From a plasmid: a DNA stretch of 64,000 bases. Numbering within the stretch: the stretch's first letter is position 1; each line of letters begins with the position of its first letter. The stretch is taken from sequence record NZ_CP072215.1; one strand, 5' to 3'. This document shows, piece after piece, positions 1 through 64,000 of the stretch. The notes under the pieces are model-generated. The model searched no databases. It saw nothing but the letters and a program-made list of their open reading frames with translations, and was not told where the DNA came from. The position numbers and the translations under genes were made by a program.

Positions 1-387
1 ATGTTTTTGTGGGTACAAAAAACCTTGCGACAGCCGAGCTGCCGACCAATGTTCGTTACACTCACATACTCTGTATATATGAAAGAGAATCGAGATATAA
101 GTATAAAGATCCGCTTGACGGAAGCCGAGAAAGAACAGCTTCTTCAACGTTCAAAGGAAGAGGGAAAATCCCTTTCTTCCTTTATCAGAGAGTCTGCCTT
201 GAAAGGCAGAAGCATATCGAAAACCGATGTGCAAATGATATATGAACTTCGTAAAATAGGAGCCAATATCAACCAGCTTGCCAAACATATCAATACGCTT
301 CCGTCCGATGAAAATATATTGTATTCATTGGATCGGATTAACCAATACCTTTCGGATGTAGAAACCATTAACCGGAAATTGTTATGA
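1..387 (+). CDS. Mobilization relaxosome accessory protein (ribbon-helix-helix, MobC/Bacteroides MobA-like). True start is probably the internal ATG at 79 (MKENRD...).
   Basis: Motif SIKIRLTEAEKEQL...GKSLSSFIRESALKG is typical of the RHH mobilization protein family. Its stop overlaps the start of the downstream relaxase. Confidence 0.7.
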   Translation: MFLWVQKTLRQPSCRPMFVTLTYSVYMKENRDISIKIRLTEAEKEQLLQRSKEEGKSLSSFIRESALKGRSISKTDVQMIYELRKIGANINQLAKHINTLPSDENILYSLDRINQYLSDVETINRKLL

Positions 388-1784
388 TAGCCGAGATACA
401 ACCTTCTTTCTCATCCCACCTGTCCATGAGCCGGAAAATTGAATACCAGCTTTCCAAGGTCAAGGAAGGAAACGGAAAAGTGCTTTACACCTCCACTGGT
501 GACGAACTGGCCGCCATGCCAGCCTACATGAAACTTATCTCCCAGTTGAATGACCGGGTGAAACTACCTTATGCGGAATTTATTCTGAGCCTCTATCCGG
601 GAGAAAGCCTTTCCGATGAACAGTGGCTTTCTCTTGCCGGGGAATATATCGAGAGGATGGGGTACGGAAAGTCCTGTTATGCCGTTGTCCTAAATACCGA
701 CAAGGCACACAGCCATGTGCATGTGCTGCTGACCACAATTGATGAAGAAGGCAAAAGCATTCCTTCCGGAAATAATTACAGCCGTTCCGAAAAGATCTCA
801 AGGGAACTGGAGCAGAAGTACGGTCTGTTGCCTTTGGAAAGGGAAGGAGGCAAGAGAACCACGTTGGGAGAGGCGCAATACCGTAACTATTATTTCGATG
901 CGGCCTTGAAGAAAGCCATGCGTAGTTATAATTACAAGGATAAGGTATCGGCTGTCCTGGAACAATCCGATACATACCGGTCTTTGAATAAACCCTTGCA
1001 AGAAATAAAATTGGCCAATGAAGAATGGCGTGTCCTATTGGGGGATGAAAGCTATGACAACCTTTTCGCATTGCTGGAAAAAGGAGGTTTTTTCAACCCC
1101 TTGTTCAAGGATGAACTGTTACAACAGCTTGACCGCATCTACTCTTTTTCCGAAAGTACATCCGATTTCCGAAGGAACCTGGAACAAGAAGGATTGTATA
1201 TGCGTCTGGTCACCAAGAAGGACAAATCCTATTATGTCTATGGCATCAAGGATTCAGGCTTTTACCTGAAGGACGTTTCACTTCCTCAGAAATATCGTTT
1301 TGGTAATATTCGTTTTGATGGCCGGGGCATGAGCGCCGATGAACAGAAGCATTATCTCTATGACCATGTGTTTAAGGCATTGAACGCTTCTTTAGGCTAT
1401 GAGGATTTTAAGAAAAGGTTGGCGGAAGAATCGATCCGTGTGACGGAACATGTAAACAGCAAAGGCGCATACGGGATTTCCTTTTATATGGAAAACGTGG
1501 AAAATGCTCATGTCTTTAAAGGTGCGGATCTTTCCCGTAAGCTCACTTATCAGAATATCCAGAAGCATTTCGATGGTGTGGCTGTCGGTCTCTCGCCACA
1601 TATCGATAGGGTAGGGGAGTTCCGTGAGCGGGTGGATCGTGAGGCTTTCTATATGCAGGGTGGGGGAGTTATGGCCATTCCGGAACTTGACATTACCGGC
1701 AGCGGGAAGAAGTCGCAAGAGGATGATCTCATACCGTCCAAAAAGAAACGGAAACGCAAGAGTGGTCCCGATTTCTCATTATGA
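384..1784 (+). CDS. Relaxase/mobilization nuclease (Bacteroides MobB-type)
   Basis: The histidine triad HSHVHVLLTTID is in a typical N-terminal position. 4-bp overlap with the upstream RHH gene. 466 aa. Confidence 0.75.
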   Translation: MIAEIQPSFSSHLSMSRKIEYQLSKVKEGNGKVLYTSTGDELAAMPAYMKLISQLNDRVKLPYAEFILSLYPGESLSDEQWLSLAGEYIERMGYGKSCYAVVLNTDKAHSHVHVLLTTIDEEGKSIPSGNNYSRSEKISRELEQKYGLLPLEREGGKRTTLGEAQYRNYYFDAALKKAMRSYNYKDKVSAVLEQSDTYRSLNKPLQEIKLANEEWRVLLGDESYDNLFALLEKGGFFNPLFKDELLQQLDRIYSFSESTSDFRRNLEQEGLYMRLVTKKDKSYYVYGIKDSGFYLKDVSLPQKYRFGNIRFDGRGMSADEQKHYLYDHVFKALNASLGYEDFKKRLAEESIRVTEHVNSKGAYGISFYMENVENAHVFKGADLSRKLTYQNIQKHFDGVAVGLSPHIDRVGEFRERVDREAFYMQGGGVMAIPELDITGSGKKSQEDDLIPSKKKRKRKSGPDFSL

Positions 1785-1811
1785 TGAATACTAACTTAAT
1801 ATATTTGCTTT

Positions 1812-2795
1812 ATGAATTATCAGACCGTTTTACAGAATTATCATCCCACTGAACAGGGGGATTTCATGTTGAGATATGAGATAGGTGGCCGGGGATATGT
1901 CGTTTACTCACCGGAGAAGGATGCGTTGTCTTGTATTGAATTACATGGCTTTTCCGAGCTTACTCCTTGGCAATTGGCTTTTGTTCTTTCCTTGGATATG
2001 CAGCAGATGAAAGAACAGGACGAGCTTTCTCTCTTCGTATGTTGTAAGCGAGAAAAGCTCTTGTCTTATCTTTTCGATGTGGAGGAAAGCGAAACCGTCT
2101 TGAAGACAAAGCACGTGTCCGGTTGGCAGGGCTATCTGATGATGGATATCCATAAGCCGGACAGGGTACGGAACGTGTTCCAGTTCCATCCGGAAACGAA
2201 AGAAGCCCGTTTGGTCTTTGATAACCGTTTATGTGTCGCTTCCCTTCGTGAGAAAGAAAAAGGAAAGCTCATCCATCTCTGTTGGAGTCCTTCTGTCTTT
2301 GCTGCCATCGATAAGGGAGGAGAGCGTACCGCACCGGCTTATCTGTTGGCTTCTGATGCTGCCTTGTTGCATGGGTATGCCATGAAACAGATTGCGGAAT
2401 GCTTTGCCGGTACACCGGTTGAAGAACGGGTTATCGGTATTCATGTAGGGGATAATGTCTATGAGGCCTTGTCTTTTGTGTGCTATTACGTCCGTAACGT
2501 GCAGGATGAATATTTGGTTATTCCTGAGCGGAAAGATGGGATGGTGATTCTTGAAACCCCGAAATGGAATCCGATACGCCAGGCTAACTTCGTGGCTTCA
2601 CTGAACAAGATGGCGGTTGACCAGGCGAAGAAACGCTATCCGGAAATGGAGGTTCCGAATGAACGGCCATTCACGTGCCTCTCTTTTGCCCGGAAGTCTT
2701 TCGTCTATTTCCCGGATCTGAAGGTGTATCAGGAGGTGTTCTTGAAGATGTATTTGGGGTTGGTGAGGTTACAGGAGGTGCATTTGCTGGGGTAA
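1812..2795 (+). CDS. Hypothetical protein, third gene of the mobilization module
   Basis: 327-aa ORF co-directional with the mob genes. No recognisable catalytic motif. Confidence 0.5.
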   Translation: MNYQTVLQNYHPTEQGDFMLRYEIGGRGYVVYSPEKDALSCIELHGFSELTPWQLAFVLSLDMQQMKEQDELSLFVCCKREKLLSYLFDVEESETVLKTKHVSGWQGYLMMDIHKPDRVRNVFQFHPETKEARLVFDNRLCVASLREKEKGKLIHLCWSPSVFAAIDKGGERTAPAYLLASDAALLHGYAMKQIAECFAGTPVEERVIGIHVGDNVYEALSFVCYYVRNVQDEYLVIPERKDGMVILETPKWNPIRQANFVASLNKMAVDQAKKRYPEMEVPNERPFTCLSFARKSFVYFPDLKVYQEVFLKMYLGLVRLQEVHLLG

Positions 2796-3085
2796 GGAAC
2801 AATTGCAGTGCTGCTTATAAAATAGTGGCACTACTATTGTTAGAGTACTTCTATCATTCCTTTGGTTACGGCATCGGCCAGTAGTCTTTTTACAATCCTG
2901 CCACTGGGAGGATTGGTTATCCCAAGCGTTATCTCAACCCTGTTTGATAGAGGATGATAGTGCAGGTATTGGAGGATTTCATCTTCAATAGTCATGTTAT
3001 AATTCTTTTATCGGGACAATTTTGCCTGATATTTATGCTTTTGTTTATTGTTCTGTCCCGATAGAGATTATTTTGGATGGACAAA

Positions 3086-3256
3086 GAAACGCTATCCAGA
3101 AATGGAGGTTCCGAATGAACGGCCATTCATGTGCCTTTCTTTTGCTGGAAGTCTTTCGTCTATTTCCCGAGTCTGAAGGTGTATCTGGAGATGTTTTTGA
3201 AGATGTATTGGGAATTGGTGAGGTTACAAGAGGCGCATTTGTTGGAATAAGGAAAA
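3086..3256 (+). repeat. Degenerate direct duplicate (~85-90% identity) of the 3-prime end (2630-2800) of the gene at 1812-2795
   Basis: Base-by-base alignment visible: aaacgctatccggaaatggaggttccgaatgaacggccattcacgtgcc... matches aaacgctatccagaaatggaggttccgaatgaacggccattcatgtgcc... The second copy is frameshifted. Confidence 0.85.
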
Positions 3257-3606
3257 GGGTGCATCTAATGCCCAATTTGAAAGGATCACCTGCTACAGAT
3301 AACTGTAACAGGGATATTATCCTTAAAAAAGTGAGTTAGATACACCATTTTAAAGTGCTTCTGTTATTTCTTTGTTTACGGTGTTGGGGAATAATCTTTT
3401 TATTACTCAGTTATAGGGAAAATAGGTCTGATATTTATGTTTGGATTATATACTTTGAGGATAAGTGAAGAAAGATATCTGAAGGTGGATTCTTTTATTT
3501 AGAGTTCCTTTTAGAATAAGATTTCGCCAAACAGAAATATATTTAGAATTGTTTCTCATAAACCTCAATGCTGCAACATTGAAGTCCAATCTGTAAGCTT
3601 GATATC

Positions 3607-4266
3607 TTATACATTTATTCTTATTTCCAACTTTTCATATAGCACAACTGCCTTTATCAGAGGCAGATTCTCCTTGCAGAACCATGGAAAATCGATACAT
3701 CTGAAATCGACATGGCTCTCCTCCAGCAGATTGAGAAAACGGATGTCGTCTATCATCCCTTTTAAGGAAACGAACAGGAGAGGTATCTTTTTTCTTTGGC
3801 AAAAAAATAGCGCCTTCTGTAGTTCCGCATATGCGATGGCTTGTTCATCCTTGCTAGTGGAATCATTTCTCTTGTCAAAAAAAGACAACTGGACTTTTAA
3901 TGAATTATGTTGTTGGAGGTATTCCGCCAGCTGTTGCTGTGCTTCAGGAGAGCTGGCATCTCCATACAGTATTATATCACTATATTGCTTCATATCGGGT
4001 ATTTGTTCCGGTTGTACGCTCCTTTTTTCCAAAGGCACCCCTGCATATTCTTTCAATAGATGCTGCTTCGTGATCTTTCGGGGTTTCTCAACGGAGTAGA
4101 ATGCATATCTGAATATAAACTGAGTCCCTTTCTTCTGTACGGATTCCTGTTCCAGGAAAAAAGAATTCAGGCGTATCTTGTTTTCTTGAAGGATATGTTT
4201 GGGAATATCTTCCTGATAGATATCGGTCATGTATTGAAGGATGGTCTTTTTCATTAGAAAAATCAA
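3607..4266 (-). CDS. Hypothetical protein (219 aa) at the distal end of the CPS locus
   Basis: Long ORF in the same orientation as the CPS operon. No recognisable motifs. Confidence 0.45.
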   Translation of the reverse strand: MIFLMKKTILQYMTDIYQEDIPKHILQENKIRLNSFFLEQESVQKKGTQFIFRYAFYSVEKPRKITKQHLLKEYAGVPLEKRSVQPEQIPDMKQYSDIILYGDASSPEAQQQLAEYLQQHNSLKVQLSFFDKRNDSTSKDEQAIAYAELQKALFFCQRKKIPLLFVSLKGMIDDIRFLNLLEESHVDFRCIDFPWFCKENLPLIKAVVLYEKLEIRINV

Positions 4267-4609
4267 TGAAAAGGTTCATTACCAGTATTTATAATAAGTT
4301 TTTCCAACCCATTAATTTTTGCGTAATGCTGTTTCTGCGGTTTAGAATCTGAAAACGAAGCTACTTTCGCAAGATCCTGTGTCCGGTATATATACTTACT
4401 TACATATGGATAGTGATATTTTATCATTTTACCGGCAAATACATTCCGAATGTTTTCCACATTGAGTACAATCTTGATCTTGTTGATAATAATCAATGCT
4501 ATAGATTATCATTTCTTTTTCAATATGGATATCAGGTTGCCTAATTGAGGTTCGATAACTTTCTTGTAAACCAACTTCATTCTTTTGTCAGAGGTTTTAA
4601 CGAAGGATT

Positions 4610-5950
4610 TTACCATTTATAGTCAAATTGTTCAATGTCTTCTTCTGCAAGTAGATTTCCGGACTGCACCTCGATGAACGTCAATTCAGAGATAGCCCTG
4701 ACTGCATGTTTAACACCTTTCTTGATTGTAATCGTATCGCCTCTGCTGATAACCGACCTGATATCATCGAGTACCAGTTCTCCCTCGCCGTCGATAAACG
4801 TCCAGACTTCATCGCGATGGCGGTGTACCTGATAGCTGATACTCTTACCGGATTTGATTTTCAGTTGCTTGGTAAGTGATTTGTAACCGTCGGAAAACTC
4901 GGCGGTATCGACAACTTTGTATTCACCCCAGCGACGTTCTTCGAACATTGGCCGATGTTGTAGGCAGTCAGCGTAAGTTTTGATGTTCTCGCTTTTATCT
5001 TTGTCCGAAATTAGGATTCCATCATTTGATGCTGCGATAACTAGATTCCGTGTGCCAATGCACATGATTGGCAGTCCAAGTTCGTTGATGACGTGGGTAT
5101 TTTCGGATTCTTCATCCATGACAACATTGCCCATGGTGTGTTCCGATAGTTCATCAGTCAACGTATTCCATGTACCAAGGTCTTTCCACTCTCCGGCAAA
5201 AGGTACGACGGCTACCGACTGCGCTTTTTCAGCGACTTCGTAGTCAAAACTGATTTTCGGAAATTCCCCATAGCGAGAACGAATTTCTGAAAAAGTGTCG
5301 GTTTTGATGTGTCGGGTTACAATATCTGTCATATACCCCAACCGAAAAGCGAATACGCCTCCGTTCCAGAAAGCACCCTCTGAAATAAGTTTCTCGGCAG
5401 TTATCATATCTGGCTTTTCCGTAAAGCGTGATACTTGAAATATTCCTTTGTTCTGTACATCATTGACTGGCACTACATATCCGTATTTTGCTGACGGATA
5501 TGTGGGGTTAATTCCCATCAATACTAGTTCGGCTACATTGTTTTTCACTGCATCCGCTATCCTGCGAATCGTTTCAAAATAACCTGTTTCGGTATAAGGG
5601 TCGCAAGGCATGACGATTATAATCTCATCGGTGGAACATTTTCGTTTGTAGGCCAAATACGAGCTTGCGAGAGCGATAGCCGGGAATGTATCGCGACGCT
5701 CCGGTTCCGTAACTACAGGAATCTCTTCTCCAAGCTGGTTGATGATGATATCCCGTTGTGACTGGCTTGTTGCCACAGTAATCGAATCACAGATGCCGGT
5801 TTCTCGTAATTGCCGTACCACCCGCTGCACCATCGACTCTTTCGAGCCATCGGGCGCAGTCAACAGTTTGATAAATTGTTTTGACCGTGTATTATTGGAA
5901 AGCGGCCATAGGCGTTTACCAGAACCGCCGGATAACAGTATGATTTGCAT
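4610..5950 (-). CDS. manC: Mannose-1-phosphate guanylyltransferase with C-terminal cupin domain (GDP-mannose pyrophosphorylase)
   Basis: N-terminus MQIILLSGGSGKRLWPLS is the nucleotidyltransferase signature. 446 aa with a C-terminal cupin-like region. Confidence 0.8.
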   Translation of the reverse strand: MQIILLSGGSGKRLWPLSNNTRSKQFIKLLTAPDGSKESMVQRVVRQLRETGICDSITVATSQSQRDIIINQLGEEIPVVTEPERRDTFPAIALASSYLAYKRKCSTDEIIIVMPCDPYTETGYFETIRRIADAVKNNVAELVLMGINPTYPSAKYGYVVPVNDVQNKGIFQVSRFTEKPDMITAEKLISEGAFWNGGVFAFRLGYMTDIVTRHIKTDTFSEIRSRYGEFPKISFDYEVAEKAQSVAVVPFAGEWKDLGTWNTLTDELSEHTMGNVVMDEESENTHVINELGLPIMCIGTRNLVIAASNDGILISDKDKSENIKTYADCLQHRPMFEERRWGEYKVVDTAEFSDGYKSLTKQLKIKSGKSISYQVHRHRDEVWTFIDGEGELVLDDIRSVISRGDTITIKKGVKHAVRAISELTFIEVQSGNLLAEEDIEQFDYKW

Positions 5951-5955
5951 AGATG

Positions 5956-7092
5956 TTATTTAATTCGATTTTTAATTTGCCGATAGTATTCTTCAAGCAT
6001 CAATTTCCAAAATTTATTGCGTTCGTAACGTGATGTAATCATTGCCCTTGCATTCTTTGCCATTCTTTTTACCTCATTAGGATTATCCAAAAAATATTTC
6101 ATGGCTTTATACAATGCGTGTTCGTCTTGTGGTGGAACAATTATTCCATTTTTGTTTTGAACAATTATTTCATTACAACCATTGATATCTGTAACGATTT
6201 GTGGTAATTCCAAGGCCCCAGCTTGCATGACAACATTAGGGAAACCTTCACGATAGGAGGGAAAAACAAAAGCCTCACACCCCATTAGATAGGGACGAAC
6301 ATCTTGTTGAAAGCCGACAAACTCAATGTGAGAATTTGTGCTAATCTCTTGTTTTACCCAATCATCAACCGGATAAAGGTTTTCTTCCATAAAGCCGATT
6401 AAACGTAATCCTATGTTAGGATAATCTTTCTGTAATCGAATAAAAGAAGCTACTAATTCATTGATTCCTTTCTCATAAAATATACGACCTACAAAACCAA
6501 ACGTGAAATCGAAAGTTGAAATCTTAATATCTTGTGTAGCATTTCGCGAATAGAATGCCGTATCAATTCCATTTGAACCACCATTACCGATAACAAGCAT
6601 TTTTTTAGGATTGCCGATCCCCATTGAACAAATAATATCACACATCTTTTGTGAATTGGGATATACATTTGTGGCACAAGCGTAAGTTAACCGTTCCGTA
6701 AAACGAAGAATTTGTTTTTTTATGCCCGTAGCCGTCGTCAATGGGAAGCCTGTTACCGTGTGCATACGGATCGGCACACGTGCTATCCATGCTGCTAACA
6801 TACCCAAAAGACCAGCTTTGGGGGTGTGCGAGTGAACAATAGTCGGCTTCTCTTTGATAAAAAGTTTTACCAATTGGAAAAGAGTTATTAAATCGAAAAT
6901 CGGATTTATGGCTCTTGACATTTTTACCGGAATACAACGTGCCTGTTGCTTCTGTAATTCCTCCCAACCTTCTCCTTTAGGGGCAACGGCAATGACATCG
7001 AAATATGCGGAAAAATAATTCAATTGACCTTGAAGTTGCCGGACTTGAAAATAAGCTGAATTTGTTATTTTGAATAATTTCTTTTTTTTCAT
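5956..7092 (-). CDS. Glycosyltransferase, GT4 family (GT-B fold)
   Basis: Motif EGFPNVVMQAGALELPQIVTDINGCNEIIV is typical of the GT1/GT4 C-terminal domain. Confidence 0.75.
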   Translation of the reverse strand: MKKKKLFKITNSAYFQVRQLQGQLNYFSAYFDVIAVAPKGEGWEELQKQQARCIPVKMSRAINPIFDLITLFQLVKLFIKEKPTIVHSHTPKAGLLGMLAAWIARVPIRMHTVTGFPLTTATGIKKQILRFTERLTYACATNVYPNSQKMCDIICSMGIGNPKKMLVIGNGGSNGIDTAFYSRNATQDIKISTFDFTFGFVGRIFYEKGINELVASFIRLQKDYPNIGLRLIGFMEENLYPVDDWVKQEISTNSHIEFVGFQQDVRPYLMGCEAFVFPSYREGFPNVVMQAGALELPQIVTDINGCNEIIVQNKNGIIVPPQDEHALYKAMKYFLDNPNEVKRMAKNARAMITSRYERNKFWKLMLEEYYRQIKNRIK

Positions 7093-7667
7093 TGAAAAGA
7101 TTTTATTTTTTTTGCAGGAACTCCCCCATAAATAGAGAATGAGTCAACACTTTTATTAACCAAACTATTTGCGCCTATTATACATCTTGTATCAATGTGA
7201 ACTCCACATAAAATCCTCACTCCACAACCAATCCATACATCATCATGGATAACTACCGTTTTTTTTAGGATTTCATTATATTTAATAGGTAAATTAAAAT
7301 CAGAATAAGTGTGAGTACTTGTTAGTATTGAACTTGAATGGGCAATAGACACATTATTTCCGATCATCAATCCTCCGCTACATTCAAAATAACACATCGG
7401 ATGAATACTGATATTATCTCCCAGTTCTAGTTTCTCTATGTTAGATATATATACATTTTCTTTAATTACAACATTATCACCGCATTTTTTTGCTAGATTT
7501 TTCACCAATATGTATCTAATCACAATACCAACTTTTCCTCCAATACCTCTTAAACTTACAAATAAAAAATTATTAAGTTTCCTAGGAAGATATGAATCTA
7601 CTATAACGAATACCTTAATTAATGGTTTAATCCGTTTAAATAAAGTTCTACCGCTTAGATCCGACAT
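7089..7667 (-). CDS. Hexapeptide-repeat (LbH) acetyltransferase, WcaF-like
   Basis: Repeated [LIV]G-x-x-x-x motifs (IGNNVSIAHSSSI, IGCGVRILCGVHI). 4-bp overlap with neighbouring genes. Confidence 0.7.
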   Translation of the reverse strand: MSDLSGRTLFKRIKPLIKVFVIVDSYLPRKLNNFLFVSLRGIGGKVGIVIRYILVKNLAKKCGDNVVIKENVYISNIEKLELGDNISIHPMCYFECSGGLMIGNNVSIAHSSSILTSTHTYSDFNLPIKYNEILKKTVVIHDDVWIGCGVRILCGVHIDTRCIIGANSLVNKSVDSFSIYGGVPAKKIKSFQ

Positions 7668-8562
7668 GTCTAATATCTATATAATTGTTTTTTTTATCTT
7701 TCATATGAAACAAATAGCCAATAGGCATAAAAATAATATAACTAGAAATTCCTATTTGTTTTATTTTATTTTTCATTTTCAATTTAGAGCAAGGAGCAAA
7801 ACGCCAGTAATTTATATGAGCTTTTATTTTTTTTAAATATGGAATATCTAGTGATGCCATTTCTGAATAAATTCTCATGGCATAATTAGGTGAATTCATT
7901 CTGTTTTTGATTGATGAAACAGATAAACCGTCTGATAAATACTCTGCGATGTATATTTTTTCATTAAAAAATAACATAAGGTAATTTTTTCCAATACGGT
8001 TTAGAACCAAACTTTCTGCACAAAATTTTTCTCCGGGTATATCGTCAAATAAATAATTTCTCAGGACTGATGTTTTAAAAACAAACGCAACATCCCCTTT
8101 TATATTTTTTATAATCCAATAGTTAATCCAAGAATCTTTTAAAATTTTCCATGTAACCTCTTTCCCTATACGAGAACCATCTGGAAAGCATTTCATACCA
8201 CAAACTCCAGCAAATTTATCATTATTCTTTATATATTGATAATGAAAAACTATTCGTTCTATAGAGTCTTTTGTTAAATAGTCATCACTATCTACAATAT
8301 AAAATAATTCTCCTTTTGCATGTAATACGCCATTGTTGATTGCTCTATGTTTTCCACCATTCTCTTGTTTGATGAAACGAATTAATATACGATCTTCATT
8401 TTGATAAGATTTTATAATTTCATCAATATCATCAGTGCTCCCATCGTCAACAATAATCCATTCAAAATTTTTATAGGTTTGAGACAACAAACTCTGATAT
8501 AGATTTCCAATTAAATTCTTCCTATTATATACCGGTGTAAATACAGTAACTAAATCTTTCAT
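7648..8562 (-). CDS. Glycosyltransferase, GT2 family
   Basis: N-terminal VTVFTPVYNRKNLI...WIIVDDGSTDD (DXD motif, GT-A fold). Confidence 0.8.
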   Translation of the reverse strand: MKDLVTVFTPVYNRKNLIGNLYQSLLSQTYKNFEWIIVDDGSTDDIDEIIKSYQNEDRILIRFIKQENGGKHRAINNGVLHAKGELFYIVDSDDYLTKDSIERIVFHYQYIKNNDKFAGVCGMKCFPDGSRIGKEVTWKILKDSWINYWIIKNIKGDVAFVFKTSVLRNYLFDDIPGEKFCAESLVLNRIGKNYLMLFFNEKIYIAEYLSDGLSVSSIKNRMNSPNYAMRIYSEMASLDIPYLKKIKAHINYWRFAPCSKLKMKNKIKQIGISSYIIFMPIGYLFHMKDKKNNYIDIRHVGSKR

Positions 8563-8589
8563 AAAAATCTTTTTCTATTGTTTTGTATT

Positions 8590-9678
8590 TTATTTTATCC
8601 ACATTACATAAGTGAACATATAATAACATAGAATAATCCATTTTATTCGTTCTCCCTGGTTATTTATTAAGTTATCTTTTAGCAAGGGATATATCAATAC
8701 TATAGGATAAAGAAACCAAGATAGATAAGCAAATCTGTTATTATACGGTACATGAATGGTCAATAGCCAGAACGCATTACTTGCTATATAAGTATTAAAT
8801 AAACGGATAAACAATTTGTCTTCGTAGCAATATGTATAGATATATTTCACTCCTGCGATAATGGGTATCAAACTATAAATAATGAAGTCCCAGCGAAATC
8901 CAATATTAGAGAACATTTGCTCCATGCCTTTATAAGACATATTCAAATATTCAGACATCCTTTTATCCTGTTCAAACCAAGGAATGTTTGTCAACAAAGT
9001 GGAGAAAGAATCACGTGCAACAAGCATAAGCAGGAAAAACGTTCCCCATAAGTATAAGTAGTGTTTGGGATTATTTGAAAGTCGGGTCAGCAAGAAACAG
9101 CCAATTGGCAACATGACGGATTGATGGAAAAGACATGCTATAATCCAAACAGGAATTCGTTTAATATCGTTGTTTGGAACAAGAAAAGAGAAGATAACTA
9201 ACGATGTAGCTATTCCGTTACGCAGTCCATTTACTCCGTATCCCCAAAAACTCAAAGAACAAACGAACAACACTAGTGCTACAGCATATTGTTGTTTGAA
9301 TCGTTTCTTTAAAGCAAAGAAAACAGGCAATATATATAATGAGCAAAGAACAAACCAATACCCTTTTAAATTGACGAGTTGTGAAAGCCAATAGGTAAGA
9401 TACTCAAAACCAATATCTCTATCTCTTATAGCAACCGTACCATAGAAGGCTTTCTTTTGGAAAGCCATGGCATAAGCTGAAGTATCTCCAAAGTAGTGAT
9501 AATCGGTCGGTCGGAAAGTTACATGAACATATACAATCAAGAGTAAAGCAAGGCTAAATATCTGGTTGTTGATATAAGGCTGTCTTACTGTTTCTGCCCT
9601 GACCGGTTGAATAGCGATGTAAACAACTAATAGCAGCAACAAGTTGTAATATAAGGCTATATATAGACTAATACTCAT
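8590..9678 (-). CDS. wzy: Polytopic membrane protein, EpsG/Wzy-like polysaccharide polymerase
   Basis: 362 aa with many predicted TM segments and no soluble domains. Position and composition are typical of Wzy in Bacteroidales CPS loci. Confidence 0.55.
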   Translation of the reverse strand: MSISLYIALYYNLLLLLVVYIAIQPVRAETVRQPYINNQIFSLALLLIVYVHVTFRPTDYHYFGDTSAYAMAFQKKAFYGTVAIRDRDIGFEYLTYWLSQLVNLKGYWFVLCSLYILPVFFALKKRFKQQYAVALVLFVCSLSFWGYGVNGLRNGIATSLVIFSFLVPNNDIKRIPVWIIACLFHQSVMLPIGCFLLTRLSNNPKHYLYLWGTFFLLMLVARDSFSTLLTNIPWFEQDKRMSEYLNMSYKGMEQMFSNIGFRWDFIIYSLIPIIAGVKYIYTYCYEDKLFIRLFNTYIASNAFWLLTIHVPYNNRFAYLSWFLYPIVLIYPLLKDNLINNQGERIKWIILCYYMFTYVMWIK

Positions 9679-10775
9679 AAAATGACATCACAAATTTGGT
9701 CCACATAATGTTCCCACGTAATTTTAGCTTCTATGCGCCGACGTGCATTACGACCTTCATTTATAGCAAGAGATTTATCGTCGATTAACTTAATGAGTAA
9801 ATTCTCCAATTCTTCGTGGGCGTCCTGATGTATCAACCAACCGCCATTATTCTCCTCGACAGCATCGGGAATGCCACCTGTACGAGTACCTATAACGGCG
9901 GTTCCACAAGCTTGCGCTTCGGCAAAAACAAGCCCGTATCCTTCTACATTCCTATTATCCGCTTCTTCACGTGTACAGAGAATGAATATATGCGAGGCTG
10001 AATAGAAATCGCAAAGTTTATTATCATCAATGAAACCTTCAAATGATACAATATCTGACAATCCTAAATCGGTAACCATCCGCTCAAGTGCACTCTTATA
10101 TTTTCCTTTACCTCCGAGATGCAATCGCACTTGTTGCTTATACTTTGCCGGTAAAGAAGCTATCGTCCGGATAATAAAATCATGTCCTTTAAATTTTTCC
10201 AATCGAGAAATAGAACAGAGGTGTAGCAAGCCATCCTTATATTTTTCACAAGTAGGGCGAAAATGAATTGCATCAACCGCTAACGGAATAGCGATTGTTT
10301 TAGCATTTGGAGAACAATGTTTTACTAATGTCTCTGTATAATGACTGTTAGCAATCACGCAAGAGGCGTTTCTTAGTATAAAACGTCGATAAGTAGGCCA
10401 AATACAGCGTCGGAAAAAACTCTTTCCGGCAAGATATTCGGCTCCATGTGCCAATATATAGGTTTCTCTGTTTGACAATAGAGACAGCATTCCCTCTGGA
10501 TGATAATTCCCGGTAATTACAATATCACCGGGAACAGTTTTTTTGCGTAAATACTTCAATGTACGCAACTCCAATATTCCTCTTCTTCCATGCAATCTCA
10601 CCACATTATTATCCTCCTCTGCATCGGTAGAAGTACTTTGGGGACAAATGACTGTAACATTCAGTCCTTTTTTCTCTAAATATTTTTTCAGTTCAAAACA
10701 AAGCCTTGCAATACCACCATTACTTGGTGGATAATCATAGGTTACAATAAAAATGTGTTTGTTAGATGTTTGCAT
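9675..10775 (-). CDS. Glycosyltransferase, GT4 family
   Basis: Motif EGYGLVFAEAQACGTAVIGTRTGGIPDAV. Confidence 0.8.
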   Translation of the reverse strand: MQTSNKHIFIVTYDYPPSNGGIARLCFELKKYLEKKGLNVTVICPQSTSTDAEEDNNVVRLHGRRGILELRTLKYLRKKTVPGDIVITGNYHPEGMLSLLSNRETYILAHGAEYLAGKSFFRRCIWPTYRRFILRNASCVIANSHYTETLVKHCSPNAKTIAIPLAVDAIHFRPTCEKYKDGLLHLCSISRLEKFKGHDFIIRTIASLPAKYKQQVRLHLGGKGKYKSALERMVTDLGLSDIVSFEGFIDDNKLCDFYSASHIFILCTREEADNRNVEGYGLVFAEAQACGTAVIGTRTGGIPDAVEENNGGWLIHQDAHEELENLLIKLIDDKSLAINEGRNARRRIEAKITWEHYVDQICDVIL

Positions 10776-11691
10776 AATGAGTATATTTAGGAGTTAGTTT
10801 TCCTTTTTTATAACCTTCTTTATAAGTTTTTGCAAAAAGTCTAAACAGTCCGGGATTGCGGTAAGTAAAAGCGTATGATGCAACAAGACGCAACAAATAG
10901 ATGTAAGCAGTCGGCCTATGATACCATTTGAGATGACGGCTAATCAATAAAGCCCGGTTATGTACTAATGAAGCAATATAGCGATTGATATCCAGAACCC
11001 TGCAACCGCCTGTATCAGCAGCCAAGTGCCATACATGAGCATCATAATTAAAAAAAACTTTGTATCCAAGTTCCTTTACTCGTAAACATATTTCGGTTTC
11101 TTCATATAGAGCAGCTCCATAATTCAAATATTCATCAACACCACCAACTTCTAAAAATATGTCTTTTTTTATGCTATAATTTCCACCTCCGCCATGATCT
11201 ACATATTCTTTATGATTAATGTGGAATCCCCGTTCTGGAGTTGCCGTATAGAAATGGAACTTGCCTACATTTTTCGATTTGGGATTATTCTTATATTTTT
11301 CTGTAATTCCCCCTGCCACTACTGCGATATCAGGTTGTGACAAGAACTTGTAATGCTCTTTGAGCAGGTTGCAGTCACACTCGATATCATCATCTAGAAA
11401 TAGGATGTAGGCGTATTGTGTGTGTTGCACACCGAAATTACGAGCTTCAGGTAGCCCTCTAAATTCAGTCACATGATAGTACTTAATCAATGTATCACTA
11501 TCTTTTGCACGACTATACATAGTACTGTCAATGGCTGCCGATTGGTCTACAATAATTATTTCATACGGCTCCCCAAAATCTTGCTCTATTAAGCAATCAA
11601 CTGTACTTGCCAGATAATCAGCCCGATTAAGTGTGGGCAAAATAATGCTTATCCCTTTTTGCATAAGGCGTTTATGAATAATATGAATCAA
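10762..11691 (-). CDS. Glycosyltransferase, GT2 family
   Basis: N-terminal ISIILPTLNRADYL...IIIVDQSAA pattern with a DxD-like FLDDD. Confidence 0.7.
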   Translation of the reverse strand: MIHIIHKRLMQKGISIILPTLNRADYLASTVDCLIEQDFGEPYEIIIVDQSAAIDSTMYSRAKDSDTLIKYYHVTEFRGLPEARNFGVQHTQYAYILFLDDDIECDCNLLKEHYKFLSQPDIAVVAGGITEKYKNNPKSKNVGKFHFYTATPERGFHINHKEYVDHGGGGNYSIKKDIFLEVGGVDEYLNYGAALYEETEICLRVKELGYKVFFNYDAHVWHLAADTGGCRVLDINRYIASLVHNRALLISRHLKWYHRPTAYIYLLRLVASYAFTYRNPGLFRLFAKTYKEGYKKGKLTPKYTHYANI

Positions 11692-11898
11692 GAGTTAAGA
11701 AATTAATCACTTCGTTTAGGAATTATACTCTATCAGAAATTTCACTATAATGAAGCATTTCTATATTTTACGTAGTTGTACTGAAATGTTTGACTTTCTT
11801 CAAGATGGCAATACAAAAAAAGCCTTAACTCCCCTTCGTATGAATATGTGATTTTATAAATAAAAAGTCCGTTTAAATTTTCTAATAAAGCAGTTGAG

Positions 11899-13074
11899 TT
11901 AGGATTCTTCTACATGATGTTTGGAGCTATCTCTTATAACTCGATTGTAAAATTCGATGTTTTGTGCCACTATCTCGTTGGTGTTGAATCTAGCAGTTGC
12001 ATTTAGATAAGCCCTGTCGGCTTGTTCACACCTATAAATGGGATTCGAGATTAGCCGTTGCAAAGCCTCTGCAAATTCATCGATACGTTTCACCCTGCAT
12101 TTGCAAACACAGTTACTGTCTCCTATAATCTCTTGAAAACAATCGATATCGGAACAAACAATTGCCTTCCGCAGTAACATTGCCTCCAGTAAGACCAAAC
12201 CGAAAGTTTCTGCATGGCTTGGAAATATGCAAATATCGGCACTGTTAGCGTATGACATAGTCTTGTCATAAGGTAAGCGACCTAAATACGATACACAACC
12301 GATCGATTGCTTTGAAAAGAGAGATTTGCATTTTTCCCATGTCGAAGAACCATTCACTACTGCATCCTGTCCGATGAGAATGAGTTTGACATTGTCGTTT
12401 TGCTCGCATATCCTGTTGAAAATAAGAGGCAAATCAAGTACCCCCTTTTTCTCAACAATTGTCCCCCAATAAAGTATCGTTATTGTATTTTTGTTCATGT
12501 CACTAGATGAAAGAGGGGGCATGTTTATATCCACAGGATTATATATTACACATTTTCTCTTATTCGAAGACAGACTGAATAATTTATCCGTCAGGTCGAG
12601 AGCCTGTCGGCTAACTCCTATATAGGCATCAGAATTACGCAAAGCATTATATTCCATAAGCCGTACGTTCCATGGAGTTTTGTTTCCAGACAAATGATCG
12701 AAATACACATTTGAACCATGTAATCTTGTAACTACTGGTACAGATAAACTACAAAAAGCCAAAGGTCCCTCCCAGTCGATAGATTCAACGAGGTCGATGC
12801 CAATCTTTGCCACTAATAGATTTAACTTTTTATTTAGATACCTTCTATTGATAAAAGAAGAAAATGGAGACTTATGAGGCTGGTTTATAGGTATCACAGA
12901 TATACCATCGTCCCACACAGTTTCTGTAAACTTATTGCCCCAATACACAACTGATACCTTCACACCAGTCTCACTCTTAACGATAAGATGAGACAAATGT
13001 TTGATAAAAATTCCGATTCCGCCACATTTCATACCCAATATCGGATATTCTGTAGTTAAAAACGCTATATGCAT
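11899..13074 (-). CDS. Glycosyltransferase, GT4 family
   Basis: Motif ETFGLVLLEAMLLRKAIVCSD (E-x7-E GT-B signature). Confidence 0.75.
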   Translation of the reverse strand: MHIAFLTTEYPILGMKCGGIGIFIKHLSHLIVKSETGVKVSVVYWGNKFTETVWDDGISVIPINQPHKSPFSSFINRRYLNKKLNLLVAKIGIDLVESIDWEGPLAFCSLSVPVVTRLHGSNVYFDHLSGNKTPWNVRLMEYNALRNSDAYIGVSRQALDLTDKLFSLSSNKRKCVIYNPVDINMPPLSSSDMNKNTITILYWGTIVEKKGVLDLPLIFNRICEQNDNVKLILIGQDAVVNGSSTWEKCKSLFSKQSIGCVSYLGRLPYDKTMSYANSADICIFPSHAETFGLVLLEAMLLRKAIVCSDIDCFQEIIGDSNCVCKCRVKRIDEFAEALQRLISNPIYRCEQADRAYLNATARFNTNEIVAQNIEFYNRVIRDSSKHHVEES

Positions 13075-13076
13075 CT

Positions 13077-14411
13077 CTATTGTATTTTTTGGAAAATATC
13101 AATGAAAGATTTTGTTTGTTGCGATGCCAAGTAACGGCGGCAATATTCTTTGTTTGCCGTCATTGGAAATTTTTCGCTAAATACTTGTTTGATGACAGTA
13201 ACACCTTGCTGAGGAGTATCTATAAAAATACCTATGCCTGCTTTTATCAATTCGGTTCGTGCTTCGCTAGTCATGGGCACCATTGCTAATACAGGCACTT
13301 GTAATGCGATATAATCGACCATTTTTGCGAAATTAGTCCACCATAAAGCCGTGTGTCCGGGAATAAGTACTGCTGCTTTTGCATTAACTATCAATTCATA
13401 CAATTTACGCTGCGGTACATGATTGATATATTCCACGTTGTTACAGATTCCCAAATCATTGACAAATTCTTCCGTTTGTTTTTGATTGATATTCTTATTA
13501 CCCACAATTTTAAGGGTGCAACCCTTGCCTTTTAATTCCTTAGAATTGACAGCTTCGGCAAATATTTTCAAGAAATTATCTTTATATTCATGGAGGTATT
13601 CACCCACGAATATTATATAATTCTCTTTTTCTCTATTTTGAAAAGAAGGCAAATAATCATCATCTACTCCAGTTGGAATAAAATATGATTTATTTGAGTA
13701 TCGTCCCTCATATAAATCATTAAATATATTCAGGTATGCTCCCGACAGACCAGTAATAGCATCAGCGTATTTAAAAGTATCTTGTTCAATTTTCTTTTGC
13801 TTGGCAAAAACAGGAAAATAATCAGAATACATTCGCTTAGCGTATGTGGTAGGATCCCTGAAATCAGCAACCCATTTTACTCCGGTTAGATGTTTAAGTC
13901 GCATACCGATTCTATTTGAGGTAAAAGGCAGGCAAGTGGTATATATGATAGATATATCATGTTCTTTAATTATTTTTCGTCCCATCCTCACGGCACTTCT
14001 TTCCCAGAATCTAAAGCGGTCGGGAACTTGAATCCATCGGTCTAGTATATATTTATAAAACTTACCGAATAAAGATTGCTTGTTAGAGGTGACTGTATCC
14101 GTGCTTTTTGACTGTGCACCAATAGTTTTTGCTTTGGCTGTAATGGCTTTGAGTGAAGTATCTTCTCCTCCAAGCAACATTCTAAGGCCGCGCAATGTCG
14201 GTTCTATATAATTGGCTTGATAAATAGGCACGTCTTGGACTTCGTCCAACAAATCAGGATCTTCTAAATATAGATAATTACGATTAACCGTCAGTACTAT
14301 CGGATTCCAACCTGTACGTTTAAGATATTTTACAAGTTTAAATGCCCTAAATACCGCAGCATGAGTCTGTGGCGGAAAAAAAGGAGTAATTATAAGTATG
14401 TTTTTATTCAT
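13077..14411 (-). CDS. Glycosyltransferase (GT-B fold, GT4-like N-terminal domain)
   Basis: N-terminus MNKNILIITPFFPP is typical of the GT4 N-domain. 444 aa. Confidence 0.55.
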   Translation of the reverse strand: MNKNILIITPFFPPQTHAAVFRAFKLVKYLKRTGWNPIVLTVNRNYLYLEDPDLLDEVQDVPIYQANYIEPTLRGLRMLLGGEDTSLKAITAKAKTIGAQSKSTDTVTSNKQSLFGKFYKYILDRWIQVPDRFRFWERSAVRMGRKIIKEHDISIIYTTCLPFTSNRIGMRLKHLTGVKWVADFRDPTTYAKRMYSDYFPVFAKQKKIEQDTFKYADAITGLSGAYLNIFNDLYEGRYSNKSYFIPTGVDDDYLPSFQNREKENYIIFVGEYLHEYKDNFLKIFAEAVNSKELKGKGCTLKIVGNKNINQKQTEEFVNDLGICNNVEYINHVPQRKLYELIVNAKAAVLIPGHTALWWTNFAKMVDYIALQVPVLAMVPMTSEARTELIKAGIGIFIDTPQQGVTVIKQVFSEKFPMTANKEYCRRYLASQQTKSFIDIFQKIQ

Positions 14412-15940
14412 CGTTTTAATTTGTTTAAAATCAATGCTTTTACTTTTTTCTTATTTTCTTTGTCTAATAGCACATAATAGGACAGAACAACCAATATTAT
14501 TGAAGAACTAAGAGCCACGATAATCACTCTTGTAAAGGACTCAACCAAGATATGTTGTATGAGTAGGATTGCGGTAAAAGAAGGAATACTTATGAAAAGA
14601 TTCACTACCATCGTTGTGAAGAAAAAACGTATCGGTTTGAAATCTTCAACATAATGATGGAGTGTATATGAGCAAACGATATAAATCAATAATGTGCTCA
14701 CTATAGGCAATCCAAAAGCCCAAGTCAAGCCGATACCTTTACTAAACAATAACCAAAGTATCGGAATGACTGATAATGATACTGTCCCCGCCATAAATGA
14801 ATAAAATTTCAAACGTCCGACAGCTTGTATTCCAATATATATAATATTATTATTCAATGATATGAAGCTTGAGACTATCAATAAAATACAGAATTCAATT
14901 GTATATGGAGGAACTTCCACGAGCCATAAATTCATTACATAATGTATTTCAGAGATAAAAGGAATAGCAACCAACAGATATAACACATTTGCCAAACAAG
15001 TAGTTTGCTTTAGTAATTGTATCATGGCATTGAAATCGGTCAATGCGTATTGCTTTATAATTTGCGGCCTCGAAGCCATTACCAAATTGGTTGATACTTG
15101 TTCAATCATCAGTTGCACAGTTGTTGCCAATCCGGCTGCGGCATTAACAGCTGTACTGCCAAATATATTAAGCAACATATTTGTTCCCTGTTGACGAGTA
15201 GTAAAGCAAATATTGGAATAAAGATTCCATCCTGAAAAGCTAAACAGAGAACGGCCGATAACCTTATTCCATTCCCAATTAATCCGGCATTCGTCATAAT
15301 GCCTAATGCAATAAATGCGATATGTCATTGCAATCAAGAATGAAGATAAGAGCATAAGTCCTCCATATAAAATGAGCTTATCACATACTGTAATAAGTAG
15401 AAGTGTAGCGATCAGCAACTTCAACAGTGATCCAACAATTTCCACAATAGCATACACGTCCATTTTTTCGTGCGAAATAAGAGTCGCATTGTATGGAACT
15501 TGAGTGATGCTGACCATTGAGGAAATTATTGAAAATTGATACACCCAAACAGCTGCACTCATTCTCTCATCTGGAATGTTCAATTTTTCGAATAACAGCC
15601 AAAGTCCGACCGTTTCAGCCAAAAACAAGACTATAATTGCAATTCCTATATGTAATATAAAGGCTGTATTGAATGTTTGTTGGAGTTGTCGAGGGTCATT
15701 TTTGGCAAGTTCGACTGTAAGAAAGCGTGAAGTCGCTCCACTCATCGTTACATTCAAAAAGCTAAATAGGACAACAATACCGCCGACAAGTCCATAAATG
15801 CCATAATCATCTACACCAAGTGCATTTAACACGATCCGTGATGTATATAGTGATACAATCATGGACAGCAACATACGTGCATAAAGTGCCACTGTATTCT
15901 TGAATATTTTTTTATTATTTACGGACGATGTCTTATTCAT
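14408..15940 (-). CDS. wzx: Wzx-type oligosaccharide flippase (MOP superfamily)
   Basis: 510-aa polytopic membrane protein with roughly 12-14 TM segments. 4-bp overlap with the downstream gene. Confidence 0.7.
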   Translation of the reverse strand: MNKTSSVNNKKIFKNTVALYARMLLSMIVSLYTSRIVLNALGVDDYGIYGLVGGIVVLFSFLNVTMSGATSRFLTVELAKNDPRQLQQTFNTAFILHIGIAIIVLFLAETVGLWLLFEKLNIPDERMSAAVWVYQFSIISSMVSITQVPYNATLISHEKMDVYAIVEIVGSLLKLLIATLLLITVCDKLILYGGLMLLSSFLIAMTYRIYCIRHYDECRINWEWNKVIGRSLFSFSGWNLYSNICFTTRQQGTNMLLNIFGSTAVNAAAGLATTVQLMIEQVSTNLVMASRPQIIKQYALTDFNAMIQLLKQTTCLANVLYLLVAIPFISEIHYVMNLWLVEVPPYTIEFCILLIVSSFISLNNNIIYIGIQAVGRLKFYSFMAGTVSLSVIPILWLLFSKGIGLTWAFGLPIVSTLLIYIVCSYTLHHYVEDFKPIRFFFTTMVVNLFISIPSFTAILLIQHILVESFTRVIIVALSSSIILVVLSYYVLLDKENKKKVKALILNKLKR

Positions 15941-15947
15941 AGCAAGC

Positions 15948-16948
15948 TTATGATCTTCCTAATACAGACGGAATGTATCTTTTTATTAAGGTTGTCGCAA
16001 AATAGCATATTGCAACAATGAGTGCAAATTCCAATATGGTCCAACTGTAGTTTACAAGATGTAACTTATTGCGCACGATCCAGAATGTATCTACAAATAA
16101 TATATGTAGCCCCAATAATGCCAAACTGTTAATTCCACACCAAATCAATATTTTATCCAATGGAATAAGTTTCAGCTTTCTCGAATTAAAATATGAATTG
16201 ATAAACCAATAAAAATTCATAATAAAAACCATTGAAAGCAACAATAGATGCAATGGAAAATTGTTTGATTTTAAGTCAACGTAAGAGGGAAATAGAACGA
16301 TGAAAACAATGGCGATAATAAGCAAGAATAATGAGTATATCGGTGAAACCTTCATGCCGTACCATTTGTTCCGCATGAAGCAAAAACCAAGATGGTAATA
16401 AATCAAGGTAGACATTGTTGTGTCAATAAAATATGGCAAATCAATGTTATTAGCATTTAACCAATATCCTACTCCATATAATAATATACATAATGCGCTG
16501 ATTGTTAATGCTTTATTGTAGGGGTGATTTTATGTATCAATAAATAAACGAATGAAACCTCGAACAAACAAATTAAAAACCAAATTACATGAAATAAAAT
16601 AAAAGAGTTTTCATCACCGAGAAAACCATCAAACATACTCGTTACAGGGAGCGAGATCGCTTTTGCCCAATTATGAGTTTCGTTAAGTTTCAAAACGAAC
16701 AAATATGCGAACAACAAAAAGGCAAAAAAGGCCCAAGGAATCAGTAATTGTCTGGTCTTTTTTGCAAAAAACTCTCTCAAACTGATTGGACGAAAGAAAC
16801 AGCCTGACACAAAAAAGAAAAGGGGCATGTGAAAACTGTAAATAACGGTTTTCAACATGTAAGGGATTTGTATATGACCAAGGATGACCAATAAAATTCC
16901 TCCCCCTTTCAATATGTCAAAGGAGACAATCCGATTAGAGTCTACCAT
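15948..16948 (-). pseudogene. Acyltransferase-3 family O-acyltransferase, split by a frameshift/stop into a 147-aa N-terminal ORF (16505-16948) and a 163-aa C-terminal ORF (15948-16439)
   Basis: N-terminal ORF reads FDILKGGGILLVILGHI...HMPLFFFVSGCF (acyltransferase_3 signature). The C-terminal ORF is hydrophobic and in another frame. Summed length is about 330 aa, the normal size for the family. Confidence 0.6.
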
Positions 16949-18203
16949 CTACAACGTTTTTTTCAAAGATAGCTTTAACATCGAATATGACGTGTTGAGC
17001 ATTTAGTAACGTTTTTACATCAAAGCCTATAAACTGTTCGTGTGCTACAGCTATAATTGCCGCATCGAATTTCTTATCCAAAGGATGTTGGTTCGTTACC
17101 GAGATTCCATATTCTCGCATAACTATATCAGGATTGGCCCAAGGATCATATACGGTGATATGTACGTTATACTCTCGCAAAGCATTGTAAATATCTATAA
17201 CCTTTGTGTTCCGCACATCAGGACAGTTTTCTTTAAAAGTAAACCCTAATATGAGGATATGAGAGTTGAGCACCTGTATTCCTTTCTTCAGCATCAATTT
17301 CGCAACTTGGTTGGCCACATATTCCCCCATACCGTCGTTCATTCGGCGACCGGCTAAGATTATCTCAGGATTATAACCGTGACGTTGTGCACATTGAGCC
17401 AAATAATACGGATCAACTCCAATGCAATGGCCTCCAACCAGCCCAGGCTTAAATGGCAGGAAATTCCATTTGGTAGAAGCTGCTTCCAGTACATCCTGTG
17501 TATCAATGCCCATTTTAGTAAATATCTTGGATAGCTCATTCACAAATGCGATATTGATATCACGCTGTGAGTTTTCTATTACTTTGGCTGCTTCCGCTAC
17601 TTTCATCGTAGGAGCGAGATGTGTACCGGCGGTAATTACAGAAGCATATACCTCATTTACTTTCTTACCTATTTCAGGCGTAGAACCGGAAGTAACCTTT
17701 TTGATTTTTTCTACTGTATGAAGTTTATCTCCCGGATTTATACGTTCAGGGCTATAGCCAGCAAAGAAATCTTCATTAAATTTCAATCCGGACACTTTTT
17801 CCACAACCGGGATACATTCGTCTTCTGTAACACCTGGATAAACAGTAGATTCATACACCACAATATCCCCTTTGGAGATTACCTTACCAACAGTTGTGCT
17901 GGCACCGTAAAGCGGAGTCAAATCCGGATTGTTGTTTTTGTCTACCGGAGTGGGAACGGCAACTACATAAAAATTGTAATCACGGATTTCCTCTATATTG
18001 GCAGTACACTTAAAACCATTGGCAAGGGCAGATTGGAGTAGTTCATCTGACACTTCGAGTGTCGCATCATGACCTGCCATCAAAGCAGTCACACGAGCTT
18101 GGTTCATGTCAAAACCTATCGTTTTATACTTTGTCGAGAAAAGACGAGCCAAAGGGAGCCCTACGTAACCAAGACCAATTACGCAAATTTTAGTTTCATT
18201 CAT
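16935..18203 (-). CDS. UDP-N-acetyl-D-glucosamine (or mannosamine) 6-dehydrogenase, WbpO/TviB/WecC family
   Basis: N-terminal KICVIGLGYVGLPLA Rossmann motif with the catalytic GGHCIGVDP region. Paired with a WbpP-like epimerase. Confidence 0.85.
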   Translation of the reverse strand: MNETKICVIGLGYVGLPLARLFSTKYKTIGFDMNQARVTALMAGHDATLEVSDELLQSALANGFKCTANIEEIRDYNFYVVAVPTPVDKNNNPDLTPLYGASTTVGKVISKGDIVVYESTVYPGVTEDECIPVVEKVSGLKFNEDFFAGYSPERINPGDKLHTVEKIKKVTSGSTPEIGKKVNEVYASVITAGTHLAPTMKVAEAAKVIENSQRDINIAFVNELSKIFTKMGIDTQDVLEAASTKWNFLPFKPGLVGGHCIGVDPYYLAQCAQRHGYNPEIILAGRRMNDGMGEYVANQVAKLMLKKGIQVLNSHILILGFTFKENCPDVRNTKVIDIYNALREYNVHITVYDPWANPDIVMREYGISVTNQHPLDKKFDAAIIAVAHEQFIGFDVKTLLNAQHVIFDVKAIFEKNVVDGRL

Positions 18204-18225
18204 AATTTCATCTGTTATTATTACT

Positions 18226-19233
18226 TTAAATATTCTTCCAATACCATTTGACAGCCTCTTTCAAACCGTCACGCATACTGTATTGAGGATTGTAACCTAA
18301 AAGGGATTTTGCTTTATCAATACATGCCAAGGAATGGGGAATATCCCCCAAGCGGTTGGGACCATGAATTATTTTCACGTTGGCAATTTCGGGGTCAAAT
18401 TCACTCAAAAATTCTTTCAAGTAACCGACCAACTGGTTTAATGTGGTGCGTTCTCCGAAAGCAGTATTGTATACTTGGTTGGTTGCATTCGGATTTGTCG
18501 TGGTCATAGCCAGCATGTTCATTTGAATCACATTGTCTATATAAGTAAAATCGCGGCTATATTCACCATCTCCGTTAATGACAGGACTCTCATGAGCCAT
18601 GAATTTCTTAACGAACAAAGGAATCACCGCAGCATATGCCCCGAATGGATCTTGACGACGACCGAAAACATTGAAATATCGTAAGCCGATACATTCCATT
18701 CCATAGGTTTTGGCAAACACATCGGCGTAAAGCTCGTTTACATACTTTGTTATGGCATAAGGCGAAAGCGGTTTACCAATCACATCTTCTACTTTGGGAA
18801 GAGACTGACTGTCTCCATATGTAGAAGAACTTGCTGCATATATAAAACGCTTTACATTGGCATCGCGAGCGGCTGTCAGCATATTTAAGAATCCCGATAT
18901 ATTAGTTTCATTTGTAGTTATAGGATCTTTGATAGAACGTGGAACTGAGCCTAATGCTCCTTCATGCATAACGTAATCTACATTTTCTACAGCTTTCTTA
19001 CAATCGTTCAGATTCCGTATATCTCCTACGATAAGTTTAAACTTATTCGGATATCGTTGTAGAAATGGAAAAATGTTTTCAGGTTTACCTGTGGAAAAAT
19101 TATCCAAACAGATTACATCATAGTCGTGAGCCAATAAATACTCACATAAATTGGAGCCGATGAATCCCGCTCCACCAGTAACTAAAACTTTTGTTAATGA
19201 CATATGGATTGTTGTTTTATGTTGAAGTTGCAA
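18226..19233 (-). CDS. UDP-GlcNAc(A) C4-epimerase, WbpP/TviC-like (extended SDR)
   Basis: Strong resemblance to WbpP throughout, including GSVPRSIKDPITTNETNISGFLNML, YAITKYVNELYADVF and RYFNVFGRRQDP. Confidence 0.85.
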   Translation of the reverse strand: MQLQHKTTIHMSLTKVLVTGGAGFIGSNLCEYLLAHDYDVICLDNFSTGKPENIFPFLQRYPNKFKLIVGDIRNLNDCKKAVENVDYVMHEGALGSVPRSIKDPITTNETNISGFLNMLTAARDANVKRFIYAASSSTYGDSQSLPKVEDVIGKPLSPYAITKYVNELYADVFAKTYGMECIGLRYFNVFGRRQDPFGAYAAVIPLFVKKFMAHESPVINGDGEYSRDFTYIDNVIQMNMLAMTTTNPNATNQVYNTAFGERTTLNQLVGYLKEFLSEFDPEIANVKIIHGPNRLGDIPHSLACIDKAKSLLGYNPQYSMRDGLKEAVKWYWKNI

Positions 19234-19441
19234 GCCTATTGCTTGATAGGGGTGTAATGATTTATTTTAAGACTGGTTTGGATAAAAGAGAGATTGTGTG
19301 TATCTGCTCCAAGTCGATTGTTACAATTTCCATTGAATTCCAGCCTGTTGGATTTTTTTGTATGTATTTTATGCAAATCCACCTAGAGAGAAAAAGTTAA
19401 ACAGAATCTACAGGTCTTAATAACCGATAATTATAATCTAT

Positions 19442-20158
19442 TTAAACTATAACAGTCTGACTATCAATTAAACAGTTTTGTATATTTTTTGTAATACTCG
19501 TACAAATGAACTTTTGAAATATATTGTAATTGTGAATGTCCGTTCCTATATGAGTAATAGCCTTTTCTTTTAATAGCAGCATGGCTTTTTTCTTAATCCG
19601 GTTGCCATACATACCCGCTATTGACGGAAGATTGAACTGAAACTTCACTCCCATGTCTTTTAATTGTTGATAATCCGACTCACCCATATAAACATACCGT
19701 TCCGGATGGGCAAGAATGGGATAATAGCCTTTAGCCTTGATGCGGAGCAGAATGTTGTTCAATCCCATCGGAGGGTTAAAGTAGGAGGTTTCCACCAGTA
19801 GATGGTCACCGCTTTCACCCAAGGGCAGCAGATCGTTCTTTTCCAACCGTTCCTCGAAGAGGTTGTCAAGCATGTTCTCTGAGGCCAGATGCAGTTTTAT
19901 CGGACCGCTATAGGTGGCTTGAAGTTCAGCGTAACGCTCCCGGAGGTGCAGTGTGGTGTTGGGCATATCTTCCATGATATGCGGTGTAAGCCATACGGAT
20001 TTTATGCCCAACTCTTCATACAGGCGCAGTATTTCCAATGCTTCTTCCATCGTCTGCACACCGTCGTCCACACCCGGCAGAATGTGCGAGTGACAGTCGG
20101 TAAAATTCTTGAATATACCGCTATCTTTCAGCGATATACGTTTCCTGAATGGCCACAC
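19442..20158 (-). CDS. CpsB/YwqE-type PHP-domain protein-tyrosine phosphatase
   Basis: N-terminal FTDCHSHILPGVDDG PHP metal-binding motif. Partner of the Wzc BY-kinase. Confidence 0.8.
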   Translation of the reverse strand: MWPFRKRISLKDSGIFKNFTDCHSHILPGVDDGVQTMEEALEILRLYEELGIKSVWLTPHIMEDMPNTTLHLRERYAELQATYSGPIKLHLASENMLDNLFEERLEKNDLLPLGESGDHLLVETSYFNPPMGLNNILLRIKAKGYYPILAHPERYVYMGESDYQQLKDMGVKFQFNLPSIAGMYGNRIKKKAMLLLKEKAITHIGTDIHNYNIFQKFICTSITKNIQNCLIDSQTVIV

Positions 20159-20245
20159 AATGATACGAGTATTTTTATATAAAACATTTTATTTTTTTTA
20201 ATTAATAATCATCCATTTATCCCCACCCTGTTTTCCGTCGGAACC

Positions 20246-22639
20246 TTAGTGGTATCCTGAGCCGTAACCGTAGTGATAACCATATCGATAGCCATAACGG
20301 TATCCATAGCGACCGCCACTTCCCTCGGTCCCGTTCAAGATCAGGGACATGTTCTTGTATTTTTTCTCCTCGTAGATTTTCTCCAATTCAGCAAGCATAC
20401 TCCGTTCAAGTAATCCTGCACGAACTACGAAAACGGTACGGTCGGCCAGTTTCTCAATAATTTGCGTGTCGGCCACCAGTTCAACGGGCGGACAGTCGAT
20501 CAGCACATAGTCATATTGCTCCCTTACAGTATCGATTGTCTGCTTTAACCGCTCGTCGAACAATAATTCCGTTGGGTTAGGAGGAATCGTTCCCACGGGT
20601 AGTATATCCATAGATTTATGTTTCGGATCGGGTACGATGATCTCATCCAGATTATCGATACGACCTCCCAGATAGTCGCTCAATCCCTTGTCAGGAGAGT
20701 CGATATAGGATGATGCAGAGGCGTGGCGCAGGTCTCCGTCGATTACCAGCACTTTTTTTCCTTTGATGGCAAGGCTCACGGCGATGTTCATGGTCAGAAA
20801 CGATTTGCCGCTGCCCGGATTGAATGAGGTCATGATGATGACATTCGAAGTCTTGTCCTTGCCGGTCATAAATTCCAGGTTGGTACGCAATACGCGGAAT
20901 GCCTCGTTGATGATGTCACGGTTGCCCTCCTTGACGATAACGGCCTTGACTTCCTGCGGTTTCTTTCCTAATATCCCTTTTTTCTTTCTTGTGAACAGCG
21001 GAATTTCACCGATGAACGGTATAGTCAGGTTTTCCAGGTCTTTCCTTCCCCGTACACGGGTATTCATATTCTCGCGCATGAAGATAATGACTATCGGAAT
21101 GAGCAGCCCCAGAGCGAATGCGACCATAAAGATATTTTTATGCACAGGGGATGTCGGCAACATGCTGCCGTGTGGCGGGGTAACAATGCGGGTATTATAA
21201 GCCGTGAACGCCTGTGAGAGTTCGTTCTCTTCACGCTTTTGCAACAGGAATAGGTAAAGAGCTTCCTTTACCTTCTGTTGGCGCTCCACCGAAAGCAGGT
21301 ACTTGGCCTGTGTTGGGTTGGCCGCTATACGTGATGTCGTCTGTTGCTCCGTCTGCCGCAAACTTTTTATCTGCGAATTCAAGGTCACTATCTGATTGTC
21401 GATAGATCTGATTATCGCCCCACGCATGGATGCCAGAGCCTGATCCATATCCACGACCAGCGGATTTTCCGTGCTGCTGTTCGCAACCAGACTGTTGCGC
21501 TGCAACAGTTGCTTGTTGTATTCGGCAATCTGCGATTCAATATTGGCGCTTTCAATGCCGGAGTTGGCCGGAAGCAGTTGGGTACGGTTGGCATCGTTGG
21601 CTAAATAGTTCCGGATGTAACGGGTCATATAAAGCTGGTTGTTCAGGGACAGGATCTGCGCGTTGGCCGCACTGCTTTGAGCCATATACATACTCGATGC
21701 CGCCTGCACGTCGGGCAACAGATGTTCTGACTTGTAAGAGGAGATATCCTCGTCCACATTTCCCAGTTCCCGTTCGATTACGCCCAGACGCTCGTTGATG
21801 AACATTGAGGTGCTGACAGCGATCTGGTTTTTGTCCTTCACCCAATTCTCGTTATAAACGGAAATCAACATGCTCAATACATCTTCTGCCCGCTGTGTGG
21901 AGTTATCCTTGAATGACAAGTCTATGACTGACGCTTTCTCGCTGTTCAATGAAACGGACAGATTGGACGAGCAGGAGTTGACGGCGTTATACAGACTGGA
22001 TTTGCCTACATATAATGTATATGCCTCGCCTTTCACGTAATTGGGTGTTGTATGGATAATGATTTTTCCCAATGGCGTAGTGATGGAGTCGAGCAAGCTT
22101 CCCTTTACGTCCTTTTCTTCAAGATCTGTCCCGTTACGTATAAAGTCGGATAGGTATAACGTACCGTCCGGCTGTATTTCCAACGTAAAACCGGCTGATT
22201 CATTCTCAGGCAAGTCATTTATCGTTACATCCACCGGTAATGTCAGTCCATAGGCTACCTGACGGTGGAATTTTCCCCGAACGAAGTAATTCATATCCAG
22301 ACGCAACCGTTTAACCACTTCGGTCATTAAAGACGGTGATCGAAAGGTGATGAGTTCGTTATTCACATTTGTACCGGATTGAAACAGCCCGAACTCCGAG
22401 AAGGATTCCAAATCCGAGGAGACCGACTTGCCTTTGGAATCCTCTTTGATCAATACCGAAGCGGTACGTGTATATACGGCAGGAGTGCGTAACAGATAGG
22501 CAGTAGCGGCACCGATCGTTACCGCTAAAGACAAGACGAACCACTTCCATCTTGCGAGGCACAGGTATAACAGGTCCTGTATTCGCAGGAAATCATCCTG
22601 CTGCCCCGGTTTTATATTCTTTTGATTTACGGTCATCAT
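20246..22639 (-). CDS. wzc: Wzc-type polysaccharide co-polymerase with C-terminal BY tyrosine kinase
   Basis: 797 aa. N-terminal TM plus coiled-coil region, a Walker A (NPGSGKSF), and a Tyr-rich C-terminal tail GSGGRYGYRYGYRYGYHYGYGSGYH. Confidence 0.9.
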   Translation of the reverse strand: MMTVNQKNIKPGQQDDFLRIQDLLYLCLARWKWFVLSLAVTIGAATAYLLRTPAVYTRTASVLIKEDSKGKSVSSDLESFSEFGLFQSGTNVNNELITFRSPSLMTEVVKRLRLDMNYFVRGKFHRQVAYGLTLPVDVTINDLPENESAGFTLEIQPDGTLYLSDFIRNGTDLEEKDVKGSLLDSITTPLGKIIIHTTPNYVKGEAYTLYVGKSSLYNAVNSCSSNLSVSLNSEKASVIDLSFKDNSTQRAEDVLSMLISVYNENWVKDKNQIAVSTSMFINERLGVIERELGNVDEDISSYKSEHLLPDVQAASSMYMAQSSAANAQILSLNNQLYMTRYIRNYLANDANRTQLLPANSGIESANIESQIAEYNKQLLQRNSLVANSSTENPLVVDMDQALASMRGAIIRSIDNQIVTLNSQIKSLRQTEQQTTSRIAANPTQAKYLLSVERQQKVKEALYLFLLQKREENELSQAFTAYNTRIVTPPHGSMLPTSPVHKNIFMVAFALGLLIPIVIIFMRENMNTRVRGRKDLENLTIPFIGEIPLFTRKKKGILGKKPQEVKAVIVKEGNRDIINEAFRVLRTNLEFMTGKDKTSNVIIMTSFNPGSGKSFLTMNIAVSLAIKGKKVLVIDGDLRHASASSYIDSPDKGLSDYLGGRIDNLDEIIVPDPKHKSMDILPVGTIPPNPTELLFDERLKQTIDTVREQYDYVLIDCPPVELVADTQIIEKLADRTVFVVRAGLLERSMLAELEKIYEEKKYKNMSLILNGTEGSGGRYGYRYGYRYGYHYGYGSGYH

Positions 22640-22652
22640 ATCTGATTCTATA

Positions 22653-23444
22653 TTATTTTACAATCAACACGGTAATGGTCGTCAGCAACGAGGCCAATGA
22701 CATCCAGAAAGAGGCTGAGCGGACGTTATTGCCGTTGACGGTCGCCTGCCGTGCTTTCATTGAGTTGGGTTCCACATAAACGATATCGTTCTGCTGCAAA
22801 TAATACGCAGGAGAGGCATAAAGGTCATATCCCGAATTCAGGTTGACCTGATACAGGGTTTTTTTCCCGTTTTCCTCCCGTTGTACCAGCACGTTTTCCC
22901 GTTTCCCATAGACGGTAAGGTCCCCGGCCATGCTTAAGGCCTCCAAAAGTGTCAGCTTGTCCTTTTCGATATTGAAACGTCCGGGGGTGGCAACCTCGCC
23001 CAACACTGAAACGGTCAGGTTCATAAACTCCACTGTAACAACGGGGTCTTTCACGAGATTCTTTGAAACCAATTCCTCTTTTATATACGAGGCGATCTCC
23101 GCGCGTGTCATTCCTGCCACATGGATATGTCCCAGCACAGGAAAATCAATATCCCCATCCTTATTTATTGTATATCCTGATATTCCCTGACTATTGGATG
23201 TACCTGATGTCGTACCAATCTGTCGGGATATGATCGGAAGGTTGAAAAGGTTCATTAATAAGGGGTCTTTGCTGTTGACCTGTATGGAAATCTTGTCTTC
23301 TGGACGTATCCGGATTTCCAGCGGGTTCAAGACTTGCTCTGCGGTACCCCGTTTCAGGTCCGTGAAATAAGCGACTTTCGGTGTGGCACATGATCCCAAT
23401 AGAAAGGCCACGGTTAATAAGGATAAAATGTATCTGATTTTCAT
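22653..23444 (-). CDS. wza: Wza-type outer-membrane polysaccharide export lipoprotein
   Basis: Signal peptide with lipobox LLGSCAT. PES/SLBB-like motifs. Sits immediately upstream of wzc. Confidence 0.8.
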   Translation of the reverse strand: MKIRYILSLLTVAFLLGSCATPKVAYFTDLKRGTAEQVLNPLEIRIRPEDKISIQVNSKDPLLMNLFNLPIISRQIGTTSGTSNSQGISGYTINKDGDIDFPVLGHIHVAGMTRAEIASYIKEELVSKNLVKDPVVTVEFMNLTVSVLGEVATPGRFNIEKDKLTLLEALSMAGDLTVYGKRENVLVQREENGKKTLYQVNLNSGYDLYASPAYYLQQNDIVYVEPNSMKARQATVNGNNVRSASFWMSLASLLTTITVLIVK

Positions 23445-23456
23445 ATTTATTGATTT

Positions 23457-24578
23457 TTATTTGTTGGTTTTCTGTTCCGATTGAAGTTGTGCGATAGATT
23501 TTGTCAGCCTGATGTTGGCGAGAGTCCATATCAATATATCACCCAAAACGATCCAGTTCACATTGAGATAAAGGGACAGAAGAATATTGAGCAGTATGAA
23601 TATAGTTGACACGGAAACAATGATGATCATGGTATTGCGCTGCTTTATTCCGAGAGCAAGCAGCTTATGGTGGATATGGTTCTTGTCCGGCAGGAACGGG
23701 TTCTTTCCGTTGCGTACCCGATGCAGGTAAACCCTGACCACGTCACAGCATGGAACCAGCAAGGGTGAGAAGGCCAGCACCATCGGATGTACATTTCCTG
23801 TATTATCGTCTAGTCCGCACATGGTCAGTTTGAGACTGAGGAAACAGAGCATCATGCCGATGGTCAAACTGCCTGTGTCGCCCATGAAGATCTTCCTTCC
23901 GTGTTTGGCGTTCCCGAAAACATTGTAATAGAAGAATGGTACCAACACTCCCAATGTGGCAAACGCCAGCATGGCATAAACATACTGATGGAGCATAAAG
24001 AAAGTCAGTCCATAAAATAGGCAGGCGATACTGCATAGCCCGGAAGCCAGCCCGTCAATGCCGTCAATCAGGTTGATGGCATTGATGATGAAGACCACGA
24101 TCAGGATGGTCAGGGGATATCCTAACCATAACGGCACCGCATGGATGCCCAGAACACCGTATAGGTTGTTGATATATACCCCACCGGCAATAAGCATCAC
24201 GCCGCACAGAATCTGGATGACAAACTTGGCACGATAACGGATACCGATCAGGTCATCGGCCATGCCAACCAGATATAGTACCATGATGGAGCAGAAAGCA
24301 AAAGCCAAAGAGCACACGTCGTTCCCGATTTCGGACAATATCTCCGAATGTCCCAGCACCATATTGATTCCTAGCAACAGGGCTATGGTGAAAAACACTA
24401 CCGGCTTGAATGCGATACCACCCAATCGGGGCACCGCACAATGATGTACCTTCCGCTCATCGGGAAAGTCGAACAATTTCTTACGGAAAGCGATTAGCAG
24501 AATCTGGGGAATGACGATACCCGCACAGAGAACACAAAGCAAAAATGCCAGTGAACAATTTACAATCCAAAAATACAT
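23457..24578 (-). CDS. Undecaprenyl-phosphate sugar-1-phosphate transferase, WecA/MraY family (initiating glycosyltransferase)
   Basis: Polytopic membrane protein with DDxxD-like motifs (GMADDLIGIRY, GIDGLASG). First biosynthetic gene after upxY, as is common in Bacteroides CPS loci. Confidence 0.8.
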   Translation of the reverse strand: MYFWIVNCSLAFLLCVLCAGIVIPQILLIAFRKKLFDFPDERKVHHCAVPRLGGIAFKPVVFFTIALLLGINMVLGHSEILSEIGNDVCSLAFAFCSIMVLYLVGMADDLIGIRYRAKFVIQILCGVMLIAGGVYINNLYGVLGIHAVPLWLGYPLTILIVVFIINAINLIDGIDGLASGLCSIACLFYGLTFFMLHQYVYAMLAFATLGVLVPFFYYNVFGNAKHGRKIFMGDTGSLTIGMMLCFLSLKLTMCGLDDNTGNVHPMVLAFSPLLVPCCDVVRVYLHRVRNGKNPFLPDKNHIHHKLLALGIKQRNTMIIIVSVSTIFILLNILLSLYLNVNWIVLGDILIWTLANIRLTKSIAQLQSEQKTNK

Positions 24579-24652
24579 ATATTCAAATATTATTTTATTT
24601 GTGTAAGGCCACGAGGAAGGGGAACTTCATCATCTCCTTTTTGTGTCATCTC

Positions 24653-25231
24653 TCAAAATTTGTCACAATCGGAATCATTGATGACTTCAATCAAATCGGG
24701 ATGAACTTCTACCGATATACCCATAATCCCTTCAAGCATCACAACCACCCGGCGGCGACGTTTTCCTTTCACCCGCATGAATACGCCCTTTACTCCATTG
24801 AACTTGCCACCGTAAATACATATGTGGGTACCTTTCCGTATGTCAATCTCTTCCGGTTTATAATAAATAGTGTTTTCTTCATACTGCGAGGCAATCTTGA
24901 TAAAGCTCTCCATTTGCTTATCCGGCACCACGATATATTTCAGTCCCGTGCTTTTCTCCCACATCATGAATTGTAAGAAATTATATTTTTTTTTGAAATC
25001 CGTGATCTGTTTTCGGGAAGCATGCACGAAGACGAGATTCGGGATGACTGGTACAAGCCTTTTGGATTTCACTCCGTGATAGACCCTTACGGCATAGTGT
25101 TTCGGTATGAAATACTCTAGACCATCCTTGCCTTTGAGCATCTCTTCCGCCTTTTTCTCGTTTTTATAAGCGCTCATGGCGAACCATTGGATTCTAGTTA
25201 GATCTTCCCTTGTGGTTATGGGAGTACTCAT
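24653..25231 (-). CDS. upxY: UpxY-family NusG-like transcription antiterminator; first gene of the CPS operon
   Basis: 192 aa. NusG N-terminal-like region and a C-terminal KOW motif (GKFNGVKGVF). No upxZ-like ORF follows it. Confidence 0.8.
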   Translation of the reverse strand: MSTPITTREDLTRIQWFAMSAYKNEKKAEEMLKGKDGLEYFIPKHYAVRVYHGVKSKRLVPVIPNLVFVHASRKQITDFKKKYNFLQFMMWEKSTGLKYIVVPDKQMESFIKIASQYEENTIYYKPEEIDIRKGTHICIYGGKFNGVKGVFMRVKGKRRRRVVVMLEGIMGISVEVHPDLIEVINDSDCDKF

Positions 25232-25380
25232 TCGTCGTGTGTTTTTTAGTTATTACGGCAGGTCAAGATATACCCATAGTTCATCCCAACTTATGTATTG
25301 GTCTGTATTATAGTAATTTATGTCTTTTTTGGCTGTCATATCAACCATTCATGCCGTCTTTTATCTTGCCGCATTCCTAT

Positions 25381-25596
25381 TTTTCTCCATAAGAGAAATA
25401 GAGGACATAAATATTTAACATATATAATTGATTTACAGGGATTATTCGCTGTAAATACAATCTAGTTTACTCAACATTTGTTATGTAACCACGACATTTA
25501 ACGAGGTGGCTATTAAGGTTTTTCTTTGTTTTATGCTATTATGTTCAATAATTTATGTATTTTTGCATATTCAAAACATTTCTCTTATGGAGAAAA
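25381..25596. promoter_or_regulatory. Candidate invertible CPS promoter: 19-bp perfect inverted repeats (25381-25399 and 25578-25596) around a 178-bp segment that carries a Bacteroides -7 motif (TATTTTTG at about 25556, plus strand)
   Basis: IR verified base by base: ttttctccataagagaaat against atttctcttatggagaaaa. The TAnnTTTG motif points rightward, away from upxY. Confidence 0.6.
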
Positions 25597-26101
25597 CCGT
25601 CATTTATTCAATCTTTTTCAAGCAAGAATTTTGTACTTTCACGGGGCTTTTTCCTTTCTGAATCCATCTTGTCATACAACTGAAAGTATAGGGTATATAC
25701 TTGTTCATTATATTCCTATGGCATTCGTATAGGAAATTTCTCCTATTTTCGGTGTTTCTCTTTCTGAGAGAAATGGGGTGATTGGTATTTTGATGTATAT
25801 CAAATATTTATAAGATTGGTATAATCAATTTGCTCAACAAATAATCAGTTTTTTCTAATCATACCTCTTATTTTTTATGGTATGACTAATATTTTTCTTC
25901 TGATTTTTAGTGTTTTTTGTGTTATCTTTTGTACTTTTGCATTTACAAATCTTTCTCTCAGAAAGAAAACTTCAATTTGTATAACATAATTCCAACTTAT
26001 TTTTTGTCAGATAAATAAAAATAATAATTGCCATAGAATAACAGCGGGCCGATTGGGCACGTATGCTGAAACCTATGGCGTAAACTGTTTTATAATGTGA
26101 A

Positions 26102-27322
26102 TTAAAGTGTATTTAAAATAATACTGTTCGCTTTATCCACTACGGAGGTGTCTAACGATGCAAGATAAATCCGTGTAGTGCTTTCTGAATCATGTCCCAT
26201 AGCTTCGCTGATGGTAGCCAACGGAATGTTTTTGCTTCTGGCGATAGAAGCCCAGGCGTGACGTGCCACATAACTCGTCAGCGGAATAGGAAGGCCGATT
26301 TGTTTTCCCAATTTCTTTAGTTTTGAATTCACCAGCTGGGCTGCATTCTTGTATTGTTTCCGTTCATCCGTTTTTGCGTCGAGAATGATCGGCAATAGAT
26401 AAGAAGAACCTATGGTATCGTATTTATCTATGATTTCTTGCATGGGCTTTTCCCATTTGATTACTAGCTGTTGGTTGGTCTTTTTTCTGCGATATGATAA
26501 AAAACCGTTTTGCAAATTACTTTTCTTTAGATAAGCCATGTCTATAAATGACATCCCTCGGGTATAAAAACTGAACATAAATAGGTCTCTTGCATATTCC
26601 AAAGAGGAGTCGTGACTTAAATCCATATCGCGTATCTGTCGGATAATTTTGGCCGGAACTGCCCGTTTTACAGTTTTATCTATGCCCGTATATACATGTT
26701 TAAACGGATATCGCTGTATAACCAATTCTTTTTCTACGGCACGATTATACATGGCTCTGAGGTTTCTCATGTAATAGGAAGTACTGTTCGGACAAATGTC
26801 ATTAGATTTTAGATATTGTTCATATTCCATCATCAGGTTGGAGTCTATATTGTCGAAAGGGATGTCTCTGCCTTTCTTTCTGAAATTCATGAATCGCTTG
26901 AAGCTATTGAGCGTAGTGGTATAAGTTTCTGTGGTGCGTATTTTACCTATTTGTCTCAATTCTTCAATGAGATTCTCACAAAATGACACAAAGTACTCGT
27001 TCACAGGAGGAGCGGAATAATATTCAATGATTTCGTCTGCCGTATATTTGTATCCAAGATTCTCAAATCTTATCATAATATCTTTTAGACGTGAGGTGTC
27101 TTCCTCAATACATTTTTTTAAAGAAACCAAATACCGATGCCGGTTTTCTCCTGTCTTTGCTGGTATGATTATTTGGGAATTGAAAATATCCCACTCGTCA
27201 GGATAAATCTTGTATCCTGAATTTATCTGCCTTGCTACACGATTATGAATTACTTGATAGAACAATGTTCCCGCTTTTCCTTCTATAGAGGAATGTCGAT
27301 ACTTTATTTTTAATGATGCCAT
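26102..27322 (-). CDS. Tyrosine site-specific recombinase/integrase
   Basis: C-terminal HAWASIARSKNIPLATISEAMGHDSESTTRIYLA is the catalytic R...H-x-x-R...Y region typical of Bacteroides integrases. 406 aa. Confidence 0.85.
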   Translation of the reverse strand: MASLKIKYRHSSIEGKAGTLFYQVIHNRVARQINSGYKIYPDEWDIFNSQIIIPAKTGENRHRYLVSLKKCIEEDTSRLKDIMIRFENLGYKYTADEIIEYYSAPPVNEYFVSFCENLIEELRQIGKIRTTETYTTTLNSFKRFMNFRKKGRDIPFDNIDSNLMMEYEQYLKSNDICPNSTSYYMRNLRAMYNRAVEKELVIQRYPFKHVYTGIDKTVKRAVPAKIIRQIRDMDLSHDSSLEYARDLFMFSFYTRGMSFIDMAYLKKSNLQNGFLSYRRKKTNQQLVIKWEKPMQEIIDKYDTIGSSYLLPIILDAKTDERKQYKNAAQLVNSKLKKLGKQIGLPIPLTSYVARHAWASIARSKNIPLATISEAMGHDSESTTRIYLASLDTSVVDKANSIILNTL

Positions 27323-27502
27323 TTTTTTGTTTAATTAATATTATATTCTCCAAAATAAATGTTTTGGCGTATTATATGTTTAATAACCAATAAATTAGAT
27401 AACTGTTTGATTTTGATTATAGTTGGATTTATATTGATATGGCGAAATACTTGGCTATTATATATCAATGTGAATAATGTTGGATTTTATTCTTCTTTTA
27501 TT

Positions 27503-27870
27503 TCCGTACTGCCCTTTTCCTTGTTTTCTGCCTCCCCTAATGTACGTTTTTTCATAGCCCCGTCTGAGAGCCTTTGTTTTTGAACGGCAAATTTATTTCG
27601 GTGGATGGATACGAAAGAGTTCCGGTCTTCGCCCTTTGTACCGAAAAAAATAACGCCGGACGGCTTCGCTGTCCCCAACATTTTTTGTCGTCCAAAACTT
27701 TTCTCAATCCCTCCTTCCTTCTTGTTGTGTGCCGTAAAAAAAAGGCTTATAAACTCAGATGGGGCATGAAAGCTCAAAAAAAAAGTCGGCAGAAAGAAAA
27801 GGTCATCCCGGAAAGGGGTTTTAAAAAAAGGTCTTTAAATCTAGCTGAAGCATAAAATTAGAAGTTTAAC
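27503..27870. repeat. Conserved ~368-bp non-coding element, copy 1. A ~96% identical copy lies at 62290-62657 and a partial 3-prime copy at 56215-56340.
   Basis: Near-identical sequence strings seen directly. Each copy ends about 20-40 bp upstream of the first gene of a plus-strand operon. Confidence 0.9.
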
Positions 27871-27888
27871 CCTTTAAAAATGTGACAT

Positions 27889-28200
27889 ATGATTACAGTG
27901 ACGGAACAACTAAAGAATGTGTTTGAAGCCAACCCTTTGTACTCAAAAGAGGGGCAGGGGCTTAATGCGGAAGTCATCGCAAGGTTTTTCCTTCCTTTTT
28001 CTTCGGTGGTATGGTTGGTAACGGAAGCCGAACAGCAGGAAGACGGTGACTGGCTTTTTTTCGGTTATTGCCATATTCAAGAATGGGAATGGGGTTATGT
28101 GCTTCTTTCTCAAATTCAAGAGGTGAATGTTCGTGGGTTGACCGTGCAGCTGGATAAAGGACTGAAAACCGGTATAACGGTAAAAGCTTGCCTGAATTGA
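27889..28200 (+). CDS. DUF2958-family protein, common in Bacteroidetes conjugative elements
   Basis: Motif PLYSKEGQGLNAEVIARFFLPFSSVVWLVTEAE...DWLFFGY...EWGYV matches the DUF2958 pattern as recalled. Confidence 0.6.
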   Translation: MITVTEQLKNVFEANPLYSKEGQGLNAEVIARFFLPFSSVVWLVTEAEQQEDGDWLFFGYCHIQEWEWGYVLLSQIQEVNVRGLTVQLDKGLKTGITVKACLN

Positions 28201-28252
28201 TTAGAGAATAAACGGAGAGGGAACAACCCCTTTCCGCTTTCCAACCGGAATA

Positions 28253-28510
28253 TTGAACTTAAAAACGGAAGTTATGGTTTACGAGACGAATTGCACGGAA
28301 ATAACACAGGACAAATGGCGTGAGCTGATGAAGTACGGTAGAAAATGCTCCTATCGGCTGCTTACGGCGAGAATCAAGCGGGAATTGCCGGAATTATACC
28401 ATGCGCTGGCTCTCCAGTTCTATAATCCTTATGCGGAACAGTGCAGGCAGACACCCACACATTATATATTGGTTCATTCGGCCATTGAATATTTTATCAG
28501 AAAACAATAA
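28253..28510 (+). CDS. Hypothetical small protein (85 aa)
   Basis: ORF in an operon-like array downstream of the DUF2958 gene. Confidence 0.4.
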   Translation: MNLKTEVMVYETNCTEITQDKWRELMKYGRKCSYRLLTARIKRELPELYHALALQFYNPYAEQCRQTPTHYILVHSAIEYFIRKQ

Positions 28511-28517
28511 AGGACAA

Positions 28518-28772
28518 ATGGTTATGAAAACAAAAAAGGTTGATAAAAAGAAAACGCTGGCTTATGCGGTGGCATTTTACTTTACGGATGTTTCCGTAAA
28601 GTTCATGATGGGGAATGCGATGTATGAGTATGTACATACCGTTTATGACAGGCGGTATGATAACGGTGGCTTTAATACGCTTGCCGTAGTCTATAATTAC
28701 AAGAGGATGAAGTACGAGGTATTGGTCGTATCGGACGAGAAGGTAGGTGATAAGGAGATTCATATATTATAA
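28518..28772 (+). CDS. Hypothetical small protein (~84 aa; ORF 28401-28772 with likely start MVMKTKK)
   Basis: ORF with a plausible start after AAAGGACAA. Same array. Confidence 0.4.
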   Translation: MVMKTKKVDKKKTLAYAVAFYFTDVSVKFMMGNAMYEYVHTVYDRRYDNGGFNTLAVVYNYKRMKYEVLVVSDEKVGDKEIHIL

Positions 28773-29253
28773 GTTTCACAAACAGGGCTTTTGCCATATA
28801 AAAACGGCTTTTGAGATGAAAAAGTTATCGGCTTATACGGTTGCATCCAACTGCACCGACTTGACGGATATACGTGACGGCATCGCTGAAATACATGAAG
28901 CGATGAAGACTTGCGTTGAATCCGGGAAACATATCCCTTCATTCTATGTTTCCCGGTTGGCCAAACTGGAAACTAAAAAGAAGAAACTGGAGAAACGGAC
29001 GCAGGTACACATGACCGTCACCATCCGTTTCTTTATAGATGATGATACCCTTACAATGGCAGTCAGGCATTGCCTTTTCTTCAAGCTGGAACCGACTCGG
29101 CAGAATGTGATGAAAGCCATCCGTGATGCGGTTCTTAATAACGGACGTTCCATTCTTGACTTTCCGGAAGCATGGGGAGAAGATCTTATGGATGTGTCTT
29201 TCTTTGATGTGGAGAATGCCATGAAGAAGCTGCGTTCCTCATTCGGCCTATAA
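28747..29253 (+). CDS. Hypothetical protein (start probably the internal MKKLSAYT...)
   Basis: 168-aa ORF. Followed by a compound terminator-like palindrome. Confidence 0.45.
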   Translation: MIRRFIYYKFHKQGFCHIKTAFEMKKLSAYTVASNCTDLTDIRDGIAEIHEAMKTCVESGKHIPSFYVSRLAKLETKKKKLEKRTQVHMTVTIRFFIDDDTLTMAVRHCLFFKLEPTRQNVMKAIRDAVLNNGRSILDFPEAWGEDLMDVSFFDVENAMKKLRSSFGL

Positions 29254-29520
29254 ACTTCATTGCATATTTTTCCGAAAGTAAAGTAACCGTTGGATTTTTG
29301 GCCAGCGGTTCTTTTTTCAAAAAAGAACCAAAAACTTTGAATACAATCTTTTTTCATCTTCTAACTTATGTATTCGGAAAAAATTCCATGGCATTCAGAA
29401 AAGGGATGATAGCGGTTTGGGGATTATAGGGTAGATTTGTGGGGTAAGCTTACAGAGACAGTTTTTATAGGCAGGTTCCGAAAAGCCTTTGAGAGAGTAG
29501 GAGAACATGAGTTATAATAT

Positions 29521-30030
29521 ATGGCTATAAGTATAAATGATAGACAATTGATTACACAATTTATTACTAATACTCAGAATTTGAATGTTAATTTACCTAC
29601 AAATGGTGGAGGGTGTGCTAATTTAGTTAGAGGAATTATAGAACAGGCAACAGGAAAAAGAATTTCAGTTAATCCTTTTGGAGCTTCTTTAGAAAGTATG
29701 ATACAAAAAATAAATACCTATCATGATTTAGCTAAATGTAATAATGGAGATATATTATATTTTGTGCATCTTCCTAATGCTGCTGTAAATTTACATCAAA
29801 CTATTCATTATGCAATTTTTTGTAATGTTAATAATGCTGGTGTACAGAAAAATGTTATTGGGATAAATGGATTAGCAGATCTTTCTTTTTCTCCCACAGC
29901 TTATCATGGTGTTGTAGCATCTGTAATATCTCCGGGTAATTTTAATGGAGTAGGGCAGGTGATATATGATACTGTAGCATTCCCTAATATTCTTGGTGAA
30001 TTGTATGTTATTGATTATGAATTGATATAG
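29521..30030 (+). CDS. Low-GC orphan protein (169 aa), possibly a Cys/His (papain/CHAP-like) hydrolase
   Basis: Coding sequence is about 30% GC against about 45% for its neighbours. Motifs GGGCANLVRG and TIHYAIF are weakly reminiscent of CHAP/NlpC-P60 Cys and His motifs. Confidence 0.45.
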   Translation: MAISINDRQLITQFITNTQNLNVNLPTNGGGCANLVRGIIEQATGKRISVNPFGASLESMIQKINTYHDLAKCNNGDILYFVHLPNAAVNLHQTIHYAIFCNVNNAGVQKNVIGINGLADLSFSPTAYHGVVASVISPGNFNGVGQVIYDTVAFPNILGELYVIDYELI

Positions 30031-30045
30031 GAATAAGTTTCTTCG

Positions 30046-30426
30046 TTATTTTATGGCGTACAGTAGTATAGAAATAGAAAAAAACTGAAAATTGAATAGT
30101 AAATTTGTTTGCTCCATGTTACGTTTATTACCGCTTGTAATCGGGCTTTGCGCAGACTTTATGTCCTGAAGGCTTTTTAGTACCCCTTCCATTTGGAAGA
30201 TTTTGACAGCAGCGATGAAGGTGGTGGAGGATATATCCGGCTGGAGGCTTTTCAGTGTGTTCTCCGATGGCTGATATCCTCTCATCTTCAGTTCCAGAAT
30301 GGTATTGAAAAGTCATCATTTCGCATAGCCTTCATGAAAGCCTCCTCTTGTTCGTTGGCAATGTCCGGATTTGGATCGTATGCAGTTGCTTGCCGAACAA
30401 GAACAGACTTTTTATTAATGTAATAG
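30046..30426 (-). pseudogene. Detached 3-prime tail of a hipA-2-like gene, about 90% nucleotide identity to 32393-32702. Contains a 79-aa ORF (30046-30285) that starts at the Met equivalent to M469 of HipA-2.
   Basis: Direct nucleotide repeat. It begins 20 bp downstream of the hipA-1 stop and is out of frame with hipA-1. Confidence 0.7.
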
Positions 30427-30445
30427 TGTCGCTATTCGTCTGTTT

Positions 30446-31972
30446 TTATCTTCTAGCTAAAGGCAGTAACAACCGTTCCACAAGTTCTTTCTTGTTCTCA
30501 ACGGGCATCTTGTTTCTGCCTTTGGCAATGACTTCAGCAGCCAAATCGCTTTTACGCCCGGCAATGTATTTCTGTCGCTTTCCGTTTATGAAGGCCTCGA
30601 TACGGAAATCATGCCGGGTGTTTTCGATGATGTTGATTTCTGATACCAAAAAGCCATCCTCTGTCTCGTAGGGTTCGACAATGGTGGGCAGGTAGTGTTT
30701 CATGGTTTTCCCTATGATCGGAGATACCAAACCGGAAAGATGCTCTTCGATGCGGTCTTTCCAATAGTCATCGATTTGATGATTGGTGGCATAATCGTAA
30801 AAATGGCTGATGGCAAGGCTGACTTCTTCGATTATCCTTTTCGCATTCTTTATTCCGTTCTGTTTGGCAAATTGCATCAGGTCATCTTCCGTGATGTCGT
30901 TATCTTTTCCTGCAATGCTCATGGAGTGTGCGTTTTCGTATGCCGCACCGTCCAAATTGGTGGTGAATGTCATGTCGTAGGCTGGGGTGATGTGCCATGT
31001 GCCGTTTCTTTCCATCAGGAAAGAGAAATTCTTGATGTGGTCATCCACATTGCCGCCCATGATATTGAATACCGTCCTACGGTAGAGTTCGGACTGTTCG
31101 CTTGCCGGGATGTTCAGTTTTCGGCAGACTTCAAACAAATCCTCATAGCTCGTTGCATCCGGATTCATGGCAGCAAGTGTCTGTGTATGTATCTTCTCTC
31201 CGTTTATCCTATCGTAACGCTCCGTCAGGAAGTGATGTTTTCCCTCAATTTGAATGAGTCGGGAAGGCATCATCGTAATCCCGGCTTCCTTTGCCATCTC
31301 ATAATATACCATTTCCATTTGCGTGAACGGAAAATCGTCCCCTTCTGCAAACTTCAATATGTAGTAGGTATAGCCCTCCGGTAAAGGGACTTGGCCGGAA
31401 CGTATATCATGTGTCGTTTCATTGATGGCGATGATGGCTTTCGGGTGCTGCCCTCCGGCTGATGTACCTATCTCATAGATACTTTGCAGTTGCAGTGCTT
31501 CGTCATCTTGCACGGATATTTCCTCCCGTTCCTCAAAGATACGGCGTGCCAGTTGGTATAAACTCTCTATCTGGAGAGTGGAAGAGGATTCCAATCCAGG
31601 AGTGGCCGGGATGAACTCAAAGGCTCCCATTCCCCGTTTCCCGATGAAAGACAGTTTATCTACCGGTGTGAGTTTGCGCTTGGGGATATGGTTTTGTGCC
31701 GCCCATTGGTCGAAGACCATGTTACCCCACCGATCAGGCAATGAATCTGCCAAAAACGGTGGGAGACCTTGATAAGTCTTTTCTTTGTTTCCGAGTATGG
31801 GCATACCCTTTGCCGCCGGTCCTTTGACAGAAGCGGTCAGTGGGGCGATTTCCACTCCTTTCTTGATGAAATCCGGATGATAGTTGAAGACGGCTCTTTT
31901 GTTTCTTTCGTCCCAATAGAGCTTTCCGACTTCTTCTCCCCATAACATAACACTCACAACATTATTTTCCAT
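30446..31972 (-). CDS. hipA: HipA-family serine/threonine kinase toxin (module 1)
   Basis: HipA N-terminal domain (VMLWGEEVGKLYWD...FNY) and the catalytic loop VFNIMGGNVDDHIKNFSFLM (compare E. coli VFNLLIGNTDAHAKNFS). 508 aa. Confidence 0.85.
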   Translation of the reverse strand: MENNVVSVMLWGEEVGKLYWDERNKRAVFNYHPDFIKKGVEIAPLTASVKGPAAKGMPILGNKEKTYQGLPPFLADSLPDRWGNMVFDQWAAQNHIPKRKLTPVDKLSFIGKRGMGAFEFIPATPGLESSSTLQIESLYQLARRIFEEREEISVQDDEALQLQSIYEIGTSAGGQHPKAIIAINETTHDIRSGQVPLPEGYTYYILKFAEGDDFPFTQMEMVYYEMAKEAGITMMPSRLIQIEGKHHFLTERYDRINGEKIHTQTLAAMNPDATSYEDLFEVCRKLNIPASEQSELYRRTVFNIMGGNVDDHIKNFSFLMERNGTWHITPAYDMTFTTNLDGAAYENAHSMSIAGKDNDITEDDLMQFAKQNGIKNAKRIIEEVSLAISHFYDYATNHQIDDYWKDRIEEHLSGLVSPIIGKTMKHYLPTIVEPYETEDGFLVSEINIIENTRHDFRIEAFINGKRQKYIAGRKSDLAAEVIAKGRNKMPVENKKELVERLLLPLARR

Positions 31973-32282
31973 GTCTTATCCTTTTCGGCTTTTTATTCAT
32001 TATTCGTTCCATTGTATAGGCTGAAACAGGTATTTCCGGCATCAGATCATCCATCTGTTCCAGACAGTCCACTACTCGTAACAGGGCAAGAAAGTTGCCC
32101 ATATTGATGTTATAGGCCTTCCCGTTCTCAAACTGGCGTAAGGTGATAAGGCTGACACCGGCTTTCTCGGCAGCCTCTTTTTGGGTGAGCCTATAGGTTA
32201 GCCTGTATTCCTTAAATCGTCTGCCCAGTTCCACTATGATTTCCGGATTGGCCATGGCTTGGGTGATGTGATTCGTTGTCAT
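31962..32282 (-). CDS. hipB: HipB-like XRE-family HTH antitoxin (module 1)
   Basis: HTH LTQKEAAEKAGVSLITLRQFENGK. 11-bp overlap with hipA-1. A 16-bp perfect palindrome (32294-32309 and 32326-32341) lies upstream as a candidate operator. Confidence 0.8.
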   Translation of the reverse strand: MTTNHITQAMANPEIIVELGRRFKEYRLTYRLTQKEAAEKAGVSLITLRQFENGKAYNINMGNFLALLRVVDCLEQMDDLMPEIPVSAYTMERIMNKKPKRIRHGK

Positions 32283-32381
32283 TTTACAAAGGTAAATATA
32301 TTAATTGTTAAATCAAAATATGATATATAACAATTAATATATTTACTGTTATATTGAATTGTGCGCGATGTAGTTTGTGTG

Positions 32382-33971
32382 CTAATCCCCCAATTCCATG
32401 CTACGTTTATTGCCGCCTGTAATCGGGCTTTGCGCGGGTTTTATGTCCTGAAGGCTTTTTAGCATCCCTTCCATTTGGAAGATTTTGGCGGCAGCGATGA
32501 AGGTGGTGGCGGATACATCCGGCTGGAGGCTTTTCAGTGTGTTCTCCGATGGCTGATATCCTCTCATCTTCAGTTTCAGAATGGTATTGAAGTCATCATT
32601 TCGCATAGCCTTCATGAAAGCCTGCTCTTGTTCGTTGGCAATGTCCGGCATATGGATCGTATGCAGTTGCTTGCCGAACAAGAGCAGGTTTTCTCCGATA
32701 AAATCGGCGTGTTCCGGCTTGACCCCGCAATCCTTGGCAGTCTCATGCCAATGCGATACGGTTTCCTGTATCTCTTCGATAATCTGTTTGTGTTTCCGGA
32801 TACCCATGTTCTCACCTACCTTTTGCAGATCTTCCATCGTGAAATTGTCTTGTTTGCCGTTGAGTGACAGCTGGTGGCGGTTCGTCCATTTGCCGCCCGG
32901 TGTGTATGAGTAGCAGAGGTCGTATGCTGGGGCCAGTTTCCACTTCCCTTGTCTATCCATCAGGAAAGATAAGTTCTTGCTATGGTCGTCATGGTTCCGG
33001 CTCATGACGTTGAACACCATTCTTCGGTATAGTTCCTCCTGCTCTGGATAAGGGAGGTTCATCTGCCGCATGATACGGAATATCTCTTCGTATGAATGGC
33101 GTTGGTCACGGTCATAGTGGGCAAGCCCGGCCAATGTCTGTACATGGATCTTCTCTCCGTCTTCCATACGGTCAAAACGTCGTGTCATAAAGTGATATGA
33201 CTCTTTTTCCTGAAGTAACCGGCATTCCATCATATCGATACCGCAGGCTTTTGCCATCCGGTGATAGGCATATTCGATATTTCCTATTCCTTGTGGATTG
33301 TCCGTTATCTGCGTGTGTTCGCTGTATTTGCCGCCATCAAATTTCAACAGCCAATACCCGAATCCTTCAGGAGCTTTTACCTGTCCGGAGCGTACCTCTC
33401 CGGTAATATCGTTGTAGGCGATGATGGCCTTGGGCTTGGCACCTCCGGCAGATGTTCCCACTTTCAGTATATCCAGAATGTTTCTTCCTTCCTGGCGCAG
33501 TTGGACCTGAAAAGCCATTCTGTCCGTGAATACGGATTTGGCAAGCTCAGTCAGTTCCTCGATATGGAGCACTGATGATTCGTTCATGCCGTTGATTGGC
33601 GAGGACGGCTCAAACTCCAGTGCGCCCATGCCACGTTTGCCTACATAGCAAAGCCTGTCTAAAGGGGTAATCTCTTCTCCGGACAATCCCTTGCTGGCAA
33701 ACCATTCATTGATGATCTGGTTTCCGAAAGTGTCCGGCAGTGAATCGGCAAACAGGCCGGGCAACCCCTTGAAACAGTCGGTACGGTTTTCAAGGAACCG
33801 GTAGGGGGTGTTCCTGTACTGGCTGATGGGCATGATGATGGGAGAAATGTCAAGACCGGAGCGGATGAACTTCCGTTCATAGTCGAACAAGGCGGCATTG
33901 CTTTCCTTTTCCCAATAGAGAGAGCCTACGCTTTCTCCCCATAGCTTTACATCTACTATCAAATCATTCAT
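32382..33971 (-). CDS. hipA: HipA-family serine/threonine kinase toxin (module 2) with a ~100-aa C-terminal extension
   Basis: Catalytic loop VFNVMSRNHDDHSKNLSFLM. About 45-50% identical to HipA-1 by eye. 529 aa. Confidence 0.85.
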   Translation of the reverse strand: MNDLIVDVKLWGESVGSLYWEKESNAALFDYERKFIRSGLDISPIIMPISQYRNTPYRFLENRTDCFKGLPGLFADSLPDTFGNQIINEWFASKGLSGEEITPLDRLCYVGKRGMGALEFEPSSPINGMNESSVLHIEELTELAKSVFTDRMAFQVQLRQEGRNILDILKVGTSAGGAKPKAIIAYNDITGEVRSGQVKAPEGFGYWLLKFDGGKYSEHTQITDNPQGIGNIEYAYHRMAKACGIDMMECRLLQEKESYHFMTRRFDRMEDGEKIHVQTLAGLAHYDRDQRHSYEEIFRIMRQMNLPYPEQEELYRRMVFNVMSRNHDDHSKNLSFLMDRQGKWKLAPAYDLCYSYTPGGKWTNRHQLSLNGKQDNFTMEDLQKVGENMGIRKHKQIIEEIQETVSHWHETAKDCGVKPEHADFIGENLLLFGKQLHTIHMPDIANEQEQAFMKAMRNDDFNTILKLKMRGYQPSENTLKSLQPDVSATTFIAAAKIFQMEGMLKSLQDIKPAQSPITGGNKRSMELGD

Positions 33972-34278
33972 GGTTATCTTGTTTTAAATGGCGTACACGG
34001 TAGCGTTTCTTTCCTTGCAGTTTTTTGAGCTCTATCGGGCTGACCCGGATTTCCGGTACCAGTTGCTCCAGGTTCTCCAGCAGGCCGAGCGAGCGGAGTA
34101 CGCTGATGAACAACAGCAGCGATACCGATTTGCCCTTCTCGATGTTCGCAACGGTCAAGGGGCTTACACCGGAAGCCGTTGCCAGTTCTTCCTGCGTGAT
34201 ATGCTGCCTGATACGTGTCTCTTTGATGCGCTGGCCGATTCTCATCAGCACAGCTGGATTGCTCATTTCATTCCACAT
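33964..34278 (-). CDS. hipB: HipB-like XRE-family HTH antitoxin (module 2); start taken at MWNEMSN rather than the upstream Met
   Basis: HTH ITQEELATASGVSPLTVANIEKGK. 8-bp overlap with hipA-2. A 12-bp palindrome (34321-34332 and 34346-34357) lies upstream. Confidence 0.8.
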   Translation of the reverse strand: MWNEMSNPAVLMRIGQRIKETRIRQHITQEELATASGVSPLTVANIEKGKSVSLLLFISVLRSLGLLENLEQLVPEIRVSPIELKKLQGKKRYRVRHLKQDNHE

Positions 34279-34439
34279 GGTTGTTCCTTTTTTGCAAATA
34301 TACAAATAATCCATGTAAATATATAGATTAACTTGAATATATGATGTTAATCTATATGAATACAATGATTATAGTTGCTTTATCGGCTGTTTTTTTCTTT
34401 GAACTAGGATGAAAACTGACTAAAATCACAATGTGTTGT

Positions 34440-34605
34440 GAATATGAAAGAGCTAGGAAAGATGATTAAAGAGTGCAGGAAGAGTTTGAAGGTCAATCAG
34501 CTGGAACTTCTCCGAACTGGCGGGCGTGGGCATCAATACGCTGGTGGCCATCGAGCGTGGAGAAGGCAATCCTAAATTGGCTACTGCTTTCCATTGGAGT
34601 TGATT
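34440..34605 (+). pseudogene. Small XRE-family HTH gene inactivated by a 1-bp frameshift
   Basis: MKELGKMIKECRKSLKVNQLELL then shifts frame. Removing one c at about 34512 restores ...QLELSELAGVGINTLVAIERGEGNPKLA. Confidence 0.55.
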
Positions 34606-34729
34606 AAAGTGCGGAAAAATGTATAAGATTGCTTCTATTATCTGTTTATTTTAGTATATTTGTGCTTTAAATAAGTGCGGATAAATGTATTATACGCTGT
34701 TTTTACATGTATAAAAATGCTGTTTGTAG

Positions 34730-36010
34730 ATGAAAAGATTTGTTTTGCAACAACTTATAGAATGGAAAAACCGTGAGGATAGAAAACCTCTGATTTTAAA
34801 TGGTGCCCGACAAGTTGGGAAAACATGGCTGCTCCATGAGTTTGCCAAACTTGAATACAAAAAAGAGGCTTATGTGGTATGCCGTAAGAATAACCTTGCA
34901 CGCCAGCTTTTTTCTCAGGATTTCAATGTTGACAGAATTTTACGGGGGCTGCGTGCGATGACTTCCGTTGACATTACTCCGGGTGATACGCTTATTATCC
35001 TTGATGAGATACAAGATATCCCGGAAGCACTGGAATCTTTGAAGTATTTTAAAGAGGAGGTTCCGGAGTATCATATAGCTGTGGCAGGTTCACTTTTGGG
35101 GATATCCCTTCATCAGGATGTGTCTTATCCCGTAGGGAAGGTAAATGTCATCAATATATTTCCTATGAACTTTGAAGAGTTTCTTGTCGCCAAGGGAGAA
35201 GAAGAAGCTTGTAAATTGCTTATGAGTGGGGATTTTGAAACGATAAGCCTCCTGCATGACAAATATACGGATCTCCTTCGGCAATATTATTATGTAGGTG
35301 GTATGCCGGAAGTTGTACTCAAATATGTAGAAACGGATTCCTTGCTGGAAGTCAGAAGAATACAGTCGGAGATTTTGCAAGGCTATGATCTTGACTTCTC
35401 AAAACATGCGCCCAAAGAACAGGTTCCGCGTGTCCGAATGGTATGGAACAGCATTCCTTCCCAATTATTTAAAGAAAACAAGAAATTCATTTACGGAGCT
35501 TTGCGAAAAGGTGCCAGAGCCAATGATTTTGAGATGGCCATTCAATGGCTTGTAAATGCCGGGTTGTTGTATAAAGTGCCTCGATGTACCAAACCGGAGC
35601 TTCCGCTTGATATTTATGAAGACCTGTCGGCTTTCAAACTCTATATGGTTGATTTGGGGCTTATGGGTGCTATGGTCAAGACAGATCCGGCCCAAGTCTT
35701 GATTAAAAACGACATATTTAAGGAATACAAGGGAGGAATGACTGAACAGTATGTATTGCAGCAGATGAAAAGTAAGGGCGTGTCACCGATTTATTACCAT
35801 AACACAGACAATTCGCGTCTTGAGTTGGATTTTGTTATTCAACGTAATGCCCAAATGGTGCCGATAGAAGTGAAGGCCGAAGGGAATGTCCGGGCCAATT
35901 CGTTGACAGCATTACTGGGAAAAAGACCGGAATTGCATGCGGAGAGATTTTCTATGTTGCCTTATAAAGTACAGGGTAATCTTACAAATTTTCCGCTATA
36001 TGCAATATAG
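34730..36010 (+). CDS. AAA+ ATPase with C-terminal DUF4143 domain
   Basis: Walker A GARQVGKTWLL, a Walker B-like IILDEIQ, and a conserved C-terminal domain. 426 aa. Confidence 0.8.
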   Translation: MKRFVLQQLIEWKNREDRKPLILNGARQVGKTWLLHEFAKLEYKKEAYVVCRKNNLARQLFSQDFNVDRILRGLRAMTSVDITPGDTLIILDEIQDIPEALESLKYFKEEVPEYHIAVAGSLLGISLHQDVSYPVGKVNVINIFPMNFEEFLVAKGEEEACKLLMSGDFETISLLHDKYTDLLRQYYYVGGMPEVVLKYVETDSLLEVRRIQSEILQGYDLDFSKHAPKEQVPRVRMVWNSIPSQLFKENKKFIYGALRKGARANDFEMAIQWLVNAGLLYKVPRCTKPELPLDIYEDLSAFKLYMVDLGLMGAMVKTDPAQVLIKNDIFKEYKGGMTEQYVLQQMKSKGVSPIYYHNTDNSRLELDFVIQRNAQMVPIEVKAEGNVRANSLTALLGKRPELHAERFSMLPYKVQGNLTNFPLYAI

Positions 36011-36315
36011 GTGTATCCTTTTCCCATGCCGGTCATACCGTTAGAACTGATTGATAAGTATGATGCGTATGTTGGCCGGTATGTCTATCTTTGTGGCAAT
36101 GAAAACAGAGAGAGGATTGATTTACGCCTTGTTTTCCGGGACGGAAAGGAGATTGGCACGGATGATCTGAATCTGTATTATAATTGATGTGACGGCTTGG
36201 ATGTCCCCCGGATGAATGTTCGGGGGATTCTTTTTCTTTTGGGCGTTCCTGTGGGACGGTCGGGCTTTACGTTTCAAGTCCTCGCCTAAAGGCTGTGGGC
36301 TTTACTCTGCAATCC

Positions 36316-37422
36316 CTAACGCATGGCTGAAAACTCTTCTTGCCGGTGTTCTTCTTCTTCATACAGCCTCATGCGTTCTTGTAATGCTTCTTTTAAATTG
36401 TCGCTTTTTTTCAGTCCGAGTTTGGCACGTATGTTCGCTCGTTGGCTGGTTATGTTTCCGCTACTCCGATGTAATAATTCGCATATTTGGCTGACGGTCT
36501 TGTCTTGCAGTATTAAACGGCAGATGTTTAATTCGGACGGGGATAAATTGGGATATATTCTCCTGATTGTATCAAGTTTACTTTTTTCCTTTTTCTGGTA
36601 TGCGGCAAGGGCTGTAAAAAGATTTTCTTTGGATTGTTCCCCTATTATGTTTAACAGGGAGCTTGTCTTTTCTTCCGGGTTATTCTCGCTTAACAACTCG
36701 GCGAACGCGAATAGTTCTTCCTTTTTCATTTGGAGACGTTTCAAAAGCATTTCCTCTTCCTCTTTTAGCAAGTTGCTACTTTTTAGCAAGCTGCTGATAT
36801 TACTGTGTAAGGATCTTCCTAATAAGGGGATCATGGTGTATATGATGATGATCAAAGGCAGATAACTGTATAGGAACGGTTCGTCGGTGATAAGTGTGCA
36901 GATTGTATAGGAAGCTATGGTAAGGGAGGACAATAGGATGGAGATATTACTCATATAGGCACAGATGGAAAGCATGGTAAATAAGAGAGAGATAGTAATG
37001 TTACTCATTATCAATGCTCTTTGATAACTATATTCATATCCGCTACATATTGAGCAATAAATTATTTCGATAAAAATCTCGATATGTATGGCTATCAGTA
37101 TAATGGAAAAGGTCGTGGTCAGATTTACTCTCTTTTTAAAATAAGCGAGAGTGCACATAATGATAAACAGGAATAATACGCTGTTAATATAATAAAACTG
37201 TTCATTGGGAAATGGAACTGAATATATGTATATGGGTGCGCATAAGACCAGCATGAGCAGGGATAGATGAAAGACTCGTTTTTGTTGATACGTTATTATC
37301 ATTTCTCTTTCTTTTTTGTCGTAAGTTTGAGTTTTTATTGAACTTAGAAAAGAGGCGGCTTTTGTGCTGATTTTCATGTGTTTTATTGTTTTAAGTGTTA
37401 TTAAGTATAATGTTTCCTGCAA
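36316..37422 (-). CDS. LuxR-family transcriptional regulator with a multi-TM N-terminal region
   Basis: C-terminal HTH LSPSELNICRLILQDKTVSQICELLHRSSGNITSQRANIRAKLGL is a LuxR/GerE motif. The N-terminal 220 aa are hydrophobic. Divergent from the fimbrial operon. Confidence 0.7.
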   Translation of the reverse strand: MQETLYLITLKTIKHMKISTKAASFLSSIKTQTYDKKEREMIITYQQKRVFHLSLLMLVLCAPIYIYSVPFPNEQFYYINSVLFLFIIMCTLAYFKKRVNLTTTFSIILIAIHIEIFIEIIYCSICSGYEYSYQRALIMSNITISLLFTMLSICAYMSNISILLSSLTIASYTICTLITDEPFLYSYLPLIIIIYTMIPLLGRSLHSNISSLLKSSNLLKEEEEMLLKRLQMKKEELFAFAELLSENNPEEKTSSLLNIIGEQSKENLFTALAAYQKKEKSKLDTIRRIYPNLSPSELNICRLILQDKTVSQICELLHRSSGNITSQRANIRAKLGLKKSDNLKEALQERMRLYEEEEHRQEEFSAMR

Positions 37423-37431
37423 AAATAACTG

Positions 37432-37448
37432 TTTTTTTTTTTTTTTTT
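37432..37448. repeat. Poly(T)17 homopolymer tract (A17 on the regulator's coding strand) within the first ~30 bp upstream of the LuxR-family gene start
   Basis: 17 consecutive T counted in the sequence. Confidence 0.9.
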
Positions 37449-37681
37449 GTATGTTTAAGTACTTTTCTTTATGATGTTAAGTGTTTTTAATTGTTGTGTA
37501 AGCGTGATTGGCTGCTGTGGTAAGTGTTGTAGCTGTTGTGTGGTTGTCTTTTTAAGTATTTATAAGTTTAAAATACTTGTTTTTTGCTTTGGAGGTTGGT
37601 TTATAAGTGCATATCTTTAGCGGTTGAAATTCAGGGGGTGTAAAAGCCTGGGTTTGGATTGTCATATTAACAAATGATTAA

Positions 37682-38914
37682 ATGACGAAAAGATGTTTTT
37701 TTTATATTAAATGTGTATTGTTCGTGCTCGTGTTGAGTATAAGCGGAGAAATATCCGCTCAGGAGAAGCGTGATTCGGTAAGGATCTATTTTCATCAAGG
37801 AAAGGTAAATATAGATACATGTTTACTTGACAATGGGAACGAGATGGAGCGGTTTGCTAAAATCTGTTCCGCATTGAACGACTCCGTCCGTCTTATCAGG
37901 AAAATTCAAATAATAGGAGGAGCTTCCCCGGAAGGAGGGGGGCTGTTGAATGGAAGGCTGTCTGAAAAACGAGCAGAGGTTTTGTGGCGGTATATATCAC
38001 CTTATATAAAGATTCCGGTATTGGAGAAGGATTTTCATTTTTCGGGAAGCGACTGGAACGGACTTATAACGATGGTGAGAGCGGATGTGAATGTTCCGGA
38101 GAGGGAGGATGTCCTTCGTTTGTTGGAGAAGATCGTCCGTTTGGAAAACCAGGACAGCCCTTATTTGGGGGGAGAACTGAAAAGACTGAAAGGGGGGAGG
38201 CCATACTCATATTTGTATAAATTCCATTTTCCGAAACTTCGTTCGTCGATGGTGAAAATATGCTATGATAGTGATCCGATAAATCCCGTCAGAGATACGG
38301 TATATATACATACACGTGATACGTTGTGCATCCGTGATACCGTTACCGTCATAGCTCCGGTAAAGAAACGGCCGTTTTGCATGGCGGTGAAAACAAACTT
38401 GCTTTATGACGCTGTTTTGATACCTGACATCGGGGTTGAGTTCTGTTTGGGGAAGAACTGGTCTGTGGCCGGGAATTGGATGTATGCCTGGTGGAAAAGT
38501 GATCGGAAGCATAATTATTGGCGTATCTATGGGGGAGATGTGGAGTTGCGCCGCTGGTTCGGTCGGAGAGCGGTGGAAAAACCGTTTTCCGGGCATCATG
38601 TCGGATTGTACGGGCAGATCGTCACCTATGATTTCGAATTGGGTGGGAAAGGTTACTTGGGGGATAAATGGAGTTACGGGGGAGGCGTGGCTTACGGCTA
38701 CTCGTTACCTGTGGGACATCGGTTCAATGTGGATTTCACGTTGGGAATCGGCTACCTTGGAGGATCGTACAAGGAGTACATCCCTTTGGACGGTCACTAT
38801 GTATGGCAGACCACTAAAAACCGCCGCTGGTTCGGCCCGACCAAGGCGGGTATCTCTTTGGTGTGGTTGATCGGGCGGGGGAATTATAGCCGGAAGAAAG
38901 GAGGCAGGCAGTGA
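37682..38914 (+). CDS. Secreted protein with a DUF3575-like C-terminal beta-barrel region (DUF3868/DUF3575 type); first gene of a type-V fimbrial operon
   Basis: Signal peptide, then a C-terminal NLLYDAVLIPDIGVEF...GYLGGSY region typical of DUF3575 proteins that precede Mfa/Fim genes in Bacteroidales. Confidence 0.55.
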   Translation: MTKRCFFYIKCVLFVLVLSISGEISAQEKRDSVRIYFHQGKVNIDTCLLDNGNEMERFAKICSALNDSVRLIRKIQIIGGASPEGGGLLNGRLSEKRAEVLWRYISPYIKIPVLEKDFHFSGSDWNGLITMVRADVNVPEREDVLRLLEKIVRLENQDSPYLGGELKRLKGGRPYSYLYKFHFPKLRSSMVKICYDSDPINPVRDTVYIHTRDTLCIRDTVTVIAPVKKRPFCMAVKTNLLYDAVLIPDIGVEFCLGKNWSVAGNWMYAWWKSDRKHNYWRIYGGDVELRRWFGRRAVEKPFSGHHVGLYGQIVTYDFELGGKGYLGDKWSYGGGVAYGYSLPVGHRFNVDFTLGIGYLGGSYKEYIPLDGHYVWQTTKNRRWFGPTKAGISLVWLIGRGNYSRKKGGRQ

Positions 38915-39831
38915 TACGGATACGCTTTAGTCTGGTGTTCATATTTTTATGGATAGGACTGACGGCTTGTGAGCATAAGGATTTATGTTACGATCATCCG
39001 CACTTTGCCACGGTGCGGGTAATATTCGACTGGACCAAGATTTCCAATCATGACAAGCCTGAAGGCATGAGGGTCGTATTTTATCCGACCGACGATGAAA
39101 GCAACACGTGGATATTTGATTTCCCCGGAGGAGAGGATGGGGAAGTGGAGCTTCCCGAGAATGATTACCGGGTAATTTGCTTCAACTACGATACCGACGG
39201 GATGGTTTGGAAAGAAAACGGCAGTTACACGCTTTTTACTGCCGATACGCGTGATGTGCAGTCGCCGGATAACCGGACAATGGCTGTCACCCCACCTTGG
39301 CTGTGTGGCGACCATATAGACGAAGTTATCCTCAAGGACATTCCGGGAGGAAGCGCGGAGATAGTACGGCTGACTCCCGTAAACATGGTATGTCACTACA
39401 CGTATGAGGTGAACGGTCTTCGGGGACTGGATAGGGTGGCGGATTTGCGGGCCGCTCTTTCCGGCATGTCCGGCTCGCTTAACATGTCCGCCGACAGTTT
39501 GCCCGCCGGTCTTTCGGAGAGCCTGCTCTTTGATGGAATGGTTTCACGGAATCAGATTATAGGCGGATTCTATACGTTTGGACATTCCGCACTTGAAGGA
39601 GAGCCCAATGTTTTCCGGTTGTATCTCAAGAACCGTTCAGGCAGCATGTCTGTATTGGAACAGGACGTGAGCGGCCAAGTGCATGATGTCCCGGTAGTGG
39701 GGCATGTCGGTGATGTGCATCTGGTGTTGAATTTTGATTATGAGGTTCCATCCGAGCCGGGAAGTGACGGTGCGGGATTTGATGTGGACGTTGATGATTG
39801 GGATGATGTGAATATGGATATAGTGTTGTAA
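38911..39831 (+). CDS. FimB/Mfa2-family fimbrial lipoprotein (anchor/terminator subunit-like)
   Basis: Lipoprotein signal LWIGLTAC. 4-bp overlap with the upstream gene. Position within the fimbrial operon. Confidence 0.55.
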   Translation: MIRIRFSLVFIFLWIGLTACEHKDLCYDHPHFATVRVIFDWTKISNHDKPEGMRVVFYPTDDESNTWIFDFPGGEDGEVELPENDYRVICFNYDTDGMVWKENGSYTLFTADTRDVQSPDNRTMAVTPPWLCGDHIDEVILKDIPGGSAEIVRLTPVNMVCHYTYEVNGLRGLDRVADLRAALSGMSGSLNMSADSLPAGLSESLLFDGMVSRNQIIGGFYTFGHSALEGEPNVFRLYLKNRSGSMSVLEQDVSGQVHDVPVVGHVGDVHLVLNFDYEVPSEPGSDGAGFDVDVDDWDDVNMDIVL

Positions 39832-39849
39832 TATGAGTTTATTAATTAT

Positions 39850-41013
39850 ATGTATCAATTTGATTTATTTTTATTTATGAAAAAAAGTACAGTAATGCTT
39901 TGGGCAATCTTTGGAGCTCTACTCATGGGTTGCTCAGACGAGGAGATTGCGAATGTGGAAACCTCCTCACGGAATGCGATTGGTTTTAACGTGTTAAGTA
40001 ATGCGGCGGAAACGAGGGCTACCCCTACTACCAACACCAACTTGAAGAACACCGATTTCGACGTGTTCGCTTTTACGGCGGATGGTACTGCCTTCATGGG
40101 AAAGGTAGACACGGATTTTGGACATGACGGAGTGAATATCGTGTACAATAATGGTAAGTGGGATTATAAAAATGCGAGCGACCTTCGTTATTGGCCTACC
40201 GAGGCTTTGGACTTTTACGCATTCAATCCCGGAACGGTTGATGAAGCCATGCAGTGGAGTTATATGTGGGAAGCCACCAAGGATACTCAAAAGATAACTT
40301 ATTCCTGCTCCGATGAGTATGGATCTGGTATCAATGCTCATGAAAACTACGACGTGATGTATGCCATAGCCAAAGGCCAGACAAAAGACAAGAACAACGG
40401 AGTAGTGAAATTTAACTTCAAGCATATTCTGTCACAGGTCGTATTCAAAGCAAAGACCGAATACGATAACATGCAGGTGAATATAAAGGACATCAAGATT
40501 TTTAATGTAAAAATGGGCGGCGTCTACACATTGCCTGCGACAGCCGATGGAACGGGAAGTTGGGCTGTGGGTGATTGGCCTGAAAGCTCTACAGGAGGAG
40601 GTTTTATTACCGTAGTGCAAGGCAAATTCATCGAGGTCAATAGTAATACCACAGCTACCGATATTTCCGAAAAAACTCCTATGCTGAATATACCACAGAA
40701 GCTGACAGCATGGAAAGTTTCCGAAGAAGCCACCAATACCAAGATAAAAGCCGACGGTGCGCATCAATGTTACCTGTCGATCACCTGCAAAATCCAGCAG
40801 TCCGGAGGTTATCTGTTGGGTTCAGCAGATAGTTACGGAACAATTTATGTTCCGTTCGGAGATACATGGGTAGCGGGCAAGCGTCATATCTACACGTTGA
40901 TTTTCGGTGGTGGTTATACTGATCAGGGAGAGGCTGTGTTGAATCCGATCCAGTTTGATGCAGAGACAACAGGCTGGGTTGATGCAAATAGCAACGTAAA
41001 CGTTAAACCTTAA
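39850..41013 (+). CDS. Fimbrillin-family (Mfa1/FimA-like, type V pilin) lipoprotein
   Basis: Lipobox LLMGCSDEE followed by a Thr/Asn-rich beta-rich sequence typical of Bacteroidales fimbrillins. 387 aa. Confidence 0.6.
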   Translation: MYQFDLFLFMKKSTVMLWAIFGALLMGCSDEEIANVETSSRNAIGFNVLSNAAETRATPTTNTNLKNTDFDVFAFTADGTAFMGKVDTDFGHDGVNIVYNNGKWDYKNASDLRYWPTEALDFYAFNPGTVDEAMQWSYMWEATKDTQKITYSCSDEYGSGINAHENYDVMYAIAKGQTKDKNNGVVKFNFKHILSQVVFKAKTEYDNMQVNIKDIKIFNVKMGGVYTLPATADGTGSWAVGDWPESSTGGGFITVVQGKFIEVNSNTTATDISEKTPMLNIPQKLTAWKVSEEATNTKIKADGAHQCYLSITCKIQQSGGYLLGSADSYGTIYVPFGDTWVAGKRHIYTLIFGGGYTDQGEAVLNPIQFDAETTGWVDANSNVNVKP

Positions 41014-41201
41014 ACAAAAAGTTTATCAATATCGTACCCGTTGGCAGGTTAAACATACGCAAGATTAATCCCGCCAACGGGTTCTTTATAGGGAATCGCA
41101 TTTTCAATATACTTTTTGATGTGTAGGGGTGCTTTTTGCGTACCTTTTTCCTGGAGAATTTCTTTTGTGGAGTGTTTGCCCTGTATATTCCCGATACGCT
41201 G

Positions 41202-41459
41202 TTATAGCAGGGAACTGTTTTTATCCAAGTAGTCAGATATAGCCTCTTGCAATACCGATTTTAGCGAATCGCCTTTGCGGATCGCGATCAGCTTTAAGTT
41301 CTGGTGATAGGTTTCGTCCATGACAAAATTACAATGCACGGTTTTCGCTTTCTTCGGCTTTTGAGCCTCTTTTTGCCCGGCCGTGGATTGGATCAGGCTG
41401 TCTAATCCCCCGGTCAGCCCGGCCGACATACTGTTTTTTAAATCGTTCTTCTTTGCCAT
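41202..41459 (-). CDS. Small protein downstream of parA, possibly a ParG/RHH-like partition partner
   Basis: 85 aa. 4-bp gap to parA. Basic N-terminus. Confidence 0.4.
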   Translation of the reverse strand: MAKKNDLKNSMSAGLTGGLDSLIQSTAGQKEAQKPKKAKTVHCNFVMDETYHQNLKLIAIRKGDSLKSVLQEAISDYLDKNSSLL

Positions 41460-41463
41460 ATGG

Positions 41464-42222
41464 TTACTTTATTTCTGTTAGCAGTTCGTTACATACCTTT
41501 TCGTAGTCCTCTGCCCCGGCAGATTTGGGGGCATAGTGAAAAATATCCTGCCCTTGTGTCGGGGCTTCGGCCAGCGTAATGGCGTTGCGTATATGGGTGC
41601 TGAACACTTTGCCCTGGAATGTTTCCTGTACCAGTTCCGAAACGCTCTTGTTCAGGTTCTTTCTTCCGTCGTACTGGGTTATCAGAACCCCGGCTATCGA
41701 AAGATCCGAGTTCAAACGTTGCTGCACCTTGTGGACGACCTGCATAAGTTTGGCCATTCCACGCATTGCCAGGAATTGAGCCTGAACCGGGATAATCAAC
41801 CGATCCGAGGCCGTCAGTGCGTTAAGCGTGAGCAGCGACAGCGAGGGGGGACAGTCGATCAGGATATAATCGAATTTCTCCTTTTGGCCCTTGATAAGGT
41901 GGGCTAAGATAAGCTCCCGTCCGGCCTCGTTGATTAACTCCGTTTCAACGGCCGAGAGATCCAGGCAGGAGGGAACGACGCTAAGGCCGTCCTTATGCTC
42001 GTAGATCGGCAGGTCGTATTCGCCTTTCATCGCACCGTAGATCGTTTGGGGAAGCTCCGCAGAGAAGCCCAGCGATTCGGTCAGGTTGGCCTGCCCGTCA
42101 AGGTCGATCAAAAGAACCTTGTACCCTTTTTGACGTAACGCACCGCCCAGGTTGATCGTGGTTGTGGTCTTTCCTACTCCCCCCTTGTGATTCAATACGG
42201 AGATTACTTTTGCTTTGCTCAT
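41464..42222 (-). CDS. parA: ParA-family partition ATPase
   Basis: Deviant Walker A VLNHKGGVGKTTTTINLG. 252 aa. Confidence 0.9.
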   Translation of the reverse strand: MSKAKVISVLNHKGGVGKTTTTINLGGALRQKGYKVLLIDLDGQANLTESLGFSAELPQTIYGAMKGEYDLPIYEHKDGLSVVPSCLDLSAVETELINEAGRELILAHLIKGQKEKFDYILIDCPPSLSLLTLNALTASDRLIIPVQAQFLAMRGMAKLMQVVHKVQQRLNSDLSIAGVLITQYDGRKNLNKSVSELVQETFQGKVFSTHIRNAITLAEAPTQGQDIFHYAPKSAGAEDYEKVCNELLTEIK

Positions 42223-42508
42223 AAATTCAGTTTTTTAAATGGTTGTCATGTCCGCAACATATAGTCAAAATACTAATATACTAAAAGACTAAAAGTAGTA
42301 TTTTCGTTTTTTGCGTGTTTTTTGTACCGATCGGGGAAGCGTACCGAAATAAATCCTGTTTCCGTCTTTCGGTACGTTTTGTTTCTGTACCGGAATTAAT
42401 CAAAGATTAGAATAACCATAAATGTTTTTATACGTTAATCATACGTATGTATATATGTATATATTTGTTTTGAGTATCTTTGTGTGCTATGAATAAAAAA
42501 TAAAAGAC

Positions 42509-42838
42509 ATGAGCACTTATTCGTATAAAAATCCGAAGTTTATAAATTCCCCTAAAGGGGTGGTTGAAGTTGTAGAAGTGATTTATGACGGCAAAGATGA
42601 TCCGGCCTATTCACTGGCTATTATTAAATGGGAAAATACCTATAAATTAGGTATTCGTTGGAACATCGCTTATAGTGAATGGGACGATTACCGCAAACAG
42701 AACGGGCAAGATGAATGTATAGGTAATCCACAGTCGAGAGGTATTCCCACCTGGTTTGTTTTGCCCGATGATATGATGTTTAGTGAGAAGTTCAGCGGTG
42801 CGATGCAGAGGCTTGATGAATTAAGAAAAGGTAAATAA
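42509..42838 (+). CDS. Hypothetical protein (109 aa) immediately upstream of RhuM
   Basis: ORF with a 3-bp gap to the next gene. Confidence 0.4.
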   Translation: MSTYSYKNPKFINSPKGVVEVVEVIYDGKDDPAYSLAIIKWENTYKLGIRWNIAYSEWDDYRKQNGQDECIGNPQSRGIPTWFVLPDDMMFSEKFSGAMQRLDELRKGK

Positions 42839-42841
42839 GTA

Positions 42842-43678
42842 ATGGAACAGGGAGAAATCATATTATACCAGCCGGATGAAGCGGTCAGGTTGGAAGTGAG
42901 GCTGGAAGATGAAACCGTTTGGCTGACACAGGCGCAAATTGTGGATCTTTTTCAATCCAGCAAAGCAAATATAAGCGAGCATATAAAAAACATATATGAT
43001 CAGAAAGAATTAGAGGAAAGTTCAACTGTTCGGGATTTCCGAACAGTTCGACAGGAAGGCAAACGGCAAGTGATGCGCAATCTGACTTATTACAATTTGG
43101 ATGCGATCATATCCATTGGGTTTCGTGTCAATAGTAAAAGAGGTATTTTATTTAGGCAATGGGCGAATAAGGTTTTAAAGGACTATCTTTTAAAAGGGTA
43201 TTCCATTAATAAACGTTTGTCAGAACTTGAAAGGACTGTCGCTCAACATACCGAGAAGATAGATTTTTTTGTGCGTACTGCCTTGCCCCCGGTCGAAGGC
43301 ATTTTTTATAACGGCCAGATTTTCGATGCGTACAAGTTCGCTACCGATCTGGTAAAGTCGGCCAGGCGTTCGATCGTGCTTATCGACAACTATGTGGACG
43401 AAACGGTCTTGCTCATGTTGAGTAAACGCAGCGTCGGTGTCTCGGCCACCATTTACACCCAGCGTATCACGCAGCAACTCCAACTTGATCTTGACAGGCA
43501 TAACAGCCAGTACCCACCTATCGACATCAGGACGTACCGGGACAGTCACGACCGTTTCCTGATCGTTGATGAAACGGACGTGTACCATATCGGAGCCTCG
43601 TTAAAGGATCTGGGGAAAAAGATGTTCGCTTTCTCAAAGCTGGATATTCCGGCGGCTGTGATTACTGACCTGTTATAA
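42842..43678 (+). CDS. RhuM-family virulence-associated protein (copy 1, intact)
   Basis: N-terminal MEQGEIILYQPDEAVRLEVRLEDETVWLTQAQI is characteristic of RhuM. Followed by a stem-loop terminator at 43727-43748. Confidence 0.75.
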   Translation: MEQGEIILYQPDEAVRLEVRLEDETVWLTQAQIVDLFQSSKANISEHIKNIYDQKELEESSTVRDFRTVRQEGKRQVMRNLTYYNLDAIISIGFRVNSKRGILFRQWANKVLKDYLLKGYSINKRLSELERTVAQHTEKIDFFVRTALPPVEGIFYNGQIFDAYKFATDLVKSARRSIVLIDNYVDETVLLMLSKRSVGVSATIYTQRITQQLQLDLDRHNSQYPPIDIRTYRDSHDRFLIVDETDVYHIGASLKDLGKKMFAFSKLDIPAAVITDLL

Positions 43679-43919
43679 TATCCTTTGTCTTATGAATGGG
43701 CTGTCGCAAAAGAAAAACCCGTTCTTGATGAACGGGTATATCCTTGACTTGGTTACGTGTTTTGATAACAGAGGCTTTACCAAGCATTACAATGCAAAGA
43801 TAGTAATTATAGGTTAATTAGCGAATTTCTTTTTTGGATAGATCCGGAAATAATGCCTCCTTGAAAGAGGTGGATAAGGTGATTAAAACAATAGATAAGG
43901 AAGAACAAAAGCAAAAGGG

Positions 43920-44558
43920 ATGAATGTGGTTATTTATTCACGTGTAAGCTCGCAGTCGGCCAGGCAATCGACCGAACGGCAGGTTGTCGATCTGGAGAGG
44001 TTCGCAGCCGGACGGGGGTACGAGGTGACGGCGGTCTTTGAGGAAAAGATAAGCGGACGAAAGGCCAATATCGAACGCCCGGTTTTAAGCCGTTGCCTGG
44101 AATACTGCACAGATCCGCAGAACCGGGTGGATATGTTGTTGCTGACCGAGATCTCACGCCTGGGGCGTTCAACCCTGGAGATCCTAAAGTCACTCGATAC
44201 GCTGCACACGCATAAAATATGCGTGTATATTCAAAACCTGAACCTGGAAACGTTACGGCCGGACAAGACGGTAAACCCCTTGTCCTCTCTGATCACTACC
44301 CTGTTGGGGGAACTGGCCGCGATCGAACGCCAGGGGATCATCGACCGCCTTAATAGCGGACGGGAGTTGTACATCCAGAAAGGGGGCAGGCTGGGACGGA
44401 AGCCGGGAAGCCGGAAAACGGCCGAACAGAGGAAAGAGGAATACCGGGAGGCGATCGCCTTGTTAAAGAAAGGCTACTCGATCCGGAACGTGGCGAAGCT
44501 CACGGGAAAGGCCGTTTCGACGATACAACAAGTAAAAAAAGACTTCATTAGTAGCTGA
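43920..44558 (+). CDS. Small serine recombinase (resolvase/invertase family) with C-terminal HTH
   Basis: Catalytic VVIYSRVSSQSARQS and C-terminal HTH IRNVAKLTGKAVSTIQQV. 212 aa. Confidence 0.85.
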   Translation: MNVVIYSRVSSQSARQSTERQVVDLERFAAGRGYEVTAVFEEKISGRKANIERPVLSRCLEYCTDPQNRVDMLLLTEISRLGRSTLEILKSLDTLHTHKICVYIQNLNLETLRPDKTVNPLSSLITTLLGELAAIERQGIIDRLNSGRELYIQKGGRLGRKPGSRKTAEQRKEEYREAIALLKKGYSIRNVAKLTGKAVSTIQQVKKDFISS

Positions 44559-44590
44559 TTATCGGAACAAATATTGTATTTTTGCAACAA

Positions 44591-44660
44591 ATACGAGTAA
44601 ATGCACATAATTAAAAACGAGTATTTACACGTGTCTAAAAACGAGTATTTGCACGAAAAT
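44591..44660. repeat. Three tandem ~19-bp direct repeats (aaatacgagtaaatgcaca, aaaacgagtatttacacg, aaaacgagtatttgcacg) immediately downstream of the serine recombinase
   Basis: Seen directly. Candidate recombinase binding or res-like sub-sites. Confidence 0.7.
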
Positions 44661-44796
44661 AATCAGAATCTAAATAAAAACGGTTATGGCAACAATGGCG
44701 GAGAAAATGGCGGCTTCACTGGAGGAATTAAGAAAGCTCCAGGAGAAAGACCGCTGTGTCGTCCTGCAAGGGACGGCCGAGATAGGGAGGACGCAT

Positions 44797-45309
44797 TTAA
44801 CCCGGCTGTTGGATAACGGCTGGTTGCAGGAAGCCTAATCCGAAGCCGTCTTTTGCGGCGGCATTTGAAAGACGTTCAAATGCACCGAATACTCGTTGTT
44901 GCTCATCTTCGGTCATGCCCGTACCGGTATCTTCAACGATAAGTTTCAGCAAACCGTTATCATAATCCGCTGCCAATGATACACTACCGTTATCCGTGAA
45001 CTTGATGGCGTTTGACAACAAGTTGTTGCCGATTTGCAGGATACGTTCCTTGTCGGTCAAAACCACCGCATCGGTGTGGCTCTCCACTATCAAAGTCAGC
45101 CCCTTGTTCATGGCAATGGGCATGAACTCCGTTTCAAGAATATGCGTGATTGCGGAAATCCTGCAAGGGGAAAGGTTGGGTTGCTCCTTGCCGTTGTCCA
45201 GACGGAAGAAATCCAGCAGCGTGTTGAGCATCTCCCGCATACGCTCGGAAGATTGCCGGATATTATCCACATACATGGTGCTTTTATCCGCGCTACAACT
45301 TTTCTGCAT
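44797..45309 (-). pseudogene. 5-prime-truncated sensor histidine kinase fragment (HisKA-HATPase_c portion only)
   Basis: Has HATPase motifs (NLLSNAIKFT, EDTGTGM) but no N-terminal sensor or TM region. The ORF begins right at the end of the adjacent radical SAM gene. Confidence 0.6.
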
Positions 45310-45324
45310 CAGTCCGGCATAGCC

Positions 45325-46200
45325 TCATTTTGTCAATCGTATTTTTTCGTGGTAGAAGTAGTTTACGATGACAGGTTTGCCTTTTTCCGAGCGTCCGTAT
45401 GGCAGATCGTTTATACGATACGGGAAGCCCTGCTCCTTGGCGTAATTTGAAATGTCCTGCTCCAATGCCTGCCAGTATTCAAGCCTTTTTTTATTGTAAA
45501 TTTCCTCGTAAAGCGGTATGAGGTCAGGATACTTCTCACGGATATACGTCATTATCCCGCCTTTGAACTGCCCGCGTAAATTCAGGTTTTCAAGCCAGAT
45601 TAAATCAGCATAATCTTTTACCTCCTCTATTATTGCCTTTACGTCTGTTATTCTGGGGAATATGGGCGAGACGAAGCATACGGTGCGGATACCTGCCTCG
45701 TATGTCTGACGCATCGCTTTCAGACGGCGTTCAATGCTTACGGCGTTGTCCATATCTGCGCAGAACTGCTCGTCGAGCGTATTGACAGACCATGACACAG
45801 TCACTTTGGGAAAACTCTTCAACAGGTCGAGATCGCGAAGGACAAGATCGGACTTTGTGCATATCATAATCTCGGCATCGCTTCCTCGCAGCTCTTCGAG
45901 CAGCCTTCGGGTACGGTGGAATTCTTCTTCATACGGATTGTAACCGTCCGTCACAGACCCTATTACAACACGTTCACCGTCGTATTTATGAGGATTCGTT
46001 ATCGGCTTCCAGTTTTTTACATCTAAAAACGTACCCCACGGCTCGGTGTGCCCGGTGAACCGTTTCATGAACGATGCGTAGCAATACCTGCAGGCGTGGG
46101 GACACCCTACATAAGGGTTGACCGAATATCCTCCCACCGGCAGAGAGGATTTGGTCATTACACTCTTTACATCTATTTCCTTTATTGTATCCATATTCAT
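45325..46200 (-). CDS. Radical SAM protein, SPL-like (COG1533-type) family
   Basis: CxxxCxxC-like cluster VGCPHACRYCYA. 291 aa. 4-bp overlap with the upstream gene. Confidence 0.7.
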   Translation of the reverse strand: MNMDTIKEIDVKSVMTKSSLPVGGYSVNPYVGCPHACRYCYASFMKRFTGHTEPWGTFLDVKNWKPITNPHKYDGERVVIGSVTDGYNPYEEEFHRTRRLLEELRGSDAEIMICTKSDLVLRDLDLLKSFPKVTVSWSVNTLDEQFCADMDNAVSIERRLKAMRQTYEAGIRTVCFVSPIFPRITDVKAIIEEVKDYADLIWLENLNLRGQFKGGIMTYIREKYPDLIPLYEEIYNKKRLEYWQALEQDISNYAKEQGFPYRINDLPYGRSEKGKPVIVNYFYHEKIRLTK

Positions 46201-46865
46201 TGTATTCGTCTGGTAAATTGTTCCGGCAATTCCTGAATCATTCTTTCGTCGCCCATAATCGGCAGCAAATCCTCTTTCATGAACACCGGTATGCCATGAG
46301 CCTTTGCCTGTTCTGCAATGCTAAGCACCCATTCGGGGCGCGAATATGACTTTCCTTTTCGGTTTCCGGTCTCTGTGCCTATGACAATCCAGTCAATTCC
46401 CTCGAAATCAATCTCGCCGATATCATCGAAGAGAGGTTCAAACGTGACATGGTAGTGTCGTGCTTTGATATTCTTTTTCAAATCATCAATCCTCCTTTTC
46501 TCGGAACTGCGCGTAACGGTCACGCCCATCCATACGTTCTCGTCGTCAGAGGAGAAACTGATTTTGTCAGGGCGCTTCGTCAGAAAGATATAGGCGTGCT
46601 GGGGATTGCTGCTGATCCGCTCGAAAATTTCTGCGTTCCATTCAGGCTTCCAATCGGAGAAATCGCTCATTCCTGTCATGAGCCACACATGAGGACGGGA
46701 CGTATCGATGATGCGCAGTTTTCGTTCCATGTATTCAGGCACGGAAAAGTCGTCGGTAATGTGGAAACGGCGGCAGTTGTTACGGGCATAGCAGTAAGGG
46801 CATCCTATAGTGCACCCTACCACTATGTTCATGTTTTTTATCAGGGATTTAATGCAGACACTCAT
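46197..46865 (-). CDS. DUF5131 / phage Gp37-Gp68-like radical-SAM-related protein
   Basis: N-terminal CTIGCPYCYA (CX3CX2C). 222 aa. 4-bp overlaps on both sides. Confidence 0.65.
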   Translation of the reverse strand: MSVCIKSLIKNMNIVVGCTIGCPYCYARNNCRRFHITDDFSVPEYMERKLRIIDTSRPHVWLMTGMSDFSDWKPEWNAEIFERISSNPQHAYIFLTKRPDKISFSSDDENVWMGVTVTRSSEKRRIDDLKKNIKARHYHVTFEPLFDDIGEIDFEGIDWIVIGTETGNRKGKSYSRPEWVLSIAEQAKAHGIPVFMKEDLLPIMGDERMIQELPEQFTRRIQ

Positions 46866-47638
46866 AACACAACTGTTTCTCCGTCCTCCGGGATAATCAG
46901 CCGGCTCATGTCGGCTTCGTGATGCGTTGCCTCATTGCGCAGAATTGCACGGGTGGTCTGGCAATGGTCGATGGCATCCATGTGTACGGCTATCAGCTTG
47001 ATATGCGAAGGCAATTCGTCAAGTATCTGCATCACTTCGTTCTCGTCGGGGATGATAGGACCGTCCGTTTTGGAAAATTCGGGAAAGATTGCACCTCCGG
47101 AGTTTACCACGATATAGTCAGGATTGAACCGTTCCACGGTGTCTCGGATACATGCTTCCCATCGGCAGTCACCCATTATATAAACGGTCGGGAAGCCCTC
47201 GGCTTTTAGCACATAACCTGATACAGGTCCCATCATCTGCCCGATCTGCCCGAAACCATGATGTCCGGTCGTGCGGTAAATGGATATGCCGTCTATTGTT
47301 TTTATTTCTTCGATGGGTATCACATTTGTAAATCCGTCGTTTCTGATGGCGTCCGCGTCCTGGGGCTGAACGTAGAAAGGAATTTCTTTGGGCAAATGTG
47401 TGGGGACACTCGGCTCGTAATGGTCGATGTGATTGTGGGTCAGGAGCACCATGTCCACGCCTCCGATAATATCCTGAATAGGAATGGTGAGGTGTACCCT
47501 CGGTGTTTTATTCACACCGAGGGCCGATATCAAAGTGCCTTTGTCGGCTAAAACGGGGTCAATTAGCATGGTGTGTCCCGCATACCTGATTTTCAAGGTG
47601 GCATTGCGCACCAATTGTACTGTAGATGTCTTTTTCAT
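46862..47638 (-). CDS. MBL-fold metallo-hydrolase
   Basis: HxHxDH motif LLTHNHIDHYEP. 258 aa. First gene of the coupled three-gene operon. Confidence 0.75.
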   Translation of the reverse strand: MKKTSTVQLVRNATLKIRYAGHTMLIDPVLADKGTLISALGVNKTPRVHLTIPIQDIIGGVDMVLLTHNHIDHYEPSVPTHLPKEIPFYVQPQDADAIRNDGFTNVIPIEEIKTIDGISIYRTTGHHGFGQIGQMMGPVSGYVLKAEGFPTVYIMGDCRWEACIRDTVERFNPDYIVVNSGGAIFPEFSKTDGPIIPDENEVMQILDELPSHIKLIAVHMDAIDHCQTTRAILRNEATHHEADMSRLIIPEDGETVVL

Positions 47639-47768
47639 GACTATATGTCTTGTTATTGATTACGGGTGCAAAGTTCGGAAGAATCCGGCGAAACATCTAT
47701 GCCTGAAAAAACGGTAATTATGCCATTTTGATAAATGAAATTATTATCTTTGCAAAAACGACAAGGAT

Positions 47769-48668
47769 ATGGACGAGATAATCAACCCTGATCGACTGGT
47801 CAGCGTACCGTTCAACAAGACACGCTGCGGCGTGGATTTTTACATCAATACTGCCATAAACAAGGACATCGGACTTGTGCTGACAGAAAACAAGCGGTTT
47901 AAGACAGACTTCTTCAGCTTCTACTTTTTCCGTAAGGCAAACGGATATTTGCTACTGAACTTCCGCAAGATTGAACTGCGCGACGGCATGGTTCTCCTGC
48001 TTTCACCCCATCAGCAACAAGAGTGGCATGTAGATGAGACGGCGTTGGATTACACGTTCCTTATATTCCGCGAAGATTTCATGCGTACTTTTATCGCCGA
48101 CAAGTTCTTCGTTTTTCGCCTTTTGTATTGTTACCAGACAGATACGCCGCCTTACATCAATGCCACACATGACGAAATGAAGGAATATATGCGGCTGCTC
48201 GGAAAGATTAAGTATGAGCTGATGAATCCAGTGTCCGATACGTACAATATCATTGTTTCCTTACTATATTATCTTTTGCTGATTATCAATCGTACATACG
48301 CTGCCGCCTATTGCTTGCCCGCTGAAATTGCTAAAAACAATTTCGCTTTTCGGTTCAAGGACTTGTTGGAACAGAATATCCGCACCCACCAGCGGGTGCA
48401 GGAATATGCAGACATGCTTCATGTCAGTCGCATCACACTCAATAACTCAGTAAAAGCCCAATTCGGAGTATCAGCTACCCATTTGATAAAACAACGTCTG
48501 CTTGAGGAACTGAAGAACGAATTGCTATTCTCCAACCGCACTGTCAGTGAAATGGCGGATGATTTCAATTTCTCTGATCCGAGCCATCTCATGCGCTTCT
48601 TCAAACAGCAAACAGGCAAAACATTTACTCAGTACATGACGGATTACAATAAAGGCATATACGAATAA
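47769..48668 (+). CDS. AraC-family transcriptional regulator
   Basis: C-terminal AraC HTH pair (ITLNNSVKAQFGVSATHLIKQRL, HLMRFFKQQTGKTFTQY). 299 aa. Confidence 0.8.
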   Translation: MDEIINPDRLVSVPFNKTRCGVDFYINTAINKDIGLVLTENKRFKTDFFSFYFFRKANGYLLLNFRKIELRDGMVLLLSPHQQQEWHVDETALDYTFLIFREDFMRTFIADKFFVFRLLYCYQTDTPPYINATHDEMKEYMRLLGKIKYELMNPVSDTYNIIVSLLYYLLLIINRTYAAAYCLPAEIAKNNFAFRFKDLLEQNIRTHQRVQEYADMLHVSRITLNNSVKAQFGVSATHLIKQRLLEELKNELLFSNRTVSEMADDFNFSDPSHLMRFFKQQTGKTFTQYMTDYNKGIYE

Positions 48669-48715
48669 CTTCTTAATATAGTCGATAGCGGCTATCGAAA
48701 TATGGTTGTTGATGT

Positions 48716-48904
48716 TCAGGCGTTTTTGTACTGCATGAACCATTTTACGATTTCTGGATCTTCGTGCGAGCCGAGTAAGAAAGGCTTGTCGGTATCCAGC
48801 GTCTTTATCCGTGCCATGTCGTCGGCCGACAGGGTGAAGTCTAATATGTCGAGATTCTGCTTCATGCGTTCCGGTTTCACAGACTTAGGAATAATTATGC
48901 ACAC
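48716..48904 (-). pseudogene. C-terminal fragment of an aldo/keto reductase
   Basis: The 62 aa end in LGSHEDPEIVKWFMQYKNA, typical of AKR C-termini. No upstream body. Confidence 0.5.
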
Positions 48905-48927
48905 TGATATTTATCGCGCCCGGACAG

Positions 48928-49587
48928 GTGTTCGGTGCGGAAGATGACGGCATGCAGTTCCAACCAGATGGCTACCTGCTTATGTTCCATCCCGACCTGC
49001 TGCGGAATACACCTCTCGGGCGGATAATGCGTGAATATTCGTTCTTTTCCTACGAGACAAACGAGGCATTGCACCTTAGTGTGGAAGAACGGCAAATCAT
49101 CATGGATTGCTTCCACAAGATTCAATATGAATTGAACCATCCGATACACCGTCACAGCAAGAACCTCATCACAGACAGCATCAAGACGTTCCTTGATTAC
49201 TGCACACGTTTCTATGACCGTCAGTTCATCACACGCGACAACCAAAACCGAGACATCCTCGCAAGATTTGAGCGGTTGCTTGACGAATACTTCCATGATG
49301 GGGCTGCTAAACGGATAGGCTTGCCCACTGTACAGTATTGTGCAGACAAGCTCTGCCTCTCGCCCAACTATTTCAGTGATTTATTGAAAAAAGAAACAGG
49401 TTCAACCGCCCTGCATTTCATTCATGACAAGTCTATTGAAATAGCCAAGACGGAACTTGCATCTACAGACGACACCGTTAATGAAATCGCCTATAATCTC
49501 GGTTTTCAGTACCCGCAACATTTTACCCGACTGTTCAAGAAAGAGGTAGGTTACACTCCGAATGAATATAGAGCGCAAGTGTCGTGA
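48928..49587 (+). pseudogene. N-terminally truncated AraC-family regulator
   Basis: Has the AraC HTH region (CADKLCLSPNYFSDLLKKETGSTALHFI) but lacks the usual ~80-100-aa N-terminal domain. Confidence 0.5.
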
Positions 49588-49608
49588 GAATTGGATTAGT
49601 ACAGAATA

Positions 49609-50556
49609 TTAGAACCCAACACCTCTCTTGCGCTTAACTTTCTTCCTTCTGCGAAGTATATCCACCATTTCCTGATTGGCTTCCGCATCAGCAGTGTTAT
49701 AAGATGAGCCACTGCTTTTTAGCAATCCCCAAGAGCCGTTGAACAACTCGCTTTGTGCCGTGCCGGACGGTGCGCTTGGTGTAGCCGTTTCATATATTCC
49801 GGCTGTTATTCCCATACGTTCCCTGCATCTGTTGTGCTGCAAAGCCGCGTCAATCTTGGAATAACTGAAACGCCTGTCCACTTTGGAGCCGTTGAAATGG
49901 TAGCCATTCATGGAGAATACAACACCCTGCACCTCGCTGGTCTGCCCCTTATGCTTGAAATGTACTTCCACTCCCTGCCGTTTCAGGTTGGCGATAAGCA
50001 CGTTCCAGTTGCCGCATCTGCCGACTTCCATTTTGATGATGTCGTAAAGCGCATATTTCGTCCTGTCTGGCTCTTTCAGGCGGTTGCGTTTGACATTGTC
50101 CTTTCCGCCAGCCATATGCAAGCCGTATTTCAAGGTCAATTCCTTGCAGATGCGGGTACTGCGCAGACGCTCGTGCCTGTCCGATATGGTATTGCCGTTG
50201 TTGTCTATGCGGTTGAAAGCAATATGCACGTGCGGATGCTCCTTGTCGAAATGCTGGGCGATGAAGAACTGCGTATTCTTGATTCCCATCCGTTCCATAT
50301 ATTCAAGCGCGATGCCTGCCATGATACGGTTCGTCAGCCGTAACTCATCCTCTTTGGAAAAACTCAACGCGATATGTCCGACAGGTTTTGTCACCTTATC
50401 GTTCATCCGTGACTGGGCATTGAAACTCATGGCGATAGTTTCCAGATTTTCCATAAACAAGCCTTCGCTTGCTACTATCTGCGTATCCTTCTTCTTGTCG
50501 ATGATGTAATCCACCGCACCCTTGAAGTCGCTTCCTTTTACGATTTTCGCCATCAT
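49609..50556 (-). CDS. Relaxase/mobilization nuclease (second mobilization module)
   Basis: Catalytic His motif HPHVHIAFNRID and an N-terminal relaxase fold. 315 aa. 4-bp overlap with the upstream accessory gene. Confidence 0.8.
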   Translation of the reverse strand: MMAKIVKGSDFKGAVDYIIDKKKDTQIVASEGLFMENLETIAMSFNAQSRMNDKVTKPVGHIALSFSKEDELRLTNRIMAGIALEYMERMGIKNTQFFIAQHFDKEHPHVHIAFNRIDNNGNTISDRHERLRSTRICKELTLKYGLHMAGGKDNVKRNRLKEPDRTKYALYDIIKMEVGRCGNWNVLIANLKRQGVEVHFKHKGQTSEVQGVVFSMNGYHFNGSKVDRRFSYSKIDAALQHNRCRERMGITAGIYETATPSAPSGTAQSELFNGSWGLLKSSGSSYNTADAEANQEMVDILRRRKKVKRKRGVGF

Positions 50557-50945
50557 ATCCCTATCTTGGTTATAAGTTCATGAATCCTTGCCACTGCCAC
50601 CTTGCAGTCCCACCGTTCATCGTGGAAGCCTCCGGCGTTTGCCTTACGCGCAAGCTGGTTGAGATTGTTAGCCATGCCGCAGAGTTGGCGGATGTATCCG
50701 GCATGTTCCTCCGACAGCCGTTCTTTCACATGACCGTTACGGAAACATTCCCTCATGTACTCGCTTGGTGATACGCCCGCCTCATGCGATCGTGTCAGCA
50801 GGCGGAAGTAGTCGGCTGCCGTCATTTTCACTGCGATACGGTATTTCAGTTTCTCGGTTGCTGTTAATTCTTTGTATTTTCTTACCTGCCTCAAATCCGC
50901 AACTAAGCCCTTCAACGTCCTTCTTGCGTGTACACGTCCTCTCAT
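50553..50945 (-). CDS. MobC/MobA-like relaxosome accessory protein (RHH)
   Basis: 130-aa basic protein directly upstream of, and overlapping, the relaxase, matching the layout at 1-1784. Confidence 0.6.
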   Translation of the reverse strand: MRGRVHARRTLKGLVADLRQVRKYKELTATEKLKYRIAVKMTAADYFRLLTRSHEAGVSPSEYMRECFRNGHVKERLSEEHAGYIRQLCGMANNLNQLARKANAGGFHDERWDCKVAVARIHELITKIGI

Positions 50946-50973
50946 TACTGAATTATCAGATAAATTGAGGCAG

Positions 50974-51000
50974 AAACACCCACTTCTGCCTACAACATCC
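50974..51000. promoter_or_regulatory. Candidate oriT hairpin: 8-bp inverted repeat aggcagaa / ttctgcct with a 9-nt loop, upstream of the second mob operon
   Basis: Inverted repeat seen directly. Its position upstream of the accessory gene and relaxase is where an oriT would lie. Confidence 0.35.
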
Positions 51001-51059
51001 CCTTACCCCACAATGCGACTTGAGACAATACGCAGTATCATACCCATAAGTTGTAGGCG

Positions 51060-52301
51060 TTATCCAAAATCAGTCTGAAAAATATCTGCGTAAGCATTGT
51101 TACAGGTATAGATATTCAGCACATACCGCCTTGATGTCCTGATCCACTTGGCTGGTACAGAGATAAACCTGAAGACAAACGCTTTTATGCGACTTGTTGC
51201 ATTGAGTCCGAACCTCTTTACGTCAAGTCTTTGGATAATGGCCTTGTAGAAGTTACGGATAAGTGCTGTAAGAAGAAGGAACACAGTGTTCTCGGCCATG
51301 AAGGATTTGGGCAATCTGTCCCACCCGAAACCATTGTTCATATCATCAAAGATACGTTCCTTTCCTCCACGAAGGTTATAGAACTCGACAATTTCTCTTA
51401 CGGAAGATTCATAGTCGTTAGTCAGGATACAACGGTATGTGTATTCTCCTTCCCAAAGATCCTGCACACCATCCATCCGTTTCTGTCTTTGAATCACAAG
51501 TCGGTATGCTTTACCCTTCCACTTCTCAACAAGGATAGAGTTCAATTCAAACTCAATGCCATTGATTTCCTCAGTCTTCCAGCCTCTGAGAGCAAATATG
51601 TCATTGTAGAGCGAACTGCAGCGGTTAGTGCGGATATAGAAGGACTTGCAGTGTTTCTCTATTTCCTCCACGATTTCCTCGGAACATGATCCGCAATCAG
51701 CTCTGAAACGATTGATAGTGAGCCTGTTCTGTTCAAATCTCTCAAAGAACCTCTTCAGCGTGTCCTTCTGATGAAAACGAAGGTTTTCGTTAAGCCAGAT
51801 GAGCAGAGCTAAGTTTACTTAAGCTCTGCCATGGCGAGAAAACGTGCCATGAAATGGAACTTTTGTGTTACCATCGCTATTCTCAATGCCAACAATCAAG
51901 TCACCAATAACCGCCACGCCAGGGCGATAACCAGAGAACTTCTTGTATGTAGGCTTTGCATCATACTTCTCACCCTCTTTCAGTTGGTCAGATGCAAACA
52001 TACAATTGAGCAGTAAAGTATTGAGAGTGTCAGCCGTGTTGAAATCGTAGTTCTTACCCGTATCTGATGTGTATGAGATGTTTTCTTGCGTCAGTTCCTT
52101 TATCGCTCTGAGGATAGTATCAGAACTACAAGTATGAAGTGTCGGATGAAGCGAGAGATGGTTCATCAAATGAGTAGTGACATCCTCAATACATGAGCCA
52201 CCACAGAAGTAGATACTCATGAGAGAACGGATGATTTCGCTGTACTGATAACCTAACGATCTACACCTTAGACCGAGGGTTGAGTCGATTACAGATGACA
52301 A
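51060..52301 (-). pseudogene. IS1380-family (IS4/IS1380 superfamily) DDE transposase split into two ORFs (51819-52301 N-terminal, 51060-51671 C-terminal)
   Basis: C-terminal signature ...EIVEFYNLRGGKERIFDDMNNGFGWDRLP...AENTVFLLLTALIRNFY. A stop/frameshift between the ORFs. Combined length about 413 aa. Confidence 0.6.
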
Positions 52302-52561
52302 TGTGGAGTCAAATTGCTCATCAGGTAGGGCGGAAGGATTTCGAGGAATTTGGACGACGCATAGGGTTGGGCAATAAATTGATAAAGCGTGAGCTTGATG
52401 AGTTTGTCAAAGAGAAACCATTGGTGCAAGTATTGATAGACCGTTCCTTTTTATCGGAAGAACTGAAAAAGTAATATAGGATGTCTATGGGGTACAGGTG
52501 TAAGATGCTTTCTTTCTGATGAAGGGCGGATAAAGCATTCTTCAGGAAAGTACTTCTCCTT

Positions 52562-52672
52562 TTCCCATACCGGTCATACCGTTAAAACTGATTGATAATT
52601 ATGACGCGTATGTTGGCCGGTATGCCTATCTTTGTGGCAATGAAAACAGAGAAAGGATTGATTTTGTAAGTA
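52562..52672. repeat. ~110-bp direct repeat R1b, matching R1a at 36022-36135. In-frame 5-prime extension of the Rep-like ORF.
   Basis: ccataccggtcataccgttaaaactgattgataattatgacgcgtatgttggccggtatg... matches ccatgccggtcataccgttagaactgattgataagtatgatgcgtatgttggccggtatg... Confidence 0.85.
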
Positions 52673-52677
52673 TTATC

Positions 52678-53886
52678 ATGGCAAAAGAACTGATTCGTGT
52701 CCCTAGGGTGCTTGGGGAAAGCTATAATTCCGTGCTGATTGAACGGTTGTATGAGGCAGGTGGAAATGTCATGCTCGATCTGATCATATACCTGGGCAGC
52801 TATCACCTCAAAGACTTGTTCGGGACTTCCTGGTTCTCCGTAGAAGACTTCTGCCGTAAGATGGGGTATGACCGTACCAACTTGCAGCGCAAGCTGGATA
52901 GCCGGCAGCTCGCGGCCATGTTCGGAAAGAATATGCAGCCGGAATATGTATGTACCGACACGGCAGGACAGAGAATCAGCCATCCTATCGAGACGGTTTT
53001 TGAGGCGGCTCTCTATAAACTGGGATTGGAGAACCTCTGCTATCCGACCATTGGCGAGGATGGCCGTACATCCTATAATTTCGTGCAGATCTTGAAACGT
53101 TTCGACATAATGACCGATTTCAAGACGAAGAAGTCAACGAAAAGGCTGTACTCGGCAGTGGTAAGCCCGGAGATAAAGAATTTCATGTTCTCGCTCTATA
53201 ACCTCTTGGAACTTCAGGATTACCGTAGCCTGCCCAGCCGTTACCGCTATTTCTATCTGGAACTTTCCAAGATGGTTTACCTGATCAAGTATAAGACCAC
53301 CAAGAATGAGGCTCCTTTTTATGTGCTGACAGTCGATCAGCTGGCTAAAAAGCTCGGCATAGAGATTGCCGAACCCAAAGACCGGAAAAAGAAGGTCGCC
53401 TCGATACTGAAAAAGATGAATACTTACCTGAAATATACCAATTTCAATTTCTCTTTTGTGAAAGGCGATCATGAGAGATGGGCATATACCGTGTTGTTCT
53501 CGTTTCCTAGGCATACGCTGCACTATTTTGATGAAGGACAATATGCTGTCGTGGTGAAGAAATTCTATAAGAACCTGCTTGGGCTGTATGTCGAGATTGC
53601 CTACCCGGACACGGATATGGCTGTCAGGAGGAAGAAGATCAAAGAGGTGGAGGAAGATGCCGGACTGTATAAAGAGTTCCTTTTATGGGCAAACTCCCCG
53701 GAAAGCGTAGAAAAGAAGAAACAGATATATATCAGTGATTTCGTGGCTGTATTCGGCAGGTTTCCGGAAGGATGGGCACAGGAAGAGTTGGAGAGTGCCA
53801 ATGGAACGGAAGTTGCTCCTGCTCCTGAAGAGTTCATATCTCCGGAGACGGACGGGGCGGTGAACATGGACGATCCAGCTGTGTAG
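52678..53886 (+). CDS. Putative plasmid-type replication initiator (Rep). The assignment is by context only: the iteron array begins at its stop codon.
   Basis: 402-aa ORF with no recognised motif. The stop codon TAG lies inside the first iteron. Confidence 0.45.
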   Translation: MAKELIRVPRVLGESYNSVLIERLYEAGGNVMLDLIIYLGSYHLKDLFGTSWFSVEDFCRKMGYDRTNLQRKLDSRQLAAMFGKNMQPEYVCTDTAGQRISHPIETVFEAALYKLGLENLCYPTIGEDGRTSYNFVQILKRFDIMTDFKTKKSTKRLYSAVVSPEIKNFMFSLYNLLELQDYRSLPSRYRYFYLELSKMVYLIKYKTTKNEAPFYVLTVDQLAKKLGIEIAEPKDRKKKVASILKKMNTYLKYTNFNFSFVKGDHERWAYTVLFSFPRHTLHYFDEGQYAVVVKKFYKNLLGLYVEIAYPDTDMAVRRKKIKEVEEDAGLYKEFLLWANSPESVEKKKQIYISDFVAVFGRFPEGWAQEELESANGTEVAPAPEEFISPETDGAVNMDDPAV

Positions 53887-54209
53887 AACCGTCCACGTTT
53901 CACGGTTTTTTATAGAATTAGTTGTGTAGAAGTGTCCCTATTGGGGTGATTAGATGTGTGGAGTCATCCGCTTTGCCTGTTTTAGTTGTGTAGAAGTGTC
54001 CCGTTTGTTGCTTCTAGTTGTGTAGAACCGTCCACTCCTTTTGCTTTAGTTGTGTAAAAGCGTCCGGTTTCACTTGTCAGCTGTGTAAAACCGTCCACCC
54101 GTTAATGAAGGGAATAGGTAATCCCTGTTTTTTTTATATGTCGGTATATCAGTGAAATAAAAGAGAGAAATTTTTAAATAAAAGGTATCGGCTGTGTAAA
54201 ACCATCCAC
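53876..54209. repeat. Iteron array: 7 copies of a ~20-bp repeat ([tc]ag[tc]tgtgta[ga]aa[cg][ct][ga]tcc), with an AT-rich segment between iterons 6 and 7. Candidate oriV.
   Basis: Copies begin at about 53876, 53920, 53983, 54015, 54048, 54078 and 54190. Spacing from copy 3 onward is about 30-33 bp (three helical turns). AT-rich stretch at 54100-54185. Confidence 0.8.
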
Positions 54210-54698
54210 CAAAATACATAATAAAGACCTAAACTCCTAACCCCTTTAAATATCCCCAAAGCGATAACATAGAAATGACTGGGAAAATAAATTTTCCCTT
54301 CACATGCCCTATACGTACTTTCGGAAAAAGATTTTTCGGAAGTATGTGTTGATTTTCACGCTTTTTTATATGATTGGAAGGCGGTTCTGTTCATCTTCTG
54401 TATCCGAATTAGTTTTTCAGGGCGTTCCCTTCTGACCGGGCTATTCGTTGCAAGTCCTCGTTACCCTCCAGGCTTTTCCCTGCTATCCCTAACGCTCTAC
54501 GCTCCGGCTATGCCGGAAGAGAGGTATGATGATTTTTTCCTGAACTGATAGGAACATTGCGAAGGTAGGCGTGGCCGGAACGCCCGATATTGAAAAGCCA
54601 AATCTCCATCCTCCCATTCCGGGAGGTAGTATTTACCAGTTCAATCCCGTTCTGATCCGTCTTTCCCGCTTTCTCTTCAATGCACTGTTCCCAATCAG

Positions 54699-55394
54699 TT
54701 GAGGAAAAATTTATGGTTGGGGCGACAAGCGATGTTTGCGAGTATTAATCTTTTAATTTTTGGCAGTATGAAAACGAAGAGAACCGTATTTGAAGTGAAT
54801 GACGTTTATCGGGTGATGGAAAACAGCGAGTTGATTTATACCTTGACGAACAGTGAGAAACTGAAACGTGAAGAATATAAGTATGAACAGATGGAAATAG
54901 AAGGATTGTGCTTGTCTGATGTACTGGAAACACTAACACCCAGCCGTAAAAAAGTCGCTTATGCGGCGATTGAGCTATATAAACGGCTGAAAGAAGGGCA
55001 AGTTGAAAGTCCTGCGCTTTTATCCAGCAATAATGTTTATAAAATGATGCATCCTGTTTTGTGCGATATAGCTACTGAAGAGATGTGGGTGCTGTTGCTG
55101 AACAGTTCGTCCAAACTCATCCGTAAAGTCCGTATCTCATGCGGCGGGATAAATACCGCCCCTGTGGATATACGGGTTATCATGAAGCAGGCATTGTATT
55201 ATAACGCCGTATCTTTTATCATGGTACATAACCACCCATCAGGAGCACGCAAGCCCAGCAGTGCGGATGACCGCTTGACGGAAGCAGTTAAAAAAGCCGC
55301 TGAAACATTAGACATCCGTTTGGTTGACCATGTGATTGTGGCAGGCAATAACTATTATAGCTATGCGGACGAGGGAAGATTGCAAAATAGGTAA
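54699..55394 (+). CDS. radC: RadC-like JAB-domain protein
   Basis: JAMM motif MVHNHPSG and a conserved C-terminal domain. 231 aa. Confidence 0.85.
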   Translation: MRKNLWLGRQAMFASINLLIFGSMKTKRTVFEVNDVYRVMENSELIYTLTNSEKLKREEYKYEQMEIEGLCLSDVLETLTPSRKKVAYAAIELYKRLKEGQVESPALLSSNNVYKMMHPVLCDIATEEMWVLLLNSSSKLIRKVRISCGGINTAPVDIRVIMKQALYYNAVSFIMVHNHPSGARKPSSADDRLTEAVKKAAETLDIRLVDHVIVAGNNYYSYADEGRLQNR

Positions 55395-55561
55395 GGTGGA
55401 CGGGAGAAATCCCGTCTGCCCGGGATTTCGGCTTCGGGGTTCTTTTTTGGCAGTCACCCCAAAAAAGAACCAAAAAAATGCTTCCCGGACTATCGGATGC
55501 GACATCGTAAAATACGCAAAGACGTGGCTTTTCAGAATAAATACATATCTTCGCGCCAAAG

Positions 55562-55981
55562 GTGATCGGAATGAATGTATTTTCTACTTTTGATACAGGC
55601 GTTATGGTGGCTCTCTTACTGGGCATTGAGTTTCTTAGAAGTGATATCCGAACGATTCTCTATTGTAAAAGGAATGATCCCAGGATTCTTAAGAGTTGCT
55701 TATATACGCTGCTTATATTATTGACCAGCCTTTATTCTATTGTGGCCGGAGCCATGCTTCATCCGGAACCCGTACCTGTTTATGAGTTGATACCCGGTTT
55801 TCAATATGGGGTTTATGGCTTTTCTTTTTCGTTTATATTGCTCGCTGTTGCATGTCTTTATCGTAAAACATTACCTTTTGTCCTTTTGGGCTACGCTATG
55901 ATATATGTGATCGGTGTATTGATACCACTACTTAGGTATGTAGTGTCTATGATGGATTATTTCACTCGCACAAGGGTATAG
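55562..55981 (+). CDS. Hypothetical membrane protein (139 aa, ~4 TM)
   Basis: Hydrophobic ORF. Confidence 0.4.
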   Translation: MIGMNVFSTFDTGVMVALLLGIEFLRSDIRTILYCKRNDPRILKSCLYTLLILLTSLYSIVAGAMLHPEPVPVYELIPGFQYGVYGFSFSFILLAVACLYRKTLPFVLLGYAMIYVIGVLIPLLRYVVSMMDYFTRTRV

Positions 55982-56329
55982 CAGGTTAATTTCTTGATTG
56001 TATCGGATTGCCCTTTCTGTGGGCTGCCTCCCCCGGCTTCTTTCCTCCGATCCGAGTCCGGCTTTTTGCTCGGCAAAGGTTTCGGGATTCCGCAAATGGC
56101 AAGTTACGGCCATGCGCCTTTACTGTATGGAAAATAACGATGAAGAAGTGTCTTCCCGACATTTTCCATAAGTGAAACTTGGCTTATTGCTTGCAATCCA
56201 GACCTTGATATGCCGAAAAAAGGCTCAGAACTCAGATGGGGAATGACATCAAAAAAAAGGTCGGCTGACCAAAGACCTTCCCGATACAAAAAATGAAAAG
56301 GTCTTGAATCTAGCTGAAGAATAAATCAG

Positions 56330-56728
56330 ATGTTCAACTTAAATAATGCTAATATGGAAAATTTGATTACACAAATCAACAAAGAGAGATTGGTTAATAG
56401 CGACACAGCTCTTATGATGAAGGAATTATACTATTACGTGCCTTGTGAGTATTGGTATGACAAACAGGATAGGCTACGCACCGATATTGAGGGAAGGAAT
56501 ACCCCGATGTATATGTGCGAGTGCCCGACACTGGCAGCATGTATCCAATGGATGATACAGACTCGTGAATATACGTTTCAAACAGAACAAAACGTGGCGG
56601 TCTGGCATGTGGTTGTGAGGGCTGGAGATTATGTGTTGTATGACTCCGAAAGTAATGCGGACGCTTTTTGTTGTTTGGAAGAAGCATTGGAAAAAGCGGT
56701 ACAGGAGTGCATGGAGTTATTGTATTAA
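56330..56728 (+). CDS. Hypothetical protein (132 aa) preceded by the partial copy of the conserved leader element
   Basis: ORF. The leader homology ends about 20 bp upstream of it. Followed by a stem-loop terminator. Confidence 0.5.
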   Translation: MFNLNNANMENLITQINKERLVNSDTALMMKELYYYVPCEYWYDKQDRLRTDIEGRNTPMYMCECPTLAACIQWMIQTREYTFQTEQNVAVWHVVVRAGDYVLYDSESNADAFCCLEEALEKAVQECMELLY

Positions 56729-56742
56729 AATTAAAAAAAATC

Positions 56743-56765
56743 AGTCCCCGTGAAGGGGACTTTCC
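56743..56765. terminator. Stem-loop (gtcccc-gtgaa-ggggac) followed by a T-rich run. Likely a bidirectional terminator between the 56330 gene and the invertase gene.
   Basis: Perfect 6-bp GC-rich stem seen directly. Confidence 0.5.
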
Positions 56766-56840
56766 TATAATCTTGCTGAGAGGTGGAATTGCAGACGATC
56801 TTTGAGAATCATCTTTGAAGGATGGGCAGAGGTTTATTCG

Positions 56841-57437
56841 TTATTTGTTATTTTTGTTCTCGGATTTCAGCGCAATTCCATTCCTTCTTAATAGGCGATA
56901 TACTGTTCCGCTACTGCCTATGTTTAATATTTTCTGTATCTCCCTTACCGGCGTTCCGGATTCATAGAGTTGGATGCAGCTTTTCTGCTTGGCGATGTTG
57001 TTTTTGTTGATAAGTGTCTTTCTGCCGAATTTGACACCTTTTTCCTTGGCGATTCTTCTGCCTTCTTGGGTTCTCTCATAGATAAGGTCTCTTTCAAACT
57101 GAGCGAAAGCACCGAGAATGTTGTTCATCAGTTGGCCGATTGCGCCTTCCGTACTGATGTTGTCTTGCAGTGAGGTGAATTGGATGCCCCTATTCTTGAA
57201 ATCTTCCAATAGCGTAAGGATATTCTTCAGCGAACGGCCAAGCCGGTCCAGCTTATATACGACAAGTGTGTCGCCTTCCCGGAGAAAGCTCAGGCAGGCA
57301 TCCAGTTCCGGGCGGTTTTGTTGACGTCCGGTCATTTTCTCAGAGAAGATTTTCTCGCATCCGGCAGCCTTCAACGCTTCCAGTTGCATATCCAGATGTT
57401 GTTCCTTGGTGGAAACACGGGCATATCCTATTTTCAT
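56841..57437 (-). CDS. Small serine recombinase of the Hin/Gin DNA-invertase type (198 aa)
   Basis: N-terminal MKIGYARVSTKEQHLDMQ (catalytic Ser), LDRLGRS, and a C-terminal HTH. Size and architecture match DNA invertases, including Bacteroides Mpi-like enzymes. Confidence 0.85.
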   Translation of the reverse strand: MKIGYARVSTKEQHLDMQLEALKAAGCEKIFSEKMTGRQQNRPELDACLSFLREGDTLVVYKLDRLGRSLKNILTLLEDFKNRGIQFTSLQDNISTEGAIGQLMNNILGAFAQFERDLIYERTQEGRRIAKEKGVKFGRKTLINKNNIAKQKSCIQLYESGTPVREIQKILNIGSSGTVYRLLRRNGIALKSENKNNK

Positions 57438-57478
57438 CCTGTTTTCGTATTTAAATGTGTAATGAAGGTTTTAATTCT

Positions 57479-57808
57479 TCACTTTTTCAAATATGAAGAC
57501 ATTAATTCTTCATATTCCTCACGGCTGTATTGGTTGAACCCCTTTTGCTTCATTGCCAAAAGAAGCCTTTCCAGTTCTCCGATAGTCACTACCTGTTTGC
57601 CGATAACGGTAAATTGTTCCCATTCTCCCTTTTCGTTGAGCAGGTATTCCCGGTGTGCAAAACAGTAAAGAGAACCATCGATGTCATTCCGTTTCTGCCA
57701 TTGACGCAGGTGCTTCAAACTGGTGAAATCACGGGTGACAGTACGTGGAATGGGAACCAATACGTCAATTTCCATCTTGAATTTTATATTCTCTTCCGCT
57801 TCTCGCAT
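57479..57808 (-). CDS. Hypothetical protein (109 aa) between the RhuM copy and the invertase
   Basis: ORF co-directional with its neighbours, spaced for an operon. Confidence 0.4.
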   Translation of the reverse strand: MREAEENIKFKMEIDVLVPIPRTVTRDFTSLKHLRQWQKRNDIDGSLYCFAHREYLLNEKGEWEQFTVIGKQVVTIGELERLLLAMKQKGFNQYSREEYEELMSSYLKK

Positions 57809-57824
57809 GGGTGATTAGCTTATT

Positions 57825-58677
57825 TCATAATACATCAATTATCGTATGGGCAGGAAGTTCCAGTTTGGAGAAAGCAAACATTTTCTTGCCCAAATCCTTT
57901 AGCGATGCCCCAATATGATATACTTCCGTATTATCAATGATTAAGAAGCGGTCATGACTACTTTTGTAGGTTCTAGCTTCAATGGGAGGATATTGGTCAT
58001 TGTGTTTGTTTAAATCAAGTTGGAGCTGTGCGTTTATTTTGTGTATAAATAGTAGCTGATACTCCACTGTTTCGTTTGCTCAACATGAGTAACACGGATT
58101 CATCTACATAGTTGTCGATAAGCACAAGTGAGCATTTGGCAGACTTTATTAAATCTGTAGCAAACTTATACGCATCGAATATCTGACCGTCAAAGAATAT
58201 ACCTTCCACCGGAGGCAATGAGGTGCGTACAAAGAAGTCTATCTTTGCATCATGTTCAGCAATGGTTTTCTCTATTTGGAAGAATCTATTGTTCATTCTA
58301 TATTCCATGTCATTGAGCCGTTGGTTTATAGAATAACCTTTCAATAAATATTCTTTTAAAATTTTATTTGCCCATTGCCTGAATTGCGTACCTCTTACGC
58401 TTTTAACTCTGTATCCAACTGAAATTATTACGTCTAGACTAAAGAACTTGACAGGCTTATCGGAATTAGCAATGTGCAAAAAATGCACATTGCTTTTCTC
58501 TTCCAATTCCTTTTCCTTAAAAACATTATTTATATGTTTGGTAATAACGGTTCTGTCACGTTGAAAAAGTTCTGCTATCTGCGCTTGTGTGAGCCAAACG
58601 GTTTCATCTTCTAAACGTACTTCCAACCTTACAGCTTCATCCGGTTGGTATAGTATGATTTCTCCTTGCTTCTCCAT
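57825..58677 (-). pseudogene. RhuM-family protein (copy 2) split by a frameshift into a 220-aa N-terminal and an 80-aa C-terminal ORF. Inverted relative to copy 1.
   Basis: The first 33 aa are identical to copy 1 (MEKQGEIILYQPDEAVRLEVRLEDETVWLTQAQI). The C-terminal ORF matches the copy-1 C-terminus (HIGASLKDLGKKMFAFSKL). Confidence 0.65.
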
Positions 58678-59110
58678 TATATGTTTCGCTTTTATTATAT
58701 TGTTGCAAATGTACGAAAAAGAAACGTTATAAAGTCTGTTTTTTCCGTAAGTATTACCTTAAAAATTTGTTCCCTTTTTATTTTAATAAAACAGAAACAT
58801 TCTGCTGTTTTAAAAATCAGTTATCTGTTTGCTATTCATAGTTAGGGTATCAAATAACTAAAATTCAAATGGAAACGCAAATCTATATTTTATGCAGATT
58901 TGTTTGTTAGAAGCGGAGAAAAGGACACAAGACATGATAAGAATCATAGGTCGGGGAGCGCCGCACGGCAAGGGGGGCACTAGCCTCCCGACGAGTGCAG
59001 CCGTTGGCCGGGTTATCGGTGAAAATGGAAAAAAGTTGGCTTTTCTTTTGGTATTGTTATAACTTTGTCTATATTTGTGTTGTGATAATCAATTTTAAAG
59101 TTATAACATT

Positions 59111-59359
59111 ATGGTAACAAACATTATTCAGATTGGAAACAGCAAGGGGATAATACTTCCTTCCGAGATATTGAAACAGTTGCGTTTGTCCTTGAAATCG
59201 GCTGTGAGCATTTCTTTGGACGGGAACAATATTGTGATAAAGGCACAACCACGGCAGGGATGGGCGGAAGCTGCCAAACGTGCCCATGAGAATGGGGATG
59301 ATGAGTTGCTTATCCCTGATGTGTTTGAGGATGAAAAGTTTGAGGATTGGACATGGTAG
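59111..59359 (+). CDS. mazE: MazE/AbrB-type antitoxin (SpoVT-AbrB domain)
   Basis: N-terminal IQIGNSKGIILPSEIL swapped-hairpin motif. 82 aa. Overlaps mazF. Confidence 0.75.
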   Translation: MVTNIIQIGNSKGIILPSEILKQLRLSLKSAVSISLDGNNIVIKAQPRQGWAEAAKRAHENGDDELLIPDVFEDEKFEDWTW

Positions 59360-59673
59360 AACAGTATGGAGTGTATTGGGTAGAGTTAGACCCTACCCGT
59401 GGGGGTGAAATGGCAAAGACACGGCCATGTGTTGTTGTAACTCCTTCAGATTTGAATATGTACCTTACAATAGTAGTCATTGCTCCGATAACCTCCACCA
59501 TAAGGAACTATCCTTACCGGGTTCTGTGTTCTGTAGCCGGGCGTGATGGGGAGATAGCCACGGATCAGATTCGCACGGTGGACAAAAGCCGGCTGAAAAG
59601 AAAGATTGGAGATTTGAATTTCAGTGAGATAAAAAGACTGAAGGAAGTGTTTCATCAAATGTTCTGTGAATAA
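59347..59673 (+). CDS. mazF: MazF/PemK-family endoribonuclease toxin
   Basis: Motif GVYWVELDPTRGGEMAKTRPCVVV...IAPITST is typical of PemK/MazF. 108 aa. Confidence 0.8.
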   Translation: MDMVEQYGVYWVELDPTRGGEMAKTRPCVVVTPSDLNMYLTIVVIAPITSTIRNYPYRVLCSVAGRDGEIATDQIRTVDKSRLKRKIGDLNFSEIKRLKEVFHQMFCE

Positions 59674-59722
59674 TGGAAAGTGTGCAAATAACAGGTTATG
59701 TAGCGTATTCAAAAAAGATATT

Positions 59723-60121
59723 ATGAAGCCAACTACTTATATTAATTGGGACGGTCTGAAAGACATTCCATTCTTCTACTGCGATACAAAGGAAGATGAA
59801 GAAAACAAGGATTTCGACATCTATTACCAGGGCAAGCTGGTGTTGCATGACTACAACCATTGCGGACACTACCTTTACACTGCTGCGCTGCTGTTCAGTA
59901 AAATCAGAAACATTACAGCCGACTGGGTGAACCTGCATAACCTTTGGATTCTGCGTGATTGCGTGCGCGAGAATTACAATCACGGCATAGGAGTGGACGA
60001 CCTTATTTTCGGAGAGAATTTCGATGGCAAGAACCTCGATACACTCACACCGCTTACCAAGAAACGCTTTGATTATTTGTGTAAGCGGATTAAGGAACTT
60101 GACCCATACGCAACAATTTAA
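59723..60121 (+). CDS. Hypothetical protein (probable start MKPTTYINW within ORF 59666-60121)
   Basis: ORF with no recognised motif. Confidence 0.4.
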   Translation: MKPTTYINWDGLKDIPFFYCDTKEDEENKDFDIYYQGKLVLHDYNHCGHYLYTAALLFSKIRNITADWVNLHNLWILRDCVRENYNHGIGVDDLIFGENFDGKNLDTLTPLTKKRFDYLCKRIKELDPYATI

Positions 60122-60220
60122 CACTTCATTGGGCGAAGGCAGGGCTTGCTGCGGATGCCAGACTTTAAATAATCCATTGGATTAATTATCTTTGCACGCT
60201 AATTTTCAAATTATAAAGAA

Positions 60221-60505
60221 ATGACTAAATCGGAAATCGTAAAGGAAATATCTGCCAGAACCGGCATCGACGGCAAAGCGGTGCTTGCTGTTTTGGAAGG
60301 ATTCATGAACGAGGTAAAGACTTCGTTGGGTAAGGAGGAAAATGTCTATCTTCGTGGATTCGGTAGTTTCATAGTGAAGAAGAGAGCGCAAAAGACAGCT
60401 CGGAATATCTCTAAGAATACTACTATGATTATTCCGGCTCATAACATACCGGCATTTAAACCGTCTGACGAATTTTTGAAAATGGTAAAACAACAGAACG
60501 CATAA
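60221..60505 (+). CDS. HU/IHF-family DNA-binding protein
   Basis: MTKSEIVKEISARTGI...GFGSF is characteristic of HU beta-arm proteins. 94 aa. Confidence 0.85.
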   Translation: MTKSEIVKEISARTGIDGKAVLAVLEGFMNEVKTSLGKEENVYLRGFGSFIVKKRAQKTARNISKNTTMIIPAHNIPAFKPSDEFLKMVKQQNA

Positions 60506-60517
60506 TAGGTAAACACA

Positions 60518-60790
60518 ATGAAAGATCAGTTACGATTATTGAGAGACTGTATCAATAATGATCGTCCGGCAGTTGTCTTTCAGGGAGACGATTTTTGCGC
60601 TCCTGAGATTTTGGAAGCAGCAAAAGAAATTTATCGTAAACATGGTTGTTCCGAAGAATTTCTTTTTGACTGGCAGCTGCTTATCAATGAGGTGAAGGCT
60701 TACCAGTTAGAAAGTCCGGCAACTGTCAAATTGCCGAAACTCTCCCCGACAGAAACGGAACTGGTGCGGGAAGAGATGACTAAACGCTAA
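60518..60790 (+). CDS. Hypothetical protein (90 aa)
   Basis: ORF 13 bp downstream of the HU gene. Confidence 0.4.
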   Translation: MKDQLRLLRDCINNDRPAVVFQGDDFCAPEILEAAKEIYRKHGCSEEFLFDWQLLINEVKAYQLESPATVKLPKLSPTETELVREEMTKR

Positions 60791-60851
60791 AAAATATTCT
60801 CGTTTAATACGCACCTTTTATTCTTCAGGCAGCGTATTGAACGGGATGGGA

Positions 60852-61229
60852 TTAAAATGTTGGCGAACCTGCTTTTTTCGAAAGTTCCTGCCAATAGTTG
60901 AAGTCACTCGGTGAAAGATGCTCTTGCATCCAGTCACGCATACCAATATCGTTTCTTTCGTTCACATATCTCGTAAACGGAATCATTGTCTTACATGCTT
61001 CAAATCCAAGCATTCTCATATGGCGTGAAATGTTGGGAGGAAGACCTTCCAACCACTCTTTATAATACATTATCAATCTGTTTTCTTGGATTGGAACCGC
61101 TTGTTGGTGGTAAATATAGCTGGCGTTTCCGATTCTAATATCTCTGGCCTTATTTTCCCGTTCTTCTTCAGGTAGCCGACTTAAATATTCAGCTTGTGCT
61201 ATTCTGCATTTGGAGTTTGGATGTTCCAT
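60852..61229 (-). CDS. Hypothetical protein (125 aa)
   Basis: Last gene of a three-gene minus-strand array. Confidence 0.4.
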   Translation of the reverse strand: MEHPNSKCRIAQAEYLSRLPEEERENKARDIRIGNASYIYHQQAVPIQENRLIMYYKEWLEGLPPNISRHMRMLGFEACKTMIPFTRYVNERNDIGMRDWMQEHLSPSDFNYWQELSKKAGSPTF

Positions 61230-61243
61230 GGTATTTTATATAA

Positions 61244-61570
61244 TTAAGACTCTTCAATGATACGGTTCATCAAATCACATATTTTTTGGCAGCTATGACG
61301 GTCTGCGCAAGCAGGATAGGGGCATTTCTCAAAGGATGCCTGATTATCCGTAACTATGAAACCTCCGGAACGACGTACATAACTTACCGGATGAAAATAA
61401 ATATCTTCCTTTTTCGGCCTATAAGTACATAGTCTTATAAGGCTGTTCAGCTCTTTGCAAATTTGCTCACATTTTTCTTTGGGATAATGTGGCAAATCAC
61501 TGAATGCTTCGTAGGGGACAAAGGCAAATGCTTTGTCATCCCACATGACAGGTGTGTAATTCTGTACCAT
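61244..61570 (-). CDS. Hypothetical Cys-rich protein (108 aa; CEQICK...CPYPACADRHSCQKIC)
   Basis: ORF with eight Cys residues. Possible metal-binding. Confidence 0.4.
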   Translation of the reverse strand: MVQNYTPVMWDDKAFAFVPYEAFSDLPHYPKEKCEQICKELNSLIRLCTYRPKKEDIYFHPVSYVRRSGGFIVTDNQASFEKCPYPACADRHSCQKICDLMNRIIEES

Positions 61571-61615
61571 TTGTTATTTGGAATAAGGATGGCTGGCAGA
61601 TTCCGTATTTCTGTA

Positions 61616-61870
61616 TCAGTTAGGTAATCCGTCACTATTTAAGTGCGCCTGGGCAAACTCCCGGAGGTTCGTTTCGGCAATGCACTTTTCATAAATCTCA
61701 TCCAATACTTCTTGCATATTTTCTACTTTATTGAATTTTAAGGGGCTGCCGTTTGTTGCGGCTTGCCTTTCCAGTTGTTCGATGATACTGGGAAATATCC
61801 CACGCAATAAACCGACGGTAGCTACGGCTGTAGCTGGTTCTACCTCTATTGTAATCTTTTTCTTTTCCAT
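61616..61870 (-). CDS. Hypothetical protein (84 aa)
   Basis: First gene of the minus-strand array. Confidence 0.4.
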   Translation of the reverse strand: MEKKKITIEVEPATAVATVGLLRGIFPSIIEQLERQAATNGSPLKFNKVENMQEVLDEIYEKCIAETNLREFAQAHLNSDGLPN

Positions 61871-62289
61871 ATCGTTGTATTATGTTATCAAAAGTAATAA
61901 TTATTAGGATATTGGTAAGCATTTCTTCTGAAAAACTTTTTAAAGATATTGTTTTAAGATGACATACTGTGTTTTTGCGTTCACGCAGTATTCTTTCCCA
62001 CCCTCCCCTTCATCGGAATGACTGTTCTCATTTCCGGTTTACCCGTAGTCATCCGCTATGCGGCTGATTATGGGCAAACCAGAAAAGAGAAGTTCCAAAC
62101 GTGGGCGGGATTGCAATGGTCATCATCCGGAGCTTCGGCATTGCCGAAACAACCTCCTTCTTCCGTATTGCAGCCCCGTCCTTTTACCGTTTGTCCCGGC
62201 AGTCCGTTGCTAACCCGTTCCCCCCTGCCACTTGTGGCAGGGAGATAGGAATACGGTTTTGCAGGCAAAACCGTATGGCTTGTTTTACT

Positions 62290-62657
62290 TTCCGTACTGC
62301 CCTTTTCCTAGTTTTCTGCCTCCCTTAATGTGCGTTTTTCATAGCCCCATCTGAGACCCTTTGTTTTTGAACGGCAAATTTATTTCGGTGGATGGATACG
62401 AAAGAGTTCCGGTCTTCGCCCTTTGTCCCGAAAAAAATAACGCCGGACGGCTTCGCTGTCCCCAACATTTTTTGTCGTCCAAAACTTTTCTTAATCCCTC
62501 CTTCCTTATTGTTGTGTGCCGTAAAAAAAAGGCTCATAAACTCAGATGGGGCATGAAAGCTCAAAAAAAAAGTCGGCAGAAAGAAAAGGCCATCCCGGAA
62601 AGGGGTTTTAAAAAAAGGTCTTTAAATCTAGCTGAAGCATAAAATTAGAAGTTTAAC
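62290..62657. repeat. Conserved ~368-bp non-coding element, copy 2 (~96% identical to 27503-27870)
   Basis: Aligned directly with copy 1. Ends about 20 bp upstream of the 62679 ORF. Confidence 0.9.
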
Positions 62658-62678
62658 AATCCCAAAAAACAACGAGTT

Positions 62679-63158
62679 ATGTCACGAGTACACTATTTAG
62701 AAGGAGATTATGAACAGTTAGTTATTAATGAAACGATAGACGGTCTTTTTTCCAGTTATCGTATAGACCGCAATTCATTGCCAAAAGGATTTTTCCTTTA
62801 TGAGATTAGATGGGATGACAGCTTATCTTCATTGGCAGAGATTAGCCCCTCTGTGGTGGTGAATCATGCAGGTTCATTCATTACAAAGTCACCCCTTGAA
62901 TTTGATGCAAACAATAGCATACGGATAACCTATACCAATTTTATCGAGTTCTGCCAGTTTGGTGAGTGGGCTTATGAGAAACTGGCTGTATTGGATTGTA
63001 ATTCCGGTAATGTTGCGGTGATAAGCCCAGACAGGAGATTGCAGACCACTGAAGAGATTGAGATTTTTTTGAGTGGGCATTGTGGCTATCATCTGAGTGA
63101 GATTAATTGGATGGTGATGAAAGGCGATGTGCTGTTTTTGAACGAGAACGATTTTTAA
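62679..63158 (+). CDS. Hypothetical protein (159 aa), first gene after copy 2 of the conserved leader
   Basis: ORF. Confidence 0.5.
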   Translation: MSRVHYLEGDYEQLVINETIDGLFSSYRIDRNSLPKGFFLYEIRWDDSLSSLAEISPSVVVNHAGSFITKSPLEFDANNSIRITYTNFIEFCQFGEWAYEKLAVLDCNSGNVAVISPDRRLQTTEEIEIFLSGHCGYHLSEINWMVMKGDVLFLNENDF

Positions 63159-63214
63159 TGAGTATAACCGTAACTGCCTCTTGGAATGGGGCAATTACAT
63201 AAAATATTATAAGT

Positions 63215-63478
63215 ATGAAGTGGATAGATAAGATGGTAGAACGCATTACCCGAAAAGAAACTGCTTTAAATGACCACTTTTGTGTAAATCGGCATACGGT
63301 TGTATGTCAGAGTGGTATGACTGATTATGTTTCTGTAACGATTGATAATACCGATGGTTTTGATTTCGATTTTTGGACAAAACAACTTTGTTTTGAGAAG
63401 GACTGTAAATATCGCTCGGAGATAAAAGCGGCTTTTGATAAAATCTATGGCACAAGGAATATAGAATGTTGTGAATAA
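63215..63478 (+). CDS. Hypothetical protein (87 aa)
   Basis: ORF. Confidence 0.4.
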   Translation: MKWIDKMVERITRKETALNDHFCVNRHTVVCQSGMTDYVSVTIDNTDGFDFDFWTKQLCFEKDCKYRSEIKAAFDKIYGTRNIECCE

Positions 63479-63511
63479 TGAAGTCAGAAAAGTATGATAC
63501 CAAAGGAGATA

Positions 63512-64000
63512 ATGAAACTTTATGAAAAGCTTGCTTTCAGTCGGGGATATGAAGAAGCCTTTCGGGATTTTTTGGATGTTTGTCTTTACTATTTGTCTGT
63601 CGGGATGTTGGCGGAGGATTATCGTAGAGTGGAAAAAAGATATAAGCCATATGAAATGGAACTTTTTGTTCAAATGTTTTATAGGGTGTCTGAATATTCG
63701 GAAGGATTTTGCGATGTCTTGGGAGATATGTTCATGGAGTGTGTCAGTCATGGGAATAACGGACAGTTCTTTACCCCGATACACGTTGCTGATTTGATGG
63801 CATGTATGGGGGGAAATAGGCTGAAACCTAAACAGTCGGTCTGTGATTCGTGCTGTGGTTCCGGCAGGATGCTACTTTCCGCTGTAAAAAAATGTGCGGA
63901 AGAGAATGATGGAGGAAGGCTTTTTTGTTATGGCTCGGATATAGATTTGATTTGTGTAAAGATGACCGTTGTCAATCTGATGATGAATAGCGTACCCGGT
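63512..64000 (+). CDS. N6-adenine DNA methyltransferase, N-terminal part only (runs off the window). It lacks a stop, so it is not in the supplied ORF track.
   Basis: Manual translation from the ATG at 63512 gives MKKLYEKLAFSRGYEEAFRDFLDV...FFTPIHVADLMA...VCDSCCGSGRMLLSA. The FxTP and DxxCGSG motifs are the SAM-binding N-6 methylase motifs. The overlapping track ORF 63522-63797 is in another frame and is rejected. Confidence 0.65.
   Translation, partial: MKLYEKLAFSRGYEEAFRDFLDVCLYYLSVGMLAEDYRRVEKRYKPYEMELFVQMFYRVSEYSEGFCDVLGDMFMECVSHGNNGQFFTPIHVADLMACMGGNRLKPKQSVCDSCCGSGRMLLSAVKKCAEENDGGRLFCYGSDIDLICVKMTVVNLMMNSVPG

Follow-up and report, generated by a model that had tools for sequence, protein, structure and literature searches.

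We identified 2 near-twin promoter cassettes, each bounded by inverted repeats, that lie in tandem upstream of upxY, the opening gene of a capsule (CPS) operon, and are followed on the far side by a tyrosine recombinase gene; both cassettes face away from the operon. The window, that is, the whole stretch of 64,000 nucleotides of plasmid record NZ_CP072215.1 that was analyzed, carries both in a single 870-bp intergenic gap, and we consider it probable, at about 0.8, that this gap holds 2 independent serial promoter switches of 178 bp each, run by the adjacent upstream recombinase. The switch type is one already described, a local tyrosine-invertase inverton of the TCTCT...AGAGA class in an IP-ARG-2-like tandem; the small new points are the differing central triplets of the A and B repeats, a motif conserved inside the segments, and a deletion, found in nature, that should lock A ON. 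In gut Bacteroidales, phage susceptibility, immune interactions, and colonization fitness all depend on capsule phase variation. The value of the analysis lies in annotating a very widespread locus correctly and in testable details of a 1-invertase, 2-switch arrangement, and tandem loci offer a natural system for how 1 tyrosine recombinase runs several independent bits.

Two repeat-bounded segments upstream of upxY

A sequence-only reading of the window had described 19-bp perfect inverted repeats around 178 bp next to upxY (segment A), and this description held: the arms at 25381-25399 and 25578-25596 are 19 nt each, pair without a mismatch, and stand 178 nt apart. A second inverton (B), absent from that reading, was identified at 25756-25969, between A and the recombinase gene. 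Its arms (25756-25773 and 25952-25969) are 18 nt long at 94% complementarity, again with 178 nt between them, and contain a perfect core of 15 nt (25759-25773 and 25952-25966). The features of the gap, its 2 flanking genes, and a further recombinase gene of the window are as follows.

24653-25231, minus strand: upxY, first gene of the CPS operon (NCBIfam NF033644, 156.5 bits against a cutoff of 100; Pfam NusG)
25232-25380, minus strand: fixed leader of 149 nt from A to the upxY start codon, the most conserved intergenic block in comparison with the related locus L030
25381-25399, no strand: IR-A left arm, on the upxY side, TTTTCTCCATAAGAGAAAT; family register TTTCT-CCA-TAAGAGAAAT
25400-25577, no strand: invertible segment A, 178 bp, present as its exact reverse complement in contigs L090 and L123
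25466-25476, plus strand: internal motif of A, TTTACTCAACA (family consensus TTTGCTCAACA)
25558-25565, plus strand: -7 box of candidate promoter A, TATTTTTG, then C; 12 bp before the right arm
25578-25596, no strand: IR-A right arm, ATTTCTCTTATGGAGAAAA
25597-25755, no strand: fixed spacer between A and B, 159 bp, in 1 orientation in every contig examined
25756-25773, no strand: IR-B left arm, TTCTCTTTCTGAGAGAAA; core 25759-25773; family register TCTCT-TTC-TGAGAGAAAT
25774-25951, no strand: invertible segment B, 178 bp, present as its exact reverse complement in contigs L085 and L086
25829-25839, plus strand: internal motif of B, TTTGCTCAACA
25932-25939, plus strand: -7 box of candidate promoter B, TACTTTTG, then C; 12 bp before the right arm
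25952-25969, no strand: IR-B right arm, TTTCTCTCAGAAAGAAAA; perfect core 25952-25966
26102-27322, minus strand: tyrosine recombinase of 406 aa (Pfam Arm-DNA-bind_5, Phage_int_SAM_5, Phage_integrase)
56841-57437, minus strand: serine recombinase of 198 aa (Resolvase and HTH_7)

In the 64-kb window, just 2 pairs of perfect inverted repeats 15 bp or longer are set 100-330 bp apart, those of A and B, against a mean of 0.01 in the composition-preserving shuffles that defined the chance level. The A-arm sequence has no further match in the window at up to 3 mismatches (0.09 expected by chance). Good matches to the invertase core motif (0-1 mismatch, or paired) are confined to the 4 arms, with just 2-mismatch singletons elsewhere in the window, and no repeat pairs were found upstream of the DUF3575 pilus operon that the window also carries. 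The half-sites are common to A and B, whereas the central triplet is CCA in A and TTC in B.

The 2 segments can be aligned over their whole length and have in common the stretch TTTGTAyTTTTGCAT, which includes the -7 box, itself set 12 bp off the right arm. Within the gap (25232-26101), TAnnTTTG matched twice, at 25558-25565 and 25932-25939, both on the plus strand and none on the minus strand, in agreement with the earlier statement that no consensus -7 box faces the operon. That reading had also placed the A box at about 25556, directed away from upxY; the direction was right, and the actual position is 25558-25565. Extended to TAnnTTTGY, the boxes occupy 25558-25566 in A (TATTTTTGC) and 25932-25940 in B (TACTTTTGC). 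To judge by these boxes, A is OFF in the window, its sole -7 box being directed away from upxY, and so is B, with its box pointing away from upxY and toward the 3' end of the recombinase gene. Across the window, TAnnTTTG is not enriched (56 matches vs 61 expected), so promoter function is argued here from position and conservation, and on these grounds the -7 boxes of A and B presumably fire. The -33 elements are poor in A as well as B. A sigma-70 scan stayed at chance level, sigma-70 promoters not being relevant to Bacteroides, and no Rfam family matched over 25000-26300 at E up to 1.

Orientation of A and B in public contigs

The locus was found in human-gut metagenome contigs, and its 2 flanking genes were identified in very large numbers, with the exact recombinase in ~46,000 and the exact UpxY in ~60,000 indexed blocks of public assemblies. 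Because the locus is extremely widespread, metagenomic orientation surveys should score 2 switches, not 1. We scored 43 distinct public contigs against the window, chosen by an identical recombinase, an identical UpxY, or, for metagenome contigs, a 28-nt tag taken within the fixed leader. Segment A had the window orientation in 36 of 38 contigs and was flipped in 2 (L090 and L123), and B had the window orientation in 32 of 34 and was flipped in 2 (L085 and L086); these counts come from a small contig sample in which similar places were collapsed at look-up and are not population frequencies.

In all flipped contigs, the interior was 100% identical, the flanks were unchanged, and the breaks fell exactly at the repeats. 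A and B thus invert separately from each other, and the earlier proposal that A is a phase-variable promoter is supported by its flipped form in independent public assemblies, with breaks exactly at the repeats. Where B was flipped, the flank kept the single arm mismatch, so the crossover must have occurred within the 15-bp perfect core. Some contig names give the assembly k-mer (k119, k141), beside which repeats of 15-19 bp are very short, and the flipped junctions in those contigs must therefore be supported by reads. Among the junctions covered in this way are those of flipped B in L085 and L086 and of flipped A in L123.

Several contigs end at the repeats, which is the usual assembler signature of mixed orientation: L094, L096, and L107 end at, or no more than 15 bp from, IR-A left, L106 stops 7 bp short of IR-A right, and L099 stops 18 bp past IR-B left. 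Among the 43 contigs, we found no ON/ON state, no inversion of the whole region (IR-A left with IR-B right), and no inversion of the spacer by itself.

In L123, A is in the ON orientation and is accompanied by a 176-bp deletion that fuses IR-A right to IR-B left at their common TTTCTCTT, giving ATTTCTCTTTCTGAGAGAAAT. With its CCA-type partner gone, A should be locked ON in this contig, and B retains 2 TTC-type sites. Since this junction combines arms of both A and B, the site types are not perfectly insulated, and A and B arms can recombine occasionally, through the enzyme or through microhomology. The fixed spacer, deleted in L123, holds in L085 an insertion of the ISL3 family flanked by a duplicated 8-bp target. 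IS elements tend to land in this intergenic region, and L098 and L103 depart from the window there, at 25749 and 25555, respectively.

The adjacent recombinase, its family, and the proposed mechanism

The recombinase encoded next to the gap aligned over its full length (~400 aa) with the IP-ARG-1, -2, and -3 invertases at 54%, 52%, and 47% identity, respectively. Alignment with XerA (4a8e) identified box II R-H, G-H, and the catalytic Tyr (TTRIY) as kept, with Ser at the Arg-I position; the Bacteroides integrase IntDOT carries the same Arg-I to Ser substitution. We identified 559 relatives in species-representative genomes (one per species), the closest being 67% identical, and the family comparisons refer to 80 loci kept out of these 559. 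Most loci with enough downstream sequence had inverted repeats of the same core, with ~150-200 bp spacing, just downstream of the recombinase gene. The consensus of 130 arms, TAyTTCTCT-yyn-TAAGAGAArTA, consists of inverted half-sites around a short asymmetric center, with T-10, T-8, G+1, A+2, and A+4 invariant. Among 56 repeat-bounded segments (140-205 bp between the arms), 50 had a -7 box at only 1 of the arms, no more than 17 bp away from it, and in nearly every segment the box stood 4-17 bp off 1 arm; 43 of these 50 boxes pointed toward the recombinase (OFF) and 7 toward the downstream gene (ON). Genes downstream of the related switches included upxY (7 loci), DUF3575 pilus operons, and SusC-like transporters.

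At least 10 of the 80 loci carried a tandem pair (L003, L005, L009, L021, L028, L030, L037, L063, L064, and L076), and in all 10 the centers of the 2 repeat pairs differ. The tandem form was identified ahead of capsule and pilus operons, the latter in L005 and L076. In L030, whose recombinase and UpxY share 63% and 80% identity, respectively, with those of the window, the sites come in the same order, B-type (TTT) then A-type (CCA), and intergenic conservation is confined to the 4 arms, the -7 boxes, the internal motif, and the leader; the tandem form is thus old and constrained. Of 50 oriented segments, 23 contained the internal motif with no more than 2 mismatches, and in 21 of these 23 it lay 69-92 nt from the promoter-distal arm, compared with 7 of 50 on the opposite strand and 4.4% in shuffles. 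The motif could serve the N-terminal arm-binding domain of the recombinase as an arm-type site.

That domain, of a kind typical of integrases, could also suggest a mobile-element integrase, with the repeats as attachment-site-like remnants unrelated to the capsule, in a window rich in mobile-element genes and with a context upstream of the recombinase that differs between contigs (L086, L088). This explanation is very improbable: the observed events are clean 178-bp inversions carrying -7 boxes, the recombinase matches published invertases and not just integrases, and many genomes place this architecture ahead of upxY, of DUF3575 pilus operons, or of SusC-like genes.

By its homology to published invertases and the family-wide presence of the repeats, the adjacent recombinase is the best candidate for the dedicated invertase that the sequence-only reading had proposed, and we take it to be the presumed local invertase of both A and B. 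Flipping by a recombinase encoded elsewhere, either the serine enzyme at 56841-57437 or a trans-acting tyrosine paralogue, with the adjacent gene dispensable, is quite unlikely. There are precedents, in that tyrosine invertases of P. vulgatus and B. fragilis can act in trans, redundantly (PMC12940148), and a CPS promoter was inverted despite a defective local recombinase (PMC13114119); the 559 relatives in species-representative genomes also favor it. However, the recombinase gene and the TCTCT...AGAGA repeats travel together, their linkage having been identified in Bacteroides, Phocaeicola, Parabacteroides, Alistipes, Prevotella, and Muribaculaceae, and the adjacent ORF is intact and identical across thousands of samples. 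The serine enzyme had been described as a Hin/Mpi-size invertase; it is indeed a serine recombinase of 198 aa, but at 61.1 bits against NF009949 (Mpi family, cutoff 272) it is not a member of the Mpi family. No repeat pairs were found near its gene. The Mpi repeat motif ARACGTTCGTN (PMC8375218) had no exact match in the window, and its one-mismatch matches were at chance level, with none in 25232-26101, consistent with the earlier remark that the A repeat is not the Mpi consensus.

Under the preferred reading, with the adjacent enzyme serving 2 switches, the recombinase would bind each core site at its TCTCT and AGAGA half-sites, and strand exchange in the perfectly matching center would reverse the segment. 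The asymmetric center would set the polarity of the site and would have to match between partners. In lox and FRT spacer variants, spacer identity decides which partner sites recombine, and by analogy the central triplet here may confer orthogonality. As the triplets differ (CCA in A, TTC in B), recombination of A with B should be rare, and if such events are rare, a single enzyme could run 2 independent bits. With both promoters directed toward the recombinase gene, the operon is left with no consensus promoter facing it (OFF/OFF), the state identified in the window and in most assemblies. Flipping A would put a promoter directly beside the fixed 149-nt upxY leader, and flipping B would supply a second promoter ~370 bp further upstream, reading through A, and B-ON transcripts may reach upxY over a path of roughly 550 nt through A.

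This long path bears on the role of B. A could be the sole switch of the operon, with B mainly serving the recombinase gene, through antisense transcription from ~160 bp beyond its 3' end that would set the rate of switching instead of capsule output, or acting as an insulator, and we regard this arrangement as unlikely. In its favor, both OFF -7 boxes face the convergent recombinase gene, the recombinase-proximal repeat in relatives often begins just 20-140 bp after the stop codon, an intrinsic-terminator scan of 25100-26250 detected none, including between B and the recombinase gene, and a B-ON transcript needs a long leader and runs against promoter A when A is OFF. The geometry of B, in contrast, is that of A and of the single invertons found directly before operons, and the published tandem case was read as 2 promoters for downstream genes (PMC8748976), both of which favor B as a second switch of the operon.

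A more detailed form of the 2-bit switch, doubtful as a whole, would treat the triplets as heterospecific lox spacers, TTTGCnCAACA as an arm-type or accessory-protein site, and antisense transcription in the OFF state as a fimE-like feedback. A site of that kind, set ~70-90 nt in from the promoter-distal arm, would account for the tight conservation of segment length, and OFF promoters firing antisense into the convergent recombinase gene would tune the switching rate. We found no description of triplet insulation, of an arm-type-site role for the motif, or of antisense feedback in the literature covered.

Known switches and the setting of the locus

In E. coli, the local tyrosine recombinases FimB and FimE invert the fimS promoter segment, and in B. 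fragilis a single serine "master" invertase, Mpi, flips 7 CPS promoters. The fim system belongs to an unrelated protein lineage and has a single switch, in contrast to 2 here, where orientational control involving the recombinase would be a hypothesis by analogy. Mpi-controlled promoters resemble A and B in having a promoter segment of ~170-190 bp with short inverted repeats upstream of upxY and the same -7 logic, but Mpi is a serine enzyme acting globally, whereas the enzyme here is presumably a tyrosine recombinase acting locally, and the locus has neither the Mpi motif nor upxZ. The ORF that follows upxY, 74 bp on, is a WecA-type GT4 gene (23457-24578), with no upxZ and no other ORF between them.

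The closest likeness is to the IP-ARG switches, for which Yan et al. (2022) defined 3 invertase classes by PhaseFinder (PMC8748976). Their repeats are TCTCTCTTTAAGAGA for IP-ARG-1, ATCTCTCTTTAAGAGATGT and ATCTCTCCGTAAGAGATGT for IP-ARG-2, and TCTCCTTCTAGGAGA for IP-ARG-3 (PMC8748976). The present locus shares with them a homologous invertase immediately upstream in the same gene order, repeats with the TCTCTnnnTAAGAGA core, the TAnnTTTGC box inside the segments, and the occurrence of both orientations in nature; the length between the arms is about 176-182 bp in IP-ARG and 178 bp here. IP-ARG-2 consists of 2 adjacent invertible regions downstream of 1 invertase, read as 2 promoters for downstream genes (PMC8748976), and its repeats differ in the center only (CTT and CCG), as they do here (TTC and CCA). 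Likewise, A and B are separately bounded regions with similar repeats and distinct candidate promoters next to 1 invertase. The OFF state is the usual one in the published set, whose invertase clade is tied to conjugative elements and glycan loci (PMC8748976); in both IP-ARG-2 and the present locus, OFF is the more frequent orientation, the origin is a glycan locus (upxY, wecA), and the setting is that of a mobile element. They differ in cargo, which is antibiotic-resistance genes in IP-ARG and an intact ~20-kb capsule operon with an intact upxY here, and with just ~52% identity to the IP-ARG-2 enzyme, the present invertase represents a different lineage. A phrase search of the literature for tandem or double invertons gave no relevant match, the sole prior mention in the literature covered being the brief one in PMC8748976.

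A tyrosine recombinase immediately upstream of upxY is common in CPS loci, with 5 of 9 in B. vulgatus, 11 of 13 in P. distasonis, and 4 of 8 in B. thetaiotaomicron (Xu et al. 2007, PMC1892571). The B. thetaiotaomicron CPS1/3/5/6 loci have the same order of recombinase, invertible promoter, and upxY on 1 strand (PMC1892571, PMC12118408), and compared by gene order and repeat, both systems show an internally palindromic repeat and capsule phase variation. Their repeat, CCGTTACCTAAGAAGTAAC, has GTTAC/GTAAC half-sites (PMC12118408), in contrast to the TCTCT/AGAGA half-sites identified here. The "B. thetaiotaomicron style" given earlier to the locus is therefore correct for gene order, whereas the repeat class is the TCTCT...AGAGA of IP-ARG. 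We found no tandem second inverton described for the B. thetaiotaomicron CPS loci in the literature covered.

The leader between A and upxY may serve as the UpxY recruitment site. No class-1 ops-type hairpin motif (YGCGNAGCR; PMC11685472) was seen in it by eye, and class-2 sites are in any case without such a hairpin. A 31-aa ORF that gene callers report within the leader (25253-25348) was considered as a gene and rejected; its frame is broken in L030 with the nucleotide sequence conserved, and leader conservation is thus probably at the nucleotide or RNA level. The CPS operon continues on the minus strand to about 4610, over roughly 20 kb, and includes genes for a WecA-type GT4, a Wza-like Poly_export protein, a Wzz/tyrosine-kinase protein, and CpsB/CapC, along with an epimerase, a UDP-glucose dehydrogenase, and a nucleotidyl transferase. 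Mobile-element genes in the window include 2 relaxases, ParA, 2 HipA toxins, and RhuM, and the relaxases together with ParA suggest that the locus is on a conjugative element. The DUF3575 gene of the window heads a DUF5119/Mfa-like pilus cluster.

Deletion and insertions between the recombinase and upxY

Among the public contigs carrying exactly the same tyrosine recombinase or UpxY, L123 (ERZ27263789 k141_51383) had segment A, the 178-bp invertible promoter segment nearer upxY, in the ON orientation, facing upxY, in the region matching window positions 25381-25773. A 176-bp deletion in this contig joins the right arm of A with the left arm of B, the second invertible segment, at TTTCTCTT, which is common to both arms, and the matching arms of B are both retained. 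Segment A is left without its matching partner site and should be locked ON in L123. The gap between the recombinase and upxY is an insertion hotspot: in contig L085 an ISL3-family element had inserted here and duplicated 8 bp of target, corresponding to window positions 25733-25740, and departures from the window sequence were identified at 25749 in L098 and at 25555 in L103. An IS66-family element was located within the capsule (CPS) operon of L122, directly after the GT4 gene.

Internal motifs, upxY leader, and arm copies in relatives

Both segments contain the same internal motif:
25466-25476, segment A: TTTGCTCAACA
25829-25839, segment B: TTTGCTCAACA

With at most 2 mismatches, this motif was present in 23 of the 50 oriented segments from the related loci of species-representative genomes (L001-L080), compared with 4.4% of shuffles. 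Its strand was fixed among these oriented segments and its offset was mostly constant, with 21 of the 23 matching segments having it 69-92 nt from the promoter-distal arm. A second, palindromic motif, yTGAnnnnCAr, lay ~30-40 nt from that same arm.

In comparison with the tandem-switch relative L030, the upxY leader (25232-25380) was the best-conserved intergenic block, and is possibly a region of UpxY recruitment and pausing. Gene callers placed a 31-aa ORF in this leader (25253-25348), the frame of which was not conserved relative to L030.

Eight relatives (L007, L008, L011, L012, L016, L032, L054, and L066) had three copies of one arm sequence 3' of the recombinase match, so that a single arm has two alternative partners, 120-130 bp apart. 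Such arrangements would be nested or alternative inversions, not two separate switches.

Serine recombinase and fimbrillin operon

56841-57437, minus strand: 198-aa Resolvase/HTH_7 serine recombinase
37682-41013: DUF3575 - DUF5119 - Mfa-like fimbrillin operon

The serine recombinase scored 61 bits, far under the Mpi-family cutoff of 272, and no inverted-repeat pairs were found near it; the protein probably serves a mobile element as its resolvase or invertase. The operon is of the type preceded by most homologues of the 406-aa recombinase, and neither a recombinase gene nor a repeat pair was found upstream of the copy in the window.

Mobile-element setting of the capsule locus

384-1784, 30446-33971, 41464-42222, 42842-43678, 49609-50556, and 58015-58677: mobile-element genes, including two MobA/VirD2-type relaxases, tandem HipA-like toxin genes, ParA, and two RhuM-family genes
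27492-27870 and 62279-62657: 380-bp direct repeat, copies 96.6% identical

This mobile-element-rich setting, together with the wide indexing of the exact proteins (~46,000 assembly blocks for the recombinase and ~60,000 for UpxY) and an upstream context that differs in some contigs, suggests that the capsule locus is carried on a mobile island. Of the direct-repeat copies, the first lies a short way upstream of the gene for the 406-aa recombinase; the second is ~35 kb away, and a third, weaker copy is at 56216-56348. The repeat could mark mobile-element boundaries or a small paralogous gene.

Follow-up and report, generated by a model that had tools for sequence, protein, structure and literature searches.

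A conserved hairpin repeat of Bacteroidales conjugative plasmids is a candidate single-stranded DNA promoter

We propose, with moderate confidence, that a non-coding element of about 370 nt repeated along a conjugative plasmid is a promoter that acts as single-stranded DNA (ssDNA)—one of the Frpo/ssi kind, adapted to the primary sigma factor of Bacteroides and driving establishment genes after conjugation. The stretch of DNA that we analysed, referred to here as the window, comprises 64,000 nucleotides of plasmid record NZ_CP072215.1 and holds three full-length copies of the element, all on the plus strand and each preceding an operon of its own on that strand. Of the readings considered, an ssDNA promoter is the most likely one, ahead of a leader RNA. 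A first-pass annotation of the window had suggested that these operons are switched on after conjugative transfer, and this agrees with the best-supported mechanism, a putative ssDNA promoter whose basis is an inverted −7 box and a conserved hairpin.

The window is from a conjugative Bacteroidales plasmid of the pMMCAT family, and its layout fits the one published for pMMCAT (24-kb EPS locus, invertible promoters and an invertase; bioRxiv 10.1101/2024.04.29.590671); the hairpin repeats are not mentioned in that preprint. Large parts of the window are identical or near-identical to Bacteroidales plasmids of 70–110 kb, such as NZ_CP059857.1 (76 kb). The oriT is positioned just 5′ of the window start. 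A polysaccharide locus of about 20 kb occupies the minus strand (4.6–27.3 kb), with a NusG-like gene and a tyrosine recombinase, and is followed by small-gene blocks, toxin–antitoxin pairs, a Rep-like gene with iterons and a second mobilisation module. The element copies and their immediate surroundings are placed as follows:

49–1784, plus strand: mobC and a MobA/VirD2-type relaxase, on the strand common to all three element copies
27496–27870, plus strand: copy A, family 1 core (nhmmer 376 bits), before the DUF2958 operon
27889–30030, plus strand: operon 3′ of copy A, consisting of the DUF2958 gene (27889–28200) and four small ORFs
55993–56337, plus strand: copy C, full-length and diverged (nhmmer 242 bits, model positions about 30–450), before a 132-aa ORF (56330–56728)
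61969–62283, plus strand: upstream extension of copy B (315 nt), with several GC-rich hairpins
62284–62657, plus strand: copy B (nhmmer 385 bits), before an LPD28 gene (62679–63158; Pfam LPD28)

Copies A and B are 96–98% identical, in line with the near-identical pair recognized in the first-pass annotation. The third copy had been taken there for a partial one; it is in fact full-length and shares conserved islands with A and B over its whole length. The copies do end shortly before the first genes of plus-strand arrays, as had been described: the gap between the element end and the start codon is 19 nt for copy A (ATG 27889), 22 nt for copy B (ATG 62679) and −7 or 17 nt for copy C (ATG 56330 or 56354). 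These first genes are also unrelated, encoding DUF2958 (A), LPD28 (B) and a 132-aa protein without a Pfam match (C). Copy C is non-coding, as its indels are not multiples of three, which speaks against a protein-coding element, and the ORFs predicted inside the element were rightly held to be spurious, although RefSeq annotates some of them. Copy B forms part of a repeat of about 690 nt that begins at 61969. The 315-nt extension of this long form has a GC content of 52% (versus 42%) and, where present, always lies directly 5′ of a family 1 core. A terminator-like hairpin (62251–62276) ends 7 nt 5′ of core B, and the long copies are built likewise.

Profile searches of 126 sequences (the window together with retrieved loci) gave 144 strong matches to this family, termed family 1, including 120 full-length copies (91 unique, falling into 31 clusters at 95% identity). 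Such recurrence, like the fold z-scores given below, is far more than chance would yield. When one genome per species was scanned for an exact pattern, 17 loci matched, and a pattern scan of metagenomes gave at least 106; a pattern match in a Promethearchaeota MAG (L010) was set aside as a chance match. When 72,556 plasmids were searched by blastn in distant mode, only 15 records matched, all from Bacteroides, Parabacteroides and Phocaeicola. In 119 of the 120 copies, the first ORF begins no more than about 25 nt beyond the element end, mostly after a gap of 16–21 nt, and this fixed distance to the start codon argues that the element acts in expression. Nine families account for the first genes; the leading ones are RadC/JAB, DUF2958, the 132-aa family and PRTase (which is then followed by SLOG), together with a family without a Pfam match that may be related to LPD28. 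In NZ_CP059857.1, five copies (at 16, 44, 53, 56 and 62 kb), all on the relaxase strand, precede DUF2958, PcfK/PcfJ, PRTase and SLOG, an operon of LPD28 and an orphan N6-methylase, and the 132-aa gene. Four copies are present in the more distant Bacteroides fragilis plasmid CP103159.1, and these too share the strand of the relaxase. Cargo of this kind (RadC/JAB, DUF2958, LPD28 with methylase, PRTase with SLOG, and PcfK/PcfJ) is typical of establishment or anti-defence genes.

Such regular placement bears on whether the repeat is instead a MITE or IS remnant, or a recombination cassette boundary as the first-pass annotation had allowed, that merely tends to land between operons. Long terminal inverted repeats, several copies per replicon and mosaics of core and extension are all features that a mobile element could produce. 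We nonetheless find this origin highly implausible, given that the flanks carry no target-site duplications, that copies share one orientation in all 17 multi-copy loci and stand at a fixed position just 5′ of an ATG (119 of 120), that the arms covary and are not conserved like transposase-binding ends, and that neither a transposase nor an integron integrase was found in association with the copies.

The entire core forms a single long imperfect hairpin—an inverted repeat of about 330 nt with a branched top. Its 5′ arm, rich in pyrimidines, and its 3′ arm, rich in purines, pair as helices P1 and P2 and close a branched central domain. The parts of copy A and the −7 boxes of the three copies are:

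27496–27589, no strand assigned: 5′ arm of copy A (P1 27501–27557, P2 27558–27589), 72% pyrimidine on the plus strand, defined by folds, composition and P1 covariation
27588–27595, minus strand: −7 box of copy A, TAAATTTG, an exact TAnnTTTG at the junction of P2 and the central domain
27596–27729, no strand assigned: central branched domain of copy A (P3–P6), its most sequence-conserved part, defined by alignments, covarying helices and the scan
27730–27817, no strand assigned: 3′ arm of copy A (P2 27730–27764, P1 27784–27817), 70% purine on the plus strand
27818–27870, plus strand: 3′ tail of copy A outside the hairpin (AAAAAAGGTC..AAATCTAGCTGAAGnATAA), near-invariant across 31 lineages
56074–56081, minus strand: variant −7 box of copy C, AACCTTTG, with one mismatch
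62375–62382, minus strand: −7 box of copy B, TAAATTTG, an exact TAnnTTTG on the strand opposite the genes

The small hairpins singled out in the first-pass annotation (cccggaaagggg; ggtc-ggct-gacc) exist, but they lie inside the 3′ arm of this element-wide hairpin. Folded as DNA, the minus strand reaches −58.1 kcal/mol in copy A (z −4.3) and −55.1 kcal/mol in copy C (z −4.4); fold z-scores overall range from −3.5 to −5.3, and from −4.3 to −5.3 with DNA parameters. When the fold of one lineage was mapped onto an alignment of 31 lineages, 85% of cells were paired, compared with 45–57% when the partners were slid. Compensatory changes were found in 50 pairs and none of 500 shuffles reached the observed values. 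At the variable base of P1, 17 of 19 pairs covary, and arms pair better with those of their own lineage (−21.5 kcal/mol) than with arms from other lineages (−14.4 kcal/mol). The covariation and the superior pairing of matching arms indicate that intramolecular pairing within a single strand is under selection. RNAalifold, run on MAFFT alignments, fails to recover P2 and some of P1, since the variable arms are poorly aligned. Among the covariance models of Rfam 15 there was no match at the gathering threshold, the best at E ≤ 10 being a spurious STnc430 (E = 4.7).

Promoters of Bacteroides have the consensus −7 TAnnTTTG and a weaker −33 TTTG, and the median 5′ UTR is 32 nt (PMC7366714); scans for promoters of the sigma-70 type are irrelevant for this genus. 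Nearly every lineage of family 1 has a −7 box where P2 meets the central domain, on the strand opposite the genes. Among 90 unique cores, this minus-strand box has its first T in 71% and its A and TTTG in 100%, and the free nn positions alternate between AA, CC and AG; in about a quarter of lineages, copy C among them, A or G replaces the first T. In the folded minus strand of copy A, TAAATT is placed in an internal loop and TG is paired, opening P2. The only −33-like element on the minus strand is TTTC at 17–18 nt from the box (versus TTTG at 19–21 nt). TAnnTTTG occurs at a base rate of 0.44 per kb per strand, and many of the other 53 perfect boxes of the window are found 17–82 nt 5′ of start codons on the sense strand, which indicates that the motif behaves as a real promoter signal in this plasmid. 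The family scan revealed no conserved canonical sense-strand −7 box in the core, the tail or the 120 nt before the core. The box of copy A is the only perfect one upstream of the invertase gene, so it may also act leftward in duplex DNA, and the operon may be active in established cells that suffer DNA damage.

A second hairpin family provides independent support, as it has the same design of a hairpin with an inverted box. This family 2 is a repeat before both ssb genes of NZ_CP059857.1 (outside the window) and is without sequence similarity to family 1. Its proximal part of about 310 nt forms one long hairpin, with a perfect TAnnTTTG on the strand opposite ssb, half of it in an internal loop. 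The box is conserved in 24 unique copies while its free positions vary, the variants including TATATTTG (9 copies), TAACTTTG (6), TACCTTTG (4) and TAAATTTG (2). Measured along the hairpin, the ssb ATG is 41 nt from the box, a normal leader length for Bacteroides. No −33 element is evident in family 2, and it lacks the conserved 3′ tail of family 1. At every locus that has both, ssb genes and family 1 copies share one orientation, and the coupling protein gene has the reverse one. A candidate third hairpin class 5′ of RadC (53900–54780), consisting of a hairpin with a one-mismatch box, was unconvincing and was rejected.

The location of the box and the conservation of the tail also bear on a signal read in duplex DNA. 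A regulon of this type, comparable to CUP, would use the tail and central domain as a non-canonical promoter with operators for a regulator that is encoded by the plasmid or responds to stress; the inverted repeat would then either be incidental or serve as a palindrome bound by a protein. Sequence conservation in the tail (AAAGGTC..AAATCTAGCTGAAGnATAA) and the central domain is indeed strong and exceeds what pairing needs, and CUP offers a precedent of repeated upstream sequences that bind ArdK. In addition, the invertase adjoining copy A and six small neighbouring genes are reported to be co-induced in metronidazole-treated biofilms (bioRxiv 10.1101/2024.04.29.590671), suggesting regulation in established cells. 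A duplex signal is nevertheless distinctly unlikely in our estimation: tail and core are without a canonical sense −7 box, 50 compensatory pairs over a hairpin of about 330 nt point to selection on intramolecular pairing and not on a palindrome, and family 2 keeps the hairpin and inverted box while having no tail. The central domain and 3′ tail (GGTC..AAATCTAGCTGAAGnATAA) are also more elaborate than a role as ssDNA promoter requires.

Which of the two strands folds was assessed in several ways. The duplex between the arms is stabler on the minus strand in 29 of 31 lineages. The minimum free energy of the whole element also favours the minus strand, in 16 of 16 copies with RNA parameters and 12 of 16 with DNA parameters, a comparison that carries little weight because it is partly an effect of composition. 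As for wobble pairs, a Watson–Crick-only count in 16 copies, a set dominated by near-identical copies, pointed towards the plus strand (20 G·T versus 4 A·C); the count was reversed across 31 lineages (14 G·T versus 27 A·C), and on a fixed structure it gave no clear strand choice (108 G·T versus 83 A·C).

A rival reading is a structured 5′ leader RNA on the sense strand, transcribed from an upstream promoter, in which the hairpin would be an RNase III processing site from which a stable mRNA is released, a protein-binding leader or an antitermination element. The plus strand folds too (z −3.5 with RNA parameters and −5.3 with DNA parameters), covariation is symmetric between strands, and the central domain, branched and highly conserved, has the look of a structured RNA. 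The 690-nt repeats have one-mismatch sense −7-like boxes at their 5′ edge, such boxes also precede the family 2 extension, and the EGeRS1 repeats of pLS20 are a precedent that allows an RNA mechanism (PMC8708921). A leader RNA nonetheless seems rather unlikely to us. The terminator-like hairpin of the long copies stands 7 nt 5′ of the core, in the path of such a transcript; a conserved canonical sense promoter did not emerge from the family scan; no Rfam family matches; and the minus-strand duplex is the stabler one in nearly all lineages. This reading also fails to explain why a −7 box with the exact conservation pattern of a promoter is found on the opposite strand in two unrelated hairpin families. 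From the earlier interpretation we therefore retain a shared non-coding expression signal directly before unrelated accessory operons, whereas its structured sense leader is not favoured.

An ssDNA promoter requires that the appropriate strand be transferred. All hairpins are on the relaxase strand, both in NZ_CP059857.1 (7 of 7) and in B. fragilis CP103159.1 (6 of 6), and relaxases typically enter the recipient last (PMC11541004); from this we infer that the minus strand of the window, antisense to the operons, is the transferred template. The pLS20 plasmid argues for caution, as comparable repeats there proved to be on the non-template strand (PMC8708921). Aligned oriT regions of two plasmids contain conserved palindromes (TTAATC-nn-GATTAA and GCAAGGT...ACCTTGC), none of which could be oriented relative to known nic consensus sequences, and the literature on Bacteroides nick polarity yielded nothing usable. 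In NZ_CP059857.1, the oriT lies near 20.3 kb, and with the polarity given above the nearest copy is about 23 kb away. The tra region would enter first, and the hairpins would follow at 23–72 kb from oriT, behind the whole tra region. This placement is unlike the classical leading region next to oriT.

On the ssDNA-promoter model, the minus strand of the window would enter the recipient alone during conjugation, and its inverted repeat of about 330 nt would snap into the long hairpin. The canonical −7 box (TAnnTTTG) at the top of P2 would then be partly unpaired in the internal loop, and the other arm of the same molecule, providing the strand opposite and downstream of the box, would serve as template. 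RNA polymerase would start in P2, run down P2 and P1 and leave the base of the hairpin into the single-stranded gene template. The transcript would begin with a leader of about 150 nt, A-rich and unstructured, and continue into the establishment genes. For copy A, the minus-strand complement of the 3′ arm would be the template and its plus-strand sequence the 5′ part of the mRNA leader, within which the 3′ tail would also fall. The predicted leader is 45% A and, taken alone, has no structure beyond chance (z −0.01 in copy A, and −1.55). In duplex DNA the box points away from the genes, so that expression would stop once the complementary strand is made; the terminator-like hairpin before the core would insulate the genes from upstream sense transcription. 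We infer both the use of the folded strand by RNA polymerase and this timing of expression.

The hairpin could also be a priming site only, similar to ssi or sso, at which RNA polymerase or the toprim primase of the plasmid would be recruited to make a primer and the link to genes would be secondary. According to PMC12672017 (citing Masai and Arai 1997), Frpo also primes DNA synthesis; with several copies dispersed over a plasmid, its conversion to duplex would be faster, and the plasmid NZ_CP059857.1 encodes both a toprim protein and SSBs. Priming as the sole function is very unlikely in our view, since the gap to the start codon is fixed across 119 of 120 copies and nine gene families and the predicted transcript enters the genes. 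Priming moreover overlaps with the ssDNA-promoter reading, and the two are not mutually exclusive.

We tentatively extend the ssDNA-promoter reading to Bacteroidales plasmids and ICEs at large, which may possess their own class of ssDNA promoters: at least two unrelated hairpin families would offer, on the transferred strand, a sigma-ABfr −7 box (TAnnTTTG) that is already melted, and would control an 'establishment regulon' (ssb, RadC/JAB, DUF2958, LPD28 with methylase, PRTase with SLOG, and PcfJ/K) that is on only from the entry of the DNA until its complementary strand is synthesized. In the literature consulted, experimental proof of ssDNA promoters is confined to IncF and IncI1 plasmids of Escherichia coli (PMC12672017). 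Large-scale searches rested on sigma-70 boxes or Frpo homology (PMC11541004) and would miss elements of the present kind. If the class is real, it would represent the first ssDNA promoter system outside Proteobacteria, and the strategy would have evolved independently under a very different promoter grammar. The hairpins would mark, by sequence, the genes needed in the first minutes in a new host; most genes behind them have no assigned function, and anti-defence genes may be among them. Few mobile elements of the human gut are shared as widely as pMMCAT-type plasmids and related ICEs. The class would also give a handle on how Bacteroides RNA polymerase uses a pre-melted −7 without a −33, as well as compact parts for transfer-dependent expression in Bacteroides engineering. 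Should the leader RNA be true instead, the repeats would constitute a large, widespread and undescribed structured leader.

Our literature search found no description of ssDNA promoters or of these repeats in Bacteroidota, and the nearest comparisons come from other groups. Like the CUP repeats of IncN plasmids (pKM101/R46), family 1 is a conserved repeat before unrelated establishment ORFs that would define a set of co-regulated operons. CUP is said, after work by Delver and Belogurov in 1997, to have a duplex promoter; unlike CUP, the element described here has no sense-strand promoter and is defined by its covarying hairpin. CUP repeats are over 400 bp in length, as cited in PMC6294495, and are binding sites of the ArdK repressor (PMC6289460). 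The EGeRS1 repeats of the pLS20 family in Bacillus, which are 400–600 bp long and rich in inverted repeats, stand before establishment operons without a strong duplex promoter (PMC8708921), and the 690-nt long form with its GC-rich extension is similar to them in layout. The strand that pLS20 transfers is not the template strand, and its folded structure revealed no promoter (PMC8708921); the present hairpins, in contrast, have a canonical −7 box on the putative template side and no sequence relationship to EGeRS1. Like the proposed ssDNA promoter, the ssoA and ssoU origins of rolling-circle plasmids are folded ssDNA recognized by host RNA polymerase in an orientation-specific manner, but they direct a short primer in small rolling-circle plasmids, are uncoupled from downstream genes, and carry RSB and CS-6 motifs that are absent here.

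The closest counterparts are Frpo (about 330 nt long) and the ssi elements of IncF and IncI1 plasmids (F, ColIb-P9 and pESBL). The Bacteroidales hairpins share no sequence similarity with these (the blastn search of 72,556 plasmids gave only Bacteroidales matches), use the Bacteroides −7 TAnnTTTG with a weak or absent −33 instead of the −35/−10 elements of sigma-70, have a branched apex and are distributed over about 50 kb far from oriT, whereas Frpo and ssi cluster in the leading region. Frpo and ssi are active as ssDNA, and the Bacteroidales hairpins are candidates for such activity. The likeness consists of imperfect hairpins that occur several per plasmid, in one orientation and before establishment operons; within each hairpin, the antisense strand of the genes carries an element (here a putative one) for the primary sigma factor of the host. 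F and IncI1 plasmids have repeated hairpin ssDNA promoters before ssb, psiB and ardA (PMC11541004 and PMC12672017), and the Bacteroidales hairpins similarly stand before ssb (family 2) and before establishment or anti-defence genes (family 1).

A single perfect −7 box precedes the start of the invertase gene (27322; stretch 27322-27595): the minus-strand box of copy A, one of the family 1 cores (~370-nt non-coding hairpin elements). According to the pMMCAT preprint (bioRxiv 10.1101/2024.04.29.590671), metronidazole treatment of biofilms induces the invertase together with six small genes next to it. Given this reported co-induction and the lack of another perfect box, the copy A box may work leftward as well when the DNA is double-stranded. 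The interval from the polysaccharide locus to the recombinase gene (26102-27322) contains two inverted repeats (within 25381-25969), consistent with the pair of invertible promoters reported for pMMCAT. These repeats and other features of the window are as follows.

25381-25399 / 25578-25596: perfect 19-nt inverted repeat
25756-25773 / 25952-25969: 18-nt inverted repeat
29468-29503: Rfam DUF805b motif (RF02914; 35.9 bits), inside the DUF2958 operon
30446-34365: two tandem HTH-HipA toxin-antitoxin pairs
49609-50945, opposite strand: second MobC and relaxase (315 aa) module, adjoining genes for AraC, MBL and radical-SAM proteins
53875-54210: 23-nt iteron-like repeat in seven copies, directly following a 402-aa HTH gene (52678-53886)
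61969-62283: 315-nt GC-rich extension (52% GC) upstream of copy B, with several near-perfect hairpins (z = −5.7)
62251-62276: terminator-like hairpin within that extension

A canonical −7 box (29432-29439) lies ahead of the DUF805b motif, and a 169-aa ORF (29521-30030) comes after it. Segments common to both HTH-HipA pairs are 72-98% identical (repeats D2, D3, D9 and D10). The 402-aa HTH gene and the iteron-like repeats are probably the replication initiator and origin, and the second MobC/relaxase module probably represents an inserted mobilisable element carrying an oriT of its own.

Where present, the GC-rich extension almost always abuts the 5′ end of a family 1 core. A 69%-similar relative occurs in the related 76-kb plasmid L018 (NZ_CP059857.1; 45499-45726), upstream of family 2, a hairpin repeat of ~310 nt that is unrelated to the family 1 element. 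Family 2 repeats lie directly upstream of ssb genes:

L018, 44770-45075 and 47954-48259
L126/L127, 47981-48311 and 51654-51984

Their conserved TAnnTTTG is on the strand opposite ssb. The repeat is absent from the 64-kb window; the two families are found together in many loci.

In L018, three spans within hairpin elements (16279-16473, 45094-45291 and 48278-48475) bear RefSeq annotations as short hypothetical proteins; the copies differ by indels, which speaks against their being genes. Contigs with 90-100% identity to the pMMCAT plasmid (L008, L009, L011, L012 and L013) have been binned in Oscillospiraceae, Bacillota and Lactobacillus johnsonii MAGs and, judging from this identity, are probably mis-binned. 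A Promethearchaeota hit (L010) is a chance match to the pattern.

The related B. fragilis plasmid L126 (CP103159.1) carries umuD, a Y-family polymerase gene and an IHF-beta gene (17661-20075) after the relaxase gene and on the same strand. Genes of this kind are enriched in the leading regions of proteobacterial plasmids.
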